Part shown: positions 1 to 64,000 of the stretch, piece after piece | Layout: each line of letters opens with the position of its first letter | Position numbering within the stretch: the first letter of the stretch is position 1 | Assembly: GCA_037131125.1 (NCBI GenBank) | Contig: JBAXRR010000001.1 | Location: 7,345 to 71,344 of the forward strand | DNA from: a bacterium | GTDB lineage: Bacteria > Patescibacteriota > Dojkabacteria > GCA-016699595 > JBAXKR01 | DNA: 64,000 nucleotides | Direction of reading: 5' to 3' | The notes under the pieces: generated by a model | What the model was told of the DNA's origin: nothing | The model's database searches: none | The model's input: only the letters and a program-made list of their open reading frames with translations | Program-made: the position numbers and the translations under genes

Positions 1-328
1 TATTTCTAATTACAATTCCACCTTTAACTTTTGCATCTATTGCATAGTTGAATATGAGGCTAGCTGTGGTTATCTTTTTAGTTACGACAGATTCAAGTTT
101 TTCAACTTGTTTAGAATCTAGTTTAGTTGCAGATAGAACTTCAATGATTAAGTTTTCTTTTGTTAATATCTTTTTGTATTCTTCAAATACCTTATCTATA
201 TCTGATCCTTGAATGTTCTTAATGATGCTAAAAAGAATTAAACCGGAATCTTCAAATCCAGCCTTTTTAAATCTCTTTAGATCAAGATAAACATCCTTTG
301 CTAAGGTTTTGTATTTATCGTTTGCCAT
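1..328 (-). CDS. atpH: ATP synthase F1 delta (OSCP) subunit, 3' end outside the window (partial)
   Basis: Reverse-strand ORF starts with ATG at 326-328 (MANDKYKTLAKDVYLDLKRF...) directly downstream of atpF and runs off the window start. The C-terminal part ...IDAKVKGGIVIRN resembles the E. coli delta motif IDKSVMAGVIIRAGD. Gene order atpB-atpE-atpF-atpH is conserved. The track omits it because no stop codon lies inside the window. Confidence 0.7.
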   Translation of the reverse strand, partial: MANDKYKTLAKDVYLDLKRFKKAGFEDSGLILFSIIKNIQGSDIDKVFEEYKKILTKENLIIEVLSATKLDSKQVEKLESVVTKKITTASLIFNYAIDAKVKGGIVIRN

Positions 329-347
329 ATATTTATATACTTAACTA

Positions 348-830
348 TTACTCTATTCTAGAAATTGCTTTATCTATGATTTTTGAATCTAGTTTCTCAA
401 CTTTTTCATCCCAAAGCTTTTCTACTGCAACCTTTACAGATTTTTCAATTTCATTCTTCATATTTGCCTCAAGATCTGCTCTTTCTTGTTCAAGTCTCTT
501 CATAGCACCATCTACTATCTGTTTAGATTCAGAGTTAGCGTTTAAGATAATCTTTTCTCTCTCAGTAAGTCCAGATTTCTTAGCTTTCTCTAAGATTTCA
601 TCAGTTTGAGACTTAGTTTCATCAAACTTAAGTTTAATTTCTTCCTCAAGTTTAATCATCCTTTCCTCAAGTTCTTTTGAAGTCTTAGCATTCTTCTCTA
701 TTTCTTCTCTTCTTTTGTCCATGTTCTTAATGACACCAGATAGAAGAAACTTATCTAGAATGACGTAAAGTACAGCAATTAATATGATATAGATTATTAT
801 CGTAATTGGATTTATTCCAAATGCGTCCAT
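348..830 (-). CDS. atpF: ATP synthase F0 subunit b
   Basis: 160 aa with one N-terminal TM helix followed by a long charged coiled-coil of EEIEK/KLEEE repeats. It sits between atpE and atpH. Confidence 0.85.
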   Translation of the reverse strand: MDAFGINPITIIIYIILIAVLYVILDKFLLSGVIKNMDKRREEIEKNAKTSKELEERMIKLEEEIKLKFDETKSQTDEILEKAKKSGLTEREKIILNANSESKQIVDGAMKRLEQERADLEANMKNEIEKSVKVAVEKLWDEKVEKLDSKIIDKAISRIE

Positions 831-843
831 TTTTGTTTTGTTA

Positions 844-1062
844 TTAGATAATTATAGATACAACTAGGGAAATGATTGCAATACCTTCTGCAAATGCTAA
901 AGGCAAAATCATAGCACCTCTAATTTTTGCATCAGCATCTGGGTTTCTACCAATTGCTTCCATTGCTTTTGAACCAGTCATACCAAGTGCTAGTGCAGGT
1001 CCTAAGCTTGCAAATGCAACGGCAATACCTTTTGCCAAGAATTTTATTGCTTCGTTATCCAT
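844..1062 (-). CDS. atpE: ATP synthase F0 subunit c (proteolipid)
   Basis: 72-aa hairpin protein with the c-subunit loop GRNPDA and a conserved acidic residue in helix 2 (LAFAEGIAI). Confidence 0.9.
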   Translation of the reverse strand: MDNEAIKFLAKGIAVAFASLGPALALGMTGSKAMEAIGRNPDADAKIRGAMILPLAFAEGIAIISLVVSIII

Positions 1063-1092
1063 GTAAATATGTTAAAAAATATAAATAAAACT

Positions 1093-2010
1093 TTAATGAT
1101 GTTGTTCTTCGACTGCAAGACCTGTAAAACTTGTCGTTAAGACAAAGAATACATAAGCTTGTACGAATCCAACAAATAACTCTAATATTAAGAAAGGAAT
1201 TGAAACAACTCCCTTTGCAAGATTAAACATAACCATAAGGAGTACTTCTCCTGCAAATACATTACCAAACATCCTGAAGCTAAAAGATAATATCTTTGCT
1301 GCTTCTAGTATAGTCTCTAAGATGCCAACAAAGAAATTAATTATGCTATTAGCATTAAGTGGGAAAGATAAGTTCAAATATTTCTTTAAGTATTTCTTTC
1401 CATTTATCTTAAATCCAAAGTAGTTAGTTACGAATAGAGATAGTAAAGCAAATGCTATTGTTCCATTTAAGTCGGATGTCATAGGTCTAAATACAGGAAC
1501 TAACGTTCTACTCTCTCCAATCTTTTCTAATTTCATTGTTTCGAAGTTTAATGCACATGGAGTTCCTAAACACTCTAGTATGCTAGAAGGAGATTCTACT
1601 ACTGGTTTAACCTCATGAGTACTTTCAGCTGCAACAGTAGTTTCTGTATTAGTTTTCTTTGTAGTTGAAACAACAACAGGTTTTTCTTCAATTACCCCTA
1701 ATGGTCCTGTTATTGGCAATAGTCCTGACCAATTAGAAAGTATTACTAAAAAGAAAAATGTAAGTGTTAGAGGGAATATCATCTTAGAAGGCTTAATTCC
1801 CATACTATTAATAGAGGTCTCTCTGAGAGATCCTATTACATATTCAAGGAATAACTGAAACTTAGAAGGCTTAGAGTAACTAATAGTTTTCCCAACTATT
1901 ACTGCTAGAACACATAAAATAGATACTAATATAATAGTGGTGAATAGCGAATTGGTAACTGGGTAACCTAATACTGTAAATATTTTTTCTGCAGATAATG
2001 AAAACTCCAT
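1093..2010 (-). CDS. atpB: ATP synthase F0 subunit a, with an extended ~70-aa T/V/E/P-rich loop insertion
   Basis: Carries the a-subunit motifs NWSGLLP, RPMTSDLNGT and FRMFGNVFAGE (the essential Arg region). It is 305 aa against a typical ~240-270; the extra segment PVVVSTTKKTNTETTVAAESTHEVKPVVESPSS lies between helix 2 and helix 3. Confidence 0.85.
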   Translation of the reverse strand: MEFSLSAEKIFTVLGYPVTNSLFTTIILVSILCVLAVIVGKTISYSKPSKFQLFLEYVIGSLRETSINSMGIKPSKMIFPLTLTFFFLVILSNWSGLLPITGPLGVIEEKPVVVSTTKKTNTETTVAAESTHEVKPVVESPSSILECLGTPCALNFETMKLEKIGESRTLVPVFRPMTSDLNGTIAFALLSLFVTNYFGFKINGKKYLKKYLNLSFPLNANSIINFFVGILETILEAAKILSFSFRMFGNVFAGEVLLMVMFNLAKGVVSIPFLILELFVGFVQAYVFFVLTTSFTGLAVEEQHH

Positions 2011-2089
2011 AAATTAATTTTTTAACTCTAAAATTTCGCCGAACAGAAAGAGTATACCTCAAGAACTCAACTTATGTAAACCCTTATCC

Positions 2090-2440
2090 CTACTTTAGCT
2101 TACCTTTTCTAAATGCTCCCCTAATTAGTTTGTATGCTTCTCTTTTCTCAGGCTTGTAAATCAAGTAAACACCTATTAATGTTTTGCATTTGGGACATTC
2201 AAGATTTGGGGGACAGGAATCTTTAAAGTTTTCAGGCCATATGATTCTATCTAAGTAAGTTCTTTGTAATGAACCTATTCCATCTTTTTGGTAAATAAGG
2301 ACCCTTTCGTTACATTTAGCACAGTGTATATCTAATATCTGAGTATTACCTCCCCTGCTTCTTCTGAAGTTATCTTTTTTAATATCAAAATCTTTGAGCT
2401 TTAGTTCTATCTCTTCCATAATATATATTATACATCTCAA
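2090..2440 (-). CDS. hypothetical zinc-ribbon protein (CxxC...CxxC)
   Basis: Four Cys arranged HCAKCN...ECPKCK. There is no other recognisable domain. The likely true start is the internal MEEIELKL. Confidence 0.4.
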   Translation of the reverse strand: MRCIIYIMEEIELKLKDFDIKKDNFRRSRGGNTQILDIHCAKCNERVLIYQKDGIGSLQRTYLDRIIWPENFKDSCPPNLECPKCKTLIGVYLIYKPEKREAYKLIRGAFRKGKLK

Positions 2441-2509
2441 ATATATTTGAAAGAATTCAATTCATATGTTAATACATTGAAATAAAATATTTATTTTTTC
2501 TTAATCTCT

Positions 2510-3016
2510 ATGGAAGATCTACATCGTGTCGTACTTTTGCCTGTTTATAATAATGAATTAGTCTTACTGGGTAATAATCCCAGTGAAGGAAGACACAGAG
2601 GTCTTTATGGTCTTCCAGGAGGAGAATATAACCGTAGGGTAGATAATAAAGCAATAGTGGAAGCTATTGAGGCTGTTAGGCTTAGAATAGGACTGGAGTC
2701 TGTGTTTGGAGGGTATATAGGAAGTTTAGAAACGCAACTCTCCCGAAATGGAACACAAACTCATATACATCTTGTTGGAGTGAATGGAAGCAGTTGTATT
2801 CCAAGTGAATTAGATTTTGAAAGTTCAAATATGTCCCCACTCCCAACTATAGTCTCTGATTCTATGTTTTTATGTAATGCACGTTTAGAAGGAATACATG
2901 GGTTACTTCGAAACGTAAGGGAAAATCGATATGGAATTCAACTTACTCCAATTACTCATCAATTGTTATTTTCTTTAGCAGGAAATATAATCAGCTTTAT
3001 ATCAAGACAAAATTAA
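2510..3016 (+). CDS. Nudix-fold-like protein with a degenerate Nudix box (possibly inactive)
   Basis: LLPVYNNELVLLG...GLYGLPGGE resembles the Nudix N-terminal strands and the LPGG loop. The downstream REUxEE catalytic box is not conserved. Local GC is higher than the surroundings. Confidence 0.3.
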   Translation: MEDLHRVVLLPVYNNELVLLGNNPSEGRHRGLYGLPGGEYNRRVDNKAIVEAIEAVRLRIGLESVFGGYIGSLETQLSRNGTQTHIHLVGVNGSSCIPSELDFESSNMSPLPTIVSDSMFLCNARLEGIHGLLRNVRENRYGIQLTPITHQLLFSLAGNIISFISRQN

Positions 3017-3049
3017 TGAAAGCTGGATGTTCACTATTTTATTTTACTG

Positions 3050-4381
3050 TTATCTCGTTAACTTTTTTTCCTGAACAACTGGATTAACGGTGGGTATAAC
3101 TTTCTTACTTCCTAACTTTTTTGCCTTATACAATCTGTAGAGAAGTATTGCCTTGATTGTAATAGCAGTAGCTCCTATTAATCCTACTATTATTAATATC
3201 CATGAATTGTTTTGTGGCTTTACTGTTGTTTCAGTTGCGTTGAAATTTACTTTTTCGACTTTCCCTTTTGCAACAGTAGGTGCGGAACTTTCTGATGAAG
3301 ATAATGATCCAGATGAAATAGTAGTGCTTGTACTTGAAGTCCTACTTGAACTAGTAATAGAACTTTCTGAACTATTTGGATCATATCCTAAACAACAGCC
3401 ATCATCTTCAAATGTATCTGGAACTCCTACCATCTGACTAATGTTTCCGGAGTTATCTATTACACGAATGTATAATATTCCTATATCTCCTAGATTAGTT
3501 TCAATGTATTTATTGACATAAGAACTGTCATATTTCCTAACATTATCTACGAATTCCCAATTTTGAGCTATCTGGATTTCTTTGACTCCAGTTTCTTTTT
3601 CCGTAACGCTATCTATTTTCCATTTAATAATATTTGGATTTGTTGGATCAATTGCGTATGTTACTTTGTCGATTTCTGGAGCAATAGTGTCCATTCTAAA
3701 TGTCAGAGTACTCATATTGCTCTTATTTCCCATTTCATCATATCCCATACAGTATATTGTATTTACATCTGTGGAATTATATTGTTTATCTGTTAGATTA
3801 ATTTTAAAATCACTTGGCGATTCGTATGGAAATTTCGCATAAGATTCTACATCAGAAAGCTTATCAGTACATCCAAAAGATTTAACGGTGGTATATTGAT
3901 CTGTGATACTTCCTCCTAAGTTTACTATGTAACTACTTTTACTTATCCAAGCTGGAATTGTAACAGTACTTACTGGACCACTTAAGTCTATAGTAAAACT
4001 CTGTGAACCAACGATAACCATATCTGTGCCAGTATATCCTGGAGAGTAACTATCTAATATTCCTTTTACGTATAGAGTATATTTTCCTTCAGCTGGAAAA
4101 GTATATGTACCTTGGAAGTATGCGGTTGTTGCTACATTCTGAGTGAAGTTACTATCTGTAGCTAATACTATTGATTTAACAAAGTAACCAATAGAACCAA
4201 TTATAAGTGGCTCACTGTACGTAAAGATATCTACAGTTTTGCTTCCGGATTTAATCTCAGGAGTAGTTTTCTTTTCAATCATTTCAACAATATCTTTATA
4301 GAATGTTATTGGATGAGGATTAACAGTTTCTGCTTTAACACTTTGAGGGAAGATTAATAGAATTACAAATGCGACAATCAC
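3050..4381 (-). CDS. secreted or surface-anchored protein with a Ser/Thr-rich stalk and a C-terminal TM anchor
   Basis: The N-terminal signal peptide is MIVAFVILLIFPQSVKA. A low-complexity stalk SSESSITSSSRTSSTSTTISSGSLSSSESS follows. The C-terminal hydrophobic helix WILIIVGLIGATAITIKAILLY is followed by a basic tail RLYKAKKLGSKK. Confidence 0.55.
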   Translation of the reverse strand: MIVAFVILLIFPQSVKAETVNPHPITFYKDIVEMIEKKTTPEIKSGSKTVDIFTYSEPLIIGSIGYFVKSIVLATDSNFTQNVATTAYFQGTYTFPAEGKYTLYVKGILDSYSPGYTGTDMVIVGSQSFTIDLSGPVSTVTIPAWISKSSYIVNLGGSITDQYTTVKSFGCTDKLSDVESYAKFPYESPSDFKINLTDKQYNSTDVNTIYCMGYDEMGNKSNMSTLTFRMDTIAPEIDKVTYAIDPTNPNIIKWKIDSVTEKETGVKEIQIAQNWEFVDNVRKYDSSYVNKYIETNLGDIGILYIRVIDNSGNISQMVGVPDTFEDDGCCLGYDPNSSESSITSSSRTSSTSTTISSGSLSSSESSAPTVAKGKVEKVNFNATETTVKPQNNSWILIIVGLIGATAITIKAILLYRLYKAKKLGSKKVIPTVNPVVQEKKLTR

Positions 4382-4518
4382 AAAAGAAAATACCCCAATT
4401 TTTTATTCATGCACACTTCATAAAATATATTAGCATAAATATATTGGAAGAATTTATACACTTGGGAATTAATTGCTAGTGGCCGATTCTCTATTTCTAT
4501 TCTGCAAAGCATTCAAGC

Positions 4519-4965
4519 TTATTTCGTTTCTTCGGATAAATATTCAATCATGTCTTTAAATGCAGTGTCGCCTTCTGGTCTCATATAATCTACTGCGTTC
4601 CCGAATTGCTCACATCCTATTGCAACTTCTGCGATGCACTGATTTATACATTTGCTAGTCAAGATTAAATCTCTTAACTCTATTTTCCCTTTATCACTCA
4701 ATACTGCTGTGGTTCCGTAAAGTGCTCTTAATTCATCTCTAGGCATTCCATTTTTTATTGCACACTTATCAGGTAAATCTTTAACGATTTCTCTTGAAGG
4801 CATAACTCTTACTATATGATCATTAATTGTTGCCGGATACATACTGTCAGTATAGCGGCCAAATGCTACCTCACCAGTTAAAGCTAATGTGACAATTCTA
4901 ATTCCAGATGTTTTTCCTTCATATTTTTCTTGAATTGCTCTTGAACTTTCAGTATCTCCTGCCAT
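4519..4965 (-). CDS. hypothetical protein (148 aa), family not recognised
   Basis: Clean ORF with an AT-rich upstream region. I could not assign a family; I considered MogA, MgsA and PanD and was not convinced by any. Confidence 0.4.
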   Translation of the reverse strand: MAGDTESSRAIQEKYEGKTSGIRIVTLALTGEVAFGRYTDSMYPATINDHIVRVMPSREIVKDLPDKCAIKNGMPRDELRALYGTTAVLSDKGKIELRDLILTSKCINQCIAEVAIGCEQFGNAVDYMRPEGDTAFKDMIEYLSEETK

Positions 4966-5146
4966 TATTATTGAGTAAAAAATAGTAAAGAGATTGTACT
5001 CTTATGTGGTAGGGCTATCAATAAGTGTTGGGAAAAATCCTATTTTTTTCTCGCTTTAAGATAAGGAGAAATCTAGTTGTGAAAATGTTAATATTCATAA
5101 GATGTTCACAAGTGTTTCTAATTATTACTTTGTAAGTTAAGAAATT

Positions 5147-6967
5147 ATGTGTGGAATTGTAGGATTTAGTGGTAAAAACGAAAAAATGTTACATTCAATG
5201 CTAGGTACTATTGAGCATCGTGGTCCAGATGGTGAGGGAATGGAAGTTAATAACTTCTTTAGTATTGGAATGAGAAGACTTGCAATTATAGATCCAAATG
5301 GTGGATGGCAACCTATATATAACAAGGATAAGAGTGTATGTATAGTTTTTAATGGAGAGATATATAACTATCAAGAAGTCTGGAAAGAACTTCAAACACT
5401 TGGATATGAATTCTCAACTGATCATAGTGATACCGAGACTATACTTCATGGATATGAAGAATGGGGAGTATATGTGTTAAATAAGATCAAAGGAATGTTT
5501 GCATTTGCAATATGGGATTCTCGAATCCAAAAACTCTTTATTGCAAGAGATCGACTCGGAATTAAACCACTCTACTACTACAATGAGAATGGAAAGTTTG
5601 TATTTGGATCTGAAATTAAAGCACTGCTTGTAACCAATCTAATTCATAGAGAATATGATGAAGAAACTTTAATGAAGTTTCTTATGTTTAGAGTTCATGA
5701 CTCAACTGAGCAGACGTTCTTTAAAGGAATTAAAAGACTCCAACCTGGTCATTACATGATTGTTGGTGAAAATGGTATAGAAGGGATTAAGAAATATTGG
5801 AATCCTACATTTAATCCTAATTTCAAATCTGAAAAGACCGATGATGAATATGCAAAAGAGTTCTACGATTTATACAAATCCACTATTAAAAGACACATTA
5901 TTTCAGATGTTCCAGTTGGAGTTTCTCTTTCTGGTGGATTAGATTCTAGCGGAGTTGTATCTGTAATGAGAGAACTCATGCTTGAAGGATCGGATCTTCA
6001 TACATCAGGAAAGTTATTTACCTTCTCTGCTCTTTATCCAGGGAAAAGTATAGATGAAAGTAAATATATTAATGAAGTGGAAAGATATGTAGAGAGTACT
6101 CCTGAATATGCATATCCAAGTGTAGATAAGTTTTGGGAAGAAATAAATGAATGGATAATTACTCAAGAAGAACCAACCATATCTTCAGCTCCATATGCAT
6201 ATTACTCTGTGTATAGAAAAGCTTCTGAATTTGTAAAAGTAATGCTTTCAGGAAATGGTGGAGATGAACTTTTAGCTGGATATCTTCCATACTTTAAGTC
6301 GTATGCTACTTCTGCAATTAACCAAGGAGAATACATTCCACTTGCAAGGGAACTTGTTAAGTCTTTCGGAATATATGGAAAGTATTTAGGAGAATTAGTT
6401 TCATCTAAGCTCTCCTCAAAATCTAACCTATTGTCGATGAAAGATTTTCTCTTAGAAGAGAAGAAGAAGTATAAATACAATTACAAATCTTCAGATAATT
6501 TAAATGAAAGACTATTTAATGATGTTACACAGTACTCTACTCCTAACCTTCTTCGTTATGAGGATAAGAATTCAATGGCGTTTTCAATTGAATCTAGAGT
6601 TCCATTTCTAGATAGCGATTTAGTTGAATATATATTTAATCTTCCAATAGACCAGAAGATTAAAAATGGTTGGACAAGATATGTATACAGAAATGCAATG
6701 AAGGGACATATGCCTGAACTAAACAGGTTGAGACGAAGTAAGATTGGCTTTACCAATCCAGAACAAGGTTGGATGAGAGATAAGGGAGACATTATTCTTT
6801 CTATCTTTGAATCTGACCTATTTAAATCCAGAGGAATATATGACACTAATGCTGTTGTCTCTATGTTTAAAAAATGGATAATTAATCCTGATGCAATTCA
6901 AGGAGATGGATTAATATTTTGGAGAATATTAGTTACTGAGCTTTGGATGAGAAATTATCTTGATTAA
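5147..6967 (+). CDS. asnB: asparagine synthetase, glutamine-hydrolysing
   Basis: Starts MCGIVGF (Ntn-amidotransferase catalytic Cys2). It has the PP-loop SLSGGLDSS of the synthetase domain and is 606 aa. Confidence 0.9.
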   Translation: MCGIVGFSGKNEKMLHSMLGTIEHRGPDGEGMEVNNFFSIGMRRLAIIDPNGGWQPIYNKDKSVCIVFNGEIYNYQEVWKELQTLGYEFSTDHSDTETILHGYEEWGVYVLNKIKGMFAFAIWDSRIQKLFIARDRLGIKPLYYYNENGKFVFGSEIKALLVTNLIHREYDEETLMKFLMFRVHDSTEQTFFKGIKRLQPGHYMIVGENGIEGIKKYWNPTFNPNFKSEKTDDEYAKEFYDLYKSTIKRHIISDVPVGVSLSGGLDSSGVVSVMRELMLEGSDLHTSGKLFTFSALYPGKSIDESKYINEVERYVESTPEYAYPSVDKFWEEINEWIITQEEPTISSAPYAYYSVYRKASEFVKVMLSGNGGDELLAGYLPYFKSYATSAINQGEYIPLARELVKSFGIYGKYLGELVSSKLSSKSNLLSMKDFLLEEKKKYKYNYKSSDNLNERLFNDVTQYSTPNLLRYEDKNSMAFSIESRVPFLDSDLVEYIFNLPIDQKIKNGWTRYVYRNAMKGHMPELNRLRRSKIGFTNPEQGWMRDKGDIILSIFESDLFKSRGIYDTNAVVSMFKKWIINPDAIQGDGLIFWRILVTELWMRNYLD

Positions 6968-7028
6968 TAAATTCACTGGAATATATTCCAGATGAAATAT
7001 TACATACTATATATATTATGTTTACTAC

Positions 7029-7700
7029 ATGGAAAAGATAAGAGAAGTTTCAGAGGGTAAGTTTGAAAGAGTTCCTGTTAAAACTCATCTAATACATATT
7101 AAAGAAGATTTTCTTCCAATTGTTGAAAAGTATGTAGTTCCTTTATATAAAAAGGGTGACTTTATAGCCATATCTGAAAAAGTCATAACTATAACACAAG
7201 GAAGAGTTGTTCATATGTCAGCAGTTCATCCAGGCCTTCTTGCTAAGCTTGTAGTTAAGGGCGTAAAGAAATATGAATTTGATATTGGTTATTCACATCC
7301 AGCAAAGATGCAAGTTGCAATTATGCAAGCTGGTTGGTGGAGAGTATTCTTCGCCATGATAGGAGGATCCATAACTAGATTATTTGGTAGACATGGAGAT
7401 TTCTACAGAATTGCAGGACATAGAATATCTGAGATAGATGGATTCAATCCCCATGCAATGGCACCATTTAATGAATTTGCAATGCTAGGACCAGATAAAC
7501 CTTCTGAATTTTGCCAGACTATTGAAGATAAATTTGGAATACCATCTGTAATTATTGATGGTAACAATATTAATGTAGAAGTATTAGGACTAAGTAAACG
7601 AGTTGGTTATACAAAGGCTGAAGTAAGAGATATTCTATTAGACAATCCAATGGGACAAGATGATGAAATGACTCCTGTTGTAATTATTAGGAAAATATAA
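7029..7700 (+). CDS. CofE / F420-0:gamma-glutamyl ligase-like domain protein
   Basis: KGDFIAISEKVITITQGR resembles the CofE-family DGDvlVvsqKivSKaEGR segment, and a later ...SEIDGFNP... resembles GIDASN. It is directly adjacent to the next gene (stop at 7698-7700, GTG start at 7701). Confidence 0.4.
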   Translation: MEKIREVSEGKFERVPVKTHLIHIKEDFLPIVEKYVVPLYKKGDFIAISEKVITITQGRVVHMSAVHPGLLAKLVVKGVKKYEFDIGYSHPAKMQVAIMQAGWWRVFFAMIGGSITRLFGRHGDFYRIAGHRISEIDGFNPHAMAPFNEFAMLGPDKPSEFCQTIEDKFGIPSVIIDGNNINVEVLGLSKRVGYTKAEVRDILLDNPMGQDDEMTPVVIIRKI

Positions 7701-8252
7701 GTGACAAAGATCACTAGTCTTGGATATACCTTCAAAGAGGTAGATGGAAAATACCAATTGTGTTTAGGTGAAATTAAAAAGGAAGGTTTTTCAAAAGGTT
7801 TCTATAATGGATTTGGTGGTAAAGTTGGAGATAAGATTAAAGATGAGACAGTAGAAAGTGGTTTAGTAAGAGAAGCAATGGAGGAATTTTCAATTACACT
7901 TCGAGAGTTTAGTAAGAAAGCTATTGTAAATTTTTATTCCCAAGATAAAACTAATCCAGATGTTACCACTCATGTATTTTTTGTAAAATCTTGGCTAGGA
8001 AGTCCTTCTGAAAGCGAAGAGATTAAACCTGAGTGGTTTGATTTAGATAAGATCCCATATGACAAGATGTGGGCAAGTGATAAATATTGGTTAAGCGACA
8101 TACTGAAATTAAGTTTTGACGATTACTTCAAAAAGTCAGACATTATGATTTATGATATTCTTTCTGATCCAAAAGATTGGAATATGGTCATTAGTGTTAA
8201 GAGATATGGTACTGATCACAATAATGTTATGGAAATCCCACTTTCTAACTGA
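7701..8252 (+). CDS. Nudix hydrolase, MTH1/NUDT1-like
   Basis: Complete Nudix box G-x5-E-x7-RE-U-x-EE in GDKIKDETVESGLVREAMEEFSI. The preceding GFGGKV matches the MTH1-type GFGGKVQEGE. Confidence 0.7.
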   Translation: MTKITSLGYTFKEVDGKYQLCLGEIKKEGFSKGFYNGFGGKVGDKIKDETVESGLVREAMEEFSITLREFSKKAIVNFYSQDKTNPDVTTHVFFVKSWLGSPSESEEIKPEWFDLDKIPYDKMWASDKYWLSDILKLSFDDYFKKSDIMIYDILSDPKDWNMVISVKRYGTDHNNVMEIPLSN

Positions 8253-8311
8253 TTTACAAATATAGTACATCGTGTTACTATGTATCCACACTAACCTATT
8301 ACCCAATTCTC

Positions 8312-9460
8312 ATGCCGGAAGTCAGTGTGGAAGGATCTAAAAGTTTTACAAAATTGTTTTATCAGAACTTATTTGAACTGGGAAACCATTTTGAAATTCG
8401 ATATTCATCAATGACCTACGACGAATTTGAACATGAGGAGTTCAGAGAGTATTACGCAGCGTATGCAATGGCTGGAAAAGATTTTGATAAATTTATAATT
8501 CTTTTTAATAGAAAAGATGCGTCAGTACTGGATCGGTCTTTTGTAAATTCTGGATATATGGAAAGAATGGTGTCTGGTGATTTGTTTGATCAGACTGGAG
8601 AAGAAGACAATGAGAACTTGTTTAAGTATTATTCAATGAAAATCTCAACCGCGATAGGTATATATGCAATCCGAGAACATATGATGGCGCTTTATTCAGG
8701 GAAAGAAGACAGTAAGTTGTACAAAAGTGCAGTAAAGCTTATTAATGAAAGAAGCATTTCACCAGAAAGTTGGTTGCCACTTATGCAAAAGGTAGTGGAA
8801 GAAAATCCTGACGATGCAATTGCACCTCATGTACTAAGTACAATGGAATCTATTATTGATAATGATCCTAGAAAACTTGTCGCGTCAATGTCTGTTCTCT
8901 TCTCCATATTCCATTGGACTGGATCAGTTCTTGAAGAAGCGTTCAATCCTTATGATAAAAAGTCTTGTCCTAATATATATTCTTGTATTTTATCTCTTGG
9001 TCCATCTTTCCCTATACTGACTCCAGAGAAATTTGAAACTGGATACAGGTTCCTTCTAGACAGAAAATCTGAATTTGCAAATTGGGCAATTGCAAATAAA
9101 CGTTATAATATTAGTTCTGCTTCTAAATATATAAGTGACGAAATGCAACTATATAGTCTATTGCATGAAGCTGTTAACTTAGGAGAGGAATATGTTGATG
9201 CTCTTTTTAGAGTCTTACCGGCTTATTGTAAAATTCAGGATCTTTATCTTTTACAAGTATGGGGTAATGATTATTCTACTAAACCAGAGTTATGCTCACT
9301 CATTATCTCTAAGATTGTCCAGTTTTATCCAAATGAAGATATATATTTTTTAATTAACGATTTTCTTACCCCAGATTTCTTAAAACATGGAAGTAAAGAT
9401 GCAGAAGAAAATAAGCAACTGTTTGAAGAACTTTATGCAAAAAAGAAAAGTGCAAATTAA
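8312..9460 (+). CDS. hypothetical protein (382 aa)
   Basis: Long ORF on the same strand as the two upstream genes, about 60 bp downstream, probably in the same operon. No recognisable motif. Confidence 0.4.
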   Translation: MPEVSVEGSKSFTKLFYQNLFELGNHFEIRYSSMTYDEFEHEEFREYYAAYAMAGKDFDKFIILFNRKDASVLDRSFVNSGYMERMVSGDLFDQTGEEDNENLFKYYSMKISTAIGIYAIREHMMALYSGKEDSKLYKSAVKLINERSISPESWLPLMQKVVEENPDDAIAPHVLSTMESIIDNDPRKLVASMSVLFSIFHWTGSVLEEAFNPYDKKSCPNIYSCILSLGPSFPILTPEKFETGYRFLLDRKSEFANWAIANKRYNISSASKYISDEMQLYSLLHEAVNLGEEYVDALFRVLPAYCKIQDLYLLQVWGNDYSTKPELCSLIISKIVQFYPNEDIYFLINDFLTPDFLKHGSKDAEENKQLFEELYAKKKSAN

Positions 9461-9522
9461 TGCATATTGCTTTTATTGTTAATCCTTACTAGCATTATAC
9501 TGTTAATTATTTTGAATCTCAT

Positions 9523-10038
9523 ATGAGAAATAATAAGTCTTTTACAATTGTAGAACTTCTAGTAGTTATGGCCGTAATTGGTGTGCTTCTATCTCTTGCT
9601 GTATTTGGAATTCAAGCGCTTCAGAAGAATCAGAGGGAGACTCAACGAATGCAGGATCTTAAGAATATACAAGGACAACTTGAGGCATTCTATACAAAGT
9701 ATAGAAGATATCCTGTAAGTGGAAGTAATAACAATGCAGAACTTAGAGTTAATGGAAATAATCTTGAAATTAATGTAGGTTTTCAACCTGATCCTTCTTC
9801 TACCTTTGCAACAATTCCAATTCAATCTATGACACCATTAATCCTCGTAGGAAATTATGATACTTATGATTGTAATGATCCATTTAATACTCCTTCTGCA
9901 GATAATTGGAATATTATTTATGCAACAATAAGACAAGATTTAAATCCCAATCCTCAAGTATATGAGCTTTTTGGATGCACAGAAGGAGGAAAGACAAACA
10001 ATCTTGGTGGATCTGATGATCTAGAGTATAACGACTAA
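9523..10038 (+). CDS. type IV pilin / pseudopilin with a prepilin N-terminal methylation motif
   Basis: N-terminus MRNNKSFTIVELLVVMAVIGVLLSLAV: a short basic leader, then the class III signal G/F-T-(I/L)-x-E and a hydrophobic helix with E at +5. Confidence 0.8.
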   Translation: MRNNKSFTIVELLVVMAVIGVLLSLAVFGIQALQKNQRETQRMQDLKNIQGQLEAFYTKYRRYPVSGSNNNAELRVNGNNLEINVGFQPDPSSTFATIPIQSMTPLILVGNYDTYDCNDPFNTPSADNWNIIYATIRQDLNPNPQVYELFGCTEGGKTNNLGGSDDLEYND

Positions 10039-10286
10039 TGCTTTTTTCATCTTTTTTTAATATCCGTATAATCCCCTCTTTGTAATAATCTTCGCAAATA
10101 TATTTACAATATATACTTATTTCTTATCCTGTATATCATGAAAGAAGATAAATCCTTTGTGATATTTTGTGATTCCAAAATAAGAAGGGTTTATGACGAA
10201 AAAACTGGGAAATGGTAGACTCAGATGGAAAATCATACCTGACAGATTGTATAGAATTACGAGAAAATAAGTTTAGAAATTGGAGT

Positions 10287-10316
10287 CGTTACAAAATGTA
10301 ACGGTTTGTATTTCTT
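10287..10316. terminator. putative bidirectional terminator hairpin between the convergent pilin gene and clpC
   Basis: Perfect 7-bp stem cgttaca-aaa-tgtaacg at 10287-10303 followed by the T-rich gtttgtatttctt on the plus strand. It lies immediately after the clpC stop at 10315-10317. Confidence 0.35.
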
Positions 10317-12843
10317 AAGCCTTCTGACTAATTAATTCTTTTGCAACCAACTTTCCCTTTTCCCACTTAAGAAGATATTCACTTTCTTCATTAAGTTCGG
10401 ATCCAAGTAGCATTGAAGATAAGTTATTCTCTATATTCTTTTGTATTACTCTTCTTATTTCTCTTGCTCCGTAAAGATCGCTGAATCCTTTTTCCAAAAC
10501 CATATCTACTATAGATTTATCAAATTCAACATTAATCTTTTGTGCTTTTATCTCTCCTTTAACTTTCTCAAGTTCAAGTTTAACAATATCTTTTATTTCT
10601 GCTTTGGTTAGAGATTCAAAGATAATAATCTCATCTATTCTGTTAAGGAACTCTGGTTTAAAGAATTTATTAAGTTCAATCATTACTTCATCTTTTACTT
10701 TTCCCCAACCAGTTCTTTTTTCTTTTGGTGCAACAATCTTTTCCTCATCATCAAACCCACCCTTCTTTTTGTTATTTTCATTTATAGTTGAGTCAACTTT
10801 AAAATCAAAACCTAAAGTGTTTCCAATTTTACCTTCTCTTGTGAAGTCTTGAATAATGTCTGCACCAATATTAGATGTAGCTATTACAATTGTATTCTTG
10901 AAATCTACCACTCTTCCTTTTCCATCTGTAAGTCTTCCATCTTCAAGTATTTGAAGAAGAGAATTAAATACTTCTGGATGGGCTTTTTCAATCTCATCTA
11001 AAAGAATAATAGAATATGGTTGTCTTCTTATCTTCTCAGTTAGTTGACCACCATCGTCAAATCCTACATAACCTGGAGGAGAACCAATAAGTTTAGATAC
11101 ATTAAACTTTTCTGAGTATTCACTCATATCTATTCTCACAATTGCGTTTTCTGATCCAAACAATATCTTAGATAATGTTTTGGCAAGTTCTGTTTTACCT
11201 ACACCTGTTGGTCCTAAGAATAGGAACGAAGCGATTGGTCTATTAGGGTTCTTAAGACCTGCTCTTGCCCTTCTTACTGCTTCAGCTACAGCTTTAACTG
11301 CCTCGCTTTGTCCTACTAATGTTTTATGTATTTCACTTTCTAGTTTAAGAAGTTTTTTTCTTTCTTCTGATTTAAGTTCAGTTACGGGAACACTTGTAAT
11401 TTGTGAGATTATTGTTGCAACATCATCTACAGTTAGAACTGGAGTTCCAGTTCCTCTACTTTGATTCCATTTGTCTATTAATGGTTTAAGTGATTCTGTC
11501 TTCTTGTCTATAGATATCTTAAGTGTTGCTGCTTCCTCATATTTCTTTGTTCTAGTTAAGCTTTCTCTTTCCTGTTCAAGTTTTTTAATTTCAGATTCCA
11601 ATGCACGAATATCATCAGGCTTACTGAATGCTTCAAGTCTCAACTTGGATGCACCTTCATCTATTACATCGATTGCTTTATCCGGAAGGAATCTATCTGT
11701 AATATATCTTTCACTAAGTTCGCTAGCCGCTACAAGTGCTTCATCACTAATCTTTATTCTATGATGAGATTCATATTTATCTACTATCCCCCTTAGAATA
11801 TCTATAGTTTCACTAACACTTGGTTCTTTTACGATGATTGGTTGAAAACGTCTTTCAAGTGCTGCATCTTTTTCAATATATTTCTGATATTCATTTAACG
11901 TAGTTGCACCAATTACTTGAAGTTCTCCTCTAGCAAGTGGTGGTTTAAGTATATTAGATAAATCTAGTCCTCCCTCTTGGTTACCTGTTCCTACAATTGT
12001 GTGAAGTTCATCTATGAATAGAATAACCTCTCCATTACTCTTTTGTATTTCAGAAAGTATTTTCATTGCTCTTTCTTCGAACTCTCCTCTGAATTTAGCA
12101 CCTGCCATTAAAAGACCTAAGTCCAATGCCATAACTCTTTTGTTAAGAAGAATCTCTGGAACATTTTCTGATGCGATCTTTAGCGCAAGACCCTCAGCTA
12201 TTGCAGTCTTACCAACACCAGGATCTCCAATTAAAACTGGATTGTTCTTTTTTCTACGAGATAAAATTTGAATAACTCTTGTAACTTCATTCTTACGACC
12301 AATAACTGGATCTATCTTTCCAGAAGCTGCATACGCAGTTAGATCTTTTGCAAACTTATCTAGTGTTGGAGTTTTACTGGCATCTTTTTTATTAGCATCA
12401 CCTTCTCCTACAACTTCTGTTACAACCTTATGAAGTTTCTCATAAGTGAGTCCCATAGATTTAAGAACTTGAGCTGCAAGTCCTTCTCCTTCAGAGAGCA
12501 GTCCTAAAAGAATATGCTCAGGTCCTATGTATGTATGATTCATACTTCTAGATTCTTGGAAGGTTATTTCAAGAACTTGTTTTGCACGAGGTGCTAGATC
12601 TATTCTTCCTTCACTAAAATTTCCTGCTGTCATCATGGAGGTCATATTTGTTCTGACCTCTTCTACATCCATATTAAGTTTTTCAAATATCTTTTGAATT
12701 AATTCATCTTGAAGTAAAGCTAAGAGTATATGTTCAGTATCGATATACTTCCTTCTAAACTCTACAGCAATTGATGCTGCATTTTGTAAAACTGCTTTTG
12801 CTTTTTCTGAGAATATTTCTAGTAAGTTAAACATGTTATCCAT
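10315..12843 (-). CDS. clpC: ATP-dependent Clp protease ATP-binding subunit, ClpC-type AAA+ unfoldase
   Basis: Two Clp_N repeats sit at the N-terminus. Walker A motifs GDPGVGKTA (NBD1) and GPTGVGKTE (NBD2) are present. The short middle domain has a UvrB/C-like coiled-coil (LESEIKKLEQERE), which is ClpC-like rather than ClpB-like. Total 842 aa. A ~40-aa Lys-rich insertion lies near the C-terminus of NBD2. Confidence 0.85.
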   Translation of the reverse strand: MDNMFNLLEIFSEKAKAVLQNAASIAVEFRRKYIDTEHILLALLQDELIQKIFEKLNMDVEEVRTNMTSMMTAGNFSEGRIDLAPRAKQVLEITFQESRSMNHTYIGPEHILLGLLSEGEGLAAQVLKSMGLTYEKLHKVVTEVVGEGDANKKDASKTPTLDKFAKDLTAYAASGKIDPVIGRKNEVTRVIQILSRRKKNNPVLIGDPGVGKTAIAEGLALKIASENVPEILLNKRVMALDLGLLMAGAKFRGEFEERAMKILSEIQKSNGEVILFIDELHTIVGTGNQEGGLDLSNILKPPLARGELQVIGATTLNEYQKYIEKDAALERRFQPIIVKEPSVSETIDILRGIVDKYESHHRIKISDEALVAASELSERYITDRFLPDKAIDVIDEGASKLRLEAFSKPDDIRALESEIKKLEQERESLTRTKKYEEAATLKISIDKKTESLKPLIDKWNQSRGTGTPVLTVDDVATIISQITSVPVTELKSEERKKLLKLESEIHKTLVGQSEAVKAVAEAVRRARAGLKNPNRPIASFLFLGPTGVGKTELAKTLSKILFGSENAIVRIDMSEYSEKFNVSKLIGSPPGYVGFDDGGQLTEKIRRQPYSIILLDEIEKAHPEVFNSLLQILEDGRLTDGKGRVVDFKNTIVIATSNIGADIIQDFTREGKIGNTLGFDFKVDSTINENNKKKGGFDDEEKIVAPKEKRTGWGKVKDEVMIELNKFFKPEFLNRIDEIIIFESLTKAEIKDIVKLELEKVKGEIKAQKINVEFDKSIVDMVLEKGFSDLYGAREIRRVIQKNIENNLSSMLLGSELNEESEYLLKWEKGKLVAKELISQKA

Positions 12844-13034
12844 ATTATTTCCTTTTACTTATTTTAATTTCAATTTGATCTTAAGCTATATATATCACCT
12901 ATATATTGTGAGGATGAAGTTACCTTTGTTAGGATTCTGATCTTCCTCATCTGAAGGTATTATATTTCATTAGCAGAGGATAATCAAGAGTGCTAATTGT
13001 GTTTGGTAGAAAAAACTAGTATATTTAATATTAC

Positions 13035-13508
13035 TTGTTATCCAATTACCCAATGCTCTACTCTCCTAATTCTAAATCTATTAAGAATGATTTATCTAAA
13101 TATGATAAATCTAAAGAGATTGTATTCATTTCTCAAGCATCTATTAATATGTGTTGGGCAAGAAAGCTATGTCAGTATGTAATAGAGAAAGGATTGGTTC
13201 CAGTTAACTATTTCACTGTGTATTCTAACTTCGTACATGAACTTGCCTCCCTTCAAACCATGATTGACTGTATTAATACCTTAATAGTTAGATGTGACTA
13301 TCTATGGGTATTTGGTGAAATAAGTGAAGGTATGTGGCATGAGATTAAAATGTGTAAGGAATTAGGAATACCAGTAAGATACTTCTCCATAGAAAAACTT
13401 CCAGAAGAGATTAACGAGATTACTGAAGATAAGGCTATTTATACTCCTAAGTTTGAAAAGAAGATGAAGGAAGATTTATCTTTTTATCCTGTTAATGCAA
13501 GTAAGTAA
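13035..13508 (+). CDS. nucleoside 2-deoxyribosyltransferase-like Rossmann protein (DUF4406-type)
   Basis: IVFISQA...CDYLWVFGEISEGMWHEIKMCKELGIPV matches the DUF4406/NDT-like pattern cD.iy.l.gw..S.G...E...A..lG..V. Confidence 0.45.
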   Translation: MLSNYPMLYSPNSKSIKNDLSKYDKSKEIVFISQASINMCWARKLCQYVIEKGLVPVNYFTVYSNFVHELASLQTMIDCINTLIVRCDYLWVFGEISEGMWHEIKMCKELGIPVRYFSIEKLPEEINEITEDKAIYTPKFEKKMKEDLSFYPVNASK

Positions 13509-13512
13509 GAAG

Positions 13513-13845
13513 CTAAAATTTAATTGTAATAACGCATGGGGCAATAGAAGTTAAACAAATGAACATATTTCCAAGAGCTTTCCATCTTTTTTCTCCAAAT
13601 TCTTCTCCATTTACTTTGTCTTCTTGTCTGAAATCTAAATTCTTAATTCCATAATATGCTGCACTTATTGCTCCAAATGCTAGTGACCCTGTTCTTGCCA
13701 ACTCTATAATATCTTTCCAAGCTTTACTATCTGGATGAGTACTAAGTAAGTAGCTTCCTGCAAAGTTAATGACAAGTGATTGAAGAATTACAACACTTGG
13801 AAGGTCAAATCGAGGTTTGTCATTTGGTTGTTGTTGTTCTTTCAT
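13513..13845 (-). CDS. small hypothetical membrane protein (110 aa)
   Basis: Two hydrophobic segments. Its start is 1 nt after the stop of the upstream HTH-CYTH gene, so the two are probably co-transcribed. Confidence 0.4.
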   Translation of the reverse strand: MKEQQQPNDKPRFDLPSVVILQSLVINFAGSYLLSTHPDSKAWKDIIELARTGSLAFGAISAAYYGIKNLDFRQEDKVNGEEFGEKRWKALGNMFICLTSIAPCVITIKF

Positions 13846-13846
13846 T

Positions 13847-14605
13847 TTAGTATCTGGATAACTTTTCCATAGCTAGGTAAGTTACACTCTTAACAACTTC
13901 ATCTTCTTTTTTGAGTCCTAACTTTCTTGCAAAGTTTCTTATTTCTTCAACTACCATTTCCCTATTCTTTTCAGTTTTATGTTCTATCTCTATTCCTGTT
14001 CCAAAGTCTTTAATATCATCAATGCAAATTTTAAGATCTTCGAATGAATACATTATTCTAGCCTTATCTATTGTCATGAATTCTTTTAAATTCATAAGTT
14101 TTAGAAGATTATTTGTTTCCTCATAGTTCTTTACTTCGATTTCAGATTCTATGCATGTGTTATGGTTAAGTGCATCCGTTAATCTTTTTACTTCAAGTGA
14201 AGTAGTTATCTTTCCTGTATAGTCATTGTCTTGTTCTCGAATTCTAAGGCCGAATCCTTCACCTGAATCAAAATCTCTATTTTTTTCTTCAAGGTTTTTA
14301 ATATGGTTACCTATATACCAGTGATCTACTATATGACTTAGATGTGTAACTCTTGCTCCAATAGTTATTAGTTTGTTCTCAATTGCTTTTCTATCCTTAC
14401 ATAAATATCTAAGTTCAACTTCAGCAATTTCCTTTTGAGGTTTTTTTGAGTTAATGAAAGCATCCAGATCGGATTTCTTTATTCTAATATTCTTACCTAT
14501 CTTTGATGCTTTTAGTTCTTTAGAATCTATGTAGTTTCTTACAGATTGCCAGTGAACCTTGAGTATGTCTGCAGTTTCATTTATGGTAAGGAGTGTGTCA
14601 CTCAT
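13847..14605 (-). CDS. HTH (excisionase/MerR-like, HTH_17) fused to a CYTH (CyaB/thiamine-triphosphatase-like) domain
   Basis: N-terminal LTINETADILKVHWQSVRNYIDSKELKASKIGKNIRIKKSDLDAFI is an Xis/MerR-type HTH. The C-terminal part has CYTH signatures: EVELRY (ExExK-like), FGLRIRE, TSLEVK, and ICIDDIKDFGTGIEIE (compare CyaB ...vDhl.glGdFaEIE). Confidence 0.55.
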   Translation of the reverse strand: MSDTLLTINETADILKVHWQSVRNYIDSKELKASKIGKNIRIKKSDLDAFINSKKPQKEIAEVELRYLCKDRKAIENKLITIGARVTHLSHIVDHWYIGNHIKNLEEKNRDFDSGEGFGLRIREQDNDYTGKITTSLEVKRLTDALNHNTCIESEIEVKNYEETNNLLKLMNLKEFMTIDKARIMYSFEDLKICIDDIKDFGTGIEIEHKTEKNREMVVEEIRNFARKLGLKKEDEVVKSVTYLAMEKLSRY

Positions 14606-14839
14606 TAAATTATTTGTTAAAAATAGATAGAAATATTGTAACTCCTTATATACTAAAGATCAACTTAGTGATAATACGATATAACTTCTTGAGCTTTACT
14701 TCTAGATTGAGGTCAGATAGATTGGTCAGTATAAATATCCTCTTTTGTGTTTTTAAGGTAAATGGGGATATAATCCAAATCTGGTTTACTTTAAATTAAT
14801 GTTGTTTTAATTTATATTCGAGTATACTTTGCCTGTTTT

Positions 14840-14857
14840 ACACTATATATATAGTGT
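14840..14857. promoter_or_regulatory. perfect 18-bp palindrome ACACTATATATATAGTGT in the divergent HTH-CYTH / topA intergenic region
   Basis: Self-complementary over 18 nt, about 30 bp upstream of the topA start and about 235 bp from the HTH-CYTH start. It is a candidate operator for a dimeric HTH protein. Confidence 0.4.
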
Positions 14858-14886
14858 GGAAATAAATAATATTTAAGAACAAGTTT

Positions 14887-17343
14887 ATGAAATTAGTAGT
14901 AGTAGAGTCACCAACAAAAGCAAAAACGATCTCTAAGTTTTTACCTAAAGAGTACTATGTCATTGCTTCTCAAGGACACATTCGTGATCTTCCAAGAAAT
15001 GCAGCTGAGGTTCCAGCTAAGTTTAAGAAAGAGAAATGGGCAAGTCTTGGTGTTGATGTAAAGAATGACTATAATCCTCTCTATGTAATATCTTCTGAAA
15101 AGAAAAAGATTATTAAATCTTTAAAAGAACACTTAGAAAAATCAGATGAATTAATACTCGCAACTGATGAAGATAGAGAAGGAGAATCTATTTCTTGGCA
15201 TCTTAAAGAAGTACTTAAACCTACTGTTCCAGTATCTAGAATGGTATTTCATGAGATCACAAAAGAAGCTATAGCTGACGCCTTAAAATCTCCTCGTAAG
15301 ATTGATCAGAAGATTGTAGATGCACAAGAAGCTAGAAGAATATTAGACAGATTATTTGGCTATACACTCTCCCCTCTTTTATGGAAGAAAATTGCACTTG
15401 GTCTTTCTGCAGGTAGAGTTCAATCTGTTGCAGTAAGATTAATTGTTAATAGAGAGAAAGAAAGAAGAAATTTTGTTAAGGGATCCTTTTGGGATCTTAA
15501 AGCTATTGTTACACCAACAGCACTTGCAGATAAATTTGAAAGTTCATTAGAAAAGATTGAGAACTTATCTGTTGCAAAGGGTGCTGACTTCGATGAGCAA
15601 ACAGGTAAGATTAAAAATGAGAATAAAGTAATATTACTAGATGAGAAATCTGCAAATAAAATAAAAGATTTACTTCAGGATTCTGAATTCAAAGTATTAG
15701 ATGTAAAAGAATCTGAACAAGTTAGAAATCCATATGCACCATTTATTACTTCTTCTTTACAAATTGAAGCAAATAGAAAGTTAGGTTTTGCAGCAAAGTA
15801 CACAATGCAAGTTGCTCAAAGACTTTATGAAAATGGACTGATTACATACATGAGAACAGATTCTACTAATCTTTCACACCAAGCACTAGATGCAATAAGA
15901 AACAATATTGTTGAAAGATATGGTAAAGAATATTTATCTGATGAGGTCCGAGTCTACACAAAGAAATCAAAAGGTGCACAAGAAGCTCATGAGGCAATTA
16001 GGCCTGCTGGAAGCTCTATGCCAACATCTGAAGAGTTAAATCTATCTGGTGATGAATCTAGACTCTATGATCTAATTTGGAAAAGATCTATGGCTACACA
16101 AATGAAGGAAGCAAGAGTTAAGGTTATTAGTATATCTATAAATTCTAAAGTTTCTTCTGATTCTAAATCTAAAGATATAGCGGAACTTATAAAGTTAGAA
16201 AAGAATTCTAAAGAAATTAATTTCTTATTTAAAGCATCTGGAAGAAGAATAATATTTCCAGGATTCTTAAGAGCTTATGTTGAAGGAAATGATAATCCAG
16301 AAAATGCACTAGATGACTCTGAGAAGATACTACCAGAATTAAAAGTAGAACAAGTATTAAAATTACTTGAGCTTAATGAGGAATCTCATGAGACTAAACC
16401 ACCTGCAAGATATACAGATGCAACTTTAGTTAAGAAACTAGAACAAGAAGGAATTGGAAGACCAAGTACTTATGCTTCAATTATTTCTACAATTGTAGAT
16501 AGAGGATATATTGTGAAGAAGAATAATCAGCTGATACCAACATTCACGGCATATTCAGTTACTAATCTTCTTGAAAAATATTTTACTAAATTAGTTGATC
16601 TTAACTTCACAGCTGAAATGGAAGGTAGTTTAGATAAGATAGAAGAAGGAGAAATTAAATGGCTTCCATATTTGAAGTCTTTCTATGAAGGAAAAGAAGG
16701 ATTGGAAAACCAAGTAAAAGAAAAGAATGAAATTATAGATGCACGTGAAATGTGTACACTTAAGATTGCAAACTTCCCATATGACATTAGAGTTGGGAAA
16801 TATGGTGCATTTGTAGAGATAGAGAATAAAAAAGATCCTGAGAATCCAACTAGAGTTACAATAGATGAATCCGTTGCACCTGCAGATATTAATGAAGAAG
16901 AAGTTAAAAGACTTGTTGTAGCGAAGAAAGAATCTGACAAACCACTTGGTACAGACCCTGTTTCCGGAAAAGATGTATACCTTCTTGTTGGAAAGTATGG
17001 TCCATATGTTCAACTTGGCAGACCAGAAAAAGAATCTAAAGAGAAGGTTAAACGTGTATCTATTCCTAAAACACTTCCACTAGATATGGTGGATATTAAG
17101 AAAGCTCTTCAACTTCTTGAACTTCCTAAGACTCTTGGGCAAAATGCAGATGGAAAAGATGTAAAAATAGGAATAGGTCGATTTGGTCCATACATATTAA
17201 TAGATGGAGTGTTTAAGTCTATCCCTGCAAAGGAAGATATGTTTGCGCTAACTCTTGATGAAGCTATCGAGATATTTAGACTAAAGCTTCTAAAGGCAAC
17301 TGGGAGAAAGAGATTCTTCCCTCGCAAAAGTTTTAAAAAGTAG
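14887..17343 (+). CDS. topA: DNA topoisomerase I
   Basis: Toprim N-terminus MKLVVVESPTKAKTISKFL. The active-site region ITYMRTDST carries the catalytic Tyr. The C-terminal repeats GKYGAFVE / GKYGPYVQLG / GRFGPYIL are Topo_C_Rpt repeats rather than zinc ribbons. 818 aa. Confidence 0.9.
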   Translation: MKLVVVESPTKAKTISKFLPKEYYVIASQGHIRDLPRNAAEVPAKFKKEKWASLGVDVKNDYNPLYVISSEKKKIIKSLKEHLEKSDELILATDEDREGESISWHLKEVLKPTVPVSRMVFHEITKEAIADALKSPRKIDQKIVDAQEARRILDRLFGYTLSPLLWKKIALGLSAGRVQSVAVRLIVNREKERRNFVKGSFWDLKAIVTPTALADKFESSLEKIENLSVAKGADFDEQTGKIKNENKVILLDEKSANKIKDLLQDSEFKVLDVKESEQVRNPYAPFITSSLQIEANRKLGFAAKYTMQVAQRLYENGLITYMRTDSTNLSHQALDAIRNNIVERYGKEYLSDEVRVYTKKSKGAQEAHEAIRPAGSSMPTSEELNLSGDESRLYDLIWKRSMATQMKEARVKVISISINSKVSSDSKSKDIAELIKLEKNSKEINFLFKASGRRIIFPGFLRAYVEGNDNPENALDDSEKILPELKVEQVLKLLELNEESHETKPPARYTDATLVKKLEQEGIGRPSTYASIISTIVDRGYIVKKNNQLIPTFTAYSVTNLLEKYFTKLVDLNFTAEMEGSLDKIEEGEIKWLPYLKSFYEGKEGLENQVKEKNEIIDAREMCTLKIANFPYDIRVGKYGAFVEIENKKDPENPTRVTIDESVAPADINEEEVKRLVVAKKESDKPLGTDPVSGKDVYLLVGKYGPYVQLGRPEKESKEKVKRVSIPKTLPLDMVDIKKALQLLELPKTLGQNADGKDVKIGIGRFGPYILIDGVFKSIPAKEDMFALTLDEAIEIFRLKLLKATGRKRFFPRKSFKK

Positions 17344-17390
17344 TATAATTGCGATCAAACACTTAAAAATACGAAAATATGAAAAATATA

Positions 17391-17468
17391 ATGGCTTATA
17401 TCTTTAGTGCATCTATTATTCTGAGTATTTTGATTGTATTTCTTGTAGTTTTCTTTGCATCTAAATAA
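17391..17468 (+). CDS. possible 25-aa hydrophobic micropeptide (MAYIFSASIILSILIVFLVVFFASK)
   Basis: Short ORF in the topA-PBP intergenic region that encodes a single TM-like helix. No support beyond ORF integrity. Confidence 0.15.
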   Translation: MAYIFSASIILSILIVFLVVFFASK

Positions 17469-17536
17469 AATTATTCATCCTTTTTTTGTTACTAATTTGT
17501 ACGATATTAAGTTAAAATATCCATAAGACATTTATT

Positions 17537-20500
17537 GTGTATATGAAATTATTAAGAGATTCAACAAACAAAAAGACAAGCAGATTAGATAATTACTCGA
17601 AACTTTCATCTCTCAAAGCAGATAGAAAAACTTGGAGTAAGAATAAGAAAGGAAAAGGTGGGATTAATTCAAAGATAAAGAAGATATTTGGAATACTTAT
17701 AGCAATTTTTTTCATCTTTTTAATTATCGGAACAATCGCAGGACTTGCAGTAATTGCTCACTATAGTGCACTCGTTCCAAATCCAAATGAAATTCTTACT
17801 GTTCAGCAAGATGAGTACTCTACTTTCTACGATAGAAATGGAAAGGAGCTATACAATGTTGTAGGAAGTGAGAATAGAATCATGATAAACAAGCTCGATG
17901 AAGTTCCCCAAAGTGTAAGATGGGCATTTATAGTTGCAGAAGATGCTGAATTTTATTCCCATAAAGGAATTGACCTTGTAGCTATTGCAAGATGTGCAGT
18001 TGGAAATATTAGTAACAAGCAACAGTGTGGTGGAAGTACAATTACTCAACAGGTTATTAAGAATGCTGCATTTGAAAAAGCAATCCAAGCTGGAAGTATA
18101 TCCAAATATGAAAGAAAGATAGAAGAAATTATTACAAGTTTAAGAGCAGAACAGGATTTCACAAAGGATCAGATTCTCCTCTTTTACATGAATAAGATTA
18201 ATTTTGGAAGTAATAGATATGGGCTTAAAACTGCATCAAAGATATATTTTGGAAAAGATCCAAAAGATTTAACATTAGCAGAATCTGCTCTACTTGCAGG
18301 TATTCCTAATTCCCCTTCTCAATTTGACCCTTTTGGTAATGTTAAAGATGAATACTGTAGAGTTAACGATGGTGAATTATTTGCAGAAAGTAAGATTACA
18401 GCTCAAGCAGGACAAGATGGACTCTACAAAGATAGTAATGGAAATGATGTTATTAAAGCAGCACCATACAAATGTAGACAGCTTTACGTCTTGAAACAAT
18501 ATGAAAAGAATTTAGATAAGATCAATCAAAGTGGGACTACAGTTACACAATCTGACATTGACAATGCAAGAAAAGAAGAACTAAAGTTCCAACCAAATAG
18601 AATAGATATTAAAGCTCCAAGTTTTGTTTTCTATGCAAGAGACCAGTTATATAACGCTGACTATAACTTCACAATTGACGGTAAGGCAATAACTTCTTCA
18701 GATATTGAAACTGGAGGGTATAAAATCTACACGACACTAGATTTGGATATGCAAGATATTGCAGAACAGGAGCTTAAGAACTGGGTAGATGGAACAAAAG
18801 ATTGTAAGTGTGATGATGCAGGTATTGCTAAAAGATTTGGAGTATATAATGGTGCAATGGCAAGCATTGATCCTAAAACAGGAGAAATCCTCATGATGGC
18901 TGGCTCAAAAGATTGGTTTGGGGAAAAAGAACAAGTTGTAACTGCAGATGGACCTCTAAAAGGAACTGCAAAATTCGATCCTAAAGTTAATATTCTAATT
19001 AGTAACCAACAAACAGGCTCCTCAAATAAGCCAATCTCATATCTTGCTGGTATTGAATCTGGTGTACTTAACCCGGCCTCATTCCTTCCAGATATGCCAG
19101 TTACATTTGGAAACTATACACCTCAGAATGCTGAAGGTGGAAATGCAGGCTATGCTCCAGGAAGTTCTAATAACTTCTTAAGAAATCAATTGCGACAATC
19201 TCTAAATAGACCTGCAGTTATGGCAGCAGATATTATGGGTGTAGATTCAATGTTGGATATGTATGAAAAGCTTGGATATACAGAGTTTAAAGATAGAAAG
19301 AGTTTTGGACTTTCCTCTATTTTAGGAGCAACTGCTGTTCAACCAATTGAACATTTTAATGCATATGCAACACTTGCAAATAAAGGGAAGTATCATAAAC
19401 CTCAAGCAATATTAAAGATCGTAGATAGAGCTGGTGTTGTTAAGTGGGAATATAAACCAGATGAAGGTAAACAAGTCGTAGATGAACGAGCAGCATATAT
19501 TATGTCAGATATTCTATATAATTACGGTAAAGAAGATATAGATCTCGTTAAAGCAACTGGTGGATATAGCGTTTCTGGTAAGACAGGAACTAGTGATGAG
19601 AATAAAGATATGTGGTTTGTAGGATATACTCCAGATATTGTTACAGGAGTTTGGACTGGAAATAATAATAACGCTGCTCCTCACAAGCAACCTTACAATA
19701 ATGGAGGACTTCCTTATGGATTTAGTTCAGCTAAGCCTTTATGGGTAAGATATTCTCAAAAGATCTTAACAAAATATCCAAAGACTACACTTACAAGACC
19801 TGCCGGAATTGTTAGTGCAGATGTTTGTTTAATATCTGGAAAATTAGCAACAGATAAGTGTGGCTCCACTATGAAAGAAATCTTTATAGATGGGAAACTT
19901 CCTCCAGTAGATGACAGTATTCAAACAATAAGAGTTTGTACAAATATTCCAGCATATAAACCTGAGGCTCAGTCTCTCAATATGATTGCAAGACCAATTG
20001 ATGAAACAAATGGATATGCAAAAGATGCTTTAGTAACTTATGTTAAGATTGGAGATCCTAAAAAGCCTACAGAACAAGCGCTTTTTGATAAATCTTCAGG
20101 TCAAAGTATTCCAACTGCACAGTGTACAACTGACTACAATACTATTTCTGCAGTTCCTACAATAAATATTGCCTCCCCTACAGATGGTGCGATTATTCCA
20201 TCTGACAATAGGACATTATCTTTGAATATTCAAGCTAGTCCTGCAGTGGGAATTATTAACTCAATAATAGTTACTGTTGGCTCAAATACTGTTGCAAGTA
20301 CAACAGATGCATCACTAACTCAAAATTTAATACTAGATAATAGTTATGGATATGGAGTAAAGACATTAACTGTAACAGCTAAGGATTCTTCAGGTAGAAG
20401 TTCTACAAAATCTATTTCAATTAATCTAGAATCCCCTGTATCATCTCAAAATCTAAAAATAACAAGCCCTAATAGTTCTAATTTAACTGTTGGAGATTCG

Positions 20501-20734
20501 CCTGCAATTACAGCAAAATGGACAGGTAGTGGTGGTTTAGTTGCACCTTCATCGGTTACTTTATCAATATCTAAAGCAGGTATTGCACTTCCTGTCTATA
20601 CTGAGTCACTAAGTAAGTTAGCTGGAGATACCTATACAAAACCTTCATATACATTTTCATCAGCTGGAACTTATACAATAACGGTATTTTCTGGAAGTCT
20701 AACTGATTCTAAGCAGATTACTGTTGCACTTTAG
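17537..20734 (+). CDS. class A penicillin-binding protein (glycosyltransferase + transpeptidase) with a C-terminal Ig-like extension
   Basis: GT51 motif EDAEFYSHKGID. Transpeptidase SxN/KTG region SGKTGTSDE. A basic cytoplasmic N-tail is followed by a TM helix. About 330 extra C-terminal residues form Thr/Ser-rich beta-type repeats (TLTVTAKDSSGRSS..., TYTITVFSGSLTDSKQITV). Confidence 0.85.
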   Translation: MYMKLLRDSTNKKTSRLDNYSKLSSLKADRKTWSKNKKGKGGINSKIKKIFGILIAIFFIFLIIGTIAGLAVIAHYSALVPNPNEILTVQQDEYSTFYDRNGKELYNVVGSENRIMINKLDEVPQSVRWAFIVAEDAEFYSHKGIDLVAIARCAVGNISNKQQCGGSTITQQVIKNAAFEKAIQAGSISKYERKIEEIITSLRAEQDFTKDQILLFYMNKINFGSNRYGLKTASKIYFGKDPKDLTLAESALLAGIPNSPSQFDPFGNVKDEYCRVNDGELFAESKITAQAGQDGLYKDSNGNDVIKAAPYKCRQLYVLKQYEKNLDKINQSGTTVTQSDIDNARKEELKFQPNRIDIKAPSFVFYARDQLYNADYNFTIDGKAITSSDIETGGYKIYTTLDLDMQDIAEQELKNWVDGTKDCKCDDAGIAKRFGVYNGAMASIDPKTGEILMMAGSKDWFGEKEQVVTADGPLKGTAKFDPKVNILISNQQTGSSNKPISYLAGIESGVLNPASFLPDMPVTFGNYTPQNAEGGNAGYAPGSSNNFLRNQLRQSLNRPAVMAADIMGVDSMLDMYEKLGYTEFKDRKSFGLSSILGATAVQPIEHFNAYATLANKGKYHKPQAILKIVDRAGVVKWEYKPDEGKQVVDERAAYIMSDILYNYGKEDIDLVKATGGYSVSGKTGTSDENKDMWFVGYTPDIVTGVWTGNNNNAAPHKQPYNNGGLPYGFSSAKPLWVRYSQKILTKYPKTTLTRPAGIVSADVCLISGKLATDKCGSTMKEIFIDGKLPPVDDSIQTIRVCTNIPAYKPEAQSLNMIARPIDETNGYAKDALVTYVKIGDPKKPTEQALFDKSSGQSIPTAQCTTDYNTISAVPTINIASPTDGAIIPSDNRTLSLNIQASPAVGIINSIIVTVGSNTVASTTDASLTQNLILDNSYGYGVKTLTVTAKDSSGRSSTKSISINLESPVSSQNLKITSPNSSNLTVGDSPAITAKWTGSGGLVAPSSVTLSISKAGIALPVYTESLSKLAGDTYTKPSYTFSSAGTYTITVFSGSLTDSKQITVAL

Positions 20735-21047
20735 TACCTTCTGTTCCACCTTGATTCACTTCTTCTATTTCTCCTAAAGATAAGTATTGGTTGAAATATA
20801 AGTCTGGAATATACCCTTCGGATACCTTACCTCTTGAAGAAATAATTTTATATGCAGAAAATTCAAATATTGGTGATGTTGCAGAAGTTAGTAAAACAGC
20901 TAAAACCTTTACCCTATCTGTTAATCTAGTAAATTTGTCTTTGTTGTCCAAAGTATCTTGAAAAAGAGCTCTTGGATCTGTGGTTATGTCTACAATATAG
21001 TATGTATCGACAAACTTTCCTGGTTTTGGACTGTAAATTGGTTCCAT
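20718..21047 (-). CDS. hypothetical protein (109 aa)
   Basis: ORF convergent with the PBP gene; the two 3' ends overlap by 17 nt. No motif recognised. Confidence 0.3.
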   Translation of the reverse strand: MEPIYSPKPGKFVDTYYIVDITTDPRALFQDTLDNKDKFTRLTDRVKVLAVLLTSATSPIFEFSAYKIISSRGKVSEGYIPDLYFNQYLSLGEIEEVNQGGTEGTKVQQ

Positions 21048-21099
21048 AAGACGTAATTATACTGACGACTTATAGTGTATCACAACGGAAGGGAAAATT

Positions 21100-21723
21100 C
21101 TATTTATTAGCAGCTAATTTAGCTTCTCTTGGAGTCATATTTCGAGTAACTACAAATACCTCCCATTCGTCCTGAGGAACGCATGAAGCAACTTTAACTA
21201 TTTTATTTATAGATTTTCCATTTTCATCCTCTGCTCTGAGCCTTATTGCAAATACTCTGTGATGACGATCTCGATTGTAATAAATTACACTATCAGCGTA
21301 TTCTTTACCTATTTTGTTTAAGGGAGAATGGTTACCTGATGCTATTTGTCTTGCTAATTTATAAAAAAGGTCGAACCCTCCAAAGTCTTTGTTCTCATTC
21401 ATTCTTTGTGATACTTCATAAAGTTTTCGGTTATATTCTCTCCCTATAAGTGATGCTACATAGTACAAATCTCCATTTTGATCTTTCAACTTCGCAAACT
21501 TCACTCTTGTATCTTGAACCAAATCTTTTGATCCAGGAACCCTTCTGTATGGAAATTTTACCCAAGGAAAATCTTTTGTTTCTAAAGTAAATATCCTTTC
21601 ACCTCCTTGTATCAATTCCATCGATTCTCTTTCACCACCTACTTCGACAGGTGGACTAGCTCTATTTACTTCAGTTTTTGATCTATCTGCAACGGATACT
21701 CCGCTTTGCGTTTCAACTCCCAA
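21100..21723 (-). CDS. hypothetical protein (207 aa)
   Basis: ORF with locally raised GC. No motif recognised. Confidence 0.35.
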   Translation of the reverse strand: MGVETQSGVSVADRSKTEVNRASPPVEVGGERESMELIQGGERIFTLETKDFPWVKFPYRRVPGSKDLVQDTRVKFAKLKDQNGDLYYVASLIGREYNRKLYEVSQRMNENKDFGGFDLFYKLARQIASGNHSPLNKIGKEYADSVIYYNRDRHHRVFAIRLRAEDENGKSINKIVKVASCVPQDEWEVFVVTRNMTPREAKLAANK

Positions 21724-21853
21724 ATTATTTCTAATTAATAATATATTTACTATTAATAACGCAATTTTAGATTGATCGCAACATATAATTACGGAATATC
21801 TAAGTCGAAAATTACCTTTTTTATGATATAATTCCCAAAATTAAAATATAGCA

Positions 21854-22324
21854 ATGAATTGTGAAGATTTAGGTATAATTACAACCTCTGCAAGGATATT
21901 AAGAGAGCCAGATAAGTTTGGATACGTATCTTATGGTCTTGGAGAGATTCTTAAAGGAACACTATTAGGATTTATGACACTAAGAGCATATAAAATAGAT
22001 ATGTACGAAACAGTTACTTATTTCCCATATAAATGTACAGAAAAGGCTGTGAAATATGCAAGAGAAGGGTTAGAGAATTTTGAATATCCTCTCCATCTAC
22101 CAGAAACAACTAATCCACGTAGTTTTGAAAAAGCTCTTAGTGAAGTTTTTGCTTCAGAGATGGGAAGAATAATTGCAAAACATTATAGTTCAGGAATGCC
22201 AATAGCAATAATGGAAGTGGGCAATACGCAGTTAGGTGGAACTTTGAATGTTACTGTGCCTAGAAATACTCATCTTGGGCTTGTATCTGAAATGTTTAAA
22301 ACTGCTTTGAGTAAACAACCTTAA
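21854..22324 (+). CDS. hypothetical protein (156 aa)
   Basis: ORF only. Confidence 0.3.
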   Translation: MNCEDLGIITTSARILREPDKFGYVSYGLGEILKGTLLGFMTLRAYKIDMYETVTYFPYKCTEKAVKYAREGLENFEYPLHLPETTNPRSFEKALSEVFASEMGRIIAKHYSSGMPIAIMEVGNTQLGGTLNVTVPRNTHLGLVSEMFKTALSKQP

Positions 22325-24796
22325 CTACCTTACAGTTACTGAGAAGTTCTTACTAATAATCTCGTTAACCTTATCTGTGCATTTTTTGATCTCCCCTTCG
22401 CTTAAGGTTTTTACATCCGACTCTATTTCAAGTCTTAATGTTAGTGAGGTTAATTCATCTTTTACGAATCTATCTATTAGGTAGATATCGTCTAGATTGT
22501 CTATTTTTTCAGATTTTACTTTATCAATTATCTTCTGGCTCTCTATGTTCTCTTTAAGGCCTAAGCTTATATCTTTAAAGTTTTCTTGGTAGATTGATAA
22601 AGGCTTGTAATTTATTACGTCAGGATTGAATGTCTTTAATATGACTTCAAGATCTATTTGAGCAACATATACGTCTTTATTTTCAAGTTTAAAGTTAACA
22701 TTAATTCTTGGATTTAATTTTCCAACAAGTCCTATTACTTTATTCTCTTCATTAAGTATTACAGCAGTTTGTTTTGGTGCAAATAGCTCTGGTCTTGAAT
22801 TATTCCCTCCATCTTTGTATTCAGATAGATTAACAACCTTGTATGTAATATTTAATTTCTTAAGATAGTTAAATATGACTGTTGCTATTTCTGGTATTAA
22901 ATTATTCTCCCCCATTTCGTGGGCCATAACTATTCCAAGTGTCCATGGTTGAAGTGGAATATTTTCTTCTGACTTTTCTTTTAGAATTATTCTGGATATC
23001 TCGAAGAAGTTTAAATTATTTCCCTCTTCAAGGTTCTGATTAACTTTCTCCAAAAGACTTGGTATTAGACTGTTTCTAGCATATTCTAATTCAGGGGATA
23101 TTGCGTTAGTTATTCTTACTAATTTTTTAGTGTCTAGTCCACATTTTTCCCATAACTTTGTGCTTACAAAACTGTAGCTATATATCTCGTTAAAGTCATA
23201 GTTCATTAAGTAATTTACAGTATATCTTTGCAATTCTAATACTTTGTTTACCTTGAATGGCTTTATAGACTTAACTGGAAGCGTTGGATTGAGTTTATCG
23301 TAGCCATATATTCTCGCGATTTCCTCCATAATATCAGCTTCAATATTAAGGTCTTTTCTATATGTAGGTATGATGAGATTTAAATATGTGCTATTCAATG
23401 CTTCGTTCGGGTTATTTCCAGAAACAAATTTAGAATGTTCTGTATTAATATTGAGTCTATTTAGAATATCTACAACTTCTTCTTTCTTAAGGCTAATACC
23501 TAAAAAGCTTTTAATCTTATTAAGATTTACTTCAACGATTTTAATATCTTCTTTTACATTGTAGTTATCTGTAAATTCACTAGTAATATCTCCTCCTGCA
23601 AGCTCTGTAATGAGTGATGTAGCATGTTTTAGTGCTTCCATAGTAAGTTCACTGTCTAACCCCTTCTCGTATCTTGTAGAAGCTTCTGTTCTTAGTCCTA
23701 ATTCTCTTGAAGTATCTCTAATTGAGTCTTTGTTAAAATTTGCAGATTCAAGAAGGATGTTAACTGTATCATTAGAAATTTCGCTTTCCATTCCCCCCAT
23801 AACCCCAGCAATTGCTAATGGCTTATCTTCTGTTGCTATGACCATCATGCCCTTCTTTAGAGTTCTTTCTTTAGAATCCAGAGTTGTGAATTTCTCTCCC
23901 TCATTTGCTTCTCTAACAACAATTTTATTGGATTTTATTTTATCGAAATCAAAGGCATGCATAGGTTGTCCTATGTCTAACATAATATAGTTAGTAGCAT
24001 CCACAACATTGTTAATTGGTCTTACTCCAACTGAGAGTAATTTCATTTGTAACCAAAATGGAGATTCTTTTACTTTAACGTTACTAATTGTTAGGGCAGA
24101 ATATCTTTTACAATTGGTTGTTTTTAAATCTATTGTAATAGCATTCTCTGCTTTTAGTGTTAATTGAATTTCAACTTTATCTATGAATCTAGACTTTGTA
24201 ATAGCGGATAACTCTCTTGCTACTCCTCTATGACAGAAACAGTCTGGTCTATGAGTGAAGGATTTGTTCTCAATTTCTATTATTTGGTCTTTAAGTAACT
24301 CTACTAGATCACTTCCAACAATAGATTCTTCAGGAAGTATTAGGATTCCATCATGTTCTTCGGAAATTCCTAATTCTTTTGCTGAACATATCATGCCATT
24401 AGACATCTCGCCTAGTATCTCTCTTCTTTCAATTTTCATAATCTTCTCGCTGTCTTTTGTTCCATCATACTTTGCATTCATTACGCTTCCACCTACTAAA
24501 CAAACTGCAACTTTCTTTCCAATTTCAACATTTGGTGCACCACAAACAATTACTAGATTATCTTTAGGATCGTTAGTTCCTTTAATTACGTCTACAGTTA
24601 CTATGTGAAGTTTTTTTGAACTTGGGTGATCTTTAATATCTACAATTTCACCTACAATTACCTTCTCCATTTCAGCTCTTAAGTTTTGTATATCTTCAAC
24701 TTCGGCAAGTGAATTAGTTACTAGGGATCTAAAGTCCTGACTTTCAAAATCTGTCTCTGGTAAGTATTGTTTTAACCAATTTCTAGAATAAAGCAT
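22325..24796 (-). CDS. pheT: phenylalanine--tRNA ligase beta subunit
   Basis: N-terminus MLYSRNWLKQYLP is the typical PheT start. 823 aa. It lies immediately downstream of pheS. Confidence 0.9.
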   Translation of the reverse strand: MLYSRNWLKQYLPETDFESQDFRSLVTNSLAEVEDIQNLRAEMEKVIVGEIVDIKDHPSSKKLHIVTVDVIKGTNDPKDNLVIVCGAPNVEIGKKVAVCLVGGSVMNAKYDGTKDSEKIMKIERREILGEMSNGMICSAKELGISEEHDGILILPEESIVGSDLVELLKDQIIEIENKSFTHRPDCFCHRGVARELSAITKSRFIDKVEIQLTLKAENAITIDLKTTNCKRYSALTISNVKVKESPFWLQMKLLSVGVRPINNVVDATNYIMLDIGQPMHAFDFDKIKSNKIVVREANEGEKFTTLDSKERTLKKGMMVIATEDKPLAIAGVMGGMESEISNDTVNILLESANFNKDSIRDTSRELGLRTEASTRYEKGLDSELTMEALKHATSLITELAGGDITSEFTDNYNVKEDIKIVEVNLNKIKSFLGISLKKEEVVDILNRLNINTEHSKFVSGNNPNEALNSTYLNLIIPTYRKDLNIEADIMEEIARIYGYDKLNPTLPVKSIKPFKVNKVLELQRYTVNYLMNYDFNEIYSYSFVSTKLWEKCGLDTKKLVRITNAISPELEYARNSLIPSLLEKVNQNLEEGNNLNFFEISRIILKEKSEENIPLQPWTLGIVMAHEMGENNLIPEIATVIFNYLKKLNITYKVVNLSEYKDGGNNSRPELFAPKQTAVILNEENKVIGLVGKLNPRINVNFKLENKDVYVAQIDLEVILKTFNPDVINYKPLSIYQENFKDISLGLKENIESQKIIDKVKSEKIDNLDDIYLIDRFVKDELTSLTLRLEIESDVKTLSEGEIKKCTDKVNEIISKNFSVTVR

Positions 24797-24797
24797 A

Positions 24798-25847
24798 TTA
24801 GAATTGTCTTAAAAATTTTAATCCTCCATTCTTAAATAGTCTTACATCTTCGACACCATGTTTTATCATAATGAGTCTTTCAATACCTCCACCCCATGCA
24901 AATCCTGAGTATACTTCTGGATCTATTCCCCCCATTGTTAATACATTTGGATGAATCATTCCACATCCCATAATCTCTAACCATCCAGTTCCTTTTGTAA
25001 TTCTTTTAATAGCTTCAGATTGTCCTTCCCATTTTACAGATATCATTCCGCCTGGTTCAACAAATGGAAACATATCTGGTGTTAACATAACTTGAACCTC
25101 TTTTCCAAAGTATTCACTAAAGAATGCTTGTAATGTACCCATCATGTCTGTAAAAGTTATTCCCTTGTCTACAACAACTCCCTCAATTTGGAAGAAAGTA
25201 TGTTCATGTCTTGCATCAGTAGATTCGTTTCTAAAACACTTACCGGGAACAACTGTATATATAGGTAATTTCTTTGTCCTATATATCCTATTTTGCATTG
25301 AAGATGTGTGTACTATTGGTACATCATGGTCGTCAGTGTAAAAAGTATCCCAGCTACTTCTAGCAGGATGTGTTGGAGGTAAGTTTACAAATGTGAAGTT
25401 ATTATCTTCAGAATCTATCTCGTATGGAAGTTCAATGTCAAAACCCATTCTTTTAAAAATATCCTCTATTTCCCATATAGCCTTTGTTATTGGATGTACT
25501 GTTCCCTTGTTTGGTTTTGAATTAAATGCTGTTACATCAGTCCATTTCTCTAGCTCAACACCATATTCCTCTTCTTTTAGGTCGTATTCTTTCTTGGCAA
25601 TAAGGTTAGTAACTGTTTCTTTTAGTTCATTCATCTTTTCCCCAAATGCTTTCTTTTCAGAAGCCTCTTTGTACTTAACAATCTCTTTCATGAGGTCATT
25701 AATAGGAGATTTCCTTCCTAAAAAGGAGGTTTTAACATTTTCGAGCTCAGAGGTAGTCTTTACTGATGAAAGTTGAGATTTTAGGAGATCAATTATCTGT
25801 TCAGGTCCCCCTAGGTTTTGGGTAGGCAGTATTTTTTTGTCTGACAT
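24798..25847 (-). CDS. pheS: phenylalanine--tRNA ligase alpha subunit
   Basis: Class II aaRS core with HPITKAIWEIEDIFKRMGF and the C-terminal GFAWGGGIERL motif. Confidence 0.9.
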   Translation of the reverse strand: MSDKKILPTQNLGGPEQIIDLLKSQLSSVKTTSELENVKTSFLGRKSPINDLMKEIVKYKEASEKKAFGEKMNELKETVTNLIAKKEYDLKEEEYGVELEKWTDVTAFNSKPNKGTVHPITKAIWEIEDIFKRMGFDIELPYEIDSEDNNFTFVNLPPTHPARSSWDTFYTDDHDVPIVHTSSMQNRIYRTKKLPIYTVVPGKCFRNESTDARHEHTFFQIEGVVVDKGITFTDMMGTLQAFFSEYFGKEVQVMLTPDMFPFVEPGGMISVKWEGQSEAIKRITKGTGWLEIMGCGMIHPNVLTMGGIDPEVYSGFAWGGGIERLIMIKHGVEDVRLFKNGGLKFLRQF

Positions 25848-25851
25848 TTCT

Positions 25852-26196
25852 TTATTTCTTTACAAGTGCAACTAGCTCTCTAAAGGAATCTTTGTGATCT
25901 AATGCTAAATCTGCCATCACTTTCCTATTGAGCTTAATGTTTGACTTGTTAAGAAGATTTATGAAATCCGAGTATCTAACACCATATTCCATAAGACCTG
26001 CGTTAATTCTTCCGATCCATAGTGCTCTAAAGTCACCTGTTCTTTTTCTTCTAGATTGCTTTGAATATTCTCCAGCGTGTAAAACTGCTTCATGAGCTCT
26101 TTTTACAAGTCTGCTGTAAGAACCAGTAAAGCCTTTTGTCTGTTTTAATAACTTTTTATGTTTTGCGTGTGCGGTTACTCCTCGTTTTACTCTCAT
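25852..26196 (-). CDS. rplT: 50S ribosomal protein L20
   Basis: MRVKRGVTAHAKHKKLLKQTKGF matches the L20 N-terminus. Confidence 0.9.
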   Translation of the reverse strand: MRVKRGVTAHAKHKKLLKQTKGFTGSYSRLVKRAHEAVLHAGEYSKQSRRKRTGDFRALWIGRINAGLMEYGVRYSDFINLLNKSNIKLNRKVMADLALDHKDSFRELVALVKK

Positions 26197-26210
26197 GTCA
26201 ATAAATCAGA

Positions 26211-26411
26211 TTATATAAATTTTTTTACTAAGGCAATTTGAACTTTACCGGATAATGTTTCTTCTCTTTCCTTTCTATTCTTAGATCTAGCAGTGTGCTT
26301 CGTTCTTAAGTGATGACTATTGTTCTGTGGCATATGAACAAGTTTGCTATGCTTTTTAGAACCAGTAGCCTTTATTCTTTTAGATAGTCCTTTGTGTGTT
26401 TTAAGTTTCAT
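26211..26411 (-). CDS. rpmI: 50S ribosomal protein L35
   Basis: 66-aa basic protein starting MKLKTHKGLSKRIKATGSKK, located between infC and rplT. Confidence 0.85.
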   Translation of the reverse strand: MKLKTHKGLSKRIKATGSKKHSKLVHMPQNNSHHLRTKHTARSKNRKEREETLSGKVQIALVKKFI

Positions 26412-26476
26412 ATGAATGCTTCTTTAAGTACGAGTTAAATTCTATCATTAGAAAGCCAGATTATCAATCTAAATCA

Positions 26477-27175
26477 CTAAATTTGGGCATTCTCACTTGG
26501 TTTTTCGTCTTTTTTCTCTTTTTTGTCAGAGAGTTTAAGAGGATAAACAATCACAGAATAGTTCTTTCCTTCAAATTTAGGAGTACCTTCTAGCTTTATC
26601 TTTCCCTCAAGTAGCGCTAAAACTTCTCTCATTCTTGCAAATACTATCTCTCTTTGTATTCTACCTCTTACCCTAACTTCAATTTTAACTGGGTGTTTCT
26701 TAGATAAGAACTCCAAGACTCTTTCCACCTTATGGTTTAAGTCCCCTTCTCCAATAACAGGACTAAACCACATACCTTTCATTTCTACGGATTTGCTAGA
26801 GTTATTCTGCTTTTTAGATTGTTCATACTTAAATTTTGACCAATCCATAATCCTACATACTGGAGGCTTAGAGTTAGGGGCAACCTCGATTAAATCAAGG
26901 TCGTAATCCTCTCTTGCCTTAAGAATAGCATCTGCAGTCTTCATCTCTCCAAGAGATTCTCCGTTTGGATCGATTACCATTACAACTTCAGCTTTAATGA
27001 ATTCATTACGGTTAAAGCCGTATGTATTTTCGGTCTTAACGAATGGTTTGTACTGTCTAGGGCCAGTGTATGGGCCTCTGGGTCTAAATGCAAAACCACC
27101 AGGTCTACTAAACTGTGGTCTACCTTGGAAACCTCTAGATGGTCCTGAGTTTGTATTGTTTATATTAGTAAATAT
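26477..27175 (-). CDS. infC: translation initiation factor IF-3 with a non-AUG start and an RG/P-rich N-terminal extension
   Basis: The track ORF (26477-26980) begins at an internal Met. The same frame is open upstream to a stop at 27182-27184 and encodes ...NRNEFIKAEVVMVIDPNGESLGEM...EVAPNSKPPVCRIMDWSKFKYE. This aligns with E. coli [23 protein letters not shown]...EISPNAEPPVCRIMDYGK. There is no ATG in the extension; candidate ATA/ATT starts lie at 27161-27175. The exact 5' end is uncertain. Confidence 0.8.
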   Translation of the reverse strand: MFTNINNTNSGPSRGFQGRPQFSRPGGFAFRPRGPYTGPRQYKPFVKTENTYGFNRNEFIKAEVVMVIDPNGESLGEMKTADAILKAREDYDLDLIEVAPNSKPPVCRIMDWSKFKYEQSKKQNNSSKSVEMKGMWFSPVIGEGDLNHKVERVLEFLSKKHPVKIEVRVRGRIQREIVFARMREVLALLEGKIKLEGTPKFEGKNYSVIVYPLKLSDKKEKKDEKPSENAQI

Positions 27176-27227
27176 AAGAACTTATATATAATTATATCAA
27201 ATATATTAAGATTTTCTTAAATATATT

Positions 27228-29012
27228 CTAAAGCTTTTTTTCGTCAATTTCAGCTTTGAGCTTTAGAATAAATTCTTCAGTTTTCATCATACCCATATCT
27301 TTTCCAATTCTAGGTCTAACTGCTACTGAATCATTCTCAACTTCTTTATCTCCCATTACTAACATGTATGGTACCTTTTGCATCTGAGCATCTCGAATTC
27401 TAGATTGCATTCTTTCAGGTCTGCTATCTAGCTCTACTCTCATATTTAATGCATTCATCTTCTTTTGAAGTTGTTTTGCATATTCAACATGCTTATCTCC
27501 TATTGGTATAAGCACAACCTGAGTTGGTGCTAACCAAACTGGAAATGCTCCTGCATATCTTTCAATTAGTAATGCTATTGTTCTTTCTATACAACCTACA
27601 GATGATCTATGTATGACGATTGGTTCTACTTCCATTCCGTTCTCATCCGTATATCTAAGTTCAAATCTTTTTGGCATGACAAAGTCATACTGAACCGTAA
27701 ATGCAGTTTCTTCTTTTCCTAAGATATTCTTCATTTGAATATCTAGCTTAGGTCCATAGAATGCTGCTTCACCTTCAGCTTCGTAACTTTTTACTGATCT
27801 TGTCTTAAGTAAATCTCTAAGGATTCCTTCTGCATGATCCCATGCTGCATCGTCCTTAAAGTATTTCTTTGTATCTTTTCTATCTCCAAGTGAGAGCCTA
27901 TACCAATAGTCTTCATTTGGTTTAAGTCCAAATATTCCATTTGCAAATTCAATAAGATCCAAAGCCTTGTTGATCTCATCTGTTGCTTGAGCTTTGGTTG
28001 CTATTATATGTGCATCTGCAAGACAAAAACTTCTAACTCTCATAAGTCCACTAAGTTCACCTGACTGCTCATATCTATATAGCTTTGCAAGTTCTGCAAT
28101 TCTCATTGGAAGTTCTCTATAGCTTCTCTTTTCAGATGAATATATTTGAAAGTGATGAGGGCAAGTCATAGGCCTAAGCATAAACTCCTCTTCATCTATT
28201 ACAATTGGTGCATACATTGAATCTTTGTAGTATGGATAATGACCTGACTTTTTATATAGATCAATTTTTGCAATATCTGGAGTATATACATGGTCATATC
28301 CTCTTTTAATTTCTTCATCTACTATGAATCTTTCAATTTCTCGTCTTATTGTTGCTCCTTTTTTCGTCCAAAGTGGTAAGCCTTTTCCAACTAGATCCGA
28401 GAATATGAATAGACCAAGTTCCTTTCCAAGAGTTCTATGATCTCTTTTCTTTGCTTCTTCAAGCATTAAGAAATATTTGTCTACTTCTTCTTGAGTGTCA
28501 AATTCTATACCATATATTCTTTGTAAAGATGGTCGTTTTTCATCTCCTTTCCAGTAAGCTGCAGCCGTAGTCGTAAGCTTGAAGATACCTATCATGCCGG
28601 TGCTTTTTACGTGAGGACCTTTACACATATCTTCAAATACATCACCAGTTTTAAAGAAACTTATTTGTTCATCTTTAATGTCGTTAAGAAGCTCTGCTTT
28701 ATATATTTGTCCCTTCTGATTAAGCATGTCTATAGCTTCATCTCTAGGTATCATAACCTGGTTAATTGCTAAATCTTGTTTTTTTATCTCATACATTCTA
28801 TCTTCGATCTTTTGAAGATCATCTGAAGATAGTGGTTTAGATAAATCAAAGTCATAATAAAAACCATTATCTATAGCAGGGCCTATTCCAAGTTTTGCAT
28901 CAGGAAATAGCTCTAATACAGCTTGACCTAATATATGTGCGGATGAATGTCTTTTAACTTCAATCTCTGAAACATTGGATTCTACTTTTTCTTCTACTTT
29001 ATTATTTTGCAT
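27228..29012 (-). CDS. thrS: threonine--tRNA ligase lacking the N-terminal TGS domain
   Basis: It starts within the second additional domain (HSSAHILGQAV...). The class II core and the C-terminal anticodon-binding domain are present. 594 aa. It heads the conserved thrS-infC-rpmI-rplT-pheST cluster. Confidence 0.9.
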   Translation of the reverse strand: MQNNKVEEKVESNVSEIEVKRHSSAHILGQAVLELFPDAKLGIGPAIDNGFYYDFDLSKPLSSDDLQKIEDRMYEIKKQDLAINQVMIPRDEAIDMLNQKGQIYKAELLNDIKDEQISFFKTGDVFEDMCKGPHVKSTGMIGIFKLTTTAAAYWKGDEKRPSLQRIYGIEFDTQEEVDKYFLMLEEAKKRDHRTLGKELGLFIFSDLVGKGLPLWTKKGATIRREIERFIVDEEIKRGYDHVYTPDIAKIDLYKKSGHYPYYKDSMYAPIVIDEEEFMLRPMTCPHHFQIYSSEKRSYRELPMRIAELAKLYRYEQSGELSGLMRVRSFCLADAHIIATKAQATDEINKALDLIEFANGIFGLKPNEDYWYRLSLGDRKDTKKYFKDDAAWDHAEGILRDLLKTRSVKSYEAEGEAAFYGPKLDIQMKNILGKEETAFTVQYDFVMPKRFELRYTDENGMEVEPIVIHRSSVGCIERTIALLIERYAGAFPVWLAPTQVVLIPIGDKHVEYAKQLQKKMNALNMRVELDSRPERMQSRIRDAQMQKVPYMLVMGDKEVENDSVAVRPRIGKDMGMMKTEEFILKLKAEIDEKKL

Positions 29013-29247
29013 TGATTTTAATTAATATATTTATATATGAAATGAGTATATATCATTTTACTATATTCTTGTCTTTGTTGGGTCTTGGGAGTTAATGTCG
29101 AATGAGTCATATACTCCAGTCGTGTTTAGCACAACTGACCCTAGTAGTTGTAGTGGTGGTTGTGTTACTTCTGGTTTTTGTATTCAAAACGAATGACTTC
29201 ATTAGTAAGTATTGTAATAGAAATGAGAGAAAATTTCAAAAATAATG

Positions 29248-30015
29248 CTAATTTGTATGCAGAGTAAACAAGATTAATATTATTAGATCAAACAGTAATG
29301 AGAATGCATACTTCATTTCCCCAAGATATAAAGAGTATGAGCTAAGTGCAATGAAGTGAAGTATCATGAGAATAATAATGACATTTCTTACCTTTCTACT
29401 TTTCTTCCATACAAGAGTAATAACCATTACAGAGTAGATAATTAAATCTCCAATAATAATGGGTAGTACCTCAAGTGGATTGGACTTTGTATATTTTTCT
29501 ATGAAGATATATGCAATTTGTAAAATGAATTTTGTAACAGTTAAAGCTATTACAAGATATTTAAAAAGAGAGATATCGAATTGTCTGTTTTGAGTTAATT
29601 CGTTAATTTCCTCTTTGGCTTTTCCATCAAATCTAATCATGTATAGAAATATGAAGAACTGAACAATAAAGCTCGCGTATATAATTGGCAATGCAGGTTT
29701 AAAGAAGTAATCATTTGAACTGGATATAAATTTACCAAGCTCATCCCAGAAGAATCCGAAACCTATTCCCACTCCTATTGCACTTAATAGCTTTAACTTA
29801 GTATTTGGTTTTATGATTAAGTTAAGAAGAATAACAAGTAACATTATTATTCCACCATACAAAAGATGTGCAATATGAAAATCTGAAAAAGATACTTGTG
29901 GAAAGTTAGTTGCTGTAAGAAATATTCTAATACCAAATATAGTGACTATAGATGTAAGAAGATAAATAAAAAGATAAACACTAAACCCTTTAATAAATAT
30001 ATCTTTTATTTTCAT
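29248..30015 (-). CDS. hypothetical polytopic membrane protein (255 aa)
   Basis: About 7-8 hydrophobic helices. No other motif. Confidence 0.4.
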   Translation of the reverse strand: MKIKDIFIKGFSVYLFIYLLTSIVTIFGIRIFLTATNFPQVSFSDFHIAHLLYGGIIMLLVILLNLIIKPNTKLKLLSAIGVGIGFGFFWDELGKFISSSNDYFFKPALPIIYASFIVQFFIFLYMIRFDGKAKEEINELTQNRQFDISLFKYLVIALTVTKFILQIAYIFIEKYTKSNPLEVLPIIIGDLIIYSVMVITLVWKKSRKVRNVIIILMILHFIALSSYSLYLGEMKYAFSLLFDLIILILFTLHTN

Positions 30016-30026
30016 CTCGCTTAATA

Positions 30027-30665
30027 TTAAATTATTTCTGTTTCCTTATCTAACTCAAGTGCCATAAACTTTATTCCCATAGGTTCTAATACCTTTGGAG
30101 GAATCATGTGTGTACCACCTGGTACTTTAAGAATTCCCTCATGAACAGGAATACAAATTCTAGGTTTAACCTCTAAAGCATAGTCTATTGCTTCAGATAG
30201 TTTCATCCATGGGCCAGCAACAGGAAGGAATAGTATATCTACTTCTTTGTTTGGATTTGTAAATGAATCTCCTGGATAGAATATTTTGTTTCCAATAAAG
30301 TAACCAGTGTTTTGTATGGTTGGAATACTTTTGTAAATAACTGCATGTTGTTTTCCAAATCCTTCAACTAAAACTCCATTTAAATCCATACTTTGTCCAT
30401 CTTCTACCAAAGTATATTTAATATTTTCTTTGTCTAGAAGTATACCTACAGATTTGTTTGTAATAATTTTTACTTCGGGATTATTTGAAATTACTTGCTT
30501 TAATGATTCAATATGAAGATGATCTGGATGTTCGTGAGTAATAAGAACAAAATGTATATTCTTAATGCTATTTTGAGAAGTTGAATATGTTCCTGGATCT
30601 GTAAGTATTCTGACATTCTTTTCTTCTATTAGCATGCAACAATGTCCGAATTTAGTGATTTTCAT
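30027..30665 (-). CDS. MBL-fold metallo-hydrolase
   Basis: HxHxDH motif in VLITHEHPDHLH; beta-lactamase-fold architecture; 212 aa. Confidence 0.75.
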   Translation of the reverse strand: MKITKFGHCCMLIEEKNVRILTDPGTYSTSQNSIKNIHFVLITHEHPDHLHIESLKQVISNNPEVKIITNKSVGILLDKENIKYTLVEDGQSMDLNGVLVEGFGKQHAVIYKSIPTIQNTGYFIGNKIFYPGDSFTNPNKEVDILFLPVAGPWMKLSEAIDYALEVKPRICIPVHEGILKVPGGTHMIPPKVLEPMGIKFMALELDKETEII

Positions 30666-30687
30666 TTTATGAAGTTAAGGTCTTATG

Positions 30688-30763
30688 TGGTGGACGCTAG
30701 AGGATTCGAACCTCTGACCCTACCCACGTCAAGGGTATGCTCTACCAGCTGAGCTAAGCGTCC
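30688..30763 (-). tRNA. tRNA-Val (anticodon GAC), CCA encoded
   Basis: The reverse complement GGACGCTTAGCTCAGCTGGTAGAGCATACCCTTGACGTGGGTAGGGTCAGAGGTTCGAATCCTCTAGCGTCCACCA folds into a cloverleaf. It has a 7-bp acceptor stem, a GCTC/GAGC D-stem and a TACCC/GGGTA anticodon stem with loop TTGACGT. The T-arm is AGAGG-TTCGAAT-CCTCT. Confidence 0.9.
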
Positions 30764-30785
30764 AACACTTAGGATTATACCCTAC

Positions 30786-31397
30786 TTATTTAGTAGGATG
30801 AAGTACTTTATCTATTAATCCATATTCTTTTGCTTGGTCAGATGTCATCCAGTAGTTTCTATCTGAATCCTTTAGAACCTTAGCTTTCTTTTGACCAGAT
30901 TGTTTAGCAATAAGTTCCATTAAGACGTCTTTTATTCTTAATATCTCTCTTGCTTCTATTTCAATATCTGATGCTTGTCCTTCTGTTCCACCAATTGGTT
31001 GGTGAATAAGAATAGATGCATTAGGTAAAGAGTATCTCTTACCTTTTGTTCCAGATGTTAATAGAATTGCTCCCATAGATGCAGCCATTCCAACTGCAAC
31101 AGTTGAAACATCACAGCTAATTAAATTCATTGTATCTACAATTGCTAAGCCTGCATTAACAGATCCACCTGGAGTATTAATATACATTGTAATATCTTTA
31201 TTAGGAGCTTCTTTTTGAAGGAATAACATTTGAGCAATGACACTATTTGCTAGTGCATCACTGACTTGTCCTTCTACAAATATGATTCTATCTTTTAAAA
31301 GTCGGGAATAGATATCATAAGAACGTTCGCCATCTCTGGTCTTTTCAATTACTGATGGGATTAGGATAGTGTCATTTCTTGTTTCTTTGTTACTCAT
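30786..31397 (-). CDS. clpP: ATP-dependent Clp protease proteolytic subunit
   Basis: YINTPGGSV, the catalytic Ser in GMAASMGA, and the HQP motif in ILIHQPIGG. Confidence 0.9.
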
Positions 31398-31470
31398 ATT
31401 ATTAGCAATCTAAAGTAAGTAGTGCTAATTATATCACAGAGTTATTAAAAGGAAAGTTGAAAATTACATT

Positions 31471-32145
31471 GTGATAAAATTACTTATGCAAATTATTATA
31501 ATTATTCTTGCTTACTTTGGATTAACGAATTGGGTACAAATTAGATTTCTACTCGGAAACTTTTTCAAACCTAAATCTAAATCTAGAGAAATTGACTTTA
31601 GTAAGATGACAGATCTTGTTAAACAAAAGATTGGATTAGATGTAACTATAAAAGAACTTCCCGAGCAAAATAAGATGATTGGATTTATGGTTACTCAAAG
31701 ACCGTTCAAACCAATAATGGTTTTTTCTCAAAAGATGTTATCTAGTTTTAACATTGATGAACTTGAATGGGTAGTACTTCATGAATCAGCTCACTATATG
31801 AAATTTCATAACTACAAGTTAGTTGCATCTGATATATTCTGCTTTTTATTAGCCTACTCAATAATTATGATATTTAACTTGCCTTTATTATTAGCGTTAG
31901 TTGTTATCCTAATATTTTCAGTAATATATGTTCAAATTGCTAAGATATTTGAATATGAGGCAGATAAATTTGCTATCGAAAACGTAGATAATCCAGAGGG
32001 TGTTATATCTGGAAATATTAAAATGAAAAATTCAAAGATCTCTAAGAACATTGTGTTCAATAAGCTTTTGGTAATAGCTGTTCCTGCTGATAAAAGAATT
32101 CAAATGGCAAAAGAAGAAATTCAAAAACGAACACAAAGTCATTAA
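31471..32145 (+). CDS. membrane zinc metalloprotease, M48/M56-like (HExxH ... EYEADKFA)
   Basis: An N-terminal TM helix is followed by VVLHESAHYMKFH (HExxH). More TM helices follow, then a C-terminal EYEADKFA that matches the M48 third-ligand/helix motif sRxxEyxAD. Confidence 0.55.
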   Translation: MIKLLMQIIIIILAYFGLTNWVQIRFLLGNFFKPKSKSREIDFSKMTDLVKQKIGLDVTIKELPEQNKMIGFMVTQRPFKPIMVFSQKMLSSFNIDELEWVVLHESAHYMKFHNYKLVASDIFCFLLAYSIIMIFNLPLLLALVVILIFSVIYVQIAKIFEYEADKFAIENVDNPEGVISGNIKMKNSKISKNIVFNKLLVIAVPADKRIQMAKEEIQKRTQSH

Positions 32146-32224
32146 AATTTTCCCACTTATATAGCTTTAATACTCATCTAACATATTTATTGATACCTTC
32201 CATAAAGAGAGTAATATTTATTTT

Positions 32225-33118
32225 ATGGAAGATTCTAGTATGGATACAAATAAAAACATTTTTTCTTTAACCGTTGATTATGACAAAACTTCCAGTCCCT
32301 CGAGTGCTTTTAAGGCAATAGGTGAGATTATTGAATCACTTGAAAAATTAGACAGTGTTCTTGTTAAGAGTGTTGATAGCAAAATAGAAACAGATACGAT
32401 ACTAGAAAATCTTGAAAATGGGTCCATTAAAACAAAATTAATTACAATCCTAAAAAATGTAGACGATAAAGGACTTGGTGAATTAGAAGTTAAACGTATA
32501 ATTGGGAAATTTTTAGTTAAGGCAAAATACTTTATTCTAAAAAGAATTGAAACTGATGAGGAATTAAGTGTGGAAGCTTTTAAGCATCTTCCAAATGAAA
32601 TAGATCTAATTGCTACAGAAGCAGGTGTAAGAAAAGTTGGAATATATACCTCTGTTACTTCCAGAGAATTAATTGATAGGGTTGTTGGAATACAGGAATC
32701 ATTAAAATATTTAAGGTCAGGAGATAAAGCATATTTTGAATATGATGGGAATAAAATCGAAGTGAAACAAAGGGAATATTTGTCTGAATCTAATTTAGTA
32801 GGAATAGTTACAAGAGAAAGTTTAAGTTCAAGTTCAATAATGTTTCTAAGGGTAAGAAAACCTGACTATCTTGGTGATACTAAGTGGATATTTAAGCATG
32901 GAAAGACAGAAGTTAAAGCAATTATTACTGATAAAGACTTCTTAAACGATTTTCATGACAGGAAAATAAAGGTACAACCAGGAGACTCTATAAAATGCGA
33001 AGTAAAAGTTGTAAGTAAATATGATTTCAATAGTGATTTAATATCTGCAGAGTACGAAATTACTAAAGTAATCGAAGTTATTCCTCCTGAAAATAGTACA
33101 CAAATGAAAATAAGTTAA
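32225..33118 (+). CDS. hypothetical protein (297 aa)
   Basis: Soluble, mixed alpha/beta composition. No motif recognised. Confidence 0.35.
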   Translation: MEDSSMDTNKNIFSLTVDYDKTSSPSSAFKAIGEIIESLEKLDSVLVKSVDSKIETDTILENLENGSIKTKLITILKNVDDKGLGELEVKRIIGKFLVKAKYFILKRIETDEELSVEAFKHLPNEIDLIATEAGVRKVGIYTSVTSRELIDRVVGIQESLKYLRSGDKAYFEYDGNKIEVKQREYLSESNLVGIVTRESLSSSSIMFLRVRKPDYLGDTKWIFKHGKTEVKAIITDKDFLNDFHDRKIKVQPGDSIKCEVKVVSKYDFNSDLISAEYEITKVIEVIPPENSTQMKIS

Positions 33119-33166
33119 ATCCAGTATACTCACTATTATTAGACCCATCGAAATTGACGAGTTTAT

Positions 33167-34342
33167 CTATTTGTCTCCAAAATATTTTCTATCTTTAAGT
33201 TTATCTGGAAAACATTGTTGTTTAGATTTACCACTTGGTAGATCTGGATCATATTCATATCCTTTTCCATAATCCAACTCTTTCATAAGCTTAGTAGGAG
33301 CATTTCTTAGGTGCATTGGAACTGGAAGATTCCCATAATTCTTAATATCTTCTTTTGCAAGATTTGCTGCAACATATGCCCTATTATCTTTAGGTGAATT
33401 AGCAAGATATTCTGCAAGTTGAATAAGTGCAGTATTACATTCAGGTATACCTAAGTTCTGACATGCTTGAAATACTTGGTTAGCAAGAAGAAGTGCGTTT
33501 GGATTAGCATTTCCAATATCTTCAGATGCAAAACGTAATAATCTTCTTGCTATGTAAAGTGGATCTTCTCCTGCTTCAAGCATTCTGGTTACCCAGTAAA
33601 CTCCAGCGGATGGATTACTAGATCTTAAACTCTTATGCATAGCAGATATAATATTGTAGTGCTCTTCTCCGTTTTTATCATATCTTAGGAACTTCTGGGC
33701 TGCTTGTTCTAACTCTTCTTTTGTAATCTTTTTAGATATTTGTGATGCGATTTCAATTGTATTAAGTGCAAATCTAATATCTCCATTAGATATTTCAGCT
33801 AGATAGTCTAAATCTGCATCTTTAACTTTAATCTTAAGAAGCTTTACTCCCCTTTCGAGTGCAATTTTAATATTTTCCTTACTGTGAGATTCAAAAACAA
33901 ATACTCTAGATCTTGAAAGTAATGGAGATATTACTGTGAAAGATGGATTTTCTGTTGTTGCACCAATTAAAGTTATTACTCCTGTTTCTACATATGGAAG
34001 AAGTGCATCTTGTTGTGCTTTACTCCATCTATGGATTTCATCAATAAATAGGATTGTAACTATTTTGTTTTCTCTATTCTTCTCTGCAATATCTATTATC
34101 TCTTTTAACTTCTCTTTTCCATCTATAACTGCAGAGATCTTTTCAAAGTCTGCTTGAATAGTGTTTGCGATTATATTTGCCAAAGTGGTTTTTCCAGATG
34201 CAGGTGGTCCCCAAAATATCATACTTGTTATTCTTCCACCTTCAATCATTTTACGAATTGGACCATCTTTTCCAACAAGTTTATCTTGTCCTAAGAAGTC
34301 TTCTAGTTTTTGTGGTCTTAGAAGTGATGCTAATGGTTCCAT
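33167..34342 (-). CDS. rarA: replication-associated recombination protein A (MgsA/RarA) AAA+ ATPase
   Basis: Walker A FWGPPASGKTTLANIIA, Walker B ILFIDEIHRW, and the C-terminal MgsA helical lid (SLRSSNPSAGVYWVTRMLEAGEDPLYIARRL). Confidence 0.85.
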   Translation of the reverse strand: MEPLASLLRPQKLEDFLGQDKLVGKDGPIRKMIEGGRITSMIFWGPPASGKTTLANIIANTIQADFEKISAVIDGKEKLKEIIDIAEKNRENKIVTILFIDEIHRWSKAQQDALLPYVETGVITLIGATTENPSFTVISPLLSRSRVFVFESHSKENIKIALERGVKLLKIKVKDADLDYLAEISNGDIRFALNTIEIASQISKKITKEELEQAAQKFLRYDKNGEEHYNIISAMHKSLRSSNPSAGVYWVTRMLEAGEDPLYIARRLLRFASEDIGNANPNALLLANQVFQACQNLGIPECNTALIQLAEYLANSPKDNRAYVAANLAKEDIKNYGNLPVPMHLRNAPTKLMKELDYGKGYEYDPDLPSGKSKQQCFPDKLKDRKYFGDK

Positions 34343-34375
34343 TACCGAATTATACCAGAAATAGAAGATGAATAA

Positions 34376-34786
34376 TTATTGAAGTTTGGTAAGATCACCT
34401 AATAATATAACAGGCTTCATTGCCTCCAATTCTGATGTATATATCATTTCTGGAATTGGTTTTAGAAAATAGATTTTTTTACCAAGAATAAATCCATAAC
34501 CTAACTCTAAAAAACTGTTTCCCCCAATATAGTTTTTAATTCCTTTTTTATCATAGTTTAAAGCCAATACAGCATCACACTTTTCTATAAGATTACAGAA
34601 CTCAATTAATCCATCTTTATTATTTTTGTCTTTAATAGTTTGTGATTCTATTTGTTCTTTTGGAAGTTTCGAATATTCTTCAGCAAAAGATGATGCAAAA
34701 ACTTTATGGTTGTTATTCTCAAGATTTTTTTTTGTTTCCAACATTTTATCCACAAATGTCATACTTCCAACTATTGCAATCTTCAT
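34376..34786 (-). CDS. nucleoside 2-deoxyribosyltransferase-like protein (YtoQ-like)
   Basis: MKIAIVGSM...CDAVLALNYDKKG...GGNSFLELGYGFILGKKIYFL parallels the YtoQ/NDT-like GTCFELGYAHALGKPVIL segment. Confidence 0.45.
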   Translation of the reverse strand: MKIAIVGSMTFVDKMLETKKNLENNNHKVFASSFAEEYSKLPKEQIESQTIKDKNNKDGLIEFCNLIEKCDAVLALNYDKKGIKNYIGGNSFLELGYGFILGKKIYFLKPIPEMIYTSELEAMKPVILLGDLTKLQ

Positions 34787-34900
34787 TTTTATCTATTTAA
34801 TAAATATACATGTATTTTACAACAAGGTTTATCTCATTAATAATTATTACCAAAAAGTCCCGACAACTCGGGACTCTTTGTAATATCTTTTAAAAGTATA

Positions 34901-35299
34901 TTAAGCTTGTGGTGCTACAGGTCCAGTTGCTTTTGGAGCTTCTGAAACATGAGCAGAAGCTGTCTTTTTCTTTCCAACAAATGCATATAGTAACCAACCA
35001 ATCCAGCTTAAAAGTAATGCTAGAACTAACCATAGTGCTGGGTTTTCAACATTATTTTTCTTAGCATTGTTATAAATTACAATTGCAATGATAAGATCAA
35101 CTACAAAATAAAGACAAAGACATACCAAAGGAAGAATAGTTACTGCACCAAATAATCCTGCTGCTGCTGCTGAATCTGCTGAACTTAGAGAGAAAGTTGA
35201 GTCGTAACTAGTAGTGAATCCGTAATCTTGAGCGTGTACTGCTACTGGAAATGCAAGAGCTGATAATGCCATCAGTCCTGCTGTAATTGCTTTCTTCAT
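34901..35299 (-). CDS. small membrane protein with a C-terminal PLDc_N-like domain (paralog 1 of 3, carries a signal peptide)
   Basis: Signal peptide MKKAITAGLMALSALAFPVAVHA. The C-terminal part YNNAKKNNVENPALWLVLALLLSWIGWLLYAFVGKKK fits the PLDc_N-type D...W...G..LY..gR pattern. Confidence 0.4.
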   Translation of the reverse strand: MKKAITAGLMALSALAFPVAVHAQDYGFTTSYDSTFSLSSADSAAAAGLFGAVTILPLVCLCLYFVVDLIIAIVIYNNAKKNNVENPALWLVLALLLSWIGWLLYAFVGKKKTASAHVSEAPKATGPVAPQA

Positions 35300-35331
35300 G
35301 AGAAAAAGATAATAAATAAAATATATAATTA

Positions 35332-35640
35332 CTAATCTCGCTTGTTAATAACAAAGTATAGTACTATTCCTATCCAAGTTATACCAGAAATTACTCCCCA
35401 TAAAACAGGGTTTTCAATGTTATGTTTTTTTGCATCAGAGTATATTAGGTAGCCGATACCAAAAGAAATTGCTAGAGGTATAAATGTAGCAATTATTATA
35501 ATTAGAATTGTAAATATCACAGATCCTCCAAATATAAGTGCAATTAAACCAGCTCCAAAGGCTTCATTGCTAGTTGTTGCTGGGGCACTTACTGAATATT
35601 GGGAAAATGTATTTGATGCTGCTAAAATTATTGTATCCAT
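35332..35640 (-). CDS. small membrane protein with a C-terminal PLDc_N-like domain (paralog 2 of 3)
   Basis: C-terminus YSDAKKHNIENPVLWGVISGITWIGIVLYFVINKRD. Confidence 0.4.
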   Translation of the reverse strand: MDTIILAASNTFSQYSVSAPATTSNEAFGAGLIALIFGGSVIFTILIIIIATFIPLAISFGIGYLIYSDAKKHNIENPVLWGVISGITWIGIVLYFVINKRD

Positions 35641-35700
35641 TGTACTTATTAATAGTTTGTATCTTAAATGCTAAAACAACACTGTCTGTTTTGCAACAAA

Positions 35701-35940
35701 TTACTTCTCTCTTTTGTTTATTACAAAATATAGAAGTATTCCAATCCATGTAATTCCTGATATTACACCCCATAGAGCAGGGTTTTCTATATTGTGTTTC
35801 TTTGCATCTTTGTAAATCAGGTATCCAATAGTGAATGCAACTGCGAAACCAATAACTGTGGCAAATAACATAAAAATACCCATAAAACCGAAGCTTAGTG
35901 AGTTAAAAGGGGAACTGTATGCTGAGTAATAATTCATCAT
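35701..35940 (-). CDS. small membrane protein with a C-terminal PLDc_N-like domain (paralog 3 of 3)
   Basis: C-terminus YKDAKKHNIENPALWGVISGITWIGILLYFVINKREK, nearly identical to paralog 2. Confidence 0.4.
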   Translation of the reverse strand: MMNYYSAYSSPFNSLSFGFMGIFMLFATVIGFAVAFTIGYLIYKDAKKHNIENPALWGVISGITWIGILLYFVINKREK

Positions 35941-35980
35941 TGGCTCAAATAGTTAAGAAATTAACATATATTATGCTAGA

Positions 35981-37045
35981 TCAAGGGTTCCTGTTTTGCA
36001 AGTAGCTATCTATAACATCCTTTACATGTTGATAAGCATCATCAAAATTATCTTTAAAGTTTGCTCCTGCCGATCTTTCATGACCTCCACCTCTTCCACC
36101 TTCTGCAATATTTCTACATATTTGGCTACAATCTATTCCACTATCTTCACTGGATCTCATAGATACCCATACAAAGCTTTTAGGAGATTCTTTAATCGTT
36201 ACGATTAGTTTCCAATTACTAGTGTTTTGAAGTTGAGTTAGGTAATAGTCTTTAATGTTTCCAAAATCATCGAAAGTTAATTTATTTTCTGCCTCAAACT
36301 TTAGAGGAATAACCACAAAGTAATATCCTTTCTCTTCATCTACTCTTGTGTAATCTACTAATTTAAAACAAGTTTGTAGGTCTTTGTAACTTAAGAATCT
36401 AAAGTAATTTTTGTTAACGAATCCAAGGTCTCCTCCACATTCAACCATCTCTTCAAATGTTTTTATATCCTCTGCATTATATGTCCATCTTAGATACTGA
36501 GTATCTCCTAAGTATCCAGCTAAACATAATGTTACAATTTTTTTATTGTTTTTTAATCCAAGTACTTTCACAATCTGATCCCAAATTATTGCTGTAGCAC
36601 TTCTATATTTACTATTTACCATTACTATTTTTGCTTCTTCTCTTGTGTTATTTTCAGAATGATGATCAATAAGTACTAAGGAGTATGGAAGTGTTAGTTC
36701 AACTTTCCCTAAGTTCTTTTTTAGAAGTTGGGATTTTGTAACTCCATCTACAATTATTCCAAGATCATACATAGTGAAGTCTTTATGAGCTTCATCAAAT
36801 TTATTAAATGTATATCCTTCTGCAATAAATTTATGATAATTGTCTACTGAAAAGTCACACCAAATTGAGACTTCTGCATTTGGGTTAAGAAATTTACATA
36901 CCTCTAGCATTACTGCAGCTGAACTTATGCAATCTAGGTCAATTCTTGCTGTAGGAAATATCGCTATTTTTTTTGCTTCTAGTATCTGTTTTTTAAGTTC
37001 TTCTAGCATTTTAGTTAGTAATAGATTGAAGTAGCATTGTATCAC
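35981..37045 (-). CDS. nrnA: DHH-DHHA1 phosphoesterase (nanoRNase / pAp phosphatase NrnA-like)
   Basis: DHH motif LIDHHSENN and DHHA1 motif GGGHERSAGANF. 354 aa. Confidence 0.7.
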   Translation of the reverse strand: MIQCYFNLLLTKMLEELKKQILEAKKIAIFPTARIDLDCISSAAVMLEVCKFLNPNAEVSIWCDFSVDNYHKFIAEGYTFNKFDEAHKDFTMYDLGIIVDGVTKSQLLKKNLGKVELTLPYSLVLIDHHSENNTREEAKIVMVNSKYRSATAIIWDQIVKVLGLKNNKKIVTLCLAGYLGDTQYLRWTYNAEDIKTFEEMVECGGDLGFVNKNYFRFLSYKDLQTCFKLVDYTRVDEEKGYYFVVIPLKFEAENKLTFDDFGNIKDYYLTQLQNTSNWKLIVTIKESPKSFVWVSMRSSEDSGIDCSQICRNIAEGGRGGGHERSAGANFKDNFDDAYQHVKDVIDSYLQNRNP

Positions 37046-37532
37046 CTTCTTGTATATTCAGTTTATCAGAAAGTCCACCATTTATCTCAAGCACATACAT
37101 TCCGTAAGAGGAGTATGTAAGGTCTTCTCTTTTAGGTGTAGTATTTTTATATATCTTTACAATCTTTTTATTTTTATCCATAAATAGCATATCCAAAGGA
37201 ATCAGGGTGTTTTTCATCCAAAATGAAAGTGTTTGTTCTGAATTAAATACAAAAAGCATTCCAGATTTTGGATCAAGTGAATCCCTATTCATGAGTCCTA
37301 CTTCCTTTTTAGCACTTGTATCTGCAAGCTCAACATTAAATATTACTCCATCAAGTACTTTTCCATCTCTTTGGAATTGAACTTTAGATATAACAGTATT
37401 AACACCGTTAACTGAATTTGTAGGTGAGTTTACTTCAGATATTCTCAATACAACTGCAAGTAATATGCAGAATGCTATGAATCCGAGGGTAAATAAATAC
37501 ATTATTTTTTTCTTTTTATTTTGATCTTCCAA
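37011..37532 (-). CDS. DUF192 (COG1430) family protein with an N-terminal TM anchor
   Basis: LADTSAKKEVGLMNR...GMLFVF...FWMKNTLIPLDMLFMD...YVLEINGG matches the DUF192 consensus (aDT..e...GLM.r...GMLF...FWMkNT.iPLDiiF). It overlaps mutL and nrnA by a few codons and is probably operonic with both. Confidence 0.65.
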   Translation of the reverse strand: MEDQNKKKKIMYLFTLGFIAFCILLAVVLRISEVNSPTNSVNGVNTVISKVQFQRDGKVLDGVIFNVELADTSAKKEVGLMNRDSLDPKSGMLFVFNSEQTLSFWMKNTLIPLDMLFMDKNKKIVKIYKNTTPKREDLTYSSYGMYVLEINGGLSDKLNIQEGDTMLLQSITN

Positions 37533-39357
37533 ATTTCTTTTCGAATTCAGATAATTTTAATTCCCATACAATTGGTCTTCCATGAGGACAGGAGTATGGA
37601 TTGTCTGTAGATAGTAGGTCTAGTACTAGATGATTAATTTCTTCTCTTGTAAGATTATCTCCTCCTCTAATTGAGTGATGACATGCCATAGTAGCAATAA
37701 GTTTATCTATTTTGTCATTTGCACTTTTAGCAGATAAATTCTCTTCAGAGATCTCACTTAGTGTTTCTTCTATTGTTTCTTCAATACTTTCTTTAGATAG
37801 TTCATGTGGTATTTCTATAACTCCATACTCACTTGGTCCCATTTTCTCAATAACTATTCCCAATGAATTGAATAATTCTAGATTATCTGTAAGTGTATTT
37901 AATTGTTTTGCGTTTAGAGTAAGAGTGTATGGAAGTAAAAGCTTTTGTGAACTAAAAGATTTCATTTCAAAAGATTTTTTGAGTCTGTCAAAAGTTATTC
38001 TTTCAGCTGCTGCATGTTGATCAATTATTTGTACCTTATCTATGTATTCAATAAGAATATATGTTTTAAGAAATTGAGTTGCATTGATGTAAGGAAGTAT
38101 TGTTGTATTAGGAACACCTTCTGTATTTGTTGAAATCTGTCCTTCTTCTAGGTTTGAATTTAAAGATTTAGAATCTTCAAATATATTCTTTGTGAATGAC
38201 ATGGCTTCTCTAGGTCCACCATTCCAAGTACTTTTAGTTTCCCATGAGTTCTTAATACTTTGTTTATATGGAGATGAATACATACTGTTACTAGTTCCAG
38301 ATAGTTCAGTTTTTATGCTACTTAGATTGTTGTTATAACTGTCTCCAGTTATTTGGCTTTGTGTTTGAATCTTTAAAGCTTTTTCAAGTGCAGAATGAAC
38401 TGCAATGTTAATAGAGTTAAATATTTGTTGTTGGTTTCCCCATTTTACTTCTAGTTTTCTAGGATGAACATTTACGTCTACATCTTTTGGATTAAGTGAG
38501 ATCTTTATGAAGAAAACAGGGTACAGTTCTCGTGGCATAAAGCCTGTATATGATTGTTGAACAGCTTTGCCTATAATATTGTCTTTAATGAATCTTCCAT
38601 TTACAAATATATATGTGTTTTGTTTTGAACTTTTGCATGTTTTAGGGTGAAGTGTAAATCCAGATATATTTATTTGGGATTCATACTTTATTTCAATTAA
38701 CTCACTCTCGTCATATTTGAATATATCCTGAATTCTTTGTTTTAAAGTATCCCTTGCCGGGAGTTTATATGAATTTTTTCCATCGAAGTTCAATTCAAAA
38801 GATATTTTTTCATTTACTAATGCTATATTAAGAAATGCATCTATAAGATGATTCTTCTCAGTATTTTCAGACTTTAAAAATTTCCTTCTTGCAGGAACAT
38901 TATAGAATAAATCCTCGACATTAATTGTAGTTCCTCTGTTCTTTCCAATTTCATTGTTTTCGAAAACTTTTCCTTCACTTGTTCTTACTTTAGTTCCTAC
39001 TTTTGAAGATTCCGATTTTGTTTCAATTGTAACTTTGGAAACAGAGGCAATTGATGCTAATGCTTCCCCGCGAAAGCCATAACTCATAATGGAATATAGG
39101 TCATCAAGATTGGTTATTTTACTAGTTGCGTGTCTTTCAAATGATTTAATTGCATCTTCTTCATCCATTCCAGAACCATCGTCAATTATTTGTATCTTTT
39201 GGATTCCACCTCTTTGTATGTTTATTATGATATTACTTGCCCCAGCATCTATACTATTCTCAACAAGTTCTTTAAGAACAGATGCAGGTCTTTCTACAAC
39301 TTCACCAGCTGCTATTTGGTTAATAAGATTTTGTGGAAGTAAGTGAATCTTTGACAT
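37516..39357 (-). CDS. mutL: DNA mismatch repair protein MutL
   Basis: GHKL ATPase N-terminus IAAGEVVERPASVLKELVENSIDAGAS and GFRGEAL. The C-terminal dimerisation/endonuclease region includes ACHHSIRGGD. 613 aa. Confidence 0.9.
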   Translation of the reverse strand: MSKIHLLPQNLINQIAAGEVVERPASVLKELVENSIDAGASNIIINIQRGGIQKIQIIDDGSGMDEEDAIKSFERHATSKITNLDDLYSIMSYGFRGEALASIASVSKVTIETKSESSKVGTKVRTSEGKVFENNEIGKNRGTTINVEDLFYNVPARRKFLKSENTEKNHLIDAFLNIALVNEKISFELNFDGKNSYKLPARDTLKQRIQDIFKYDESELIEIKYESQINISGFTLHPKTCKSSKQNTYIFVNGRFIKDNIIGKAVQQSYTGFMPRELYPVFFIKISLNPKDVDVNVHPRKLEVKWGNQQQIFNSINIAVHSALEKALKIQTQSQITGDSYNNNLSSIKTELSGTSNSMYSSPYKQSIKNSWETKSTWNGGPREAMSFTKNIFEDSKSLNSNLEEGQISTNTEGVPNTTILPYINATQFLKTYILIEYIDKVQIIDQHAAAERITFDRLKKSFEMKSFSSQKLLLPYTLTLNAKQLNTLTDNLELFNSLGIVIEKMGPSEYGVIEIPHELSKESIEETIEETLSEISEENLSAKSANDKIDKLIATMACHHSIRGGDNLTREEINHLVLDLLSTDNPYSCPHGRPIVWELKLSEFEKKFGRSK

Positions 39358-39387
39358 GCCTTAATTATCTCTTTTCTTGCCTGTTTG

Positions 39388-40773
39388 TCAAATCTGAAAG
39401 TCCATTTCTGCCAATAATGATTTTCTTATTCCGGCCTCAATTCTTGCCTTTGCCTCTTTATATTCTTTTTTATTTTGATACATTGCAAGATCAGCAGTCT
39501 TCATAACCTTAGATATTGTTGTTCCGGGAGTTACTTTTGTAGCAACCCCAACAGCTATGCTTGGGTGTTTATGAATTTTTTCGGAGACATATTCTGTTAA
39601 ACATTTTTCAAGAATTTTTTGTACTACTATCATTGCTTCCATATCATTTGTATTTGGAAGTAATATGGCAAATTCATCTCCTCCAATTCTCGCCACTATG
39701 TCTGTATTTCTTAGAGTATCAGTGAAAACTGTGGCAACTGCTTTAAGAAGTTCATCTCCTGCATCGTGCCCATACGTATCATTCAATTCTTTTAACCCAT
39801 TAACGTCGCATAATATTACTGAGTAAGGTTCTTTTACTTTATCCTTCTCTACTTCCTCGTCCAGTTTTCTTATTTCTTGCTCAAAGAACGCTCGATTATT
39901 AAGTCCAGTTAATGCATCTCGTTTACTTAATTCCTCAAGTCTTTTAGTTTCTATAATAACCGCAGTATCATCTCTAATAGTTAAAAAGAAATACTCATCA
40001 TCAGCTCTCATTACACTTAAATTAAGGTATCTTATTTCTCCATCTTCTCCCGGTATTTTTAATAATGCAATATCATGATTTTCATTAGGATTTGTTGAAA
40101 ATTTTGTTTTTATCATTTCTAAACTACCGTTCACTATATCTGAAATATTCATTCCTTTTAATTCATCTGGTTCTTTTCCTAATTTAGTCCCAGCACTTCC
40201 ATTTACGTCAATAATTTGTCCATCCATATTAATTAAAACTTTTCCATTTGGTGAGTGCTCAAATAGCCCAGTAAGCATCTGTACAATTTTAAATAGTGAC
40301 TGTTTCATTGCAATTGATCTAGCTTCCTCAACTTTCTGTTCAGTGATATCTTCATTAGCAATAGAGTATATGTATTCAGTTCTATTTGTTGGTACTCTTC
40401 TTATTGAAAGCCTGAAATATCTTTTCCCATCAGAAGTATTTATCCAATAATTTGTGCTAGCCTCTGTTTTGGAATTTCCTTCATGCCGTTTTTGAACTTG
40501 ACCTACTAATCCCTTTATTATATCTATTACGGAATTTGGAATTAAGTCGTTTAAGTTTTTGTCAGTAATATTCTCGAATTTTACACTTGTAGTTTGCTCT
40601 GACTCAACACTCAAAACCTGATATTCTTTACTTATACTTAGGGAAATTGTTTTGGAAGCAGTAAGTATTTCACTAAGTCTTGATGCAGATGGAGTCGTTT
40701 CATTGGACCCTTCCCAAAGAGGCCCTATGTCAGCGATATCTATTTTTATCTCAGAAATGGGTAAGAAGGACAT
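39388..40773 (-). CDS. PAS-domain diguanylate cyclase (GGDEF) with an intact I-site
   Basis: The N-terminal part has PAS-like modules. The C-terminal GGDEF domain carries ALTGLNNRAFF and RNTDIVARIGGDEFAILL. RNTD five residues upstream of GGDEF has the same spacing as the PleD RxxD I-site. Confidence 0.85.
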   Translation of the reverse strand: MSFLPISEIKIDIADIGPLWEGSNETTPSASRLSEILTASKTISLSISKEYQVLSVESEQTTSVKFENITDKNLNDLIPNSVIDIIKGLVGQVQKRHEGNSKTEASTNYWINTSDGKRYFRLSIRRVPTNRTEYIYSIANEDITEQKVEEARSIAMKQSLFKIVQMLTGLFEHSPNGKVLINMDGQIIDVNGSAGTKLGKEPDELKGMNISDIVNGSLEMIKTKFSTNPNENHDIALLKIPGEDGEIRYLNLSVMRADDEYFFLTIRDDTAVIIETKRLEELSKRDALTGLNNRAFFEQEIRKLDEEVEKDKVKEPYSVILCDVNGLKELNDTYGHDAGDELLKAVATVFTDTLRNTDIVARIGGDEFAILLPNTNDMEAMIVVQKILEKCLTEYVSEKIHKHPSIAVGVATKVTPGTTISKVMKTADLAMYQNKKEYKEAKARIEAGIRKSLLAEMDFQI

Positions 40774-40855
40774 CTATATTATTTAACTATTTAGATAAAC
40801 TATGGGATAGTATTATATCACTTTGAAGCTATATATAACAAATCTAACAGTACAG

Positions 40856-41923
40856 TTAAAGTATGCCTTTTAGCTCTTCATCACTGAATCCTTTGAAGAA
40901 GATTTCAGGCTTAAGCTCAAGATTAAATTTACTCTTTGCTTCGCTTTTTATTTTTCTAATAACCTCTAAATAGTCTTCAGATGAAGCATTTCCAAGATTA
41001 ACTATGAAGTTATTTGAAGTTGGACACACCATTGCATCTCCTACTTTATATCCTGAAAGTTTTAATTCATGCTCAACAAGATATCCTATGCTTGGTGTTG
41101 GAAATCCAAGTCTTACTTGATCTTCTTTTGAGATGTTTCTAAATACAGATCCAAGTGAATTTCTTGGTTGAGATATTTTTCTTCTTGCCCACTCAATGGA
41201 TACATACTTTGCTTTTTCTTTATCTCCTTCTTTCATGTTAAATGTTCCTGAAACAATTATTTCTCCTGACTTTTGAAATCTAGATTTTTCATATCCCATT
41301 CCAAGTTCGGTTATAGATATAACATTTACATTACCATCTTTATCTACAACTTCTACCTCACTTAGATATTCTGAAAGAGAATGTGTACCTCCATGAATAT
41401 TGTTATATATTGCTCCTCCTATTGTTCCTGGAATTCCTGCAAACCATTGTAGTCCAGTTATCCCTTTGTCTATTAAATAGTTCATTGCATAAGCAAGACT
41501 TACTCCACTATCTATTTTAACTTTAACATTCTCTTTTGCACTTTCGTCATAATCTAAATCTTTAAATTCAATTCCTCTAAAAGTTCCTTTTGTTTTGTCT
41601 ACTTCATGTCTACTATCTACTGCTTCTGGAGTAAACTCTTCTTCAGCTCCCTCAATTTTTTCTCCACTAGATTCATATTCTTTTTCAGATAGTACTTCTA
41701 CGTTTAAAGCTTTGTTTTTGATTAGACAGTAATCTAATCCTTTGTCAGAAAACAATGTATTAGATCCCCATCCAATTACTTCAAATATTTCTTTAGATTT
41801 AATTTTCTCAATTAAAATACTTTTAAATTCTTCAGAAGATTCTGCTTCTATATATTCTTTTACGTCTCCACCAATTTTAATCCAAGAGATTTTCTTAAGA
41901 GGATAGTTTGTATATTTCTTCAT
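40856..41923 (-). CDS. murB: UDP-N-acetylenolpyruvoylglucosamine reductase with an acidic ~45-aa insertion
   Basis: FAD-binding N-terminal domain (TNYPLKKISWIKIGGDVKEY, GWGSNTLFSD) and a MurB C-terminal domain (GYKVGDAMVCPTSNNFIVNLGNASSEDY). The insertion is EYESSGEKIEGAEEEFTPEAVDSRHEV.... Confidence 0.75.
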   Translation of the reverse strand: MKKYTNYPLKKISWIKIGGDVKEYIEAESSEEFKSILIEKIKSKEIFEVIGWGSNTLFSDKGLDYCLIKNKALNVEVLSEKEYESSGEKIEGAEEEFTPEAVDSRHEVDKTKGTFRGIEFKDLDYDESAKENVKVKIDSGVSLAYAMNYLIDKGITGLQWFAGIPGTIGGAIYNNIHGGTHSLSEYLSEVEVVDKDGNVNVISITELGMGYEKSRFQKSGEIIVSGTFNMKEGDKEKAKYVSIEWARRKISQPRNSLGSVFRNISKEDQVRLGFPTPSIGYLVEHELKLSGYKVGDAMVCPTSNNFIVNLGNASSEDYLEVIRKIKSEAKSKFNLELKPEIFFKGFSDEELKGIL

Positions 41924-42005
41924 AAGTATTGAAAATAAAGTATGTTTGCTTAGATAACTATATCACTGCATAGGATAAATTAGAATAACGGGAAAAATTA
42001 CATAT

Positions 42006-45000
42006 TTAGAAATTGAATAGATTTCTAAGGCTATCCAGCAATAAGTTAGTTGCATCAGTTGAAGCTTTCGTAGTTATTGCAACAGTATTGCTAGATATTC
42101 CTGTGTTTTCAGCTTTATCTTTAGATACCGCTCTGAAATGATAGACCTTAGATGGTTCTAGATTTGAAATTACCACCATATGATTAGATGTTAGATTAAA
42201 GTCAGTAATAGATTTGGAAGGATATGTATCTGAATATCCCTCTCCAAATTCTACTGCAGAAGTTGCTGGTTCATCTGTATTCCAAGATACGATTATTTGT
42301 GCTTTTCCAGTACTGCTATTTGCTGTATTCTCTGCAACACTTTCTACAAGCATATCTGTAATTACAGGAGGTCTAGTATCTGATGCTGTAGTGAATTTAA
42401 CTATGTCAGATCTTGCTTCATTTCCAATTCTATCTTGTCCTTTTACAATTAGGTTATACAGTGTATCTGCTTTTAATCCGGATAATGTTATTTTATGTTC
42501 TCCAGATATTAATGCTAAGTTAACAGTATCTCTACTTTGGCTCGCTTTTCCATCTGGATAGTAAGTAACAATTGAACTTACTTCTGTATTAGACTGCCAA
42601 CTAATAATAATACTTGTCTCTGCAGTATTTTTTACTTGTTGTAACTTAACAGAGGAAACTCTTGGTCTTGGAAGTGTTTTGAAATCCAAAACAGTACCTT
42701 CATATTCTGTATTCTCAATGTCAAAAGGATTTACTCTGTAGTAATACTTAGTTCCGTCATCTAGACCGTCTAAGATTACCATGTACTTTGATTCATTATT
42801 ACTTGTTGGTAATTCTTGAAGTCCTCCAAATTGTGTAGATTTTCCATAATATATCTTTACCTTGTTTGCTCCAATTGAAGTGAATTGAATTCGAGCTGAG
42901 TTAGTTCCTACATTTACAACAGTTACATCTTTAACACTAGGAGCAGGTAATGTTTCAAAACTTTGTTCTGTAGATTCACCTAGGTTACCATCTTCATCAG
43001 TCCATCTTGCTTTGTAATAGTAAGTAGTTGAAGGAAGAAGATTTGTTAAATTAGTTACATGTTCAGTTACTTGTTTAGAATTTCCTGTATCGTCTGGGAA
43101 GTATTCACCTTGAGTAAGTCCATATACAATTCTGCTATCTGAATTTCTAGCTGTAACCCAAGAAATTGTTGCTCTTCTTGTCGTAATATTTGAAGTAACT
43201 GGACTAGATACTAATTCTGCAGGTACAGTATATGCTCCTTTTGGTGTAATACTTACAGATAATGAATAACTTGGACTTGCTTTGGATTCATCTGTGTTAT
43301 CCATACTTCCTACTCTGTAATAGTACTTCTTAGAAAGAGGTACTACGTCTACAAATGCAGTTCCATTCGTTTCAATTACTTTAGTCCAAGATGTTCCATT
43401 TTCAGATCTGTCTACTTCATAACTTAAAGCTCCAGTTCCTTTATATATAGGTTCATTCCATGCAAGAGATACACTCCAAAGACTTACACTCTTAATAGAT
43501 GTATCTGCAACTCTTAAATTTATTGCAGGATCTGGTAATGTAGAATTTAATGTAAATGTTTTAGATAGACCATTACTTCCTGAGTAGTTATTAAGATCGT
43601 CTATTGCCACTACATACACCCTATTTTGCCCTTTTACTGCACCAACAAGTTTACCTTCAGGTATTGAAGTACTTGTTGTAGGGATATATATTGTTGAATT
43701 ACTTAATATTGTACTTAAGAGATTTGGTGGAGTGGTGTTTATCATGTAGTAGTAAGATTTTAAGGATCTTCCAACAGATGGGACTGCTACTGGCCAAGAT
43801 AATGAGAAGCTATTAGTTGAGGATACAGATGGTGTAACAGTAATAGAAGATCCATCTGCAAACTTAGGAGCTTCTCCACCATATGAAATACTTGCTGTTC
43901 TACTTATTGTAGATAAATTACCCGCATTATCTAAAGCTCTGAAATATATTGTGTTATTTCCCATTTGAATCCTTGATGAGTCATTAGCAACACTTAAGTA
44001 GTAAGGTTGAGAATCACCAACAGGAATATATTTAACTCCAAGAGAAGCACTTGTATTACTTCCTGTCCAATTAGATTCACTATTAATAGAGTATTCGTAT
44101 CCAAGTAGTTGTGAGTTATTGTCAGAAGCTCCACTATTTCCACTTGTTGGCCAGTTGAAGTAGATATCGTCTACGTTTGAGAATGAATTTTGTGGTGTAG
44201 AGAAAGATGCAACATTTGTTGGTGGAAGATCATCATATTTGAATTCAAATGTTTCGGATGTTGGAAATGTGTTTCCTGCATTATCTAGTGCTTTAATGTT
44301 TAGATAGTATGGATTATTAGATGTTGTTAACCAAGTATTACCTCTTAGGGATAAATCACTAAAATCTATTTCATTAGTTCCTACAATAAACTGACAAGGC
44401 ATACCTATTGTACTTACTGGAGATGTACCCAATATTCCTTTAACAGATGTAGGATCGTCTGCTTGTGTCCCACTTAAAGATAAACAATATCCTTTTATTC
44501 CACTTCCTCCAACATTATCTACACCAAGGTCCCATCTAAAATATGGAGACTGATCATTTGTCCATCCAGTTTCTGAAACACTTCTTCCTTGTGCTGTGGT
44601 TTTCATACTTGTGTTAGCAGCATTAGTTGTTGGAGGAGTGTTATCTTCCACATAGTGAACTGACATCGTACTAATGCTTGGTGACGTAATTTGAGAAGCT
44701 GAATTTAATGTAGCTTTTATTTGAATATATTTTTGAGCTAATGCATTAATATTATAGTTAGGTGAAGTTCCAGAATTTGCAGTGTAGTTTGTCCATGTAT
44801 TTGCATCTGGACTTGTTCTAACATCATAACTTACTGTGTTTCCATTTAGAGATTCAGTTGTTACAAAGTTAGGAGATGTTCCCCACATTGCATTTGAATT
44901 AAGATTAATTACAGGAGATTCCCAGGTGCCTGTTGTTGTATATTTTCTTTGATCTGTTGTACTTTGTGAATAATTTGTAAGACTTTGATTATATAGGTCG

Positions 45001-48000
45001 GAAATCTGTGTTGATGTGAGTGCTTGATTAAATACTCTTAAGTCTGAAAGCATGCGAGTTGTATTACTTGAAATACCTCGAGAGAGAATAATACTTGAAA
45101 CAGTTGGAACAACTGAGTATGAGTTTGAAACTTTAAAAACTCCATCAAGATAAAATGATAATAGAGTTCCATTCCATGTTCCTACCCAGTTATGCCACTT
45201 ACCCTGTCCATATGTTGGCAAGCTTGTAAATGCTCCTGAACCACCAGTTCCTCTAATCTCAATTCCAGCTGAACCACAATCTTGCCCGAAATGAATATAG
45301 TTAGCACCGGAAGTATCTAATATTCCAGCATGAGCACCAGTACAACCAACATAGTAACTTGGGAACCAAATCCAAGCACTAATACTTCCAGAGCTTGCTG
45401 AAATATTTCCAGCTGACGGATAAACTATGTCACCTGCAGTTCTTATGCTTGTTGAGTTATTTTCTGTTCCACTCCATGTGTATCCAGGTCCTAAAGATCC
45501 ATCTACGTAACTTGTTGCGTATGCTTTTGCTTCAAGTTGAACACCATCAACATATATTATTTTATTTGATTTTATCTGAACTCCATAAAGAGCTGCCTGA
45601 TTAACTCCTGTTAAAGATCCAGTTAGCCTCCACCATCCTCCACCCATATCTGTATATGTTGTAGCAATTGTTGAAGTGTTGAAATATAGCTCTGCAATTG
45701 TATTACTTACAATTCCTCCAACATTTCCCGCTGTTCCATCGTAGACATAGCCACTTAATGTATTAGTTCCTGTATTTCCTACGTTAATATTAGTAGTTAC
45801 TTCATCTGTATATGAGCCACCATAATTTAATGCCATACTATTACTTCCAAATTTATAGTATGGCGCTACTGAATTTTGAGTCATAGATGCAGAATAGAAA
45901 CTAATGTATGTCCCATCTATTTGTCTTATTCCTCCCATGTAACTTCCCAAATATGCTGTCGTAAGTGCTGAGCTAAATGATGCTGGAATCGAAGTTGCAG
46001 TTATTCTATCTACTCCATTGACGGATACAATCATATTACCTCCACCTGAATATCGAACACCTATAACATATGTAGCACCTGCTGCAAAATCACCTACTGC
46101 ATTTGCATCATAAGTTGCCGTATTTGATACTCCATTCATTACATATTTCAAAGTTAATACATTTGCAACTGAGAAGTATAAATGTATTTCATTATTTGCA
46201 GTTCCATCTGAGATATATAGGATTCTAGGAGGTACACCATCTGCAAATTTAATTGCATTTGCAGCACTATGTCTTGGTGTAAATTTAAATTTAATACTTC
46301 CACTTGTAGTAGACATGCTGGAGACTGCTTGTGTTAAGGTATCTCCCCCATCTACTCTTAAACCAGTTGATTCTCCACTATTTGCTTGAGATGCTGGAGT
46401 AACTGTGAGTGAAATATTGTCCAACGTAAAATAGTACATATCGTCTGCATAACCATCTGTTGCGGTTAATCTGTGATCGTTAAATCCAGATGATGCATAT
46501 CTGTAAACACCTTTTAATAGACTCCAACTTCCTGTTCCACTAGTTGTTAAAGTTGTACTATTTGAGCCAGAGTTCAATATATATTTGCTACTCCAATATT
46601 TGTTAATTACTCCTGAGTTTGCATAAGCATACATTCCAAAGTCATAGAAATTTCCTGAAGTTGAAGCAGGTCTGGTGGGCATTATACAGTTACTTGAACT
46701 AGCACCAGATATTGCTAACTTAAGTGAATACTGTCCAGAATGAACAATGGAACTTGATAAAGATGTTGAGCCTGCAGGTAAAGTATTTATCCATCCATCC
46801 CATCCTGTTGGTAAAAGAGGATCTCCTGTTCCAGATTCCATGGATGGAGAAGACATGAGGTTAGGAAGTACTTCCACCTGATGCCAATAACATGTACCTG
46901 TTGCTACTGTATTAATTAATTGTACTTGTTCAGATTCAGCTGCAGGAGATGTCCATGTAAATATATATATATCTGGTGATGCTCTTGTACTAGTTTTTGT
47001 TCCTGTTAAGTGAGATATTTCAGTTGTTCCATCTGCTCTTGTTACTTTAACTTGAGGAGTACATGTTCCATCGCTATTTCCCAATGCCCTTAATACATAA
47101 TTTCCACCATTAGTTGCAGTAAATGTATTGTAAATTCCTTGCCCGATTCCTGTAGTTGTATATTTATATCCTCCTGGGTAGATCTTTTCAGATGTTGCTA
47201 ATGATGTAACATTGAATGATGAGGAAAGATTACCCATCGCTGCTGATACCGCAGCGATTTGTGGGGCAGACAATGTTGAGTTATATATTGCAATGGATTG
47301 TATCTTTATATTTGAATATTGTGCTGGACTTCCAGAGATATTTAATGCTGCAATGTAAAGTTCAGTATATCCTGAACCAGTTCCTGCAACAATGGTAGTA
47401 GGCTCAGCAATACCATTTCTGTAAGGAGTTTTTCCAGCAACTGCATATGTTCCTGCAGTAAGTACTGGAGTATTGACACCTGAAAATGAAGTTGTACCAT
47501 GGTAGCTATTCATTCCAGTATTATATGATTGCATTAATAATGAACCTGTTCCCCAAGTTCCAATAATTGTAGTTGATGCTGTTCCTGCGTATCCTGTGTA
47601 TGAAACAATAACTGTTGACGAATCAGTTGGAATAATTCCAGTTTTTAAATAATTAGATGTTCCATTAAATGTCCACCCATTAACGCTATCCCATGTCGGA
47701 GCCACTCCAACACTTGCATTATTTGTTCCAGGATTCGCTAGATTTATGTACGAATTAGCTAGGGAAGATGCGTTATATGGTTGATATGCTGCAACAACAT
47801 TTCCAGCTGATACTCCTCCAGCTAAATACCATGGTGTTTGTGATATAGCAGTAAATCCATCATTTGATGCAGTTCCATTCATCATATATCCACCAGTATT
47901 AGTTGTACTTGTATACAAAAGATTAGAACTATGAGGATGGCTCCATGCATTACCTGTACCACTAGCTAATGTTCCAGTAGAGGAATTAGTTGGAAGTGCA

Positions 48001-50243
48001 AATACAATATCCCATGATCCAGTTATTTGTGAAGGATCTTTGCCAGCACCTGCAGCATATATTTGACTTAACTCATCTCCATTTCCAATATTAATTCCAG
48101 ATGGAGTTGTTGCTTCATAAAGTACTCTTCGATAGATTGTTAAACCTTGAATGATTGCATCTGCTGGGAAAGTATTGTCATTCCTACTTCCTATTGTAAG
48201 TGTGGTTGGAGCGACTTCAGATCCATTCCCAATCATAAAGGTAGTAACATTATCAATTGTTAAACTTGCAGGATTTGATCCATTCAGGTTATTTTTGTTA
48301 TCCCATCTTGCAATAACTAGATGAGTGGATCCAGCTGTCCAAGCACTAACGTCAACATATTGAGAACCTCCTGCATTTTTACTATAGAAATATAGCCTGT
48401 TATCGCTGTATTTTCTGATTCCGGTTGTAGTATTACTCAATATGAAGTGATCAACATTATCATTTCCATTCCATTCTGGAGTTATCCAAAATACAATTGA
48501 CCCTTGTGTTGAATCAAAATTTTGATAGAAATTGCCAGATATTTGCGATCCCTGTGAAGCAGTCAGGGAATCTGGAATTCCTGTTCCATCCATGTTTCCC
48601 TGTACTATTGGAGCAGCAACAAATGGACCTGCTGGTGGAGTTCTTTTAGACATATTGGGGGTATAGGTTGAAGAACCTGCTGAATATGTCATGTAATTAG
48701 TTCCCCAGTTAGTTGCATATGATGCATTTTCAAAAGATGGATTAGTAATAAGGTTTGTTGTTCCCTCTTCTATCATGACTCCACTATGCGATGCATAAGA
48801 TTGATTATTTAATTTTCCTGAATCTGCTGAACTTGCATCTATACCAATAATTCCACCAACATATTTAGCACCAGATATTGTTCCGTTATTTCCATTCCCT
48901 GATGAGTCTATTGCTTTGCCTGTATTTCTAGGATCATCTCCATTTTCGTCAAAATGATAAAGTAATTTTGTATTTGAATCTGGTATTACAACTTTTCCAT
49001 TTCCTGAATTATATAGAGCTAATAATTCTTGAGAACTTAATATTCTGTTATACATTGAAAATTCATCTATCTGTCCATTAAAGAAATTAGCTGTTCCTCC
49101 AATTGTCATGTCATATGGGGAATCATCTTGAATAGTTCCACTTCCAGGATTATTTGATGTAAGTGTTTCTTCTACTCCATTTACAAAAAGATGAGTTACT
49201 CTGTCTGTAGAATCGTTATATGTATATGTAACCATATACCATGTGTTTGGATTCATTGCTGTTGTGCCAATAGAATTTCCCCCTCCATTAATATTTGCCC
49301 TTATCCTGTTAACTGAACCGTTATTATAGATGGTAAAGGAATCATTTCTTTTTACGTAAATTGTAAAACTTGCACCATTTGCGATTGGATTAAATTTAAC
49401 CCATGTATTAACTGTAATTAGATTATGAATATTATTAATTGAAGATTGTTTTCCCACGTTAATGTTGTCGTTAATTCCATCGAATGAAATCGCACTCTTA
49501 GTTGAATACCTTATTGCTCCACTTTCTGTAGATGGTGTTTGACCTGTCTCACATGTTGAAGATCCATTAAATGAACATACCATAGATGCTACTGGTCCAG
49601 ATTGAATTGAATATCCATTAGACCCTTGAGAAGATGCCCCACTATTTCCGTAATAAAGGAAATAGTTTGTTGAATCTGTTGAACTAGATGCTAAGTTTGC
49701 TTGAAGTGGAAATGTTAGTTGAGTAATTTTCGAATCATTACATCCAGTAGAACCATTTTCTTTCTTTATTGTAAGTGCTAGTTCAGTAGTATTTTGGTAA
49801 ACAATTCTAATGTCATTACAATTAGCAAGAACACTTTCAAGAGCTGTTGTATCTATTGAAATAGAAATTGGACTATTAGCGTTTATAGTTGAAGCTGAAG
49901 TATTCTTTATTGTTAATGGTCTTTTGTAATTCCAATTTAAGTTATACCAATTTGAATCTTTTCCAAGAGATATACTTGTTGTTGTGGCAATTACTCCATT
50001 TGCACTTCCTGCTGTGAAATCTGAAGATCCACCTTGTTGAATGTTAAAGTTTGTTTCATTTGCTGCAAGAATTTTCGGAAGTATTCCTATTCCCCCAACA
50101 GTTAATCCAAGTCCAATACAAACAATAGCAAATATATTTAATTGCCATTTAATAATTGTGATTTTTTTTGTGAAGAAATAGAAAGTAAAGGCGTCAAAAC
50201 ACTTCTTGAATACGATTCGTATTTTTTCAAGCAGAGTAAGCAT
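42006..50243 (-). CDS. giant surface protein (2745 aa): N-terminal signal-anchor, LamG and CBM4_9-like lectin domains, C-terminal FN3-like repeat cassette (paralog A)
   Basis: The N-terminal TM is IFAIVCIGLGLTVGGIGILP. The Laminin_G_3 signature is LLYHFDENGDDPRNTGKAIDSSGNGNNGTISGAKYV, with FNGQIDEFSMYNRILSSQELLALYNSGNG just upstream. CBM4_9-like modules start at NPSFENASYATNW. The C-terminal ~600 aa hold repeated ~90-aa FN3/PAP-N-like modules (ISWVTARNSDSRIVYGL...TTYYYKARWTDEDGN). No in-frame stops. Confidence 0.7.
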   Translation of the reverse strand: MLTLLEKIRIVFKKCFDAFTFYFFTKKITIIKWQLNIFAIVCIGLGLTVGGIGILPKILAANETNFNIQQGGSSDFTAGSANGVIATTTSISLGKDSNWYNLNWNYKRPLTIKNTSASTINANSPISISIDTTALESVLANCNDIRIVYQNTTELALTIKKENGSTGCNDSKITQLTFPLQANLASSSTDSTNYFLYYGNSGASSQGSNGYSIQSGPVASMVCSFNGSSTCETGQTPSTESGAIRYSTKSAISFDGINDNINVGKQSSINNIHNLITVNTWVKFNPIANGASFTIYVKRNDSFTIYNNGSVNRIRANINGGGNSIGTTAMNPNTWYMVTYTYNDSTDRVTHLFVNGVEETLTSNNPGSGTIQDDSPYDMTIGGTANFFNGQIDEFSMYNRILSSQELLALYNSGNGKVVIPDSNTKLLYHFDENGDDPRNTGKAIDSSGNGNNGTISGAKYVGGIIGIDASSADSGKLNNQSYASHSGVMIEEGTTNLITNPSFENASYATNWGTNYMTYSAGSSTYTPNMSKRTPPAGPFVAAPIVQGNMDGTGIPDSLTASQGSQISGNFYQNFDSTQGSIVFWITPEWNGNDNVDHFILSNTTTGIRKYSDNRLYFYSKNAGGSQYVDVSAWTAGSTHLVIARWDNKNNLNGSNPASLTIDNVTTFMIGNGSEVAPTTLTIGSRNDNTFPADAIIQGLTIYRRVLYEATTPSGINIGNGDELSQIYAAGAGKDPSQITGSWDIVFALPTNSSTGTLASGTGNAWSHPHSSNLLYTSTTNTGGYMMNGTASNDGFTAISQTPWYLAGGVSAGNVVAAYQPYNASSLANSYINLANPGTNNASVGVAPTWDSVNGWTFNGTSNYLKTGIIPTDSSTVIVSYTGYAGTASTTIIGTWGTGSLLMQSYNTGMNSYHGTTSFSGVNTPVLTAGTYAVAGKTPYRNGIAEPTTIVAGTGSGYTELYIAALNISGSPAQYSNIKIQSIAIYNSTLSAPQIAAVSAAMGNLSSSFNVTSLATSEKIYPGGYKYTTTGIGQGIYNTFTATNGGNYVLRALGNSDGTCTPQVKVTRADGTTEISHLTGTKTSTRASPDIYIFTWTSPAAESEQVQLINTVATGTCYWHQVEVLPNLMSSPSMESGTGDPLLPTGWDGWINTLPAGSTSLSSSIVHSGQYSLKLAISGASSSNCIMPTRPASTSGNFYDFGMYAYANSGVINKYWSSKYILNSGSNSTTLTTSGTGSWSLLKGVYRYASSGFNDHRLTATDGYADDMYYFTLDNISLTVTPASQANSGESTGLRVDGGDTLTQAVSSMSTTSGSIKFKFTPRHSAANAIKFADGVPPRILYISDGTANNEIHLYFSVANVLTLKYVMNGVSNTATYDANAVGDFAAGATYVIGVRYSGGGNMIVSVNGVDRITATSIPASFSSALTTAYLGSYMGGIRQIDGTYISFYSASMTQNSVAPYYKFGSNSMALNYGGSYTDEVTTNINVGNTGTNTLSGYVYDGTAGNVGGIVSNTIAELYFNTSTIATTYTDMGGGWWRLTGSLTGVNQAALYGVQIKSNKIIYVDGVQLEAKAYATSYVDGSLGPGYTWSGTENNSTSIRTAGDIVYPSAGNISASSGSISAWIWFPSYYVGCTGAHAGILDTSGANYIHFGQDCGSAGIEIRGTGGSGAFTSLPTYGQGKWHNWVGTWNGTLLSFYLDGVFKVSNSYSVVPTVSSIILSRGISSNTTRMLSDLRVFNQALTSTQISDLYNQSLTNYSQSTTDQRKYTTTGTWESPVINLNSNAMWGTSPNFVTTESLNGNTVSYDVRTSPDANTWTNYTANSGTSPNYNINALAQKYIQIKATLNSASQITSPSISTMSVHYVEDNTPPTTNAANTSMKTTAQGRSVSETGWTNDQSPYFRWDLGVDNVGGSGIKGYCLSLSGTQADDPTSVKGILGTSPVSTIGMPCQFIVGTNEIDFSDLSLRGNTWLTTSNNPYYLNIKALDNAGNTFPTSETFEFKYDDLPPTNVASFSTPQNSFSNVDDIYFNWPTSGNSGASDNNSQLLGYEYSINSESNWTGSNTSASLGVKYIPVGDSQPYYLSVANDSSRIQMGNNTIYFRALDNAGNLSTISRTASISYGGEAPKFADGSSITVTPSVSSTNSFSLSWPVAVPSVGRSLKSYYYMINTTPPNLLSTILSNSTIYIPTTSTSIPEGKLVGAVKGQNRVYVVAIDDLNNYSGSNGLSKTFTLNSTLPDPAINLRVADTSIKSVSLWSVSLAWNEPIYKGTGALSYEVDRSENGTSWTKVIETNGTAFVDVVPLSKKYYYRVGSMDNTDESKASPSYSLSVSITPKGAYTVPAELVSSPVTSNITTRRATISWVTARNSDSRIVYGLTQGEYFPDDTGNSKQVTEHVTNLTNLLPSTTYYYKARWTDEDGNLGESTEQSFETLPAPSVKDVTVVNVGTNSARIQFTSIGANKVKIYYGKSTQFGGLQELPTSNNESKYMVILDGLDDGTKYYYRVNPFDIENTEYEGTVLDFKTLPRPRVSSVKLQQVKNTAETSIIISWQSNTEVSSIVTYYPDGKASQSRDTVNLALISGEHKITLSGLKADTLYNLIVKGQDRIGNEARSDIVKFTTASDTRPPVITDMLVESVAENTANSSTGKAQIIVSWNTDEPATSAVEFGEGYSDTYPSKSITDFNLTSNHMVVISNLEPSKVYHFRAVSKDKAENTGISSNTVAITTKASTDATNLLLDSLRNLFNF

Positions 50244-50290
50244 TTACATTGTATATTTAATATATTCCATATAGGAATATTTATGTTAAT

Positions 50291-50319
50291 AATATATATA
50301 AATATGAGGGTGATTACAA
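50291..50319 (-). promoter_or_regulatory. sigma70-like promoter of giant paralog A (TTGTAA-N17-TATATT)
   Basis: Minus strand reads TTGTAA tcaccctcatatttata TATATT, about 45 nt upstream of the ATG at 50243. The same architecture and spacer core TCACC(C/T)C recur upstream of paralog B. Confidence 0.45.
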
Positions 50320-50365
50320 ATTAATGTGTGGCGATTATCTCTTGCTCTGCTTGATAAATTGAAAT

Positions 50366-53300
50366 TTAGAAATTAAATATTCCTCTAATATTTTTGAGAA
50401 TTAAATCCAGTGCATTATCTTGTGTGTTAGCAGTAATTGTTACAATATCCTGACTTTTACTTATGTTAGAAGCTTTATCTTTTGAAACAGCTACAAGGTG
50501 ATAAATCTTTGCAATTTCAAGGTTTGAAATTATTACCACATGGTTAACATTTAAGTTTCCATCTTCTGGAGTTTTGTATTTATATATATCTGTATTACCA
50601 TCTCCATATTCTATTTGAGAAGTAGCTGGTTCATCAGTTTTCCAGCTTACAATTACTTGAGCAGTTTTGTTTCCACCAGTTGCGCTTGTATCCGATGGAT
50701 ATGTCTCTACTAACAAATCTGTAATTACAGGAGGTCTTGTATCTGATGCTGTTGTAAACTTAACAATATCTGATCTTGCTTCGTTTCCTACTTTATCTAG
50801 TCCTCTTACAACTAAGCTATAGCTAACATCGGGCATTAAACCAGTAAGTGTCATTTGGTGAGAACCAACTAGAAGATTTAAGTTAACGCTATCTCTGCTC
50901 TGCTCTATTTTTCCTTCTGGATAGTATGTGATCATTGAAGTAATCTCAGTATTTGAAGTCCAAGATATTAGTATAGATGTTTCTGCTGTATTCTTTATCT
51001 GTTGTAATTTTATGTCACTTACTTTTGGTTTTTGAAGTGTTTTAAGATCCAAAACAGTTCCTTCATATTCAGTATCTTCAATGTCATAAGGATTAATTCT
51101 GTAGTAGTACTTCATTCCATCTTCTAGTCCATCTAATACAACAGTGTATTTAGATTCATTAACACTAGTTGGTAACTCTTGAAGCGAACCAAATTGTGTA
51201 GATTTACCATAATATATTTTAACTTTACTTGCACCTTTTGTAGTGAATTGTATTTGTGCAGAATTTGTATTTACAAACTTAACTACTACATCTTTTATCT
51301 CAGGAGCTGGACTTGTTGTAAATGTTTGCTCGTTAGATTTTCCTGTATTTCCATCTTCATCTGTCCATTTTGCAATGTAGTAATATGTTGTTGAAGGTTG
51401 AAGATTTGTTAGAGGAATAACATGAGAAGTTGTTTGTGTAGATATAGAGGTTTCTGCTTCAAAGTATTTCCCGGATTCTAATCCGTAGGAGATCTTACTA
51501 TCTGAATTTCTAGCTGTTACCCAAGTTACTATTGCTCTCTTCGTTGTTATATCAGAAGTAACAGGATTAGATATTAATTCAGCTGGGGTAGTATATGATC
51601 CCTTTGGAGTAATATTCACACTTAATGCATAACTTGGATTGGCTCTAGATAAGTCTGTATTATCCATACTTCCAACTCTGTAGTAGTACTTCTTTGAAGA
51701 TGGAACAATATCCACGTAAGCAAGTCCACTTGTTTCAGTAACTTTTACCCAATTAATACCATCTTCGGATCTATTTACAACGTATGTTAGTATTCCTGTT
51801 CCTTTATACTCTGGAACTTCCCATGCAAGAGATGCTCTCCATAAGGATGCAGATTTAACAGATGCATCCGATACTGTTAAGTTCTTAACAGGATCTGGAA
51901 TATTTGAATTCAAAGTGAAAGATTTTGAAAGTGAATTACTTCCTGAATAGTTATTAAGATCATCTATTGCAACTACATATATTGTGTTTGTTCCTTTAAT
52001 AACTCCACCTAGAGCAGATGCAGGAATGCTAAGGTTCTCTGTTGGAATATATATACTTGAATTGTTAAGTATTGTATCTAGAGTTGTAGGAGGTGCAGTG
52101 TTTATCATGTAGTAGTATTTAGAAACAGTTCTACCTGAAGAAGCAACTGCTTCTGGCCAACTTACACTAAAGTTATTAATCTCAGATGTCAGAGGGGTTA
52201 TAGTTATACTTGAACCATCTGTAAATTTAGGTGCTTCTCCACCATACGACACACTTGCTGTTCTAGATATACTTGATCTATTACCAGCAACATCTAAAGC
52301 TCTAAAATATATTGTGTTACTTCCCATTTGTATTCTTGATGCATCGTTTGCAATTGTTAAGTAATATGGTTGTGAATGTCCTAATGGAATGTAATTTAAT
52401 CCTAGGACAGAACTTGTATCACTTCCTGTCCAGTTAGATTCTGAGTTAATTGAATACTGGTATCCAAGCAGTTGAGAGTTACTATCTGAAGCGACACCAT
52501 TACCGCTTGCTGGCCAATTGAAATATATGTCGTCAACATTAGCAAAAGAATTTTGTGGTGTTGAAAATGAATTTACATTAGTAGGAGGGATGTCATCATA
52601 CATGAATTCAAAAGTTTCTGAAGTTGGATATGTATTTCCTGTGTTGTCTATTGCTTTGATGTTTAAGTAGTATGGACTATTTGATGCAGATAACCATGTA
52701 TTACCTTTAAGAGCACTATTTGCAAAATCTATCTCGTTAGTTCCAACTATGAACTGACATGTGTAACCAACCGTACTTATAGGTGATGTTCCAAGTAATC
52801 CTTTTTGAGAGGCTGGATCATCTGACAATGTTTGGCTTAAAGATAGACAGTATCCCTTTATTCCAGATCCACCTACATTATCTGCTCCTAAGTCCCATCT
52901 AAAATATGGAGAAGGATCATTCGTCCAGTTAGTTTCAGAAATATCTCTACCAGTAGTAGTACTTTTCATTGCAGTATTCGCAGCGTTAGTAATTGGTGCA
53001 GTTGTATCTTGAACATAATGTATAGATAATCCAGATACAACAGGTGTAGTTACCTGTCCTGGACTATTTAGTGTTGCTCTTATTTGAATATATTTTTGAG
53101 CTTGAGAAGCAATTGCATAGTTTGGATAATTTCCAGTATTAGCAGAATATGAATTCCATGTATTACCATCTGGAGATGTTCTTACTTCATAACTAGTTGT
53201 ATTTCCATTTAGCGTTTCTGTAGTAACAAAGTTAGGAGTTAATCCCCACTGTGCATTTGAATTAAGATTTATGACTGGTGATTCCCATGTACCACTAGTT

Positions 53301-56300
53301 GTATATTTTTGTTGATTAGTACTTGCTTCTGTGTGTAAAACCAAACCCTGATTGTATAAATCGCTTATCTGATTTACTGTTAATGGCTGATTATATATTC
53401 TGAAATCACTTATTACTGAGTTGCTTAGTGAGCCACCATCTCTTCCAACATACATTGAAGTTGGTGTTCCTATTGGGGCAACATAGTTAGCAGTTGCTCC
53501 ACTTTGAACATTGTTGACATATATTTTCAAAGCTCCGTTTGTCCAAGTTGCTACAATGTGTTGCCATTGATTAGTTGAAATTGTAGGTGTTGCCCCATTG
53601 TATCCAGTACTTGCAACTACTCCTCCACTATATGCAAATGAGTAAATTCTTCTTGCAGGACTGCCATTGTCATAAAGAATATTGAAATAGTTTTGCCCAT
53701 CTATGACATATGAGAATATTCTTGAATAGTCATTTTGCCAACTTACGGGTTTAACCCATAAGGAAACACTGCCTGAAGTTTTATCTATATTTCCTACTGT
53801 TGAGTACTGTATATTACTTTCGTTCTTTGTTGTATTTGAATTGTTTGCAGTTCCTGTCCAGTTGTACCCTCCCGAAATAGGGAGTGAGCCATCTGCATAT
53901 GAGGTTGCGAAAGCTTTTCTTTCTAATTGAATACCATCTATATATACCAATTTTGTAGGTTTAACTTGTACTCCAAATGTTTGAGATGTTGTAACTCCAG
54001 TGAATGTTCCTGTAAGTCTCCACCATCCACCTCCCATGTCCGTATATGTTGATGTTAGTGGTTGTGAATTTGCAATAAGTGATAAATCTGTATTTGAAAT
54101 ACTTGCACCAGTTGTATATGCATATGCAGATAATGTATATGAAGTAGCAGTTAGAGTTAGAGGTGTAGTATATGTACTATCTAGTATACTTCCAGAGTTA
54201 TCTAGTTTTGCTGAAGCAGTTCCAAATTTAAAATATGGGCTTGTTGTATTTCTTGTTTTAGTTATTTGATCTGCTCCAAGAACTGTTACTCCATTTGCAC
54301 TAGATCCTGCAACAAGTGTAGGAAGTGTTCCTTGTCCTACTCCCCAAATAGCGATGGTATCATTGTTTAAAAGAGCTGGTGTTGTTGCCGAGGTATACGA
54401 AGCTATCATTGAATCTGAATCTGTATAGTCTCCTACTTTTCCATTTCTAATTACGCTAACTCCACCATTTGCTCCACTTGTTGCTATGTATATATATTTA
54501 TTATCACTACTTGTCCATACACCTTTTGTAATTGCACTTGTACCTGCAAGTTGTTGTGTAAATGAACTTTGTCTTGCAGCATTTCCTTTTGCATACATAT
54601 CTGCAACTTGAGTAGCAGTAACTGCGGTAACACCAATGAAAGGCTCATCTATTGTTCCTTGAAAATTACTTGTACCTGAAGTATTTGCTCCTATTATGAA
54701 TGGTTTGTTGTTGTCATTAGGGGCAGTTAAACTACCTGTTTTGTTTAAAGCACCATCTATGTATATATTTCCAGTAGTTCCGTTAGATGTGAACACATAT
54801 TGATGCCAATTTGTATCAGCAATTGTTGCAACACTAGTTAAAGAATTAATTCCACCATATATCCAGTTTATTGTATTGTCTGCATTAAAGTATGCACTAT
54901 ATCCTGTATTTGCTCCTCCAGATGTTCCTTTTGAAAACAGATTTTCAACAACTCCAGATCTTCCTCTTTTAGCCCAAAGTCCAACACTTAACTCTCCTGA
55001 ATATATTTGAAAATCTGTCTTTCTTACTTCAAAAGTATATGTTGTATCATTGTAGTTAAAACCAGATTCTATACTGGTCCAGTTTCTAACTGCTCCATTT
55101 CTTGTAGAAACAATATGTACTCCATCAATTTGAGTATCTGTTACTTCTTTTACGGATACTTCATCAAAATATGCAGTATCATTAAGATTAGAAGTTCCGG
55201 GTCCTAACCTAATATATGTAGTAGTTGCGTTTGCTACAAAATATCTTGTAAGAAGTGTCCAACTAGTACCACCGCTATATCCATAAGATATATTTTCATT
55301 TCCACCTTGAGAAGTTCCTGAATATATTGAATTGTTCCCGGTTCCGTTTTTTACATACATTGAAATTCTATACATCTTTCCAACTACTGTTGTAATGCTT
55401 TGATAAACATATCCATACGTACCACCTGATCCAATAGTTGTCTGTAATGCATTATTACTAAATCCTCCCGCAACACTTGCTCCTGTTCCTCCTGCAGCTG
55501 CTGTCCATCCTGTTGCATTAGTATCAAAAGTTCCATTTGTAATTAATTCACTCCCAACTGTTTCTCCAGATGAGTTATTTCCCATATATCCCCATGCAGC
55601 TTTTCCAGCACTATCTTTCATGGTGATAATAAATGGTGTGGCACTAGTATCATTTCCTTTGTATGAGGAAAGAATTGGAGAAGATAAAGGTTTAACAGAG
55701 ATATCATCAAATCTACAAGTTTTATTTAAGGATGAATTTGCTAAGGCAATAAAATGTGATCCGGTTAAGGTTGAAGTAAAGTAACCTGAAATATATGTCC
55801 AGCTTGTTGAACTAATTACAGGACTTGTATACATTGAGGAGTAATCCGTTTTTGTTACAGTTAGTGAGCAGATGGTCGAATCTATAGCTTTAATCCACCC
55901 AGTTACTTTATACACAGTTCCATAAGTGAGTGTTATGGCTTGACTTACTATCCAGCTATTTGTTCCTCCATATACTGCATCTATAGCTTTTGTTCCTGTA
56001 CCTCCTGGAGCCTGATCTGCTGCTGAAGTTACAGTACTTCCAGAACTTGCACTCCAAGTACTTGGTGGTGTTCCAGTTTCCATATTTCCATTTATAACTG
56101 TTTCACTTCCAAGTGTTTCCCCTGCTCTAATAAATGCCTGTCCATTTGCATAAGAAGCATTATTTGTTGCTGATCCCCAAGTTGCGCCAGTTTCTGTTAA
56201 ATATGTTTTTTCTTTTAAATAATCCCCTGTTCCATCAAACTTTAATCCACTTCCTCTAACAGCTCTTTCGTAATCAGCACTTTGAATTTCTGCACTTGCT

Positions 56301-59062
56301 CCACCTGATCCCCCCCATGGTCTTGTTGCATTCCCGACCGTTAATTCACTTTGAGTTGTTGTTCCATTGTAATTTGTGGAGGCACCACTTTGAATAACTG
56401 GGTTTATTCCTACCTCTCCATATAGTGGCCACATGCCTCTAATCTCCCCATACATTTCTTCAGTTATGAAATCTTTTCTATAAAACTTTACTGAACTTCT
56501 TGATTCATCCCCCTGTTTTTCTTGTATTACGGCTAAATTACCAGCATTCCCAGCTAAAGTTCTTTCTGATGCGACATATATTGTATTACTTGTCCCATCA
56601 ATTAAAGAAGTTCCTTCGTTTACAAAGAATTTATAGTTACCACTTTGTGAATCATATGGCTTTCCAAGTGATACAGATGTAGATGTTCCATATCCATAGT
56701 ATGGTCCCAGAGCAAAGTTATTAGTTTTGGATTGAATTGAATAAGTTCCATAAATTCCACCATTTGTTGGAGAATTATTAGGTGAAGGTAAGGCTAAGTA
56801 AAGTTCTCCTCTACTTGTTAACCAAACATAGTTAAATCTCATAACAGAAGCTGAATTTATTGCGGTTCCGTCAGTCTCATTAATTATTGTTGCACCTGCA
56901 TCAGTTCCGACTGCAACATATGTTTTCCCAGATATTACATTTGTATGAACTGCATAAACATAATTATTCATTATCTTAATATTTGTTCCTAAGTAGGAAG
57001 AAGAAAGTCCAGCGGCTCTTTGTGCAATTGTTCCTGAATATACCTGAGGAGAAGTACCATCATTCCAGTAATGAAGACCTGCTTCAGTTTTGAAGTTAAC
57101 GGAGAAAAGTCCACTATATGATGAAGATCCATTATCTCTTCCAATATATATTTCTCCATTTAATGCATATACCGAAGATATAATTGAAGCTGAATTTCCT
57201 CCAAGAAAACTTCCACCATTTGTTGAAAATCTCATCCACAACTTATTCTCAACTGCATCTATGACATCTAGATAACTAATACTTCCATTGTAACTAGCTA
57301 CTATGTATGACTTTTCAGGAAACTCTTGCTTTTTACCTCTAGTTGTTGAAAATGCTTCTGTATACCATGATTTAGATTGCGCGTTTGCATTATTTCTCCA
57401 TGCTCCACTATCCGAATCTTTTGTGGTGTCATAATAGAAAACATCTTTTATGTTATTTGCACCGATAAGTGTATTTCCATCTGCATCTGTTTGAGAAGAT
57501 GTGTAATTAAATGTATTTTTTCCATTCCAAGAAGTTGTAATGTCACTTTCAAAAGATGGATTAGGAATATAGTTAGTTGTACCTTCTTCAACAAGAATTC
57601 CTTGATGTGATGCATATGATTGTGATGGAACCTTTCCAATTTCCGTTGATGCAAAATCTATTCCAATAGTTCCACTTACATACTTAGCATTAGATATTGT
57701 TCCATTTAAACCATTTCCCGAGGCATCTAGTGCTTTCCCTGTGTTTCTTGGGTCATCCCCATTCTCATCAAAGTGATAAATAAGTTTTGTATTTGAATCT
57801 GCAATTATTATCTTTCCATTTCCAGAGTTGTATTGACCTAGTATTTCAGAATCTGAAAGTGCTCTATCATACATGACTACTTCATCCATTTGTCCTTTAA
57901 AAGGAACTGCACCGTCTGGCCTTCTTCCTAACATAAACTTAGAACCACTTGTTGGCAAGATATATGCAGTAGATATTGGAGTAGATGGGACAAGTACTCC
58001 ATTAATGTACATGTTTGCAGTTGTTCCACTAAATGTTCCAACTAGATGTATCCATTGATTCGTTTGTGAAAACGCATTATTCGCATATATTCTATATGCA
58101 GTTCCACCTCTAACAACTTGTACCATAAGTCTTCCACCACCAAGTAATATGTGAGCATTATTCTGGTTATCTACGAAATTACTTACAATTGTTTGATTAC
58201 TTATTGCATCTTGGAAATTAATCCACATTCCAACTGTAAAATCTCCTGACATATTAAGATTTGAACTTGATCCAGCATCTACGTAACTTGTTGATCCATT
58301 AAACGATAAAGCGCTCTTTGTTGAATATCTTAATGCTCCTGTTGCTACTGATGGGGTTTGAGCTGTTTCACAAGTTGTTGTTCCATTGAACGAACATACC
58401 ATAGTCGCTTGAGGTCCTCCCGGTATTGAATATCCATTTGTACCTTGAGCAGTTGCTCCTGAATTCCCATAATATAAAGCGTAGTTTGTTGTATCTGAAG
58501 ATCCTGAGGTTATATTTGCTTGAATTGGGAATGTAAGAATAGTTGCTTTTGAATCATTACAACCTGTAGATCCTAAATCTCTTTTAATGGTTATTGGTAA
58601 GTCTGTGTTGGATTGGTATATAACCCTTATGTCATTACAATTTGCAAGGACACTTTCAAGAGAAGAAGTATCTATGGTAATAGATACTGAACTTGTTGTA
58701 TTAAGTGTTGAACCAGAAGTATTTTTTATTGTTAGTTGTTTTTTGTAATTCCAATTCATACTAAACCAATTTGTGGATTTCCCAAGTGTAAGATTAGAAG
58801 CATTAGCAACTGTGTTTACAGATGTTCCAAGAGTGAAATTAGAATCTCCACCTTGAGCTATTGTGAAGTTTGTTTCATTTAGAGCCATAAGCTTAGGAAG
58901 TATTCCAGCTCCTCCAATTAATATACCAAGGCCTAATACAGAAACAGTAAAGACGTTAAGTTGCCACTTAATTAATGTGATTTTCTTAGTAAAGAAGAAT
59001 ATATATATCGAGTTTAAAACTCTTCTTGCTTTAATTCTAATTTTTGTAACTACATCATGCAT
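50366..59062 (-). CDS. giant surface protein (2898 aa), paralog B of the same family
   Basis: The first ~250 aa are about 70% identical to paralog A (FFTKKITLIKWQLNVF, NWNYKKQLTIKNTS, SVLANCNDIRVIYQ). The same LamG signature is present (LIYHFDENGDDPRNTGKALDASGNGLNGTISNAKYV). The central ~1000 aa are divergent. The C-terminal ~1200 aa are highly similar (YTDMGGGWWRLTG, FN3 cassette, ...LDLILKNIRGIFNF end). Confidence 0.7.
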   Translation of the reverse strand: MHDVVTKIRIKARRVLNSIYIFFFTKKITLIKWQLNVFTVSVLGLGILIGGAGILPKLMALNETNFTIAQGGDSNFTLGTSVNTVANASNLTLGKSTNWFSMNWNYKKQLTIKNTSGSTLNTTSSVSITIDTSSLESVLANCNDIRVIYQSNTDLPITIKRDLGSTGCNDSKATILTFPIQANITSGSSDTTNYALYYGNSGATAQGTNGYSIPGGPQATMVCSFNGTTTCETAQTPSVATGALRYSTKSALSFNGSTSYVDAGSSSNLNMSGDFTVGMWINFQDAISNQTIVSNFVDNQNNAHILLGGGRLMVQVVRGGTAYRIYANNAFSQTNQWIHLVGTFSGTTANMYINGVLVPSTPISTAYILPTSGSKFMLGRRPDGAVPFKGQMDEVVMYDRALSDSEILGQYNSGNGKIIIADSNTKLIYHFDENGDDPRNTGKALDASGNGLNGTISNAKYVSGTIGIDFASTEIGKVPSQSYASHQGILVEEGTTNYIPNPSFESDITTSWNGKNTFNYTSSQTDADGNTLIGANNIKDVFYYDTTKDSDSGAWRNNANAQSKSWYTEAFSTTRGKKQEFPEKSYIVASYNGSISYLDVIDAVENKLWMRFSTNGGSFLGGNSASIISSVYALNGEIYIGRDNGSSSYSGLFSVNFKTEAGLHYWNDGTSPQVYSGTIAQRAAGLSSSYLGTNIKIMNNYVYAVHTNVISGKTYVAVGTDAGATIINETDGTAINSASVMRFNYVWLTSRGELYLALPSPNNSPTNGGIYGTYSIQSKTNNFALGPYYGYGTSTSVSLGKPYDSQSGNYKFFVNEGTSLIDGTSNTIYVASERTLAGNAGNLAVIQEKQGDESRSSVKFYRKDFITEEMYGEIRGMWPLYGEVGINPVIQSGASTNYNGTTTQSELTVGNATRPWGGSGGASAEIQSADYERAVRGSGLKFDGTGDYLKEKTYLTETGATWGSATNNASYANGQAFIRAGETLGSETVINGNMETGTPPSTWSASSGSTVTSAADQAPGGTGTKAIDAVYGGTNSWIVSQAITLTYGTVYKVTGWIKAIDSTICSLTVTKTDYSSMYTSPVISSTSWTYISGYFTSTLTGSHFIALANSSLNKTCRFDDISVKPLSSPILSSYKGNDTSATPFIITMKDSAGKAAWGYMGNNSSGETVGSELITNGTFDTNATGWTAAAGGTGASVAGGFSNNALQTTIGSGGTYGYVYQSITTVVGKMYRISMYVKNGTGNNSIYSGTSQGGNENISYGYSGGTSWTLLTRYFVANATTTYIRLGPGTSNLNDTAYFDEVSVKEVTDTQIDGVHIVSTRNGAVRNWTSIESGFNYNDTTYTFEVRKTDFQIYSGELSVGLWAKRGRSGVVENLFSKGTSGGANTGYSAYFNADNTINWIYGGINSLTSVATIADTNWHQYVFTSNGTTGNIYIDGALNKTGSLTAPNDNNKPFIIGANTSGTSNFQGTIDEPFIGVTAVTATQVADMYAKGNAARQSSFTQQLAGTSAITKGVWTSSDNKYIYIATSGANGGVSVIRNGKVGDYTDSDSMIASYTSATTPALLNNDTIAIWGVGQGTLPTLVAGSSANGVTVLGADQITKTRNTTSPYFKFGTASAKLDNSGSILDSTYTTPLTLTATSYTLSAYAYTTGASISNTDLSLIANSQPLTSTYTDMGGGWWRLTGTFTGVTTSQTFGVQVKPTKLVYIDGIQLERKAFATSYADGSLPISGGYNWTGTANNSNTTKNESNIQYSTVGNIDKTSGSVSLWVKPVSWQNDYSRIFSYVIDGQNYFNILYDNGSPARRIYSFAYSGGVVASTGYNGATPTISTNQWQHIVATWTNGALKIYVNNVQSGATANYVAPIGTPTSMYVGRDGGSLSNSVISDFRIYNQPLTVNQISDLYNQGLVLHTEASTNQQKYTTSGTWESPVINLNSNAQWGLTPNFVTTETLNGNTTSYEVRTSPDGNTWNSYSANTGNYPNYAIASQAQKYIQIRATLNSPGQVTTPVVSGLSIHYVQDTTAPITNAANTAMKSTTTGRDISETNWTNDPSPYFRWDLGADNVGGSGIKGYCLSLSQTLSDDPASQKGLLGTSPISTVGYTCQFIVGTNEIDFANSALKGNTWLSASNSPYYLNIKAIDNTGNTYPTSETFEFMYDDIPPTNVNSFSTPQNSFANVDDIYFNWPASGNGVASDSNSQLLGYQYSINSESNWTGSDTSSVLGLNYIPLGHSQPYYLTIANDASRIQMGSNTIYFRALDVAGNRSSISRTASVSYGGEAPKFTDGSSITITPLTSEINNFSVSWPEAVASSGRTVSKYYYMINTAPPTTLDTILNNSSIYIPTENLSIPASALGGVIKGTNTIYVVAIDDLNNYSGSNSLSKSFTLNSNIPDPVKNLTVSDASVKSASLWRASLAWEVPEYKGTGILTYVVNRSEDGINWVKVTETSGLAYVDIVPSSKKYYYRVGSMDNTDLSRANPSYALSVNITPKGSYTTPAELISNPVTSDITTKRAIVTWVTARNSDSKISYGLESGKYFEAETSISTQTTSHVIPLTNLQPSTTYYYIAKWTDEDGNTGKSNEQTFTTSPAPEIKDVVVKFVNTNSAQIQFTTKGASKVKIYYGKSTQFGSLQELPTSVNESKYTVVLDGLEDGMKYYYRINPYDIEDTEYEGTVLDLKTLQKPKVSDIKLQQIKNTAETSILISWTSNTEITSMITYYPEGKIEQSRDSVNLNLLVGSHQMTLTGLMPDVSYSLVVRGLDKVGNEARSDIVKFTTASDTRPPVITDLLVETYPSDTSATGGNKTAQVIVSWKTDEPATSQIEYGDGNTDIYKYKTPEDGNLNVNHVVIISNLEIAKIYHLVAVSKDKASNISKSQDIVTITANTQDNALDLILKNIRGIFNF

Positions 59063-59109
59063 ATTCGCGTGTTTGTACTAATCGTAAATAGATACAAATA
59101 TACGAATAT

Positions 59110-59138
59110 AATATATAGAAAATGGGAGGTGATTACAA
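59110..59138 (-). promoter_or_regulatory. sigma70-like promoter of giant paralog B (TTGTAA-N17-TATATT)
   Basis: Minus strand reads TTGTAA tcacctcccattttcta TATATT, about 48 nt upstream of the ATG at 59062. It duplicates the paralog A promoter. Confidence 0.45.
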
Positions 59139-59166
59139 ACTTAAAAATATTAAATCTAGCAAGTGA

Positions 59167-61119
59167 TTACTCGTACTTCAGAGCAGATAGTGGAGATATT
59201 TTTGCAGCTCTTCTAGATGGATATATTCCTGTAAGAATTCCTACTAAAAGAGATATAACTGCAACGAATAAAACTAACTCTATTGGTATCCTTGTAAGTT
59301 CAAATGGATCTGATATTTGAACAATAGAAAGAACAGATAATATGAAACTTACTAATTTACCAAATAGGAATCCGAATAGAAGACCAGATAATCCTCCATA
59401 GAATCCAATAGAAAGAGATTCTATGAGGAATAAGTCTCTTATTTCTCTCTTACCCATACCCATAGTTTTAAGAAGTCCTACCTCTCTTGTTCTTTCAAGA
59501 AGCGAAACTGTAAGTGTATTAAACATACCAACAGCAGATACTAGAAGTGCCATTAATCCTAGTAACAGAAGAACTAATTTAACTGTTTGGAATACACTAT
59601 CTATTTGAGCAATAACATCTAGAACTGATGTTGTTGAGAAACCACTGGTTTCTATACTCTTTCTAAGTGTGTTAACAATTTCTTTTGAAGAAGCTATTAC
59701 TTTTAAGTTTGTATAACTATTAAGTCCAATAGGTTTGAGATCTGAAAGTGGTACATATATAGATGGTGATGGAAGTTCATCATTAATTACTGCAACAATT
59801 GTGTATGTGTCAGCAATTGTTGTTTGTTTCTGATTCTCTCCTGTATCTGTTCTTGTAAAGAATACAAAGGATACAGATATAGTTTTGTTTAATGCGCCAT
59901 TTTCTGGAATATTCATTATCTTTAAAAAGTCCTTGTTTACAACAGCTTTTTTAGTAGCTTTAATTGGAAGTTTAGATGCAGGAATCTCTTTTACTGTCTG
60001 ATCTGGCGTAGATAAATCTATTAAGTCTAATGTACCAAGAACACTAGGTGTATCCTCAACAGAAATTAAACTATTAGCTGGAATATATCCATCTTTAGAT
60101 ACTTGCTCACCCTTCTTATCTTTCTGAACAACAAATTTTTTGTCTATACAAGATTTAGAATTCGTTAAGCAATCTTTGTTAGTCCAGAGAACAAAGTTAG
60201 ATTTGACCCATCTTTCAATACTATCTCCATTTAATGCCTTAGATGGTATTTCAGAATCTTTCTTATCTGAATACTTACTTCCCCAAAGAGATGTTCCACT
60301 TTGAGTATCTGTTACTCTTTTTGTAAAACCAATAACTTCAGAAGTTGTGTCCGGAGATCCGTATACTTTAATCCATTTTTGAGGAAGGAGTGAAAATGAA
60401 ATTTCATTAACTTTATTTGGATCAATATTCTTACTCTGGTCGTCTTGCACACCTTTAACATTTGAAGATGGATTAACTGCTTCGTTTTCTTCAAATATTT
60501 TTCCTTCTGTAATTTTAGAAGACAAAATATTTAAGTATGCAGATGTTACTGCATATGTTGGAACATCTGTTATAGAGTTATTGTTATTAACTTTAGATAC
60601 AACACTTGCAATTGGAAATACATTTTCTACTCCACTTATTGCTTTAACATTTTGTACTGAATTGTCATTCAGGGGGATCTTATCTCCCCTTCTTGGATAT
60701 ACATCTACTTGTTTCATTTCATCTAAGTTAGCAATTCTTTTGGTAATAGAATCTTGTACTCCATAACCAACCGAAAGAAGGAATACAACTGAACCTATAC
60801 CTATCATGAGGCCAAAAATCGTTATATATACCCTAGATTTTTTTGAGATTGTGTTTTTTGATGCAATTTCAAGTAATTCAAGTTTTGGAATATTTTTTCC
60901 TGTATTGGAATCAATCTTTAATGCAAATACAGAATATATTTTATATATTCCATCTGAAATACGTTGAATAAAGTTTAGTTTGGTAATTTTTGAAAGTTCT
61001 GTGAATAAATAGCAGATTACTTTTGTAATGACAAAGGTAACAAAGAGGATGTTAATAAGTGCAACGTTAGCGATGTAATCCAATAAACGATAAGGTATTA
61101 AAACAATCTTTTTAAACAT
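59167..61119 (-). CDS. MacB/FtsX-type ABC transporter permease with a large extracytoplasmic domain
   Basis: The N-terminal TM (FGLMIGIGSVVFLLSVGYG) precedes a ~400-aa extracytoplasmic region. The C-terminal FtsX domain has three TM helices (TREVGLLKTMGMGKREIRDLFLIESLSIGFYGG). 650 aa. Confidence 0.75.
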   Translation of the reverse strand: MFKKIVLIPYRLLDYIANVALINILFVTFVITKVICYLFTELSKITKLNFIQRISDGIYKIYSVFALKIDSNTGKNIPKLELLEIASKNTISKKSRVYITIFGLMIGIGSVVFLLSVGYGVQDSITKRIANLDEMKQVDVYPRRGDKIPLNDNSVQNVKAISGVENVFPIASVVSKVNNNNSITDVPTYAVTSAYLNILSSKITEGKIFEENEAVNPSSNVKGVQDDQSKNIDPNKVNEISFSLLPQKWIKVYGSPDTTSEVIGFTKRVTDTQSGTSLWGSKYSDKKDSEIPSKALNGDSIERWVKSNFVLWTNKDCLTNSKSCIDKKFVVQKDKKGEQVSKDGYIPANSLISVEDTPSVLGTLDLIDLSTPDQTVKEIPASKLPIKATKKAVVNKDFLKIMNIPENGALNKTISVSFVFFTRTDTGENQKQTTIADTYTIVAVINDELPSPSIYVPLSDLKPIGLNSYTNLKVIASSKEIVNTLRKSIETSGFSTTSVLDVIAQIDSVFQTVKLVLLLLGLMALLVSAVGMFNTLTVSLLERTREVGLLKTMGMGKREIRDLFLIESLSIGFYGGLSGLLFGFLFGKLVSFILSVLSIVQISDPFELTRIPIELVLFVAVISLLVGILTGIYPSRRAAKISPLSALKYE

Positions 61120-61238
61120 TCCTATTCCTGCTTTACGTATGTAAATATGTGAGTTAAGTTTTTAAACTTTCACTAATACAATTTACTATTTTTTAAGAAA
61201 GATTGGAAATATATTCGAGGATACCGTCCTTATTATTC

Positions 61239-62951
61239 TTACATTTGTTTTCCTAATGTAATTACTTCTCCTCCAACATTTTTAGCAAAGTAACTATCAT
61301 GGGAGACATATATTACAGCACCTTTATACTCGGCTAACATATTCTCAAGTTCTTCAATTGAAGGAAGATCAAGATGGTTAGTTGGTTCATCTAGGATAAT
61401 GAGATTTGGATTGTTTATCATCATTTTTATGAATTGAATTCTACTTTTTTGTCCTCCTGACAGATTAATATATTTGGTATCCCCATCTATTATTGGATCA
61501 AAAAGATAATTTGAAAGTACTACATTTACTTTCTGTTTGTTTATTGGAATCCTTGCATCTGTGTACAGTTTGAAGATAACATCAGATAGTGTAAGGGAGA
61601 ATATATCTAGCTTATCATCAGGATGGGATTTCAATTCTTGTTCATAAACACCTATTCTAATATTTTTATCAAATTCAACTATTCCATCAAAGTACTTTAT
61701 GCCTGTATTCTCATGAACTAAATCAACTATTCCTAATTTATGAAGATTAATGACGAAGTTTAGAAATGTCGTTTTACCTTGCCCATTTCTTCCTCTGATT
61801 TGAAGTTTCTTTCCACCATCAAGTCTTACATTTAATCCTTTGAATAAAGGATCTGAGTATCCAATAGATAGATTTTTTATCTTGATAAGATCATATATAT
61901 TAATATCTGTTCTTCTATCCATTTCAAAGAGTCGGAATCTAATTTCACGAGATTTAAACTCTGCATACTTCTCTTTCATTTTCTTATCTAAGTTTCCAAC
62001 ACTTTCTTTATCTATCCAAAATTCTGGATCATTAAGATTAGCTCTTGCATCGTCATAGAGTTTCTTGTATTTCATCTCCCTTATCTTTGCAGATGTTCTA
62101 GATCCGTCTGAGTGAGCAGATAGCTTCATTTCTTTAGCAACTATCATCTGTTTTCTATATTGCTCTATTTGTTTCAAATCTACTTCATGCTCATGTACTT
62201 CAGATACGATATTTACAGAATTAATCTTAAGATATTTTTCATAGTTTCCCTTGAAGTCTTTAATTTCATCTGAAGTAAGCTCTAGTATTCTATCTACTTC
62301 ATGCAGAACATCTCTATCATGGGATATGATGAATAAGGCTTTTTTATAATCTCTCATCCAATTTAGAAAATTGGCTTTTGCATAAATGTCTAAGTGATTA
62401 GTTGGTTCGTCAAGTATCGCTAAATCTGCTTTTGCATATTCGACTCTTAATAGTTCTACAAATCTTTTTTGTCCTCCTGAAAGTTTTGATATTGGAGATA
62501 ACATCTGATCAATAGTCATTCCAAGCTTATGGAATTTAATACCTATATCATCGGCCATTTCAGAATATGACAAACTATGCCATTCGTTTATAGAATCTGA
62601 ATATATTTGTATTTCATTAAGATCATGAGTTGGATTAGCTTCATATCCTTTTATCTTTCCTTCCAGTTCCCTATACATAGGAACAGAGTCGAGAATATAG
62701 TCTAATGGTGTTAAACTTTCATTTCCAATGAACTCTTGTTTGGTAACAATAACCTTAATACCCTTTCGAATGTTTAGTTCTCCAACATATTCTTTATCTT
62801 TTCCTTCAATAATTCCTGCTAAAGTAGTTTTACCTATTCCATTTCTACCTATTAAAGCACATTTTTCAAACTCTTCAAGTTGAAAAGAGACGTTTTCAAA
62901 TAGCTTTTTTACCCCTATTTCTTTTTTTATATTCGATAACTGAACTAGCAT
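61239..62951 (-). CDS. ABC-F family ATPase (two NBDs joined by a charged linker; translation-factor type, not a transporter subunit)
   Basis: The two Walker A motifs are GRNGIGKTTL and GRNGQGKTTF. The two signature plus Walker B regions are LSGGQKRFV...ILDEPTNHLD and LSGGQKSRI...ILDEPTNHLD. A ~80-aa Lys/Arg-rich inter-domain linker and the absence of a TMD are typical of EttA/Uup/YbiT-type proteins. Confidence 0.8.
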   Translation of the reverse strand: MLVQLSNIKKEIGVKKLFENVSFQLEEFEKCALIGRNGIGKTTLAGIIEGKDKEYVGELNIRKGIKVIVTKQEFIGNESLTPLDYILDSVPMYRELEGKIKGYEANPTHDLNEIQIYSDSINEWHSLSYSEMADDIGIKFHKLGMTIDQMLSPISKLSGGQKRFVELLRVEYAKADLAILDEPTNHLDIYAKANFLNWMRDYKKALFIISHDRDVLHEVDRILELTSDEIKDFKGNYEKYLKINSVNIVSEVHEHEVDLKQIEQYRKQMIVAKEMKLSAHSDGSRTSAKIREMKYKKLYDDARANLNDPEFWIDKESVGNLDKKMKEKYAEFKSREIRFRLFEMDRRTDINIYDLIKIKNLSIGYSDPLFKGLNVRLDGGKKLQIRGRNGQGKTTFLNFVINLHKLGIVDLVHENTGIKYFDGIVEFDKNIRIGVYEQELKSHPDDKLDIFSLTLSDVIFKLYTDARIPINKQKVNVVLSNYLFDPIIDGDTKYINLSGGQKSRIQFIKMMINNPNLIILDEPTNHLDLPSIEELENMLAEYKGAVIYVSHDSYFAKNVGGEVITLGKQM

Positions 62952-63041
62952 ATATCAATATAGATATGGGAAATTAAGTAGCAGGATATATATTACCATA
63001 TATATGGCTAATACTTCATAGAGGAAATAGCTAAATAAGAC

Positions 63042-63383
63042 TTATAATGAGAATTGTACTGCTGATTCTTGTCTAATAGGACAACCAGTTAATATTCGTT
63101 CTACTGGAGTGCCTTCAAGCTTACATCGTTTGCACATCCAAGTTACAAATAAATATGAAGTTTCTTTCCCAAAAACTTCAGTGTATTCGAGTAAAGTAGC
63201 AGATACTTCTTTAATAACAGGACATTGGCAATAAGCAGTTTGTATATCATCAACAAATGGTGAAACTTCAAAGCAAGTTAATGAATCTCCTTCTGGATGA
63301 ATTGCAGTTACTTTTCCGAAATCTTTTTCCAGTTTTGCAACTTTTATTCTTGTACCGTCAAATTCACTAACAAAACTTTCCAT
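63042..63383 (-). CDS. Cys-rich FmdE/FwdE-like domain protein
   Basis: CFEVSPFVDDIQTAYCQCP parallels the FmdE core VETDGCGVDAIQVLTGCTFG. A C-terminal CKRC...GCP is a zinc-ribbon-like cluster. 113 aa. Confidence 0.35.
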   Translation of the reverse strand: MESFVSEFDGTRIKVAKLEKDFGKVTAIHPEGDSLTCFEVSPFVDDIQTAYCQCPVIKEVSATLLEYTEVFGKETSYLFVTWMCKRCKLEGTPVERILTGCPIRQESAVQFSL

Positions 63384-63447
63384 AATGGGAAGGTAAAATA
63401 TTAATGCCCCAGATTATATTCTTATCCTTAAATTATGCAAAAAATAA

Positions 63448-64000
63448 TTAGAATCCGAAGATGTTTCTTAAGTTTTTAACTATTAAATCGAGAGCGTTAT
63501 CGTTAGGATTTGGAGTAATGGATACCTGATCTACTGATTTATCTTCATTACCTGCTTTATCTGAAGATATAGCTCTTAAGTGGTAGATCTGACTTGCACT
63601 TAAGTTAGAGATTATTACAACATGATCAGTCTTAAGATTATTGTCTTCTGGTGTTTTGTAATTGTATACATCTCCAGTATTCTCTCCATACTCTACTCTT
63701 GAAGAAGCTGGTTCATCTGTTTTCCAACTAACTATTATTTGTGTAGTCTTTTTTCCACTTACAGTATCTGTTACATCAGAAGGAGAAGCTTCCACAGATA
63801 CTTCAGATATGGAAGGTGCTCTTGTATCTGTTGCTGTTGTGAATTTGATTATGTCTGATCTTGCTTCGTTACCTATTCTATCTACTCCTTTTACTACTAG
63901 GTTATATGTAGTATCTGGAAGTAATCCAGTTAGAGTTATCTTGTGTGCTCCTTTTTCAAGATTAATATTTACTGAATCTCTACTTAAGTTAATCTTATTC
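63448..64000 (-). CDS. giant surface protein paralog C, C-terminal end only (gene continues beyond the window)
   Basis: The last 115 aa (..QIIVSWKTDEPASSRVEYGENTGDVYNYKTPEDNNLKTDHVVIISNLSASQIYHLRAISSDKAGN...ALDLIVKNLRNIFGF) align with the C-termini of paralogs A and B. The frame stays open upstream of the track's internal Met to position 64000. Nucleotide similarity to 50590-50900 and 42240-42560 is about 75-80% by eye. Confidence 0.65.
   Translation of the reverse strand, partial: NKINLSRDSVNINLEKGAHKITLTGLLPDTTYNLVVKGVDRIGNEARSDIIKFTTATDTRAPSISEVSVEASPSDVTDTVSGKKTTQIIVSWKTDEPASSRVEYGENTGDVYNYKTPEDNNLKTDHVVIISNLSASQIYHLRAISSDKAGNEDKSVDQVSITPNPNDNALDLIVKNLRNIFGF

Follow-up and report, generated by a model that had tools for sequence, protein, structure and literature searches.

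Giant FN3-array surface proteins of Patescibacteria carry a conserved C-terminal tail, predicted to be an amphipathic helix, and are encoded beside a MacB-type ABC transporter

The main new result of our analysis is the gene linkage of tail-bearing giant surface proteins to an ABC ATPase and a MacB-type permease. The two transporter genes adjoin the giant gene in 69/69 related loci with room for them (at least 3 kb of downstream sequence, n = 69), in the order giant, ATPase, permease in 65 loci and with the pair upstream, convergent or in permuted order in the other four. In the reciprocal look-up, starting from the permease, a tail-bearing giant adjoins in 4/4 cases (P0016, P0024, P0040, P0041), and Parcubacteria-type giants have the ATPase-permease pair downstream in 3/3. 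The tail is the final element of a ~900-residue Ig/FN3-like array that is common to the whole family, and this cassette is the defining feature of a family of giant, putatively Sec-exported surface proteins found across Patescibacteria. Together, the tail and its transporter neighbourhood hint that these long fibres are mounted on the cell in a manner not yet described.

Paralogous giants in the window

The window, i.e., the whole stretch of 64,000 nucleotides that was analysed, encodes two giants, A and B, and the 3' end of a third, C, along with the following features.

42006..50243, minus strand: giant gene A, an open reading frame of 2745 aa
48669..50243, minus strand: N-terminal cassette of A, aa 1-525 (leader, TM segment, first domain, LamG, linker)
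50064..50243, minus strand: extended leader of A (basic N-region, KKITIIKWQLN, hydrophobic segment, P-K-I-L-A|A-N-E)
45888..48668, minus strand: centre of A, aa 526-1452
42009..44753, minus strand: family-wide C-terminal cassette of A, aa 1831-2745
42009..42380, minus strand: C-terminal module of A, last FN3 (Pur_ac_phosph_N-type) and tail, aa 2622-2745
42009..42053, minus strand: predicted tail helix of A, ATNLLLDSLRNLFNF, aa 2731-2745, the tail that has diverged furthest
50366..59062, minus strand: giant gene B, 2898 aa, a paralogue of A with its centre replaced
57488..59062, minus strand: N-terminal cassette of B, aa 1-525
58883..59062, minus strand: extended leader of B (KKITLIKWQLN, hydrophobic segment, P-K-L-M-A|L-N-E)
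54263..57487, minus strand: centre of B, aa 526-1600, with one LamG domain
50369..53116, minus strand: family-wide ~900-aa C-terminal cassette of B, aa 1983-2898
50369..50743, minus strand: C-terminal module of B, last FN3 and tail, aa 2774-2898
50369..50413, minus strand: predicted tail helix of B, ALDLILKNIRGIFNF, aa 2884-2898, a helix in the AlphaFold2 model (pLDDT ~62-65)
59167..61119, minus strand: MacB-type (type VII ABC) permease, 650 aa, MacB_PCD and FtsX, extracytoplasmic domain of ~370 aa
61239..62951, minus strand: ABC-F-like protein with two nucleotide-binding domains, in the slot of the relatives' ~225-260-aa ABC ATPase
63042..63383, minus strand: Cys-containing ORF of 113 aa between C and the ABC-F-like gene
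63448..64000, minus strand: 3' end of giant gene C, an open frame running past the window end
63451..63828, minus strand: C-terminal module of C, last FN3 and tail
63451..63495, minus strand: predicted tail helix of C, ALDLIVKNLRNIFGF, nearest of the three to the family consensus

The stop codon of C lies at 63448-63450, and the 183 aa visible comprise part of the penultimate FN3, the last FN3 and the tail. The 113-aa ORF gave no family match and has no counterpart in related loci.

Using BLASTP, A and B are 51% identical over residues 1-525 of both and 62% identical between A 1453-2745 and B 1601-2898, while between A 526-1452 and B 526-1600 similarity is undetectable. Windows of 100 aa give 49%, 68% and 51% across residues 1-300, 26% over 300-392, the site of a LamG swap, 69% over 393-492, ~25% through the centre and 65-80% over the final ~1000 aa. 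The initial annotation had put the identity at 70% over the first ~250 aa, which is too high by these windows; the N-terminal cassette that it described is conserved, but it is longer (525 aa) than claimed and interrupted. What had been called a hypervariable core is a replaced cassette. The centre of A, without a Pfam match, is kept in its collinear orthologues (the giants of L081, L071, L073 and L067), where it is as conserved as its flanks (54-55% identity to the L081 giant, 40-44% to that of L071); the centre of B is unrelated and has no counterpart in the fetched loci. The mosaic goes back to a duplication after which B had its head cassette replaced, not to hypermutation, which corrects the assumption made for paralogues that differ in the middle: these are domain-swapped. 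The NWNYK(R/K)xLTIKN motif of the first domain suggested DUF2341, but Pfam gave no match within residues 1-253 of either giant at a threshold as loose as E <= 1.

Conserved ends around a variable middle had also been attributed to gene conversion. If ongoing between the tandem paralogues, it would homogenise their ends, and the conservation of the tail within the window would be a by-product instead of the outcome of functional selection. In the C-terminal cassette, A is indeed nearer to its neighbour B (64.6%) than to its L081 orthologue (58.5%), and the quartet-informative sites (AB|gO 32, Bg|AO 28) outnumber those for orthology (Ag|BO 15), whereas the N-terminal cassette favours orthology, at 13, 16 and 7 sites across these groupings (chi-square on the counts ~7.9, 2 degrees of freedom). 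However, the synonymous third-position identity of A and B is 0.5-0.65 in the conserved cassettes vs ~0.45-0.5 in the unrelated centre, their longest run of identical nucleotides is 23 nt, they differ most in the tail region (50%), and the tail is kept, with all synonymous codons, in 80 or more unrelated genomes that have a single copy per locus. We consider homogenisation by ongoing conversion very improbable indeed; such conversion is not seen here, and an old exchange is weakly hinted at in the C-terminal cassette.

The C-terminal cassette and the tail helix

Among complete related giants matching B, 61/63 share the last ~860-1300 residues only, at 30-52% identity, and their N-terminal parts vary from ~0 to 2000 aa. 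The C-terminal module (IVSWxTDEPA..HVVIISNL.. plus the tail) is present in A, B and C alike, as first noticed. Its last domain matches Pur_ac_phosph_N in Pfam (E = 4e-12 in A, 1e-13 in B and 3.9e-12 in C, all above the curated cut-off), and in A the FN3-type match ends at A2724 of 2745, before the tail. The AlphaFold2 model of the module, built on an alignment of 15 sequences (mean pLDDT 84.6), consists of a β-sandwich (residues 7-104), whose PDB fold matches are FN3 domains, and a helix (111-123). Hence, rather than being the last β-strand of this FN3 domain, a possibility the initial annotation had raised against itself, the tail is shown by the model as a separate predicted amphipathic α-helix of 15 residues, which follows a ~6-residue linker beyond the last strand and the Pfam match.

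The tail is C-terminal, 95-106 aa past the IVSWxTDEP motif, in 80/80 related genome loci, and it is present in 12/13 metagenomic homologues, the thirteenth of which ends before the tail region. Its consensus is A-L-[DN]-L-V-I-x-N-L-x-x-h-F-G-[FW], and the sister form in Parcubacteria, S-[VI]-[LI]-Q-[IL]-I-I-x-N-F-E-x-T-F-G-W, is equally position-specific. Among 83 copies, Leu9 is kept in 80, Phe13 in 82, Gly14 in 66 and Asn8 in 55, with all synonymous codons used, and the tail is under protein-level purifying selection. A tail regular expression applied to 150 database representatives matched within the final 30 residues of 45 proteins, with only 9 internal matches in 338,723 residues. Thus, the tail stands as a conserved, position-specific feature of large surface proteins, present in homologues from related genomes, where its absence would have refuted the initial annotation. 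Two of its terms were too strong. Across the 183 visible C-terminal residues, identity is 63% for B-C, 57% for A-B and 54% for A-C, and because the last 16 aa agree at only 12/16 (B-C) or 7/16 (A-B and A-C) positions, the tail is conserved as a pattern, not strictly; nor need it be the extreme terminus, as 72/83 copies continue for 1-10 further residues.

The tail does not resemble the established C-terminal sorting signals, in agreement with the first reading of the sequence. Direct reading of the 40 C-terminal residues of A, B and C shows neither LPXTG nor a hydrophobic stretch of ~20 residues, and the NCBIfam sorting-signal models gave no match, including those for the T9SS CTD (at E <= 0.01; here an ordinary FN3 comes last, with the helix behind it) and for PEP-CTERM, whose motif is also absent on direct reading. 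In the same profile search, FN3-array proteins of other organisms carry at the equivalent position an element that by eye looks like a T9SS-type CTD and is quite different.

An amphipathic helix at this position could be an in-plane membrane anchor, which would lie in the cytoplasmic membrane's outer leaflet and tether the C-terminal end, with the ABC transporter acting elsewhere or only extracting or inserting the helix. Some penicillin-binding proteins (PBP5/6) are held by a C-terminal amphipathic helix, and the tail has a clear hydrophobic face (positions 2, 5, 6, 9, 12 and 13; hydrophobic moment 0.3-0.6, more exactly 0.32-0.61) and, on direct reading, lacks the length and the hydrophobicity needed to cross the membrane. 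The short extension after the tail is frequent and basic in many copies, not all (mean charge +0.7 to +1.6), and membrane-embedded anchors are extracted by LolCDE, to which the permease is structurally related. However, the helix core is neutral to acidic (mean net charge -0.6 to -1.3), a poor fit to anionic bacterial membranes, the basic extension is missing from 11/83 copies, including A, B and C, and Asn8, Gly14 and Ala1 are kept across phylum-level distances, beyond the needs of amphipathicity. The same three residues and the core charge were counted for specific docking over lipid binding, and we regard a membrane anchor as unlikely.

We give still less weight to a purely structural element, in which the helix would cap or pack on the last FN3, or bundle with other tails and oligomerise the fibres, without any role in sorting or anchoring and with the ABC linkage concerning another part of the protein. 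The helix is always joined to the same specialised last FN3 (SWxTDEPATSQVEYG...), the entire ~900-aa cassette is conserved along with it, and its sequence-specific conservation would suit any protein-protein interface; yet its pLDDT is moderate, 62-65 vs 89-96 in the FN3 core, unlike a tightly packed intramolecular cap, 15 residues are short for a stable coiled coil, and both the strict C-terminal position and the ABC adjacency would go unexplained.

The neighbouring transporter and a docking model

In the giant-ATPase-permease loci, the ATPase ORF starts at the stop codon of the giant or a few bases to either side, and a Shine-Dalgarno-like GGAGG falls within the post-FGF codons in 22/72 loci, showing that the two genes are often translationally coupled. 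The ORF at 59167..61119 is a permease of the MacB superfamily (type VII ABC), matching MacB_PCD (4.2e-16) and FtsX (3.2e-20) in Pfam. Its AlphaFold2 model (pLDDT 76) has a TM helix at 94-129, an outside domain at 130-498, in which an insertion of ~160-200 aa is poorly predicted, and helices at 499-640. The best PDB fold matches are Spr0694-0695, MacB, LolCDE and YtrEF (Foldseek: 5xu1 2e-18, 5gko 5e-18, LolCDE 4e-17), and complexes with extracytoplasmic partners, LolCDE-Lpp, FtsEX-EnvC and MacAB-TolC-YbjP, are among the matches listed. Assignment to FtsEX proper was rejected, as the NCBIfam FtsX models give 24-30 bits against cut-offs of 225-255, LolCE scores 88 bits, and in the fold search FtsEX structures come no higher than ranks 45-46.

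Relatives (L081 and at least 65 loci) have a separate ATPase of ~225-260 aa, whereas tblastn found no small single-NBD ATPase anywhere in the window. The ABC-F-like protein has two Walker A and two signature motifs and aligns over its full length with ribo_prot_ABC_F (305 bits against a cut-off of 380). This lack of a small ATPase in the window, the distance of 8.9 kb between gene A and the permease, and the pLDDT of the helix were counted against docking. So was a MacB-type pair with no giant beside it (matched by type, not orthology) in the one cultivated Saccharibacterium with Tn-seq data.

At the other end of the giants, A and B begin with FFTKKITxIKWQLN followed by a TM segment. The initial annotation was right to single out this leader, a conserved extended leader that recurs in many relatives, with [RK][FW][QH][FL][NS] in 17/66 complete giants. 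Its proposed kinship to KxYKxGKxW did not hold, since neither KxYKxGKxW nor YSIRK models in NCBIfam matched A or B and the motif here is KKITxIKWQLN / RFQFN; no accessory Sec system was seen in the window. A hydrophobic stretch of unusual length (~25-30 residues) leads to the putative cleavage site, and P-K-I-L-A|A-N-E in A looks like a signal peptidase I site, at which we infer cleavage in A and, correspondingly, in B. Several family members carry ordinary cleavable-looking signal peptides, so that no N-terminal anchor would remain in them, and the N terminus of the giants is probably removed, at a putative but conserved h-F-A|L-N-D site. If the leader were instead retained as a signal anchor, both ends of the giant would lie at the membrane.

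A helix-forming, uncleaved-looking C-terminal element next to ABC transporter genes, one of which is translationally coupled to the giant, might also be a secretion signal read by that transporter as it exports the giant, as in type I RTX adhesins. The N-terminal Sec-type leaders or signal peptides of the giants speak against such a route, as does the transporter itself, a MacB-type system of four TM helices with a large domain outside, and not an HlyB-type exporter; by established structural work, a substrate channel through the membrane is not known in MacB-type permeases. RTX repeats, a membrane fusion protein (no HlyD-family protein in any locus gene table) and an outer-membrane partner are absent from all locus tables. 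We judge this route improbable.

The sorting or anchoring role first suggested for the tail is plausible, and it becomes more specific because the neighbouring MacB-type ABC transporter, unnoticed earlier, is invariant. We tentatively propose, at rather less than even confidence and from sequence and gene order, that the giant has its cell-proximal base at the C-terminal end, and that this end docks to the transporter or is handled by it. As a plausible sequence of events, the giant would be exported through Sec by means of its N-terminal leader, which would probably be cleaved at the conserved site; the last FN3 and the helix may then bind, non-covalently, to the dedicated transporter's extracytoplasmic domain or, alternatively, be handed over by the transporter for mounting. 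The lineage-specific N-terminal part (LamG and others, differing between A and B) would form the distal working head, and the permease might transmit ATP hydrolysis to the docked base, in the manner of other MacB-superfamily machines. The gene adjacency could instead reflect another part of the 900-aa cassette or a shared process, e.g., envelope remodelling. A more far-reaching picture, which we think doubtful, is a CPR-wide, sortase-independent fibre system of a giant with a ~900-aa FN3 stalk and docking helix, an ABC ATPase and a MacB-type permease, providing ATP-driven mounting and mechanical drive, with the interchangeable N-terminal heads, e.g., the unlike centres of A and B, setting what is bound, and serving as the main host-attachment organelle of these episymbionts, which would be a new job for type VII ABC transporters.

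Significance and comparison with known systems

Patescibacteria account for a large part of bacterial diversity and seemingly live attached to other microbes. To our knowledge, their attachment beyond type IV pili is largely unexplained, and we know of no anchoring mechanism for the giant lectin/FN3 proteins regarded as putative adhesins. The common C-terminal cassette, the terminal motif ..NLxxxFG[FW] and the almost invariant MacB-type ABC partner provide a handle on this family, and the motif together with the gene triplet can be used for its annotation. If docking is confirmed, mounting or actuating surface fibres would be added to the repertoire of mechanotransmitting ABC machines.

Large FN3/LamG/DUF2341/FhaB-domain proteins have been reported in Patescibacteria, in the description of Patescibacterium danicum (PMC11809585) and by Castelle et al. 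2017 (PMC5220378). Like the present giants, they are large, multi-copy proteins of the same phylum with lectin and FN3 domains and an inferred role in adhesion, and domain reshuffling was suggested for them too (PMC11809585, PMC5220378). A conserved C-terminal helix, a common 900-aa cassette and ABC linkage are not mentioned in these papers (PMC11809585, PMC5220378), and neither A nor B gave a detectable DUF2341 or FhaB domain.

With the LPXTG/sortase, T9SS CTD and PEP-CTERM/exosortase systems, the giants share a position-specific C-terminal element on modular, repeat-rich surface proteins with variable N-terminal heads, and their tail likewise often precedes a short basic stretch. They differ in lacking LPXTG, a membrane-spanning segment or a PEP motif, the element being a predicted polar-faced amphipathic helix of 15 residues, and in being linked to an ABC transporter, not to a sortase, exosortase or T9SS. 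RTX adhesins (LapA, MpIBP) are alike in having a giant Ig-like repeat stalk, a functional head, an uncleaved C-terminal signal and an adjacent ABC gene, whereas the giants have an N-terminal Sec leader, a MacB-type transporter, and neither RTX repeats, fusion protein nor outer membrane. The extended Gram-positive signal peptides (YSIRK-G/S, KxYKxGKxW) also place a motif in an elongated N-region ahead of the hydrophobic core, but the motif of the giants is different.

The C-terminal amphipathic helices of E. coli PBP5 and PBP6 are membrane anchors of periplasmic enzymes, and anchors of this type usually have a cationic polar face. They too are short C-terminal elements of exported proteins, with aromatics and Gly near the end and a comparable calculated hydrophobic moment; the helix of the giants differs in its neutral to acidic core and conserved polar residues, and in its place on a giant, ABC-linked fibre.

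Closest to the proposed arrangement are the machines of the MacB superfamily (FtsEX-EnvC/PcsB/RipC, LolCDE-lipoprotein/LolA, MacAB-TolC), known members of which hold or move proteins on the outer face of the membrane. We know of no member paired with an FN3-array protein of 1000-6000 aa. FtsEX partners bind by an N-terminal coiled coil and not by a C-terminal helix of 15 residues, and the outside domain here, on which docking is conjectural, has the extra insertion of ~160-200 aa. The permease nevertheless shares with these machines MacB_PCD, FtsX, the four core TM helices and a large outside domain, and the loci of its relatives likewise encode a separate ATPase subunit of ~225-260 aa.

Organization and divergence of the giant paralogues

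The window contains two complete giant surface-protein genes, A and B, and the visible end of a third, C, arranged with their neighbours as follows:

63448-63450, minus strand: stop codon of ORF C, 183 residues visible, with the frame open past the right window end
63042-63383, minus strand: Cys-containing ORF of 113 aa without a family match
61239-62951, minus strand: ABC-F-like protein of 570 aa with two NBDs
59167-61119, minus strand: FtsX/MacB-type permease of 650 aa
50366-59062, minus strand: ORF B, 2898 aa, immediately upstream of A
42006-50243, minus strand: ORF A, 2745 aa, the interval singled out in the initial annotation

Read along the minus strand, the order is C, the 113-aa ORF, the ABC-F-like gene, the permease, B, A and a 355-aa ORF that, by eye, we take to be MurB-like. 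G+C is about 32%. The rest of the window is housekeeping, with Pfam matches to ATP synthase a and b, AsnB, Clp ATPase, topoisomerase I, PheST, IF3 and ThrRS and, read by eye, presumably a class A PBP and MutL. The N-termini of the giants find their best matches in Dojkabacteria-type MAGs, which makes the organism a Patescibacterium, probably close to Dojkabacteria. A 171-aa type IV pilin-like protein (9523-10038, plus strand) carries the prokaryotic N-terminal methylation motif (Pfam N_methyl, 3.3e-07); to our knowledge, type IV pili are the sole attachment device with experimental support in Patescibacteria. Two neighbouring small membrane proteins (34901-35299 and 35332-35640, both minus strand) share a motif (YNNAKKNNVENPALWLV.. 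and YSDAKKHNIENPVLWGV.., respectively) and look like tandem paralogues within a family of small TM proteins. The regions upstream of A (50291-50319) and B (59110-59138) have a promoter-like element in common on the minus strand, consisting of TTGTAATCACC.., a 17-nt spacing, TATATT and then TATATATTAT; the A/B duplication seems to have taken in the promoter, and each of these giants probably has its own.

BLASTP aligns A and B in two collinear blocks, residues 1-525 of both proteins (51% identity) and A 1453-2745 with B 1601-2898 (62%), and detects no similarity between A 526-1452 and B 526-1600. A 100-residue profile resolves the N block into segments of 68-69% on either side of a divergent LamG domain (26% at aa 300-392), and places the last ~1000 residues at 65-80%, with only 35% over the extreme 20. 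The conserved N-terminal cassette of the initial annotation is thus real, as is homology over its first ~250 aa, although the cassette is longer than first given (525 aa), is interrupted by the divergent segment, and over those ~250 aa falls below the proposed ~70% identity. DUF2341 was considered for the N-terminal domain and rejected, as Pfam gave no match.

The centre had been described as a hypervariable core. However, A is collinear, centre included, with orthologues elsewhere, namely the giant downstream of the permease at the related locus L081 (54% over aa 22-788 and 55% over aa 943-2745) and that at L071 (44% and 40%), so the rate of evolution is no higher in the centre than in the flanks. 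B's centre, with one LamG domain and otherwise no Pfam match, has a counterpart in none of the fetched loci. The A/B difference thus reads as cassette replacement in a duplicated gene. Hypervariability and DGR-type diversification are both rejected, because the two centres are unrelated and A's is conserved in orthologues. Recent gene conversion between the paralogues, which had been raised as a possible source of the pattern, is excluded by a synonymous third-position identity of 0.5-0.65 in the conserved blocks versus ~0.45-0.5 in the unrelated centre, together with a longest exact A/B DNA match of 23 nt. There is a weak sign of an older A/B exchange in the C cassette, the conserved C-terminal block, where A is closer to B (64.6%) than to its own orthologue (58.5%) and quartet-informative sites (32, 15 and 28) favour the non-orthology groupings; the N cassette differs (13, 16 and 7). 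Among the modules of last FN3 plus tail, A's stands furthest apart (B versus the L081 giant 72%, A versus either 50-51%).

Conservation and predicted structure of the C-terminal tail

A, B and C all end in a last FN3 domain (IVSWxTDEPA...HVVIISNL...) and a 15-residue tail, in agreement with the shared C-terminal module first proposed. The strict conservation claimed for the tail does not hold, since it is kept as a pattern only: B and C are alike at 12 of the last 16 residues, whereas A matches B or C at 7 of 16. A search of related genomes, run as a refutation test of the motif, bears out its presence there. A word-indexed search with B's module returned 13 proteins, with the tail in 12/12 that include the C-terminus. 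Scanning one genome from each GTDB species for the pattern gave 271 confirmed matches; in all 80 loci kept, the tail is C-terminal and the distance from IVSWxTDEP to the stop codon is 95-106 residues, in host ORFs of up to ~2900 residues, some truncated by contig ends. The 83 copies (the 80 loci plus A, B and C) share the core A-L-[DN]-L-V-I-x-N-L-x-x-[AIV]-F-G-F, retaining Leu9 in 80, Phe13 in 82, Gly14 in 66 and Asn8 in 55. At these four positions all available synonymous codons are in use, indicating selection on the protein. An exhaustive profile search over 1.84 billion representatives returned mostly generic multi-FN3 proteins; among the best 150 matches, the tail ends 45 by regular expression (~57 by a looser reading by eye), and the same expression has only nine internal matches in their 338,723 residues. 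Among these is a large sister form, S-[VI]-[LI]-Q-[IL]-I-I-x-N-F-E-x-T-F-G-W followed by ~6 basic residues, which ends proteins of up to 6321 aa, the named members being Uhrbacteria and Parcubacteria.

Loci L002, L003, L005, L008, L009, L014, L015, L016, L026 and L053 have the typical family architecture in MAGs labelled Pseudomonadales, Gammaproteobacteria, Omnitrophota, Limisphaerales or Aerophobetes. The giants and ABC genes at these loci are closely related to their counterparts in Roizmanbacteria and Shapirobacteria, and probably either the labels or the binning is in error.

The conservation extends well upstream of the tail. In 61 of the 63 complete giants matching B, a collinear block runs from about B 1600-2040 to the end at 30-52% identity, while the parts preceding it range from ~0 to 2000 aa and are often of a different kind. 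The alignments place the tail at the terminus of a ~900-residue conserved Ig/FN3-like stalk, with the N-terminal part as the variable region. At the other end, A, B and many relatives carry a leader of the form [RK][FW][QH][FL][NS], a hydrophobic stretch and then P-x-h-F-A|L-N-D, which resembles an extended signal peptide complete with a signal peptidase I site; the signal peptides of other family members are plainly of the ordinary type. Saccharibacteria-type giants (L054, L058, L062, L065, L075, L076 and L077) have a strikingly different, Trp/His-rich leader immediately ahead of the TM segment, as in RYKWYEKWHAWNF..HQHVHW and LQRWQWYVSWHNWRWHRHVH; it looks like a lineage-specific counterpart of the RFQFN/KWQLN leader.

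The initial annotation had considered that the tail might be simply the last beta-strand of the FN3 domain; it is not, and AlphaFold2 predicts a separate helix. The Pfam match to the last FN3 (Pur_ac_phosph_N type) covers A 2645-2724, so that the final ~20 residues fall outside the domain. For B's last 125 residues, modelled from the three window copies aligned with 12 metagenomic homologues, AlphaFold2 gives a confident beta-sandwich (residues 7-104, pLDDT ~90-96), a six-residue linker and an alpha-helix at 111-123 (ALDLILKNIRGIF, pLDDT 62-65). The predicted helix has a hydrophobic face (positions 2, 5, 6, 9, 12 and 13; hydrophobic moment 0.3-0.6) opposite Asn, Asp, Gln or Lys, and is far too short and polar to span the membrane. 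Such a face could in principle lie in the membrane plane, and the tail might then be an in-plane anchor. We regard this as unlikely, since the conservation of Asn8, Gly14 and Ala1 and the net charge of the helix core (-0.6 to -1.3) favour a specific protein interface over lipid binding. A PDB fold search with the model of the last FN3 plus tail yields generic FN3/Ig matches only; its top matches, TRAP subunits, were set aside because the likeness is confined to a beta-sandwich followed by a helix. That the helix is purely structural or serves oligomerization seems to us quite improbable.

Linkage to a MacB-type ABC pair

Of the 69 loci that extend at least 3 kb beyond the giant, 65 have a ~250-aa ABC ATPase immediately after it and a MacB_PCD/FtsX permease next, with ATPase and permease fused in some loci; the permeases are homologous over their full length to the window permease (33-38%). 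The four exceptions keep the pair, either directly upstream (L071, L073), convergent (L058) or in permease-ATPase order (L074). Looking up the reverse relation from four independently found permease homologues, P0016, P0024, P0040 and P0041, we find that each adjoins a tail-bearing giant (4/4). Downstream of each of the Parcubacteria-type giants P0090, P0122 and P0059 lie an ABC ATPase of 426-496 aa (L087 15444-16934; L088 23551-24831; L089 9398-10849) and a ~400-aa MacB_PCD/FtsX permease; the L087 ATPase, the one inspected, has a single NBD and a ~200-residue helical, internally repeated C-terminal extension. Retention of this adjacency through rearrangement and phylum-deep divergence argues for a functional tie between the giant and the MacB-type pair. 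On two related contigs, L085 (7056-11584) and L086 (6214-10742), a T4SS-like cluster with TrbC/T4SS pilin, TraC-like, VirB4-like AAA_10/DUF87 and M23 peptidase genes lies directly 3' of the giant-ATPase-permease triplet. In Southlakia epibionticum, Tn-seq of the MacB-type pair SEML1_0053/0054, compared by tables rather than by sequence, indicates a growth defect, and a tRNA gene, not a giant, is adjacent. SEML1_0890 of the same organism, called an FN3 protein, was rejected as a giant homologue, being only 195 aa long.

The close packing of these genes bears on the residues that follow the tail. Only 11 of the 83 copies end exactly at F-G-F, the others adding 1-10 residues. In 22 of 72 loci the added codons contain GGAGG a few bases before the next gene's start, and at L002, L003, L007, L010, L013, L021, L022 and others the post-FGF 'LGG..' codons (~10380-10400 per locus) are TTAGGAGG.., a Shine-Dalgarno sequence lying a few to ~20 nt before the ATPase start, which itself falls a few bases after the giant's stop. 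At least some of the extension thus amounts to the ribosome-binding site for the ATPase gene that follows, and translational coupling partly dictates it. The same constraint is rejected for the 15-residue core, given the use of all synonymous codons and the retention of the tail in A and B, which, like C, have no ATPase gene directly downstream and end exactly at F-x-F.

The AlphaFold2 model of the window permease (pLDDT 76) has MacB topology with a ~370-residue outside domain, and its best PDB matches are Spr0694-0695, MacB, LolCDE and YtrEF, with FtsEX distant. Residues 1-69 form two extra long helices ahead of the canonical TM1, and the outside domain holds a large insertion (within 212-375; pLDDT <50 at 212-236, 286-300 and 355-375), whereas the Saccharibacteria/Parcubacteria permeases, at ~400 aa, are without it. 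No single-NBD ATPase was found anywhere in the 64-kb window, whereas every related locus has one of ~225-260 aa. L081, whose permease is the second-closest homologue found (64% identity), has a 223-aa ATPase between the upstream giant and the permease; in the window this slot holds the 113-aa ORF and the two-NBD ABC-F-like gene. The second NBD of the latter shares only 29% identity with the cognate ATPases, and the protein scores 305 bits against the NCBIfam ribo_prot_ABC_F cut-off of 380. Either relocation of the cognate ATPase to another part of the genome or its replacement by the ABC-F-like protein may account for its absence here.

A proposed docking model and its relation to known systems

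The giants would be exported by Sec via the N-terminal leader. A type-I-like secretion signal in the tail, which its C-terminal position would suit, strikes us as very improbable. Once the leader has been cleaved at the putative signal peptidase I site, the C-terminal end would be the only shared element left to attach the protein to the cell. MacB-superfamily permeases grip partners outside the membrane and transmit ATP-driven movements to them, and the fold matches of the window permease include the LolCDE-Lpp, FtsEX-EnvC and MacAB-YbjP complexes. On these two grounds, we tentatively propose, with somewhat less than even confidence, that the last FN3 and helix dock on the outside domain of the permease or are mounted by it. 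In this arrangement the stalk would hold the variable head away from the cell.

Large lectin and FN3 proteins of CPR bacteria are a well-known class (PMC11809585; PMC5220378). Neither the searchable literature nor Pfam or NCBIfam yielded any account of the terminal helix, of the shared stalk cassette or of the ABC linkage; absence there is not proof of novelty. There is a real chance that they constitute a distinct phylum-wide surface-fibre system. The kinds of component behind it are known ones, C-terminal sorting or anchoring elements and MacB-type partner systems. Other FN3-array proteins in the profile list, read by eye, have ends resembling T9SS C-terminal domains, an instructive parallel for a C-terminal sorting role; P0051, P0052, P0061, P0076 and P0079, among others, are Pur_ac_phosph_N-type multi-FN3 proteins of other organisms with ends like ..SGVYFYR....KMLLLK. 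If those ends are truly T9SS, one kind of stalk would carry different terminal sorting elements across phyla.
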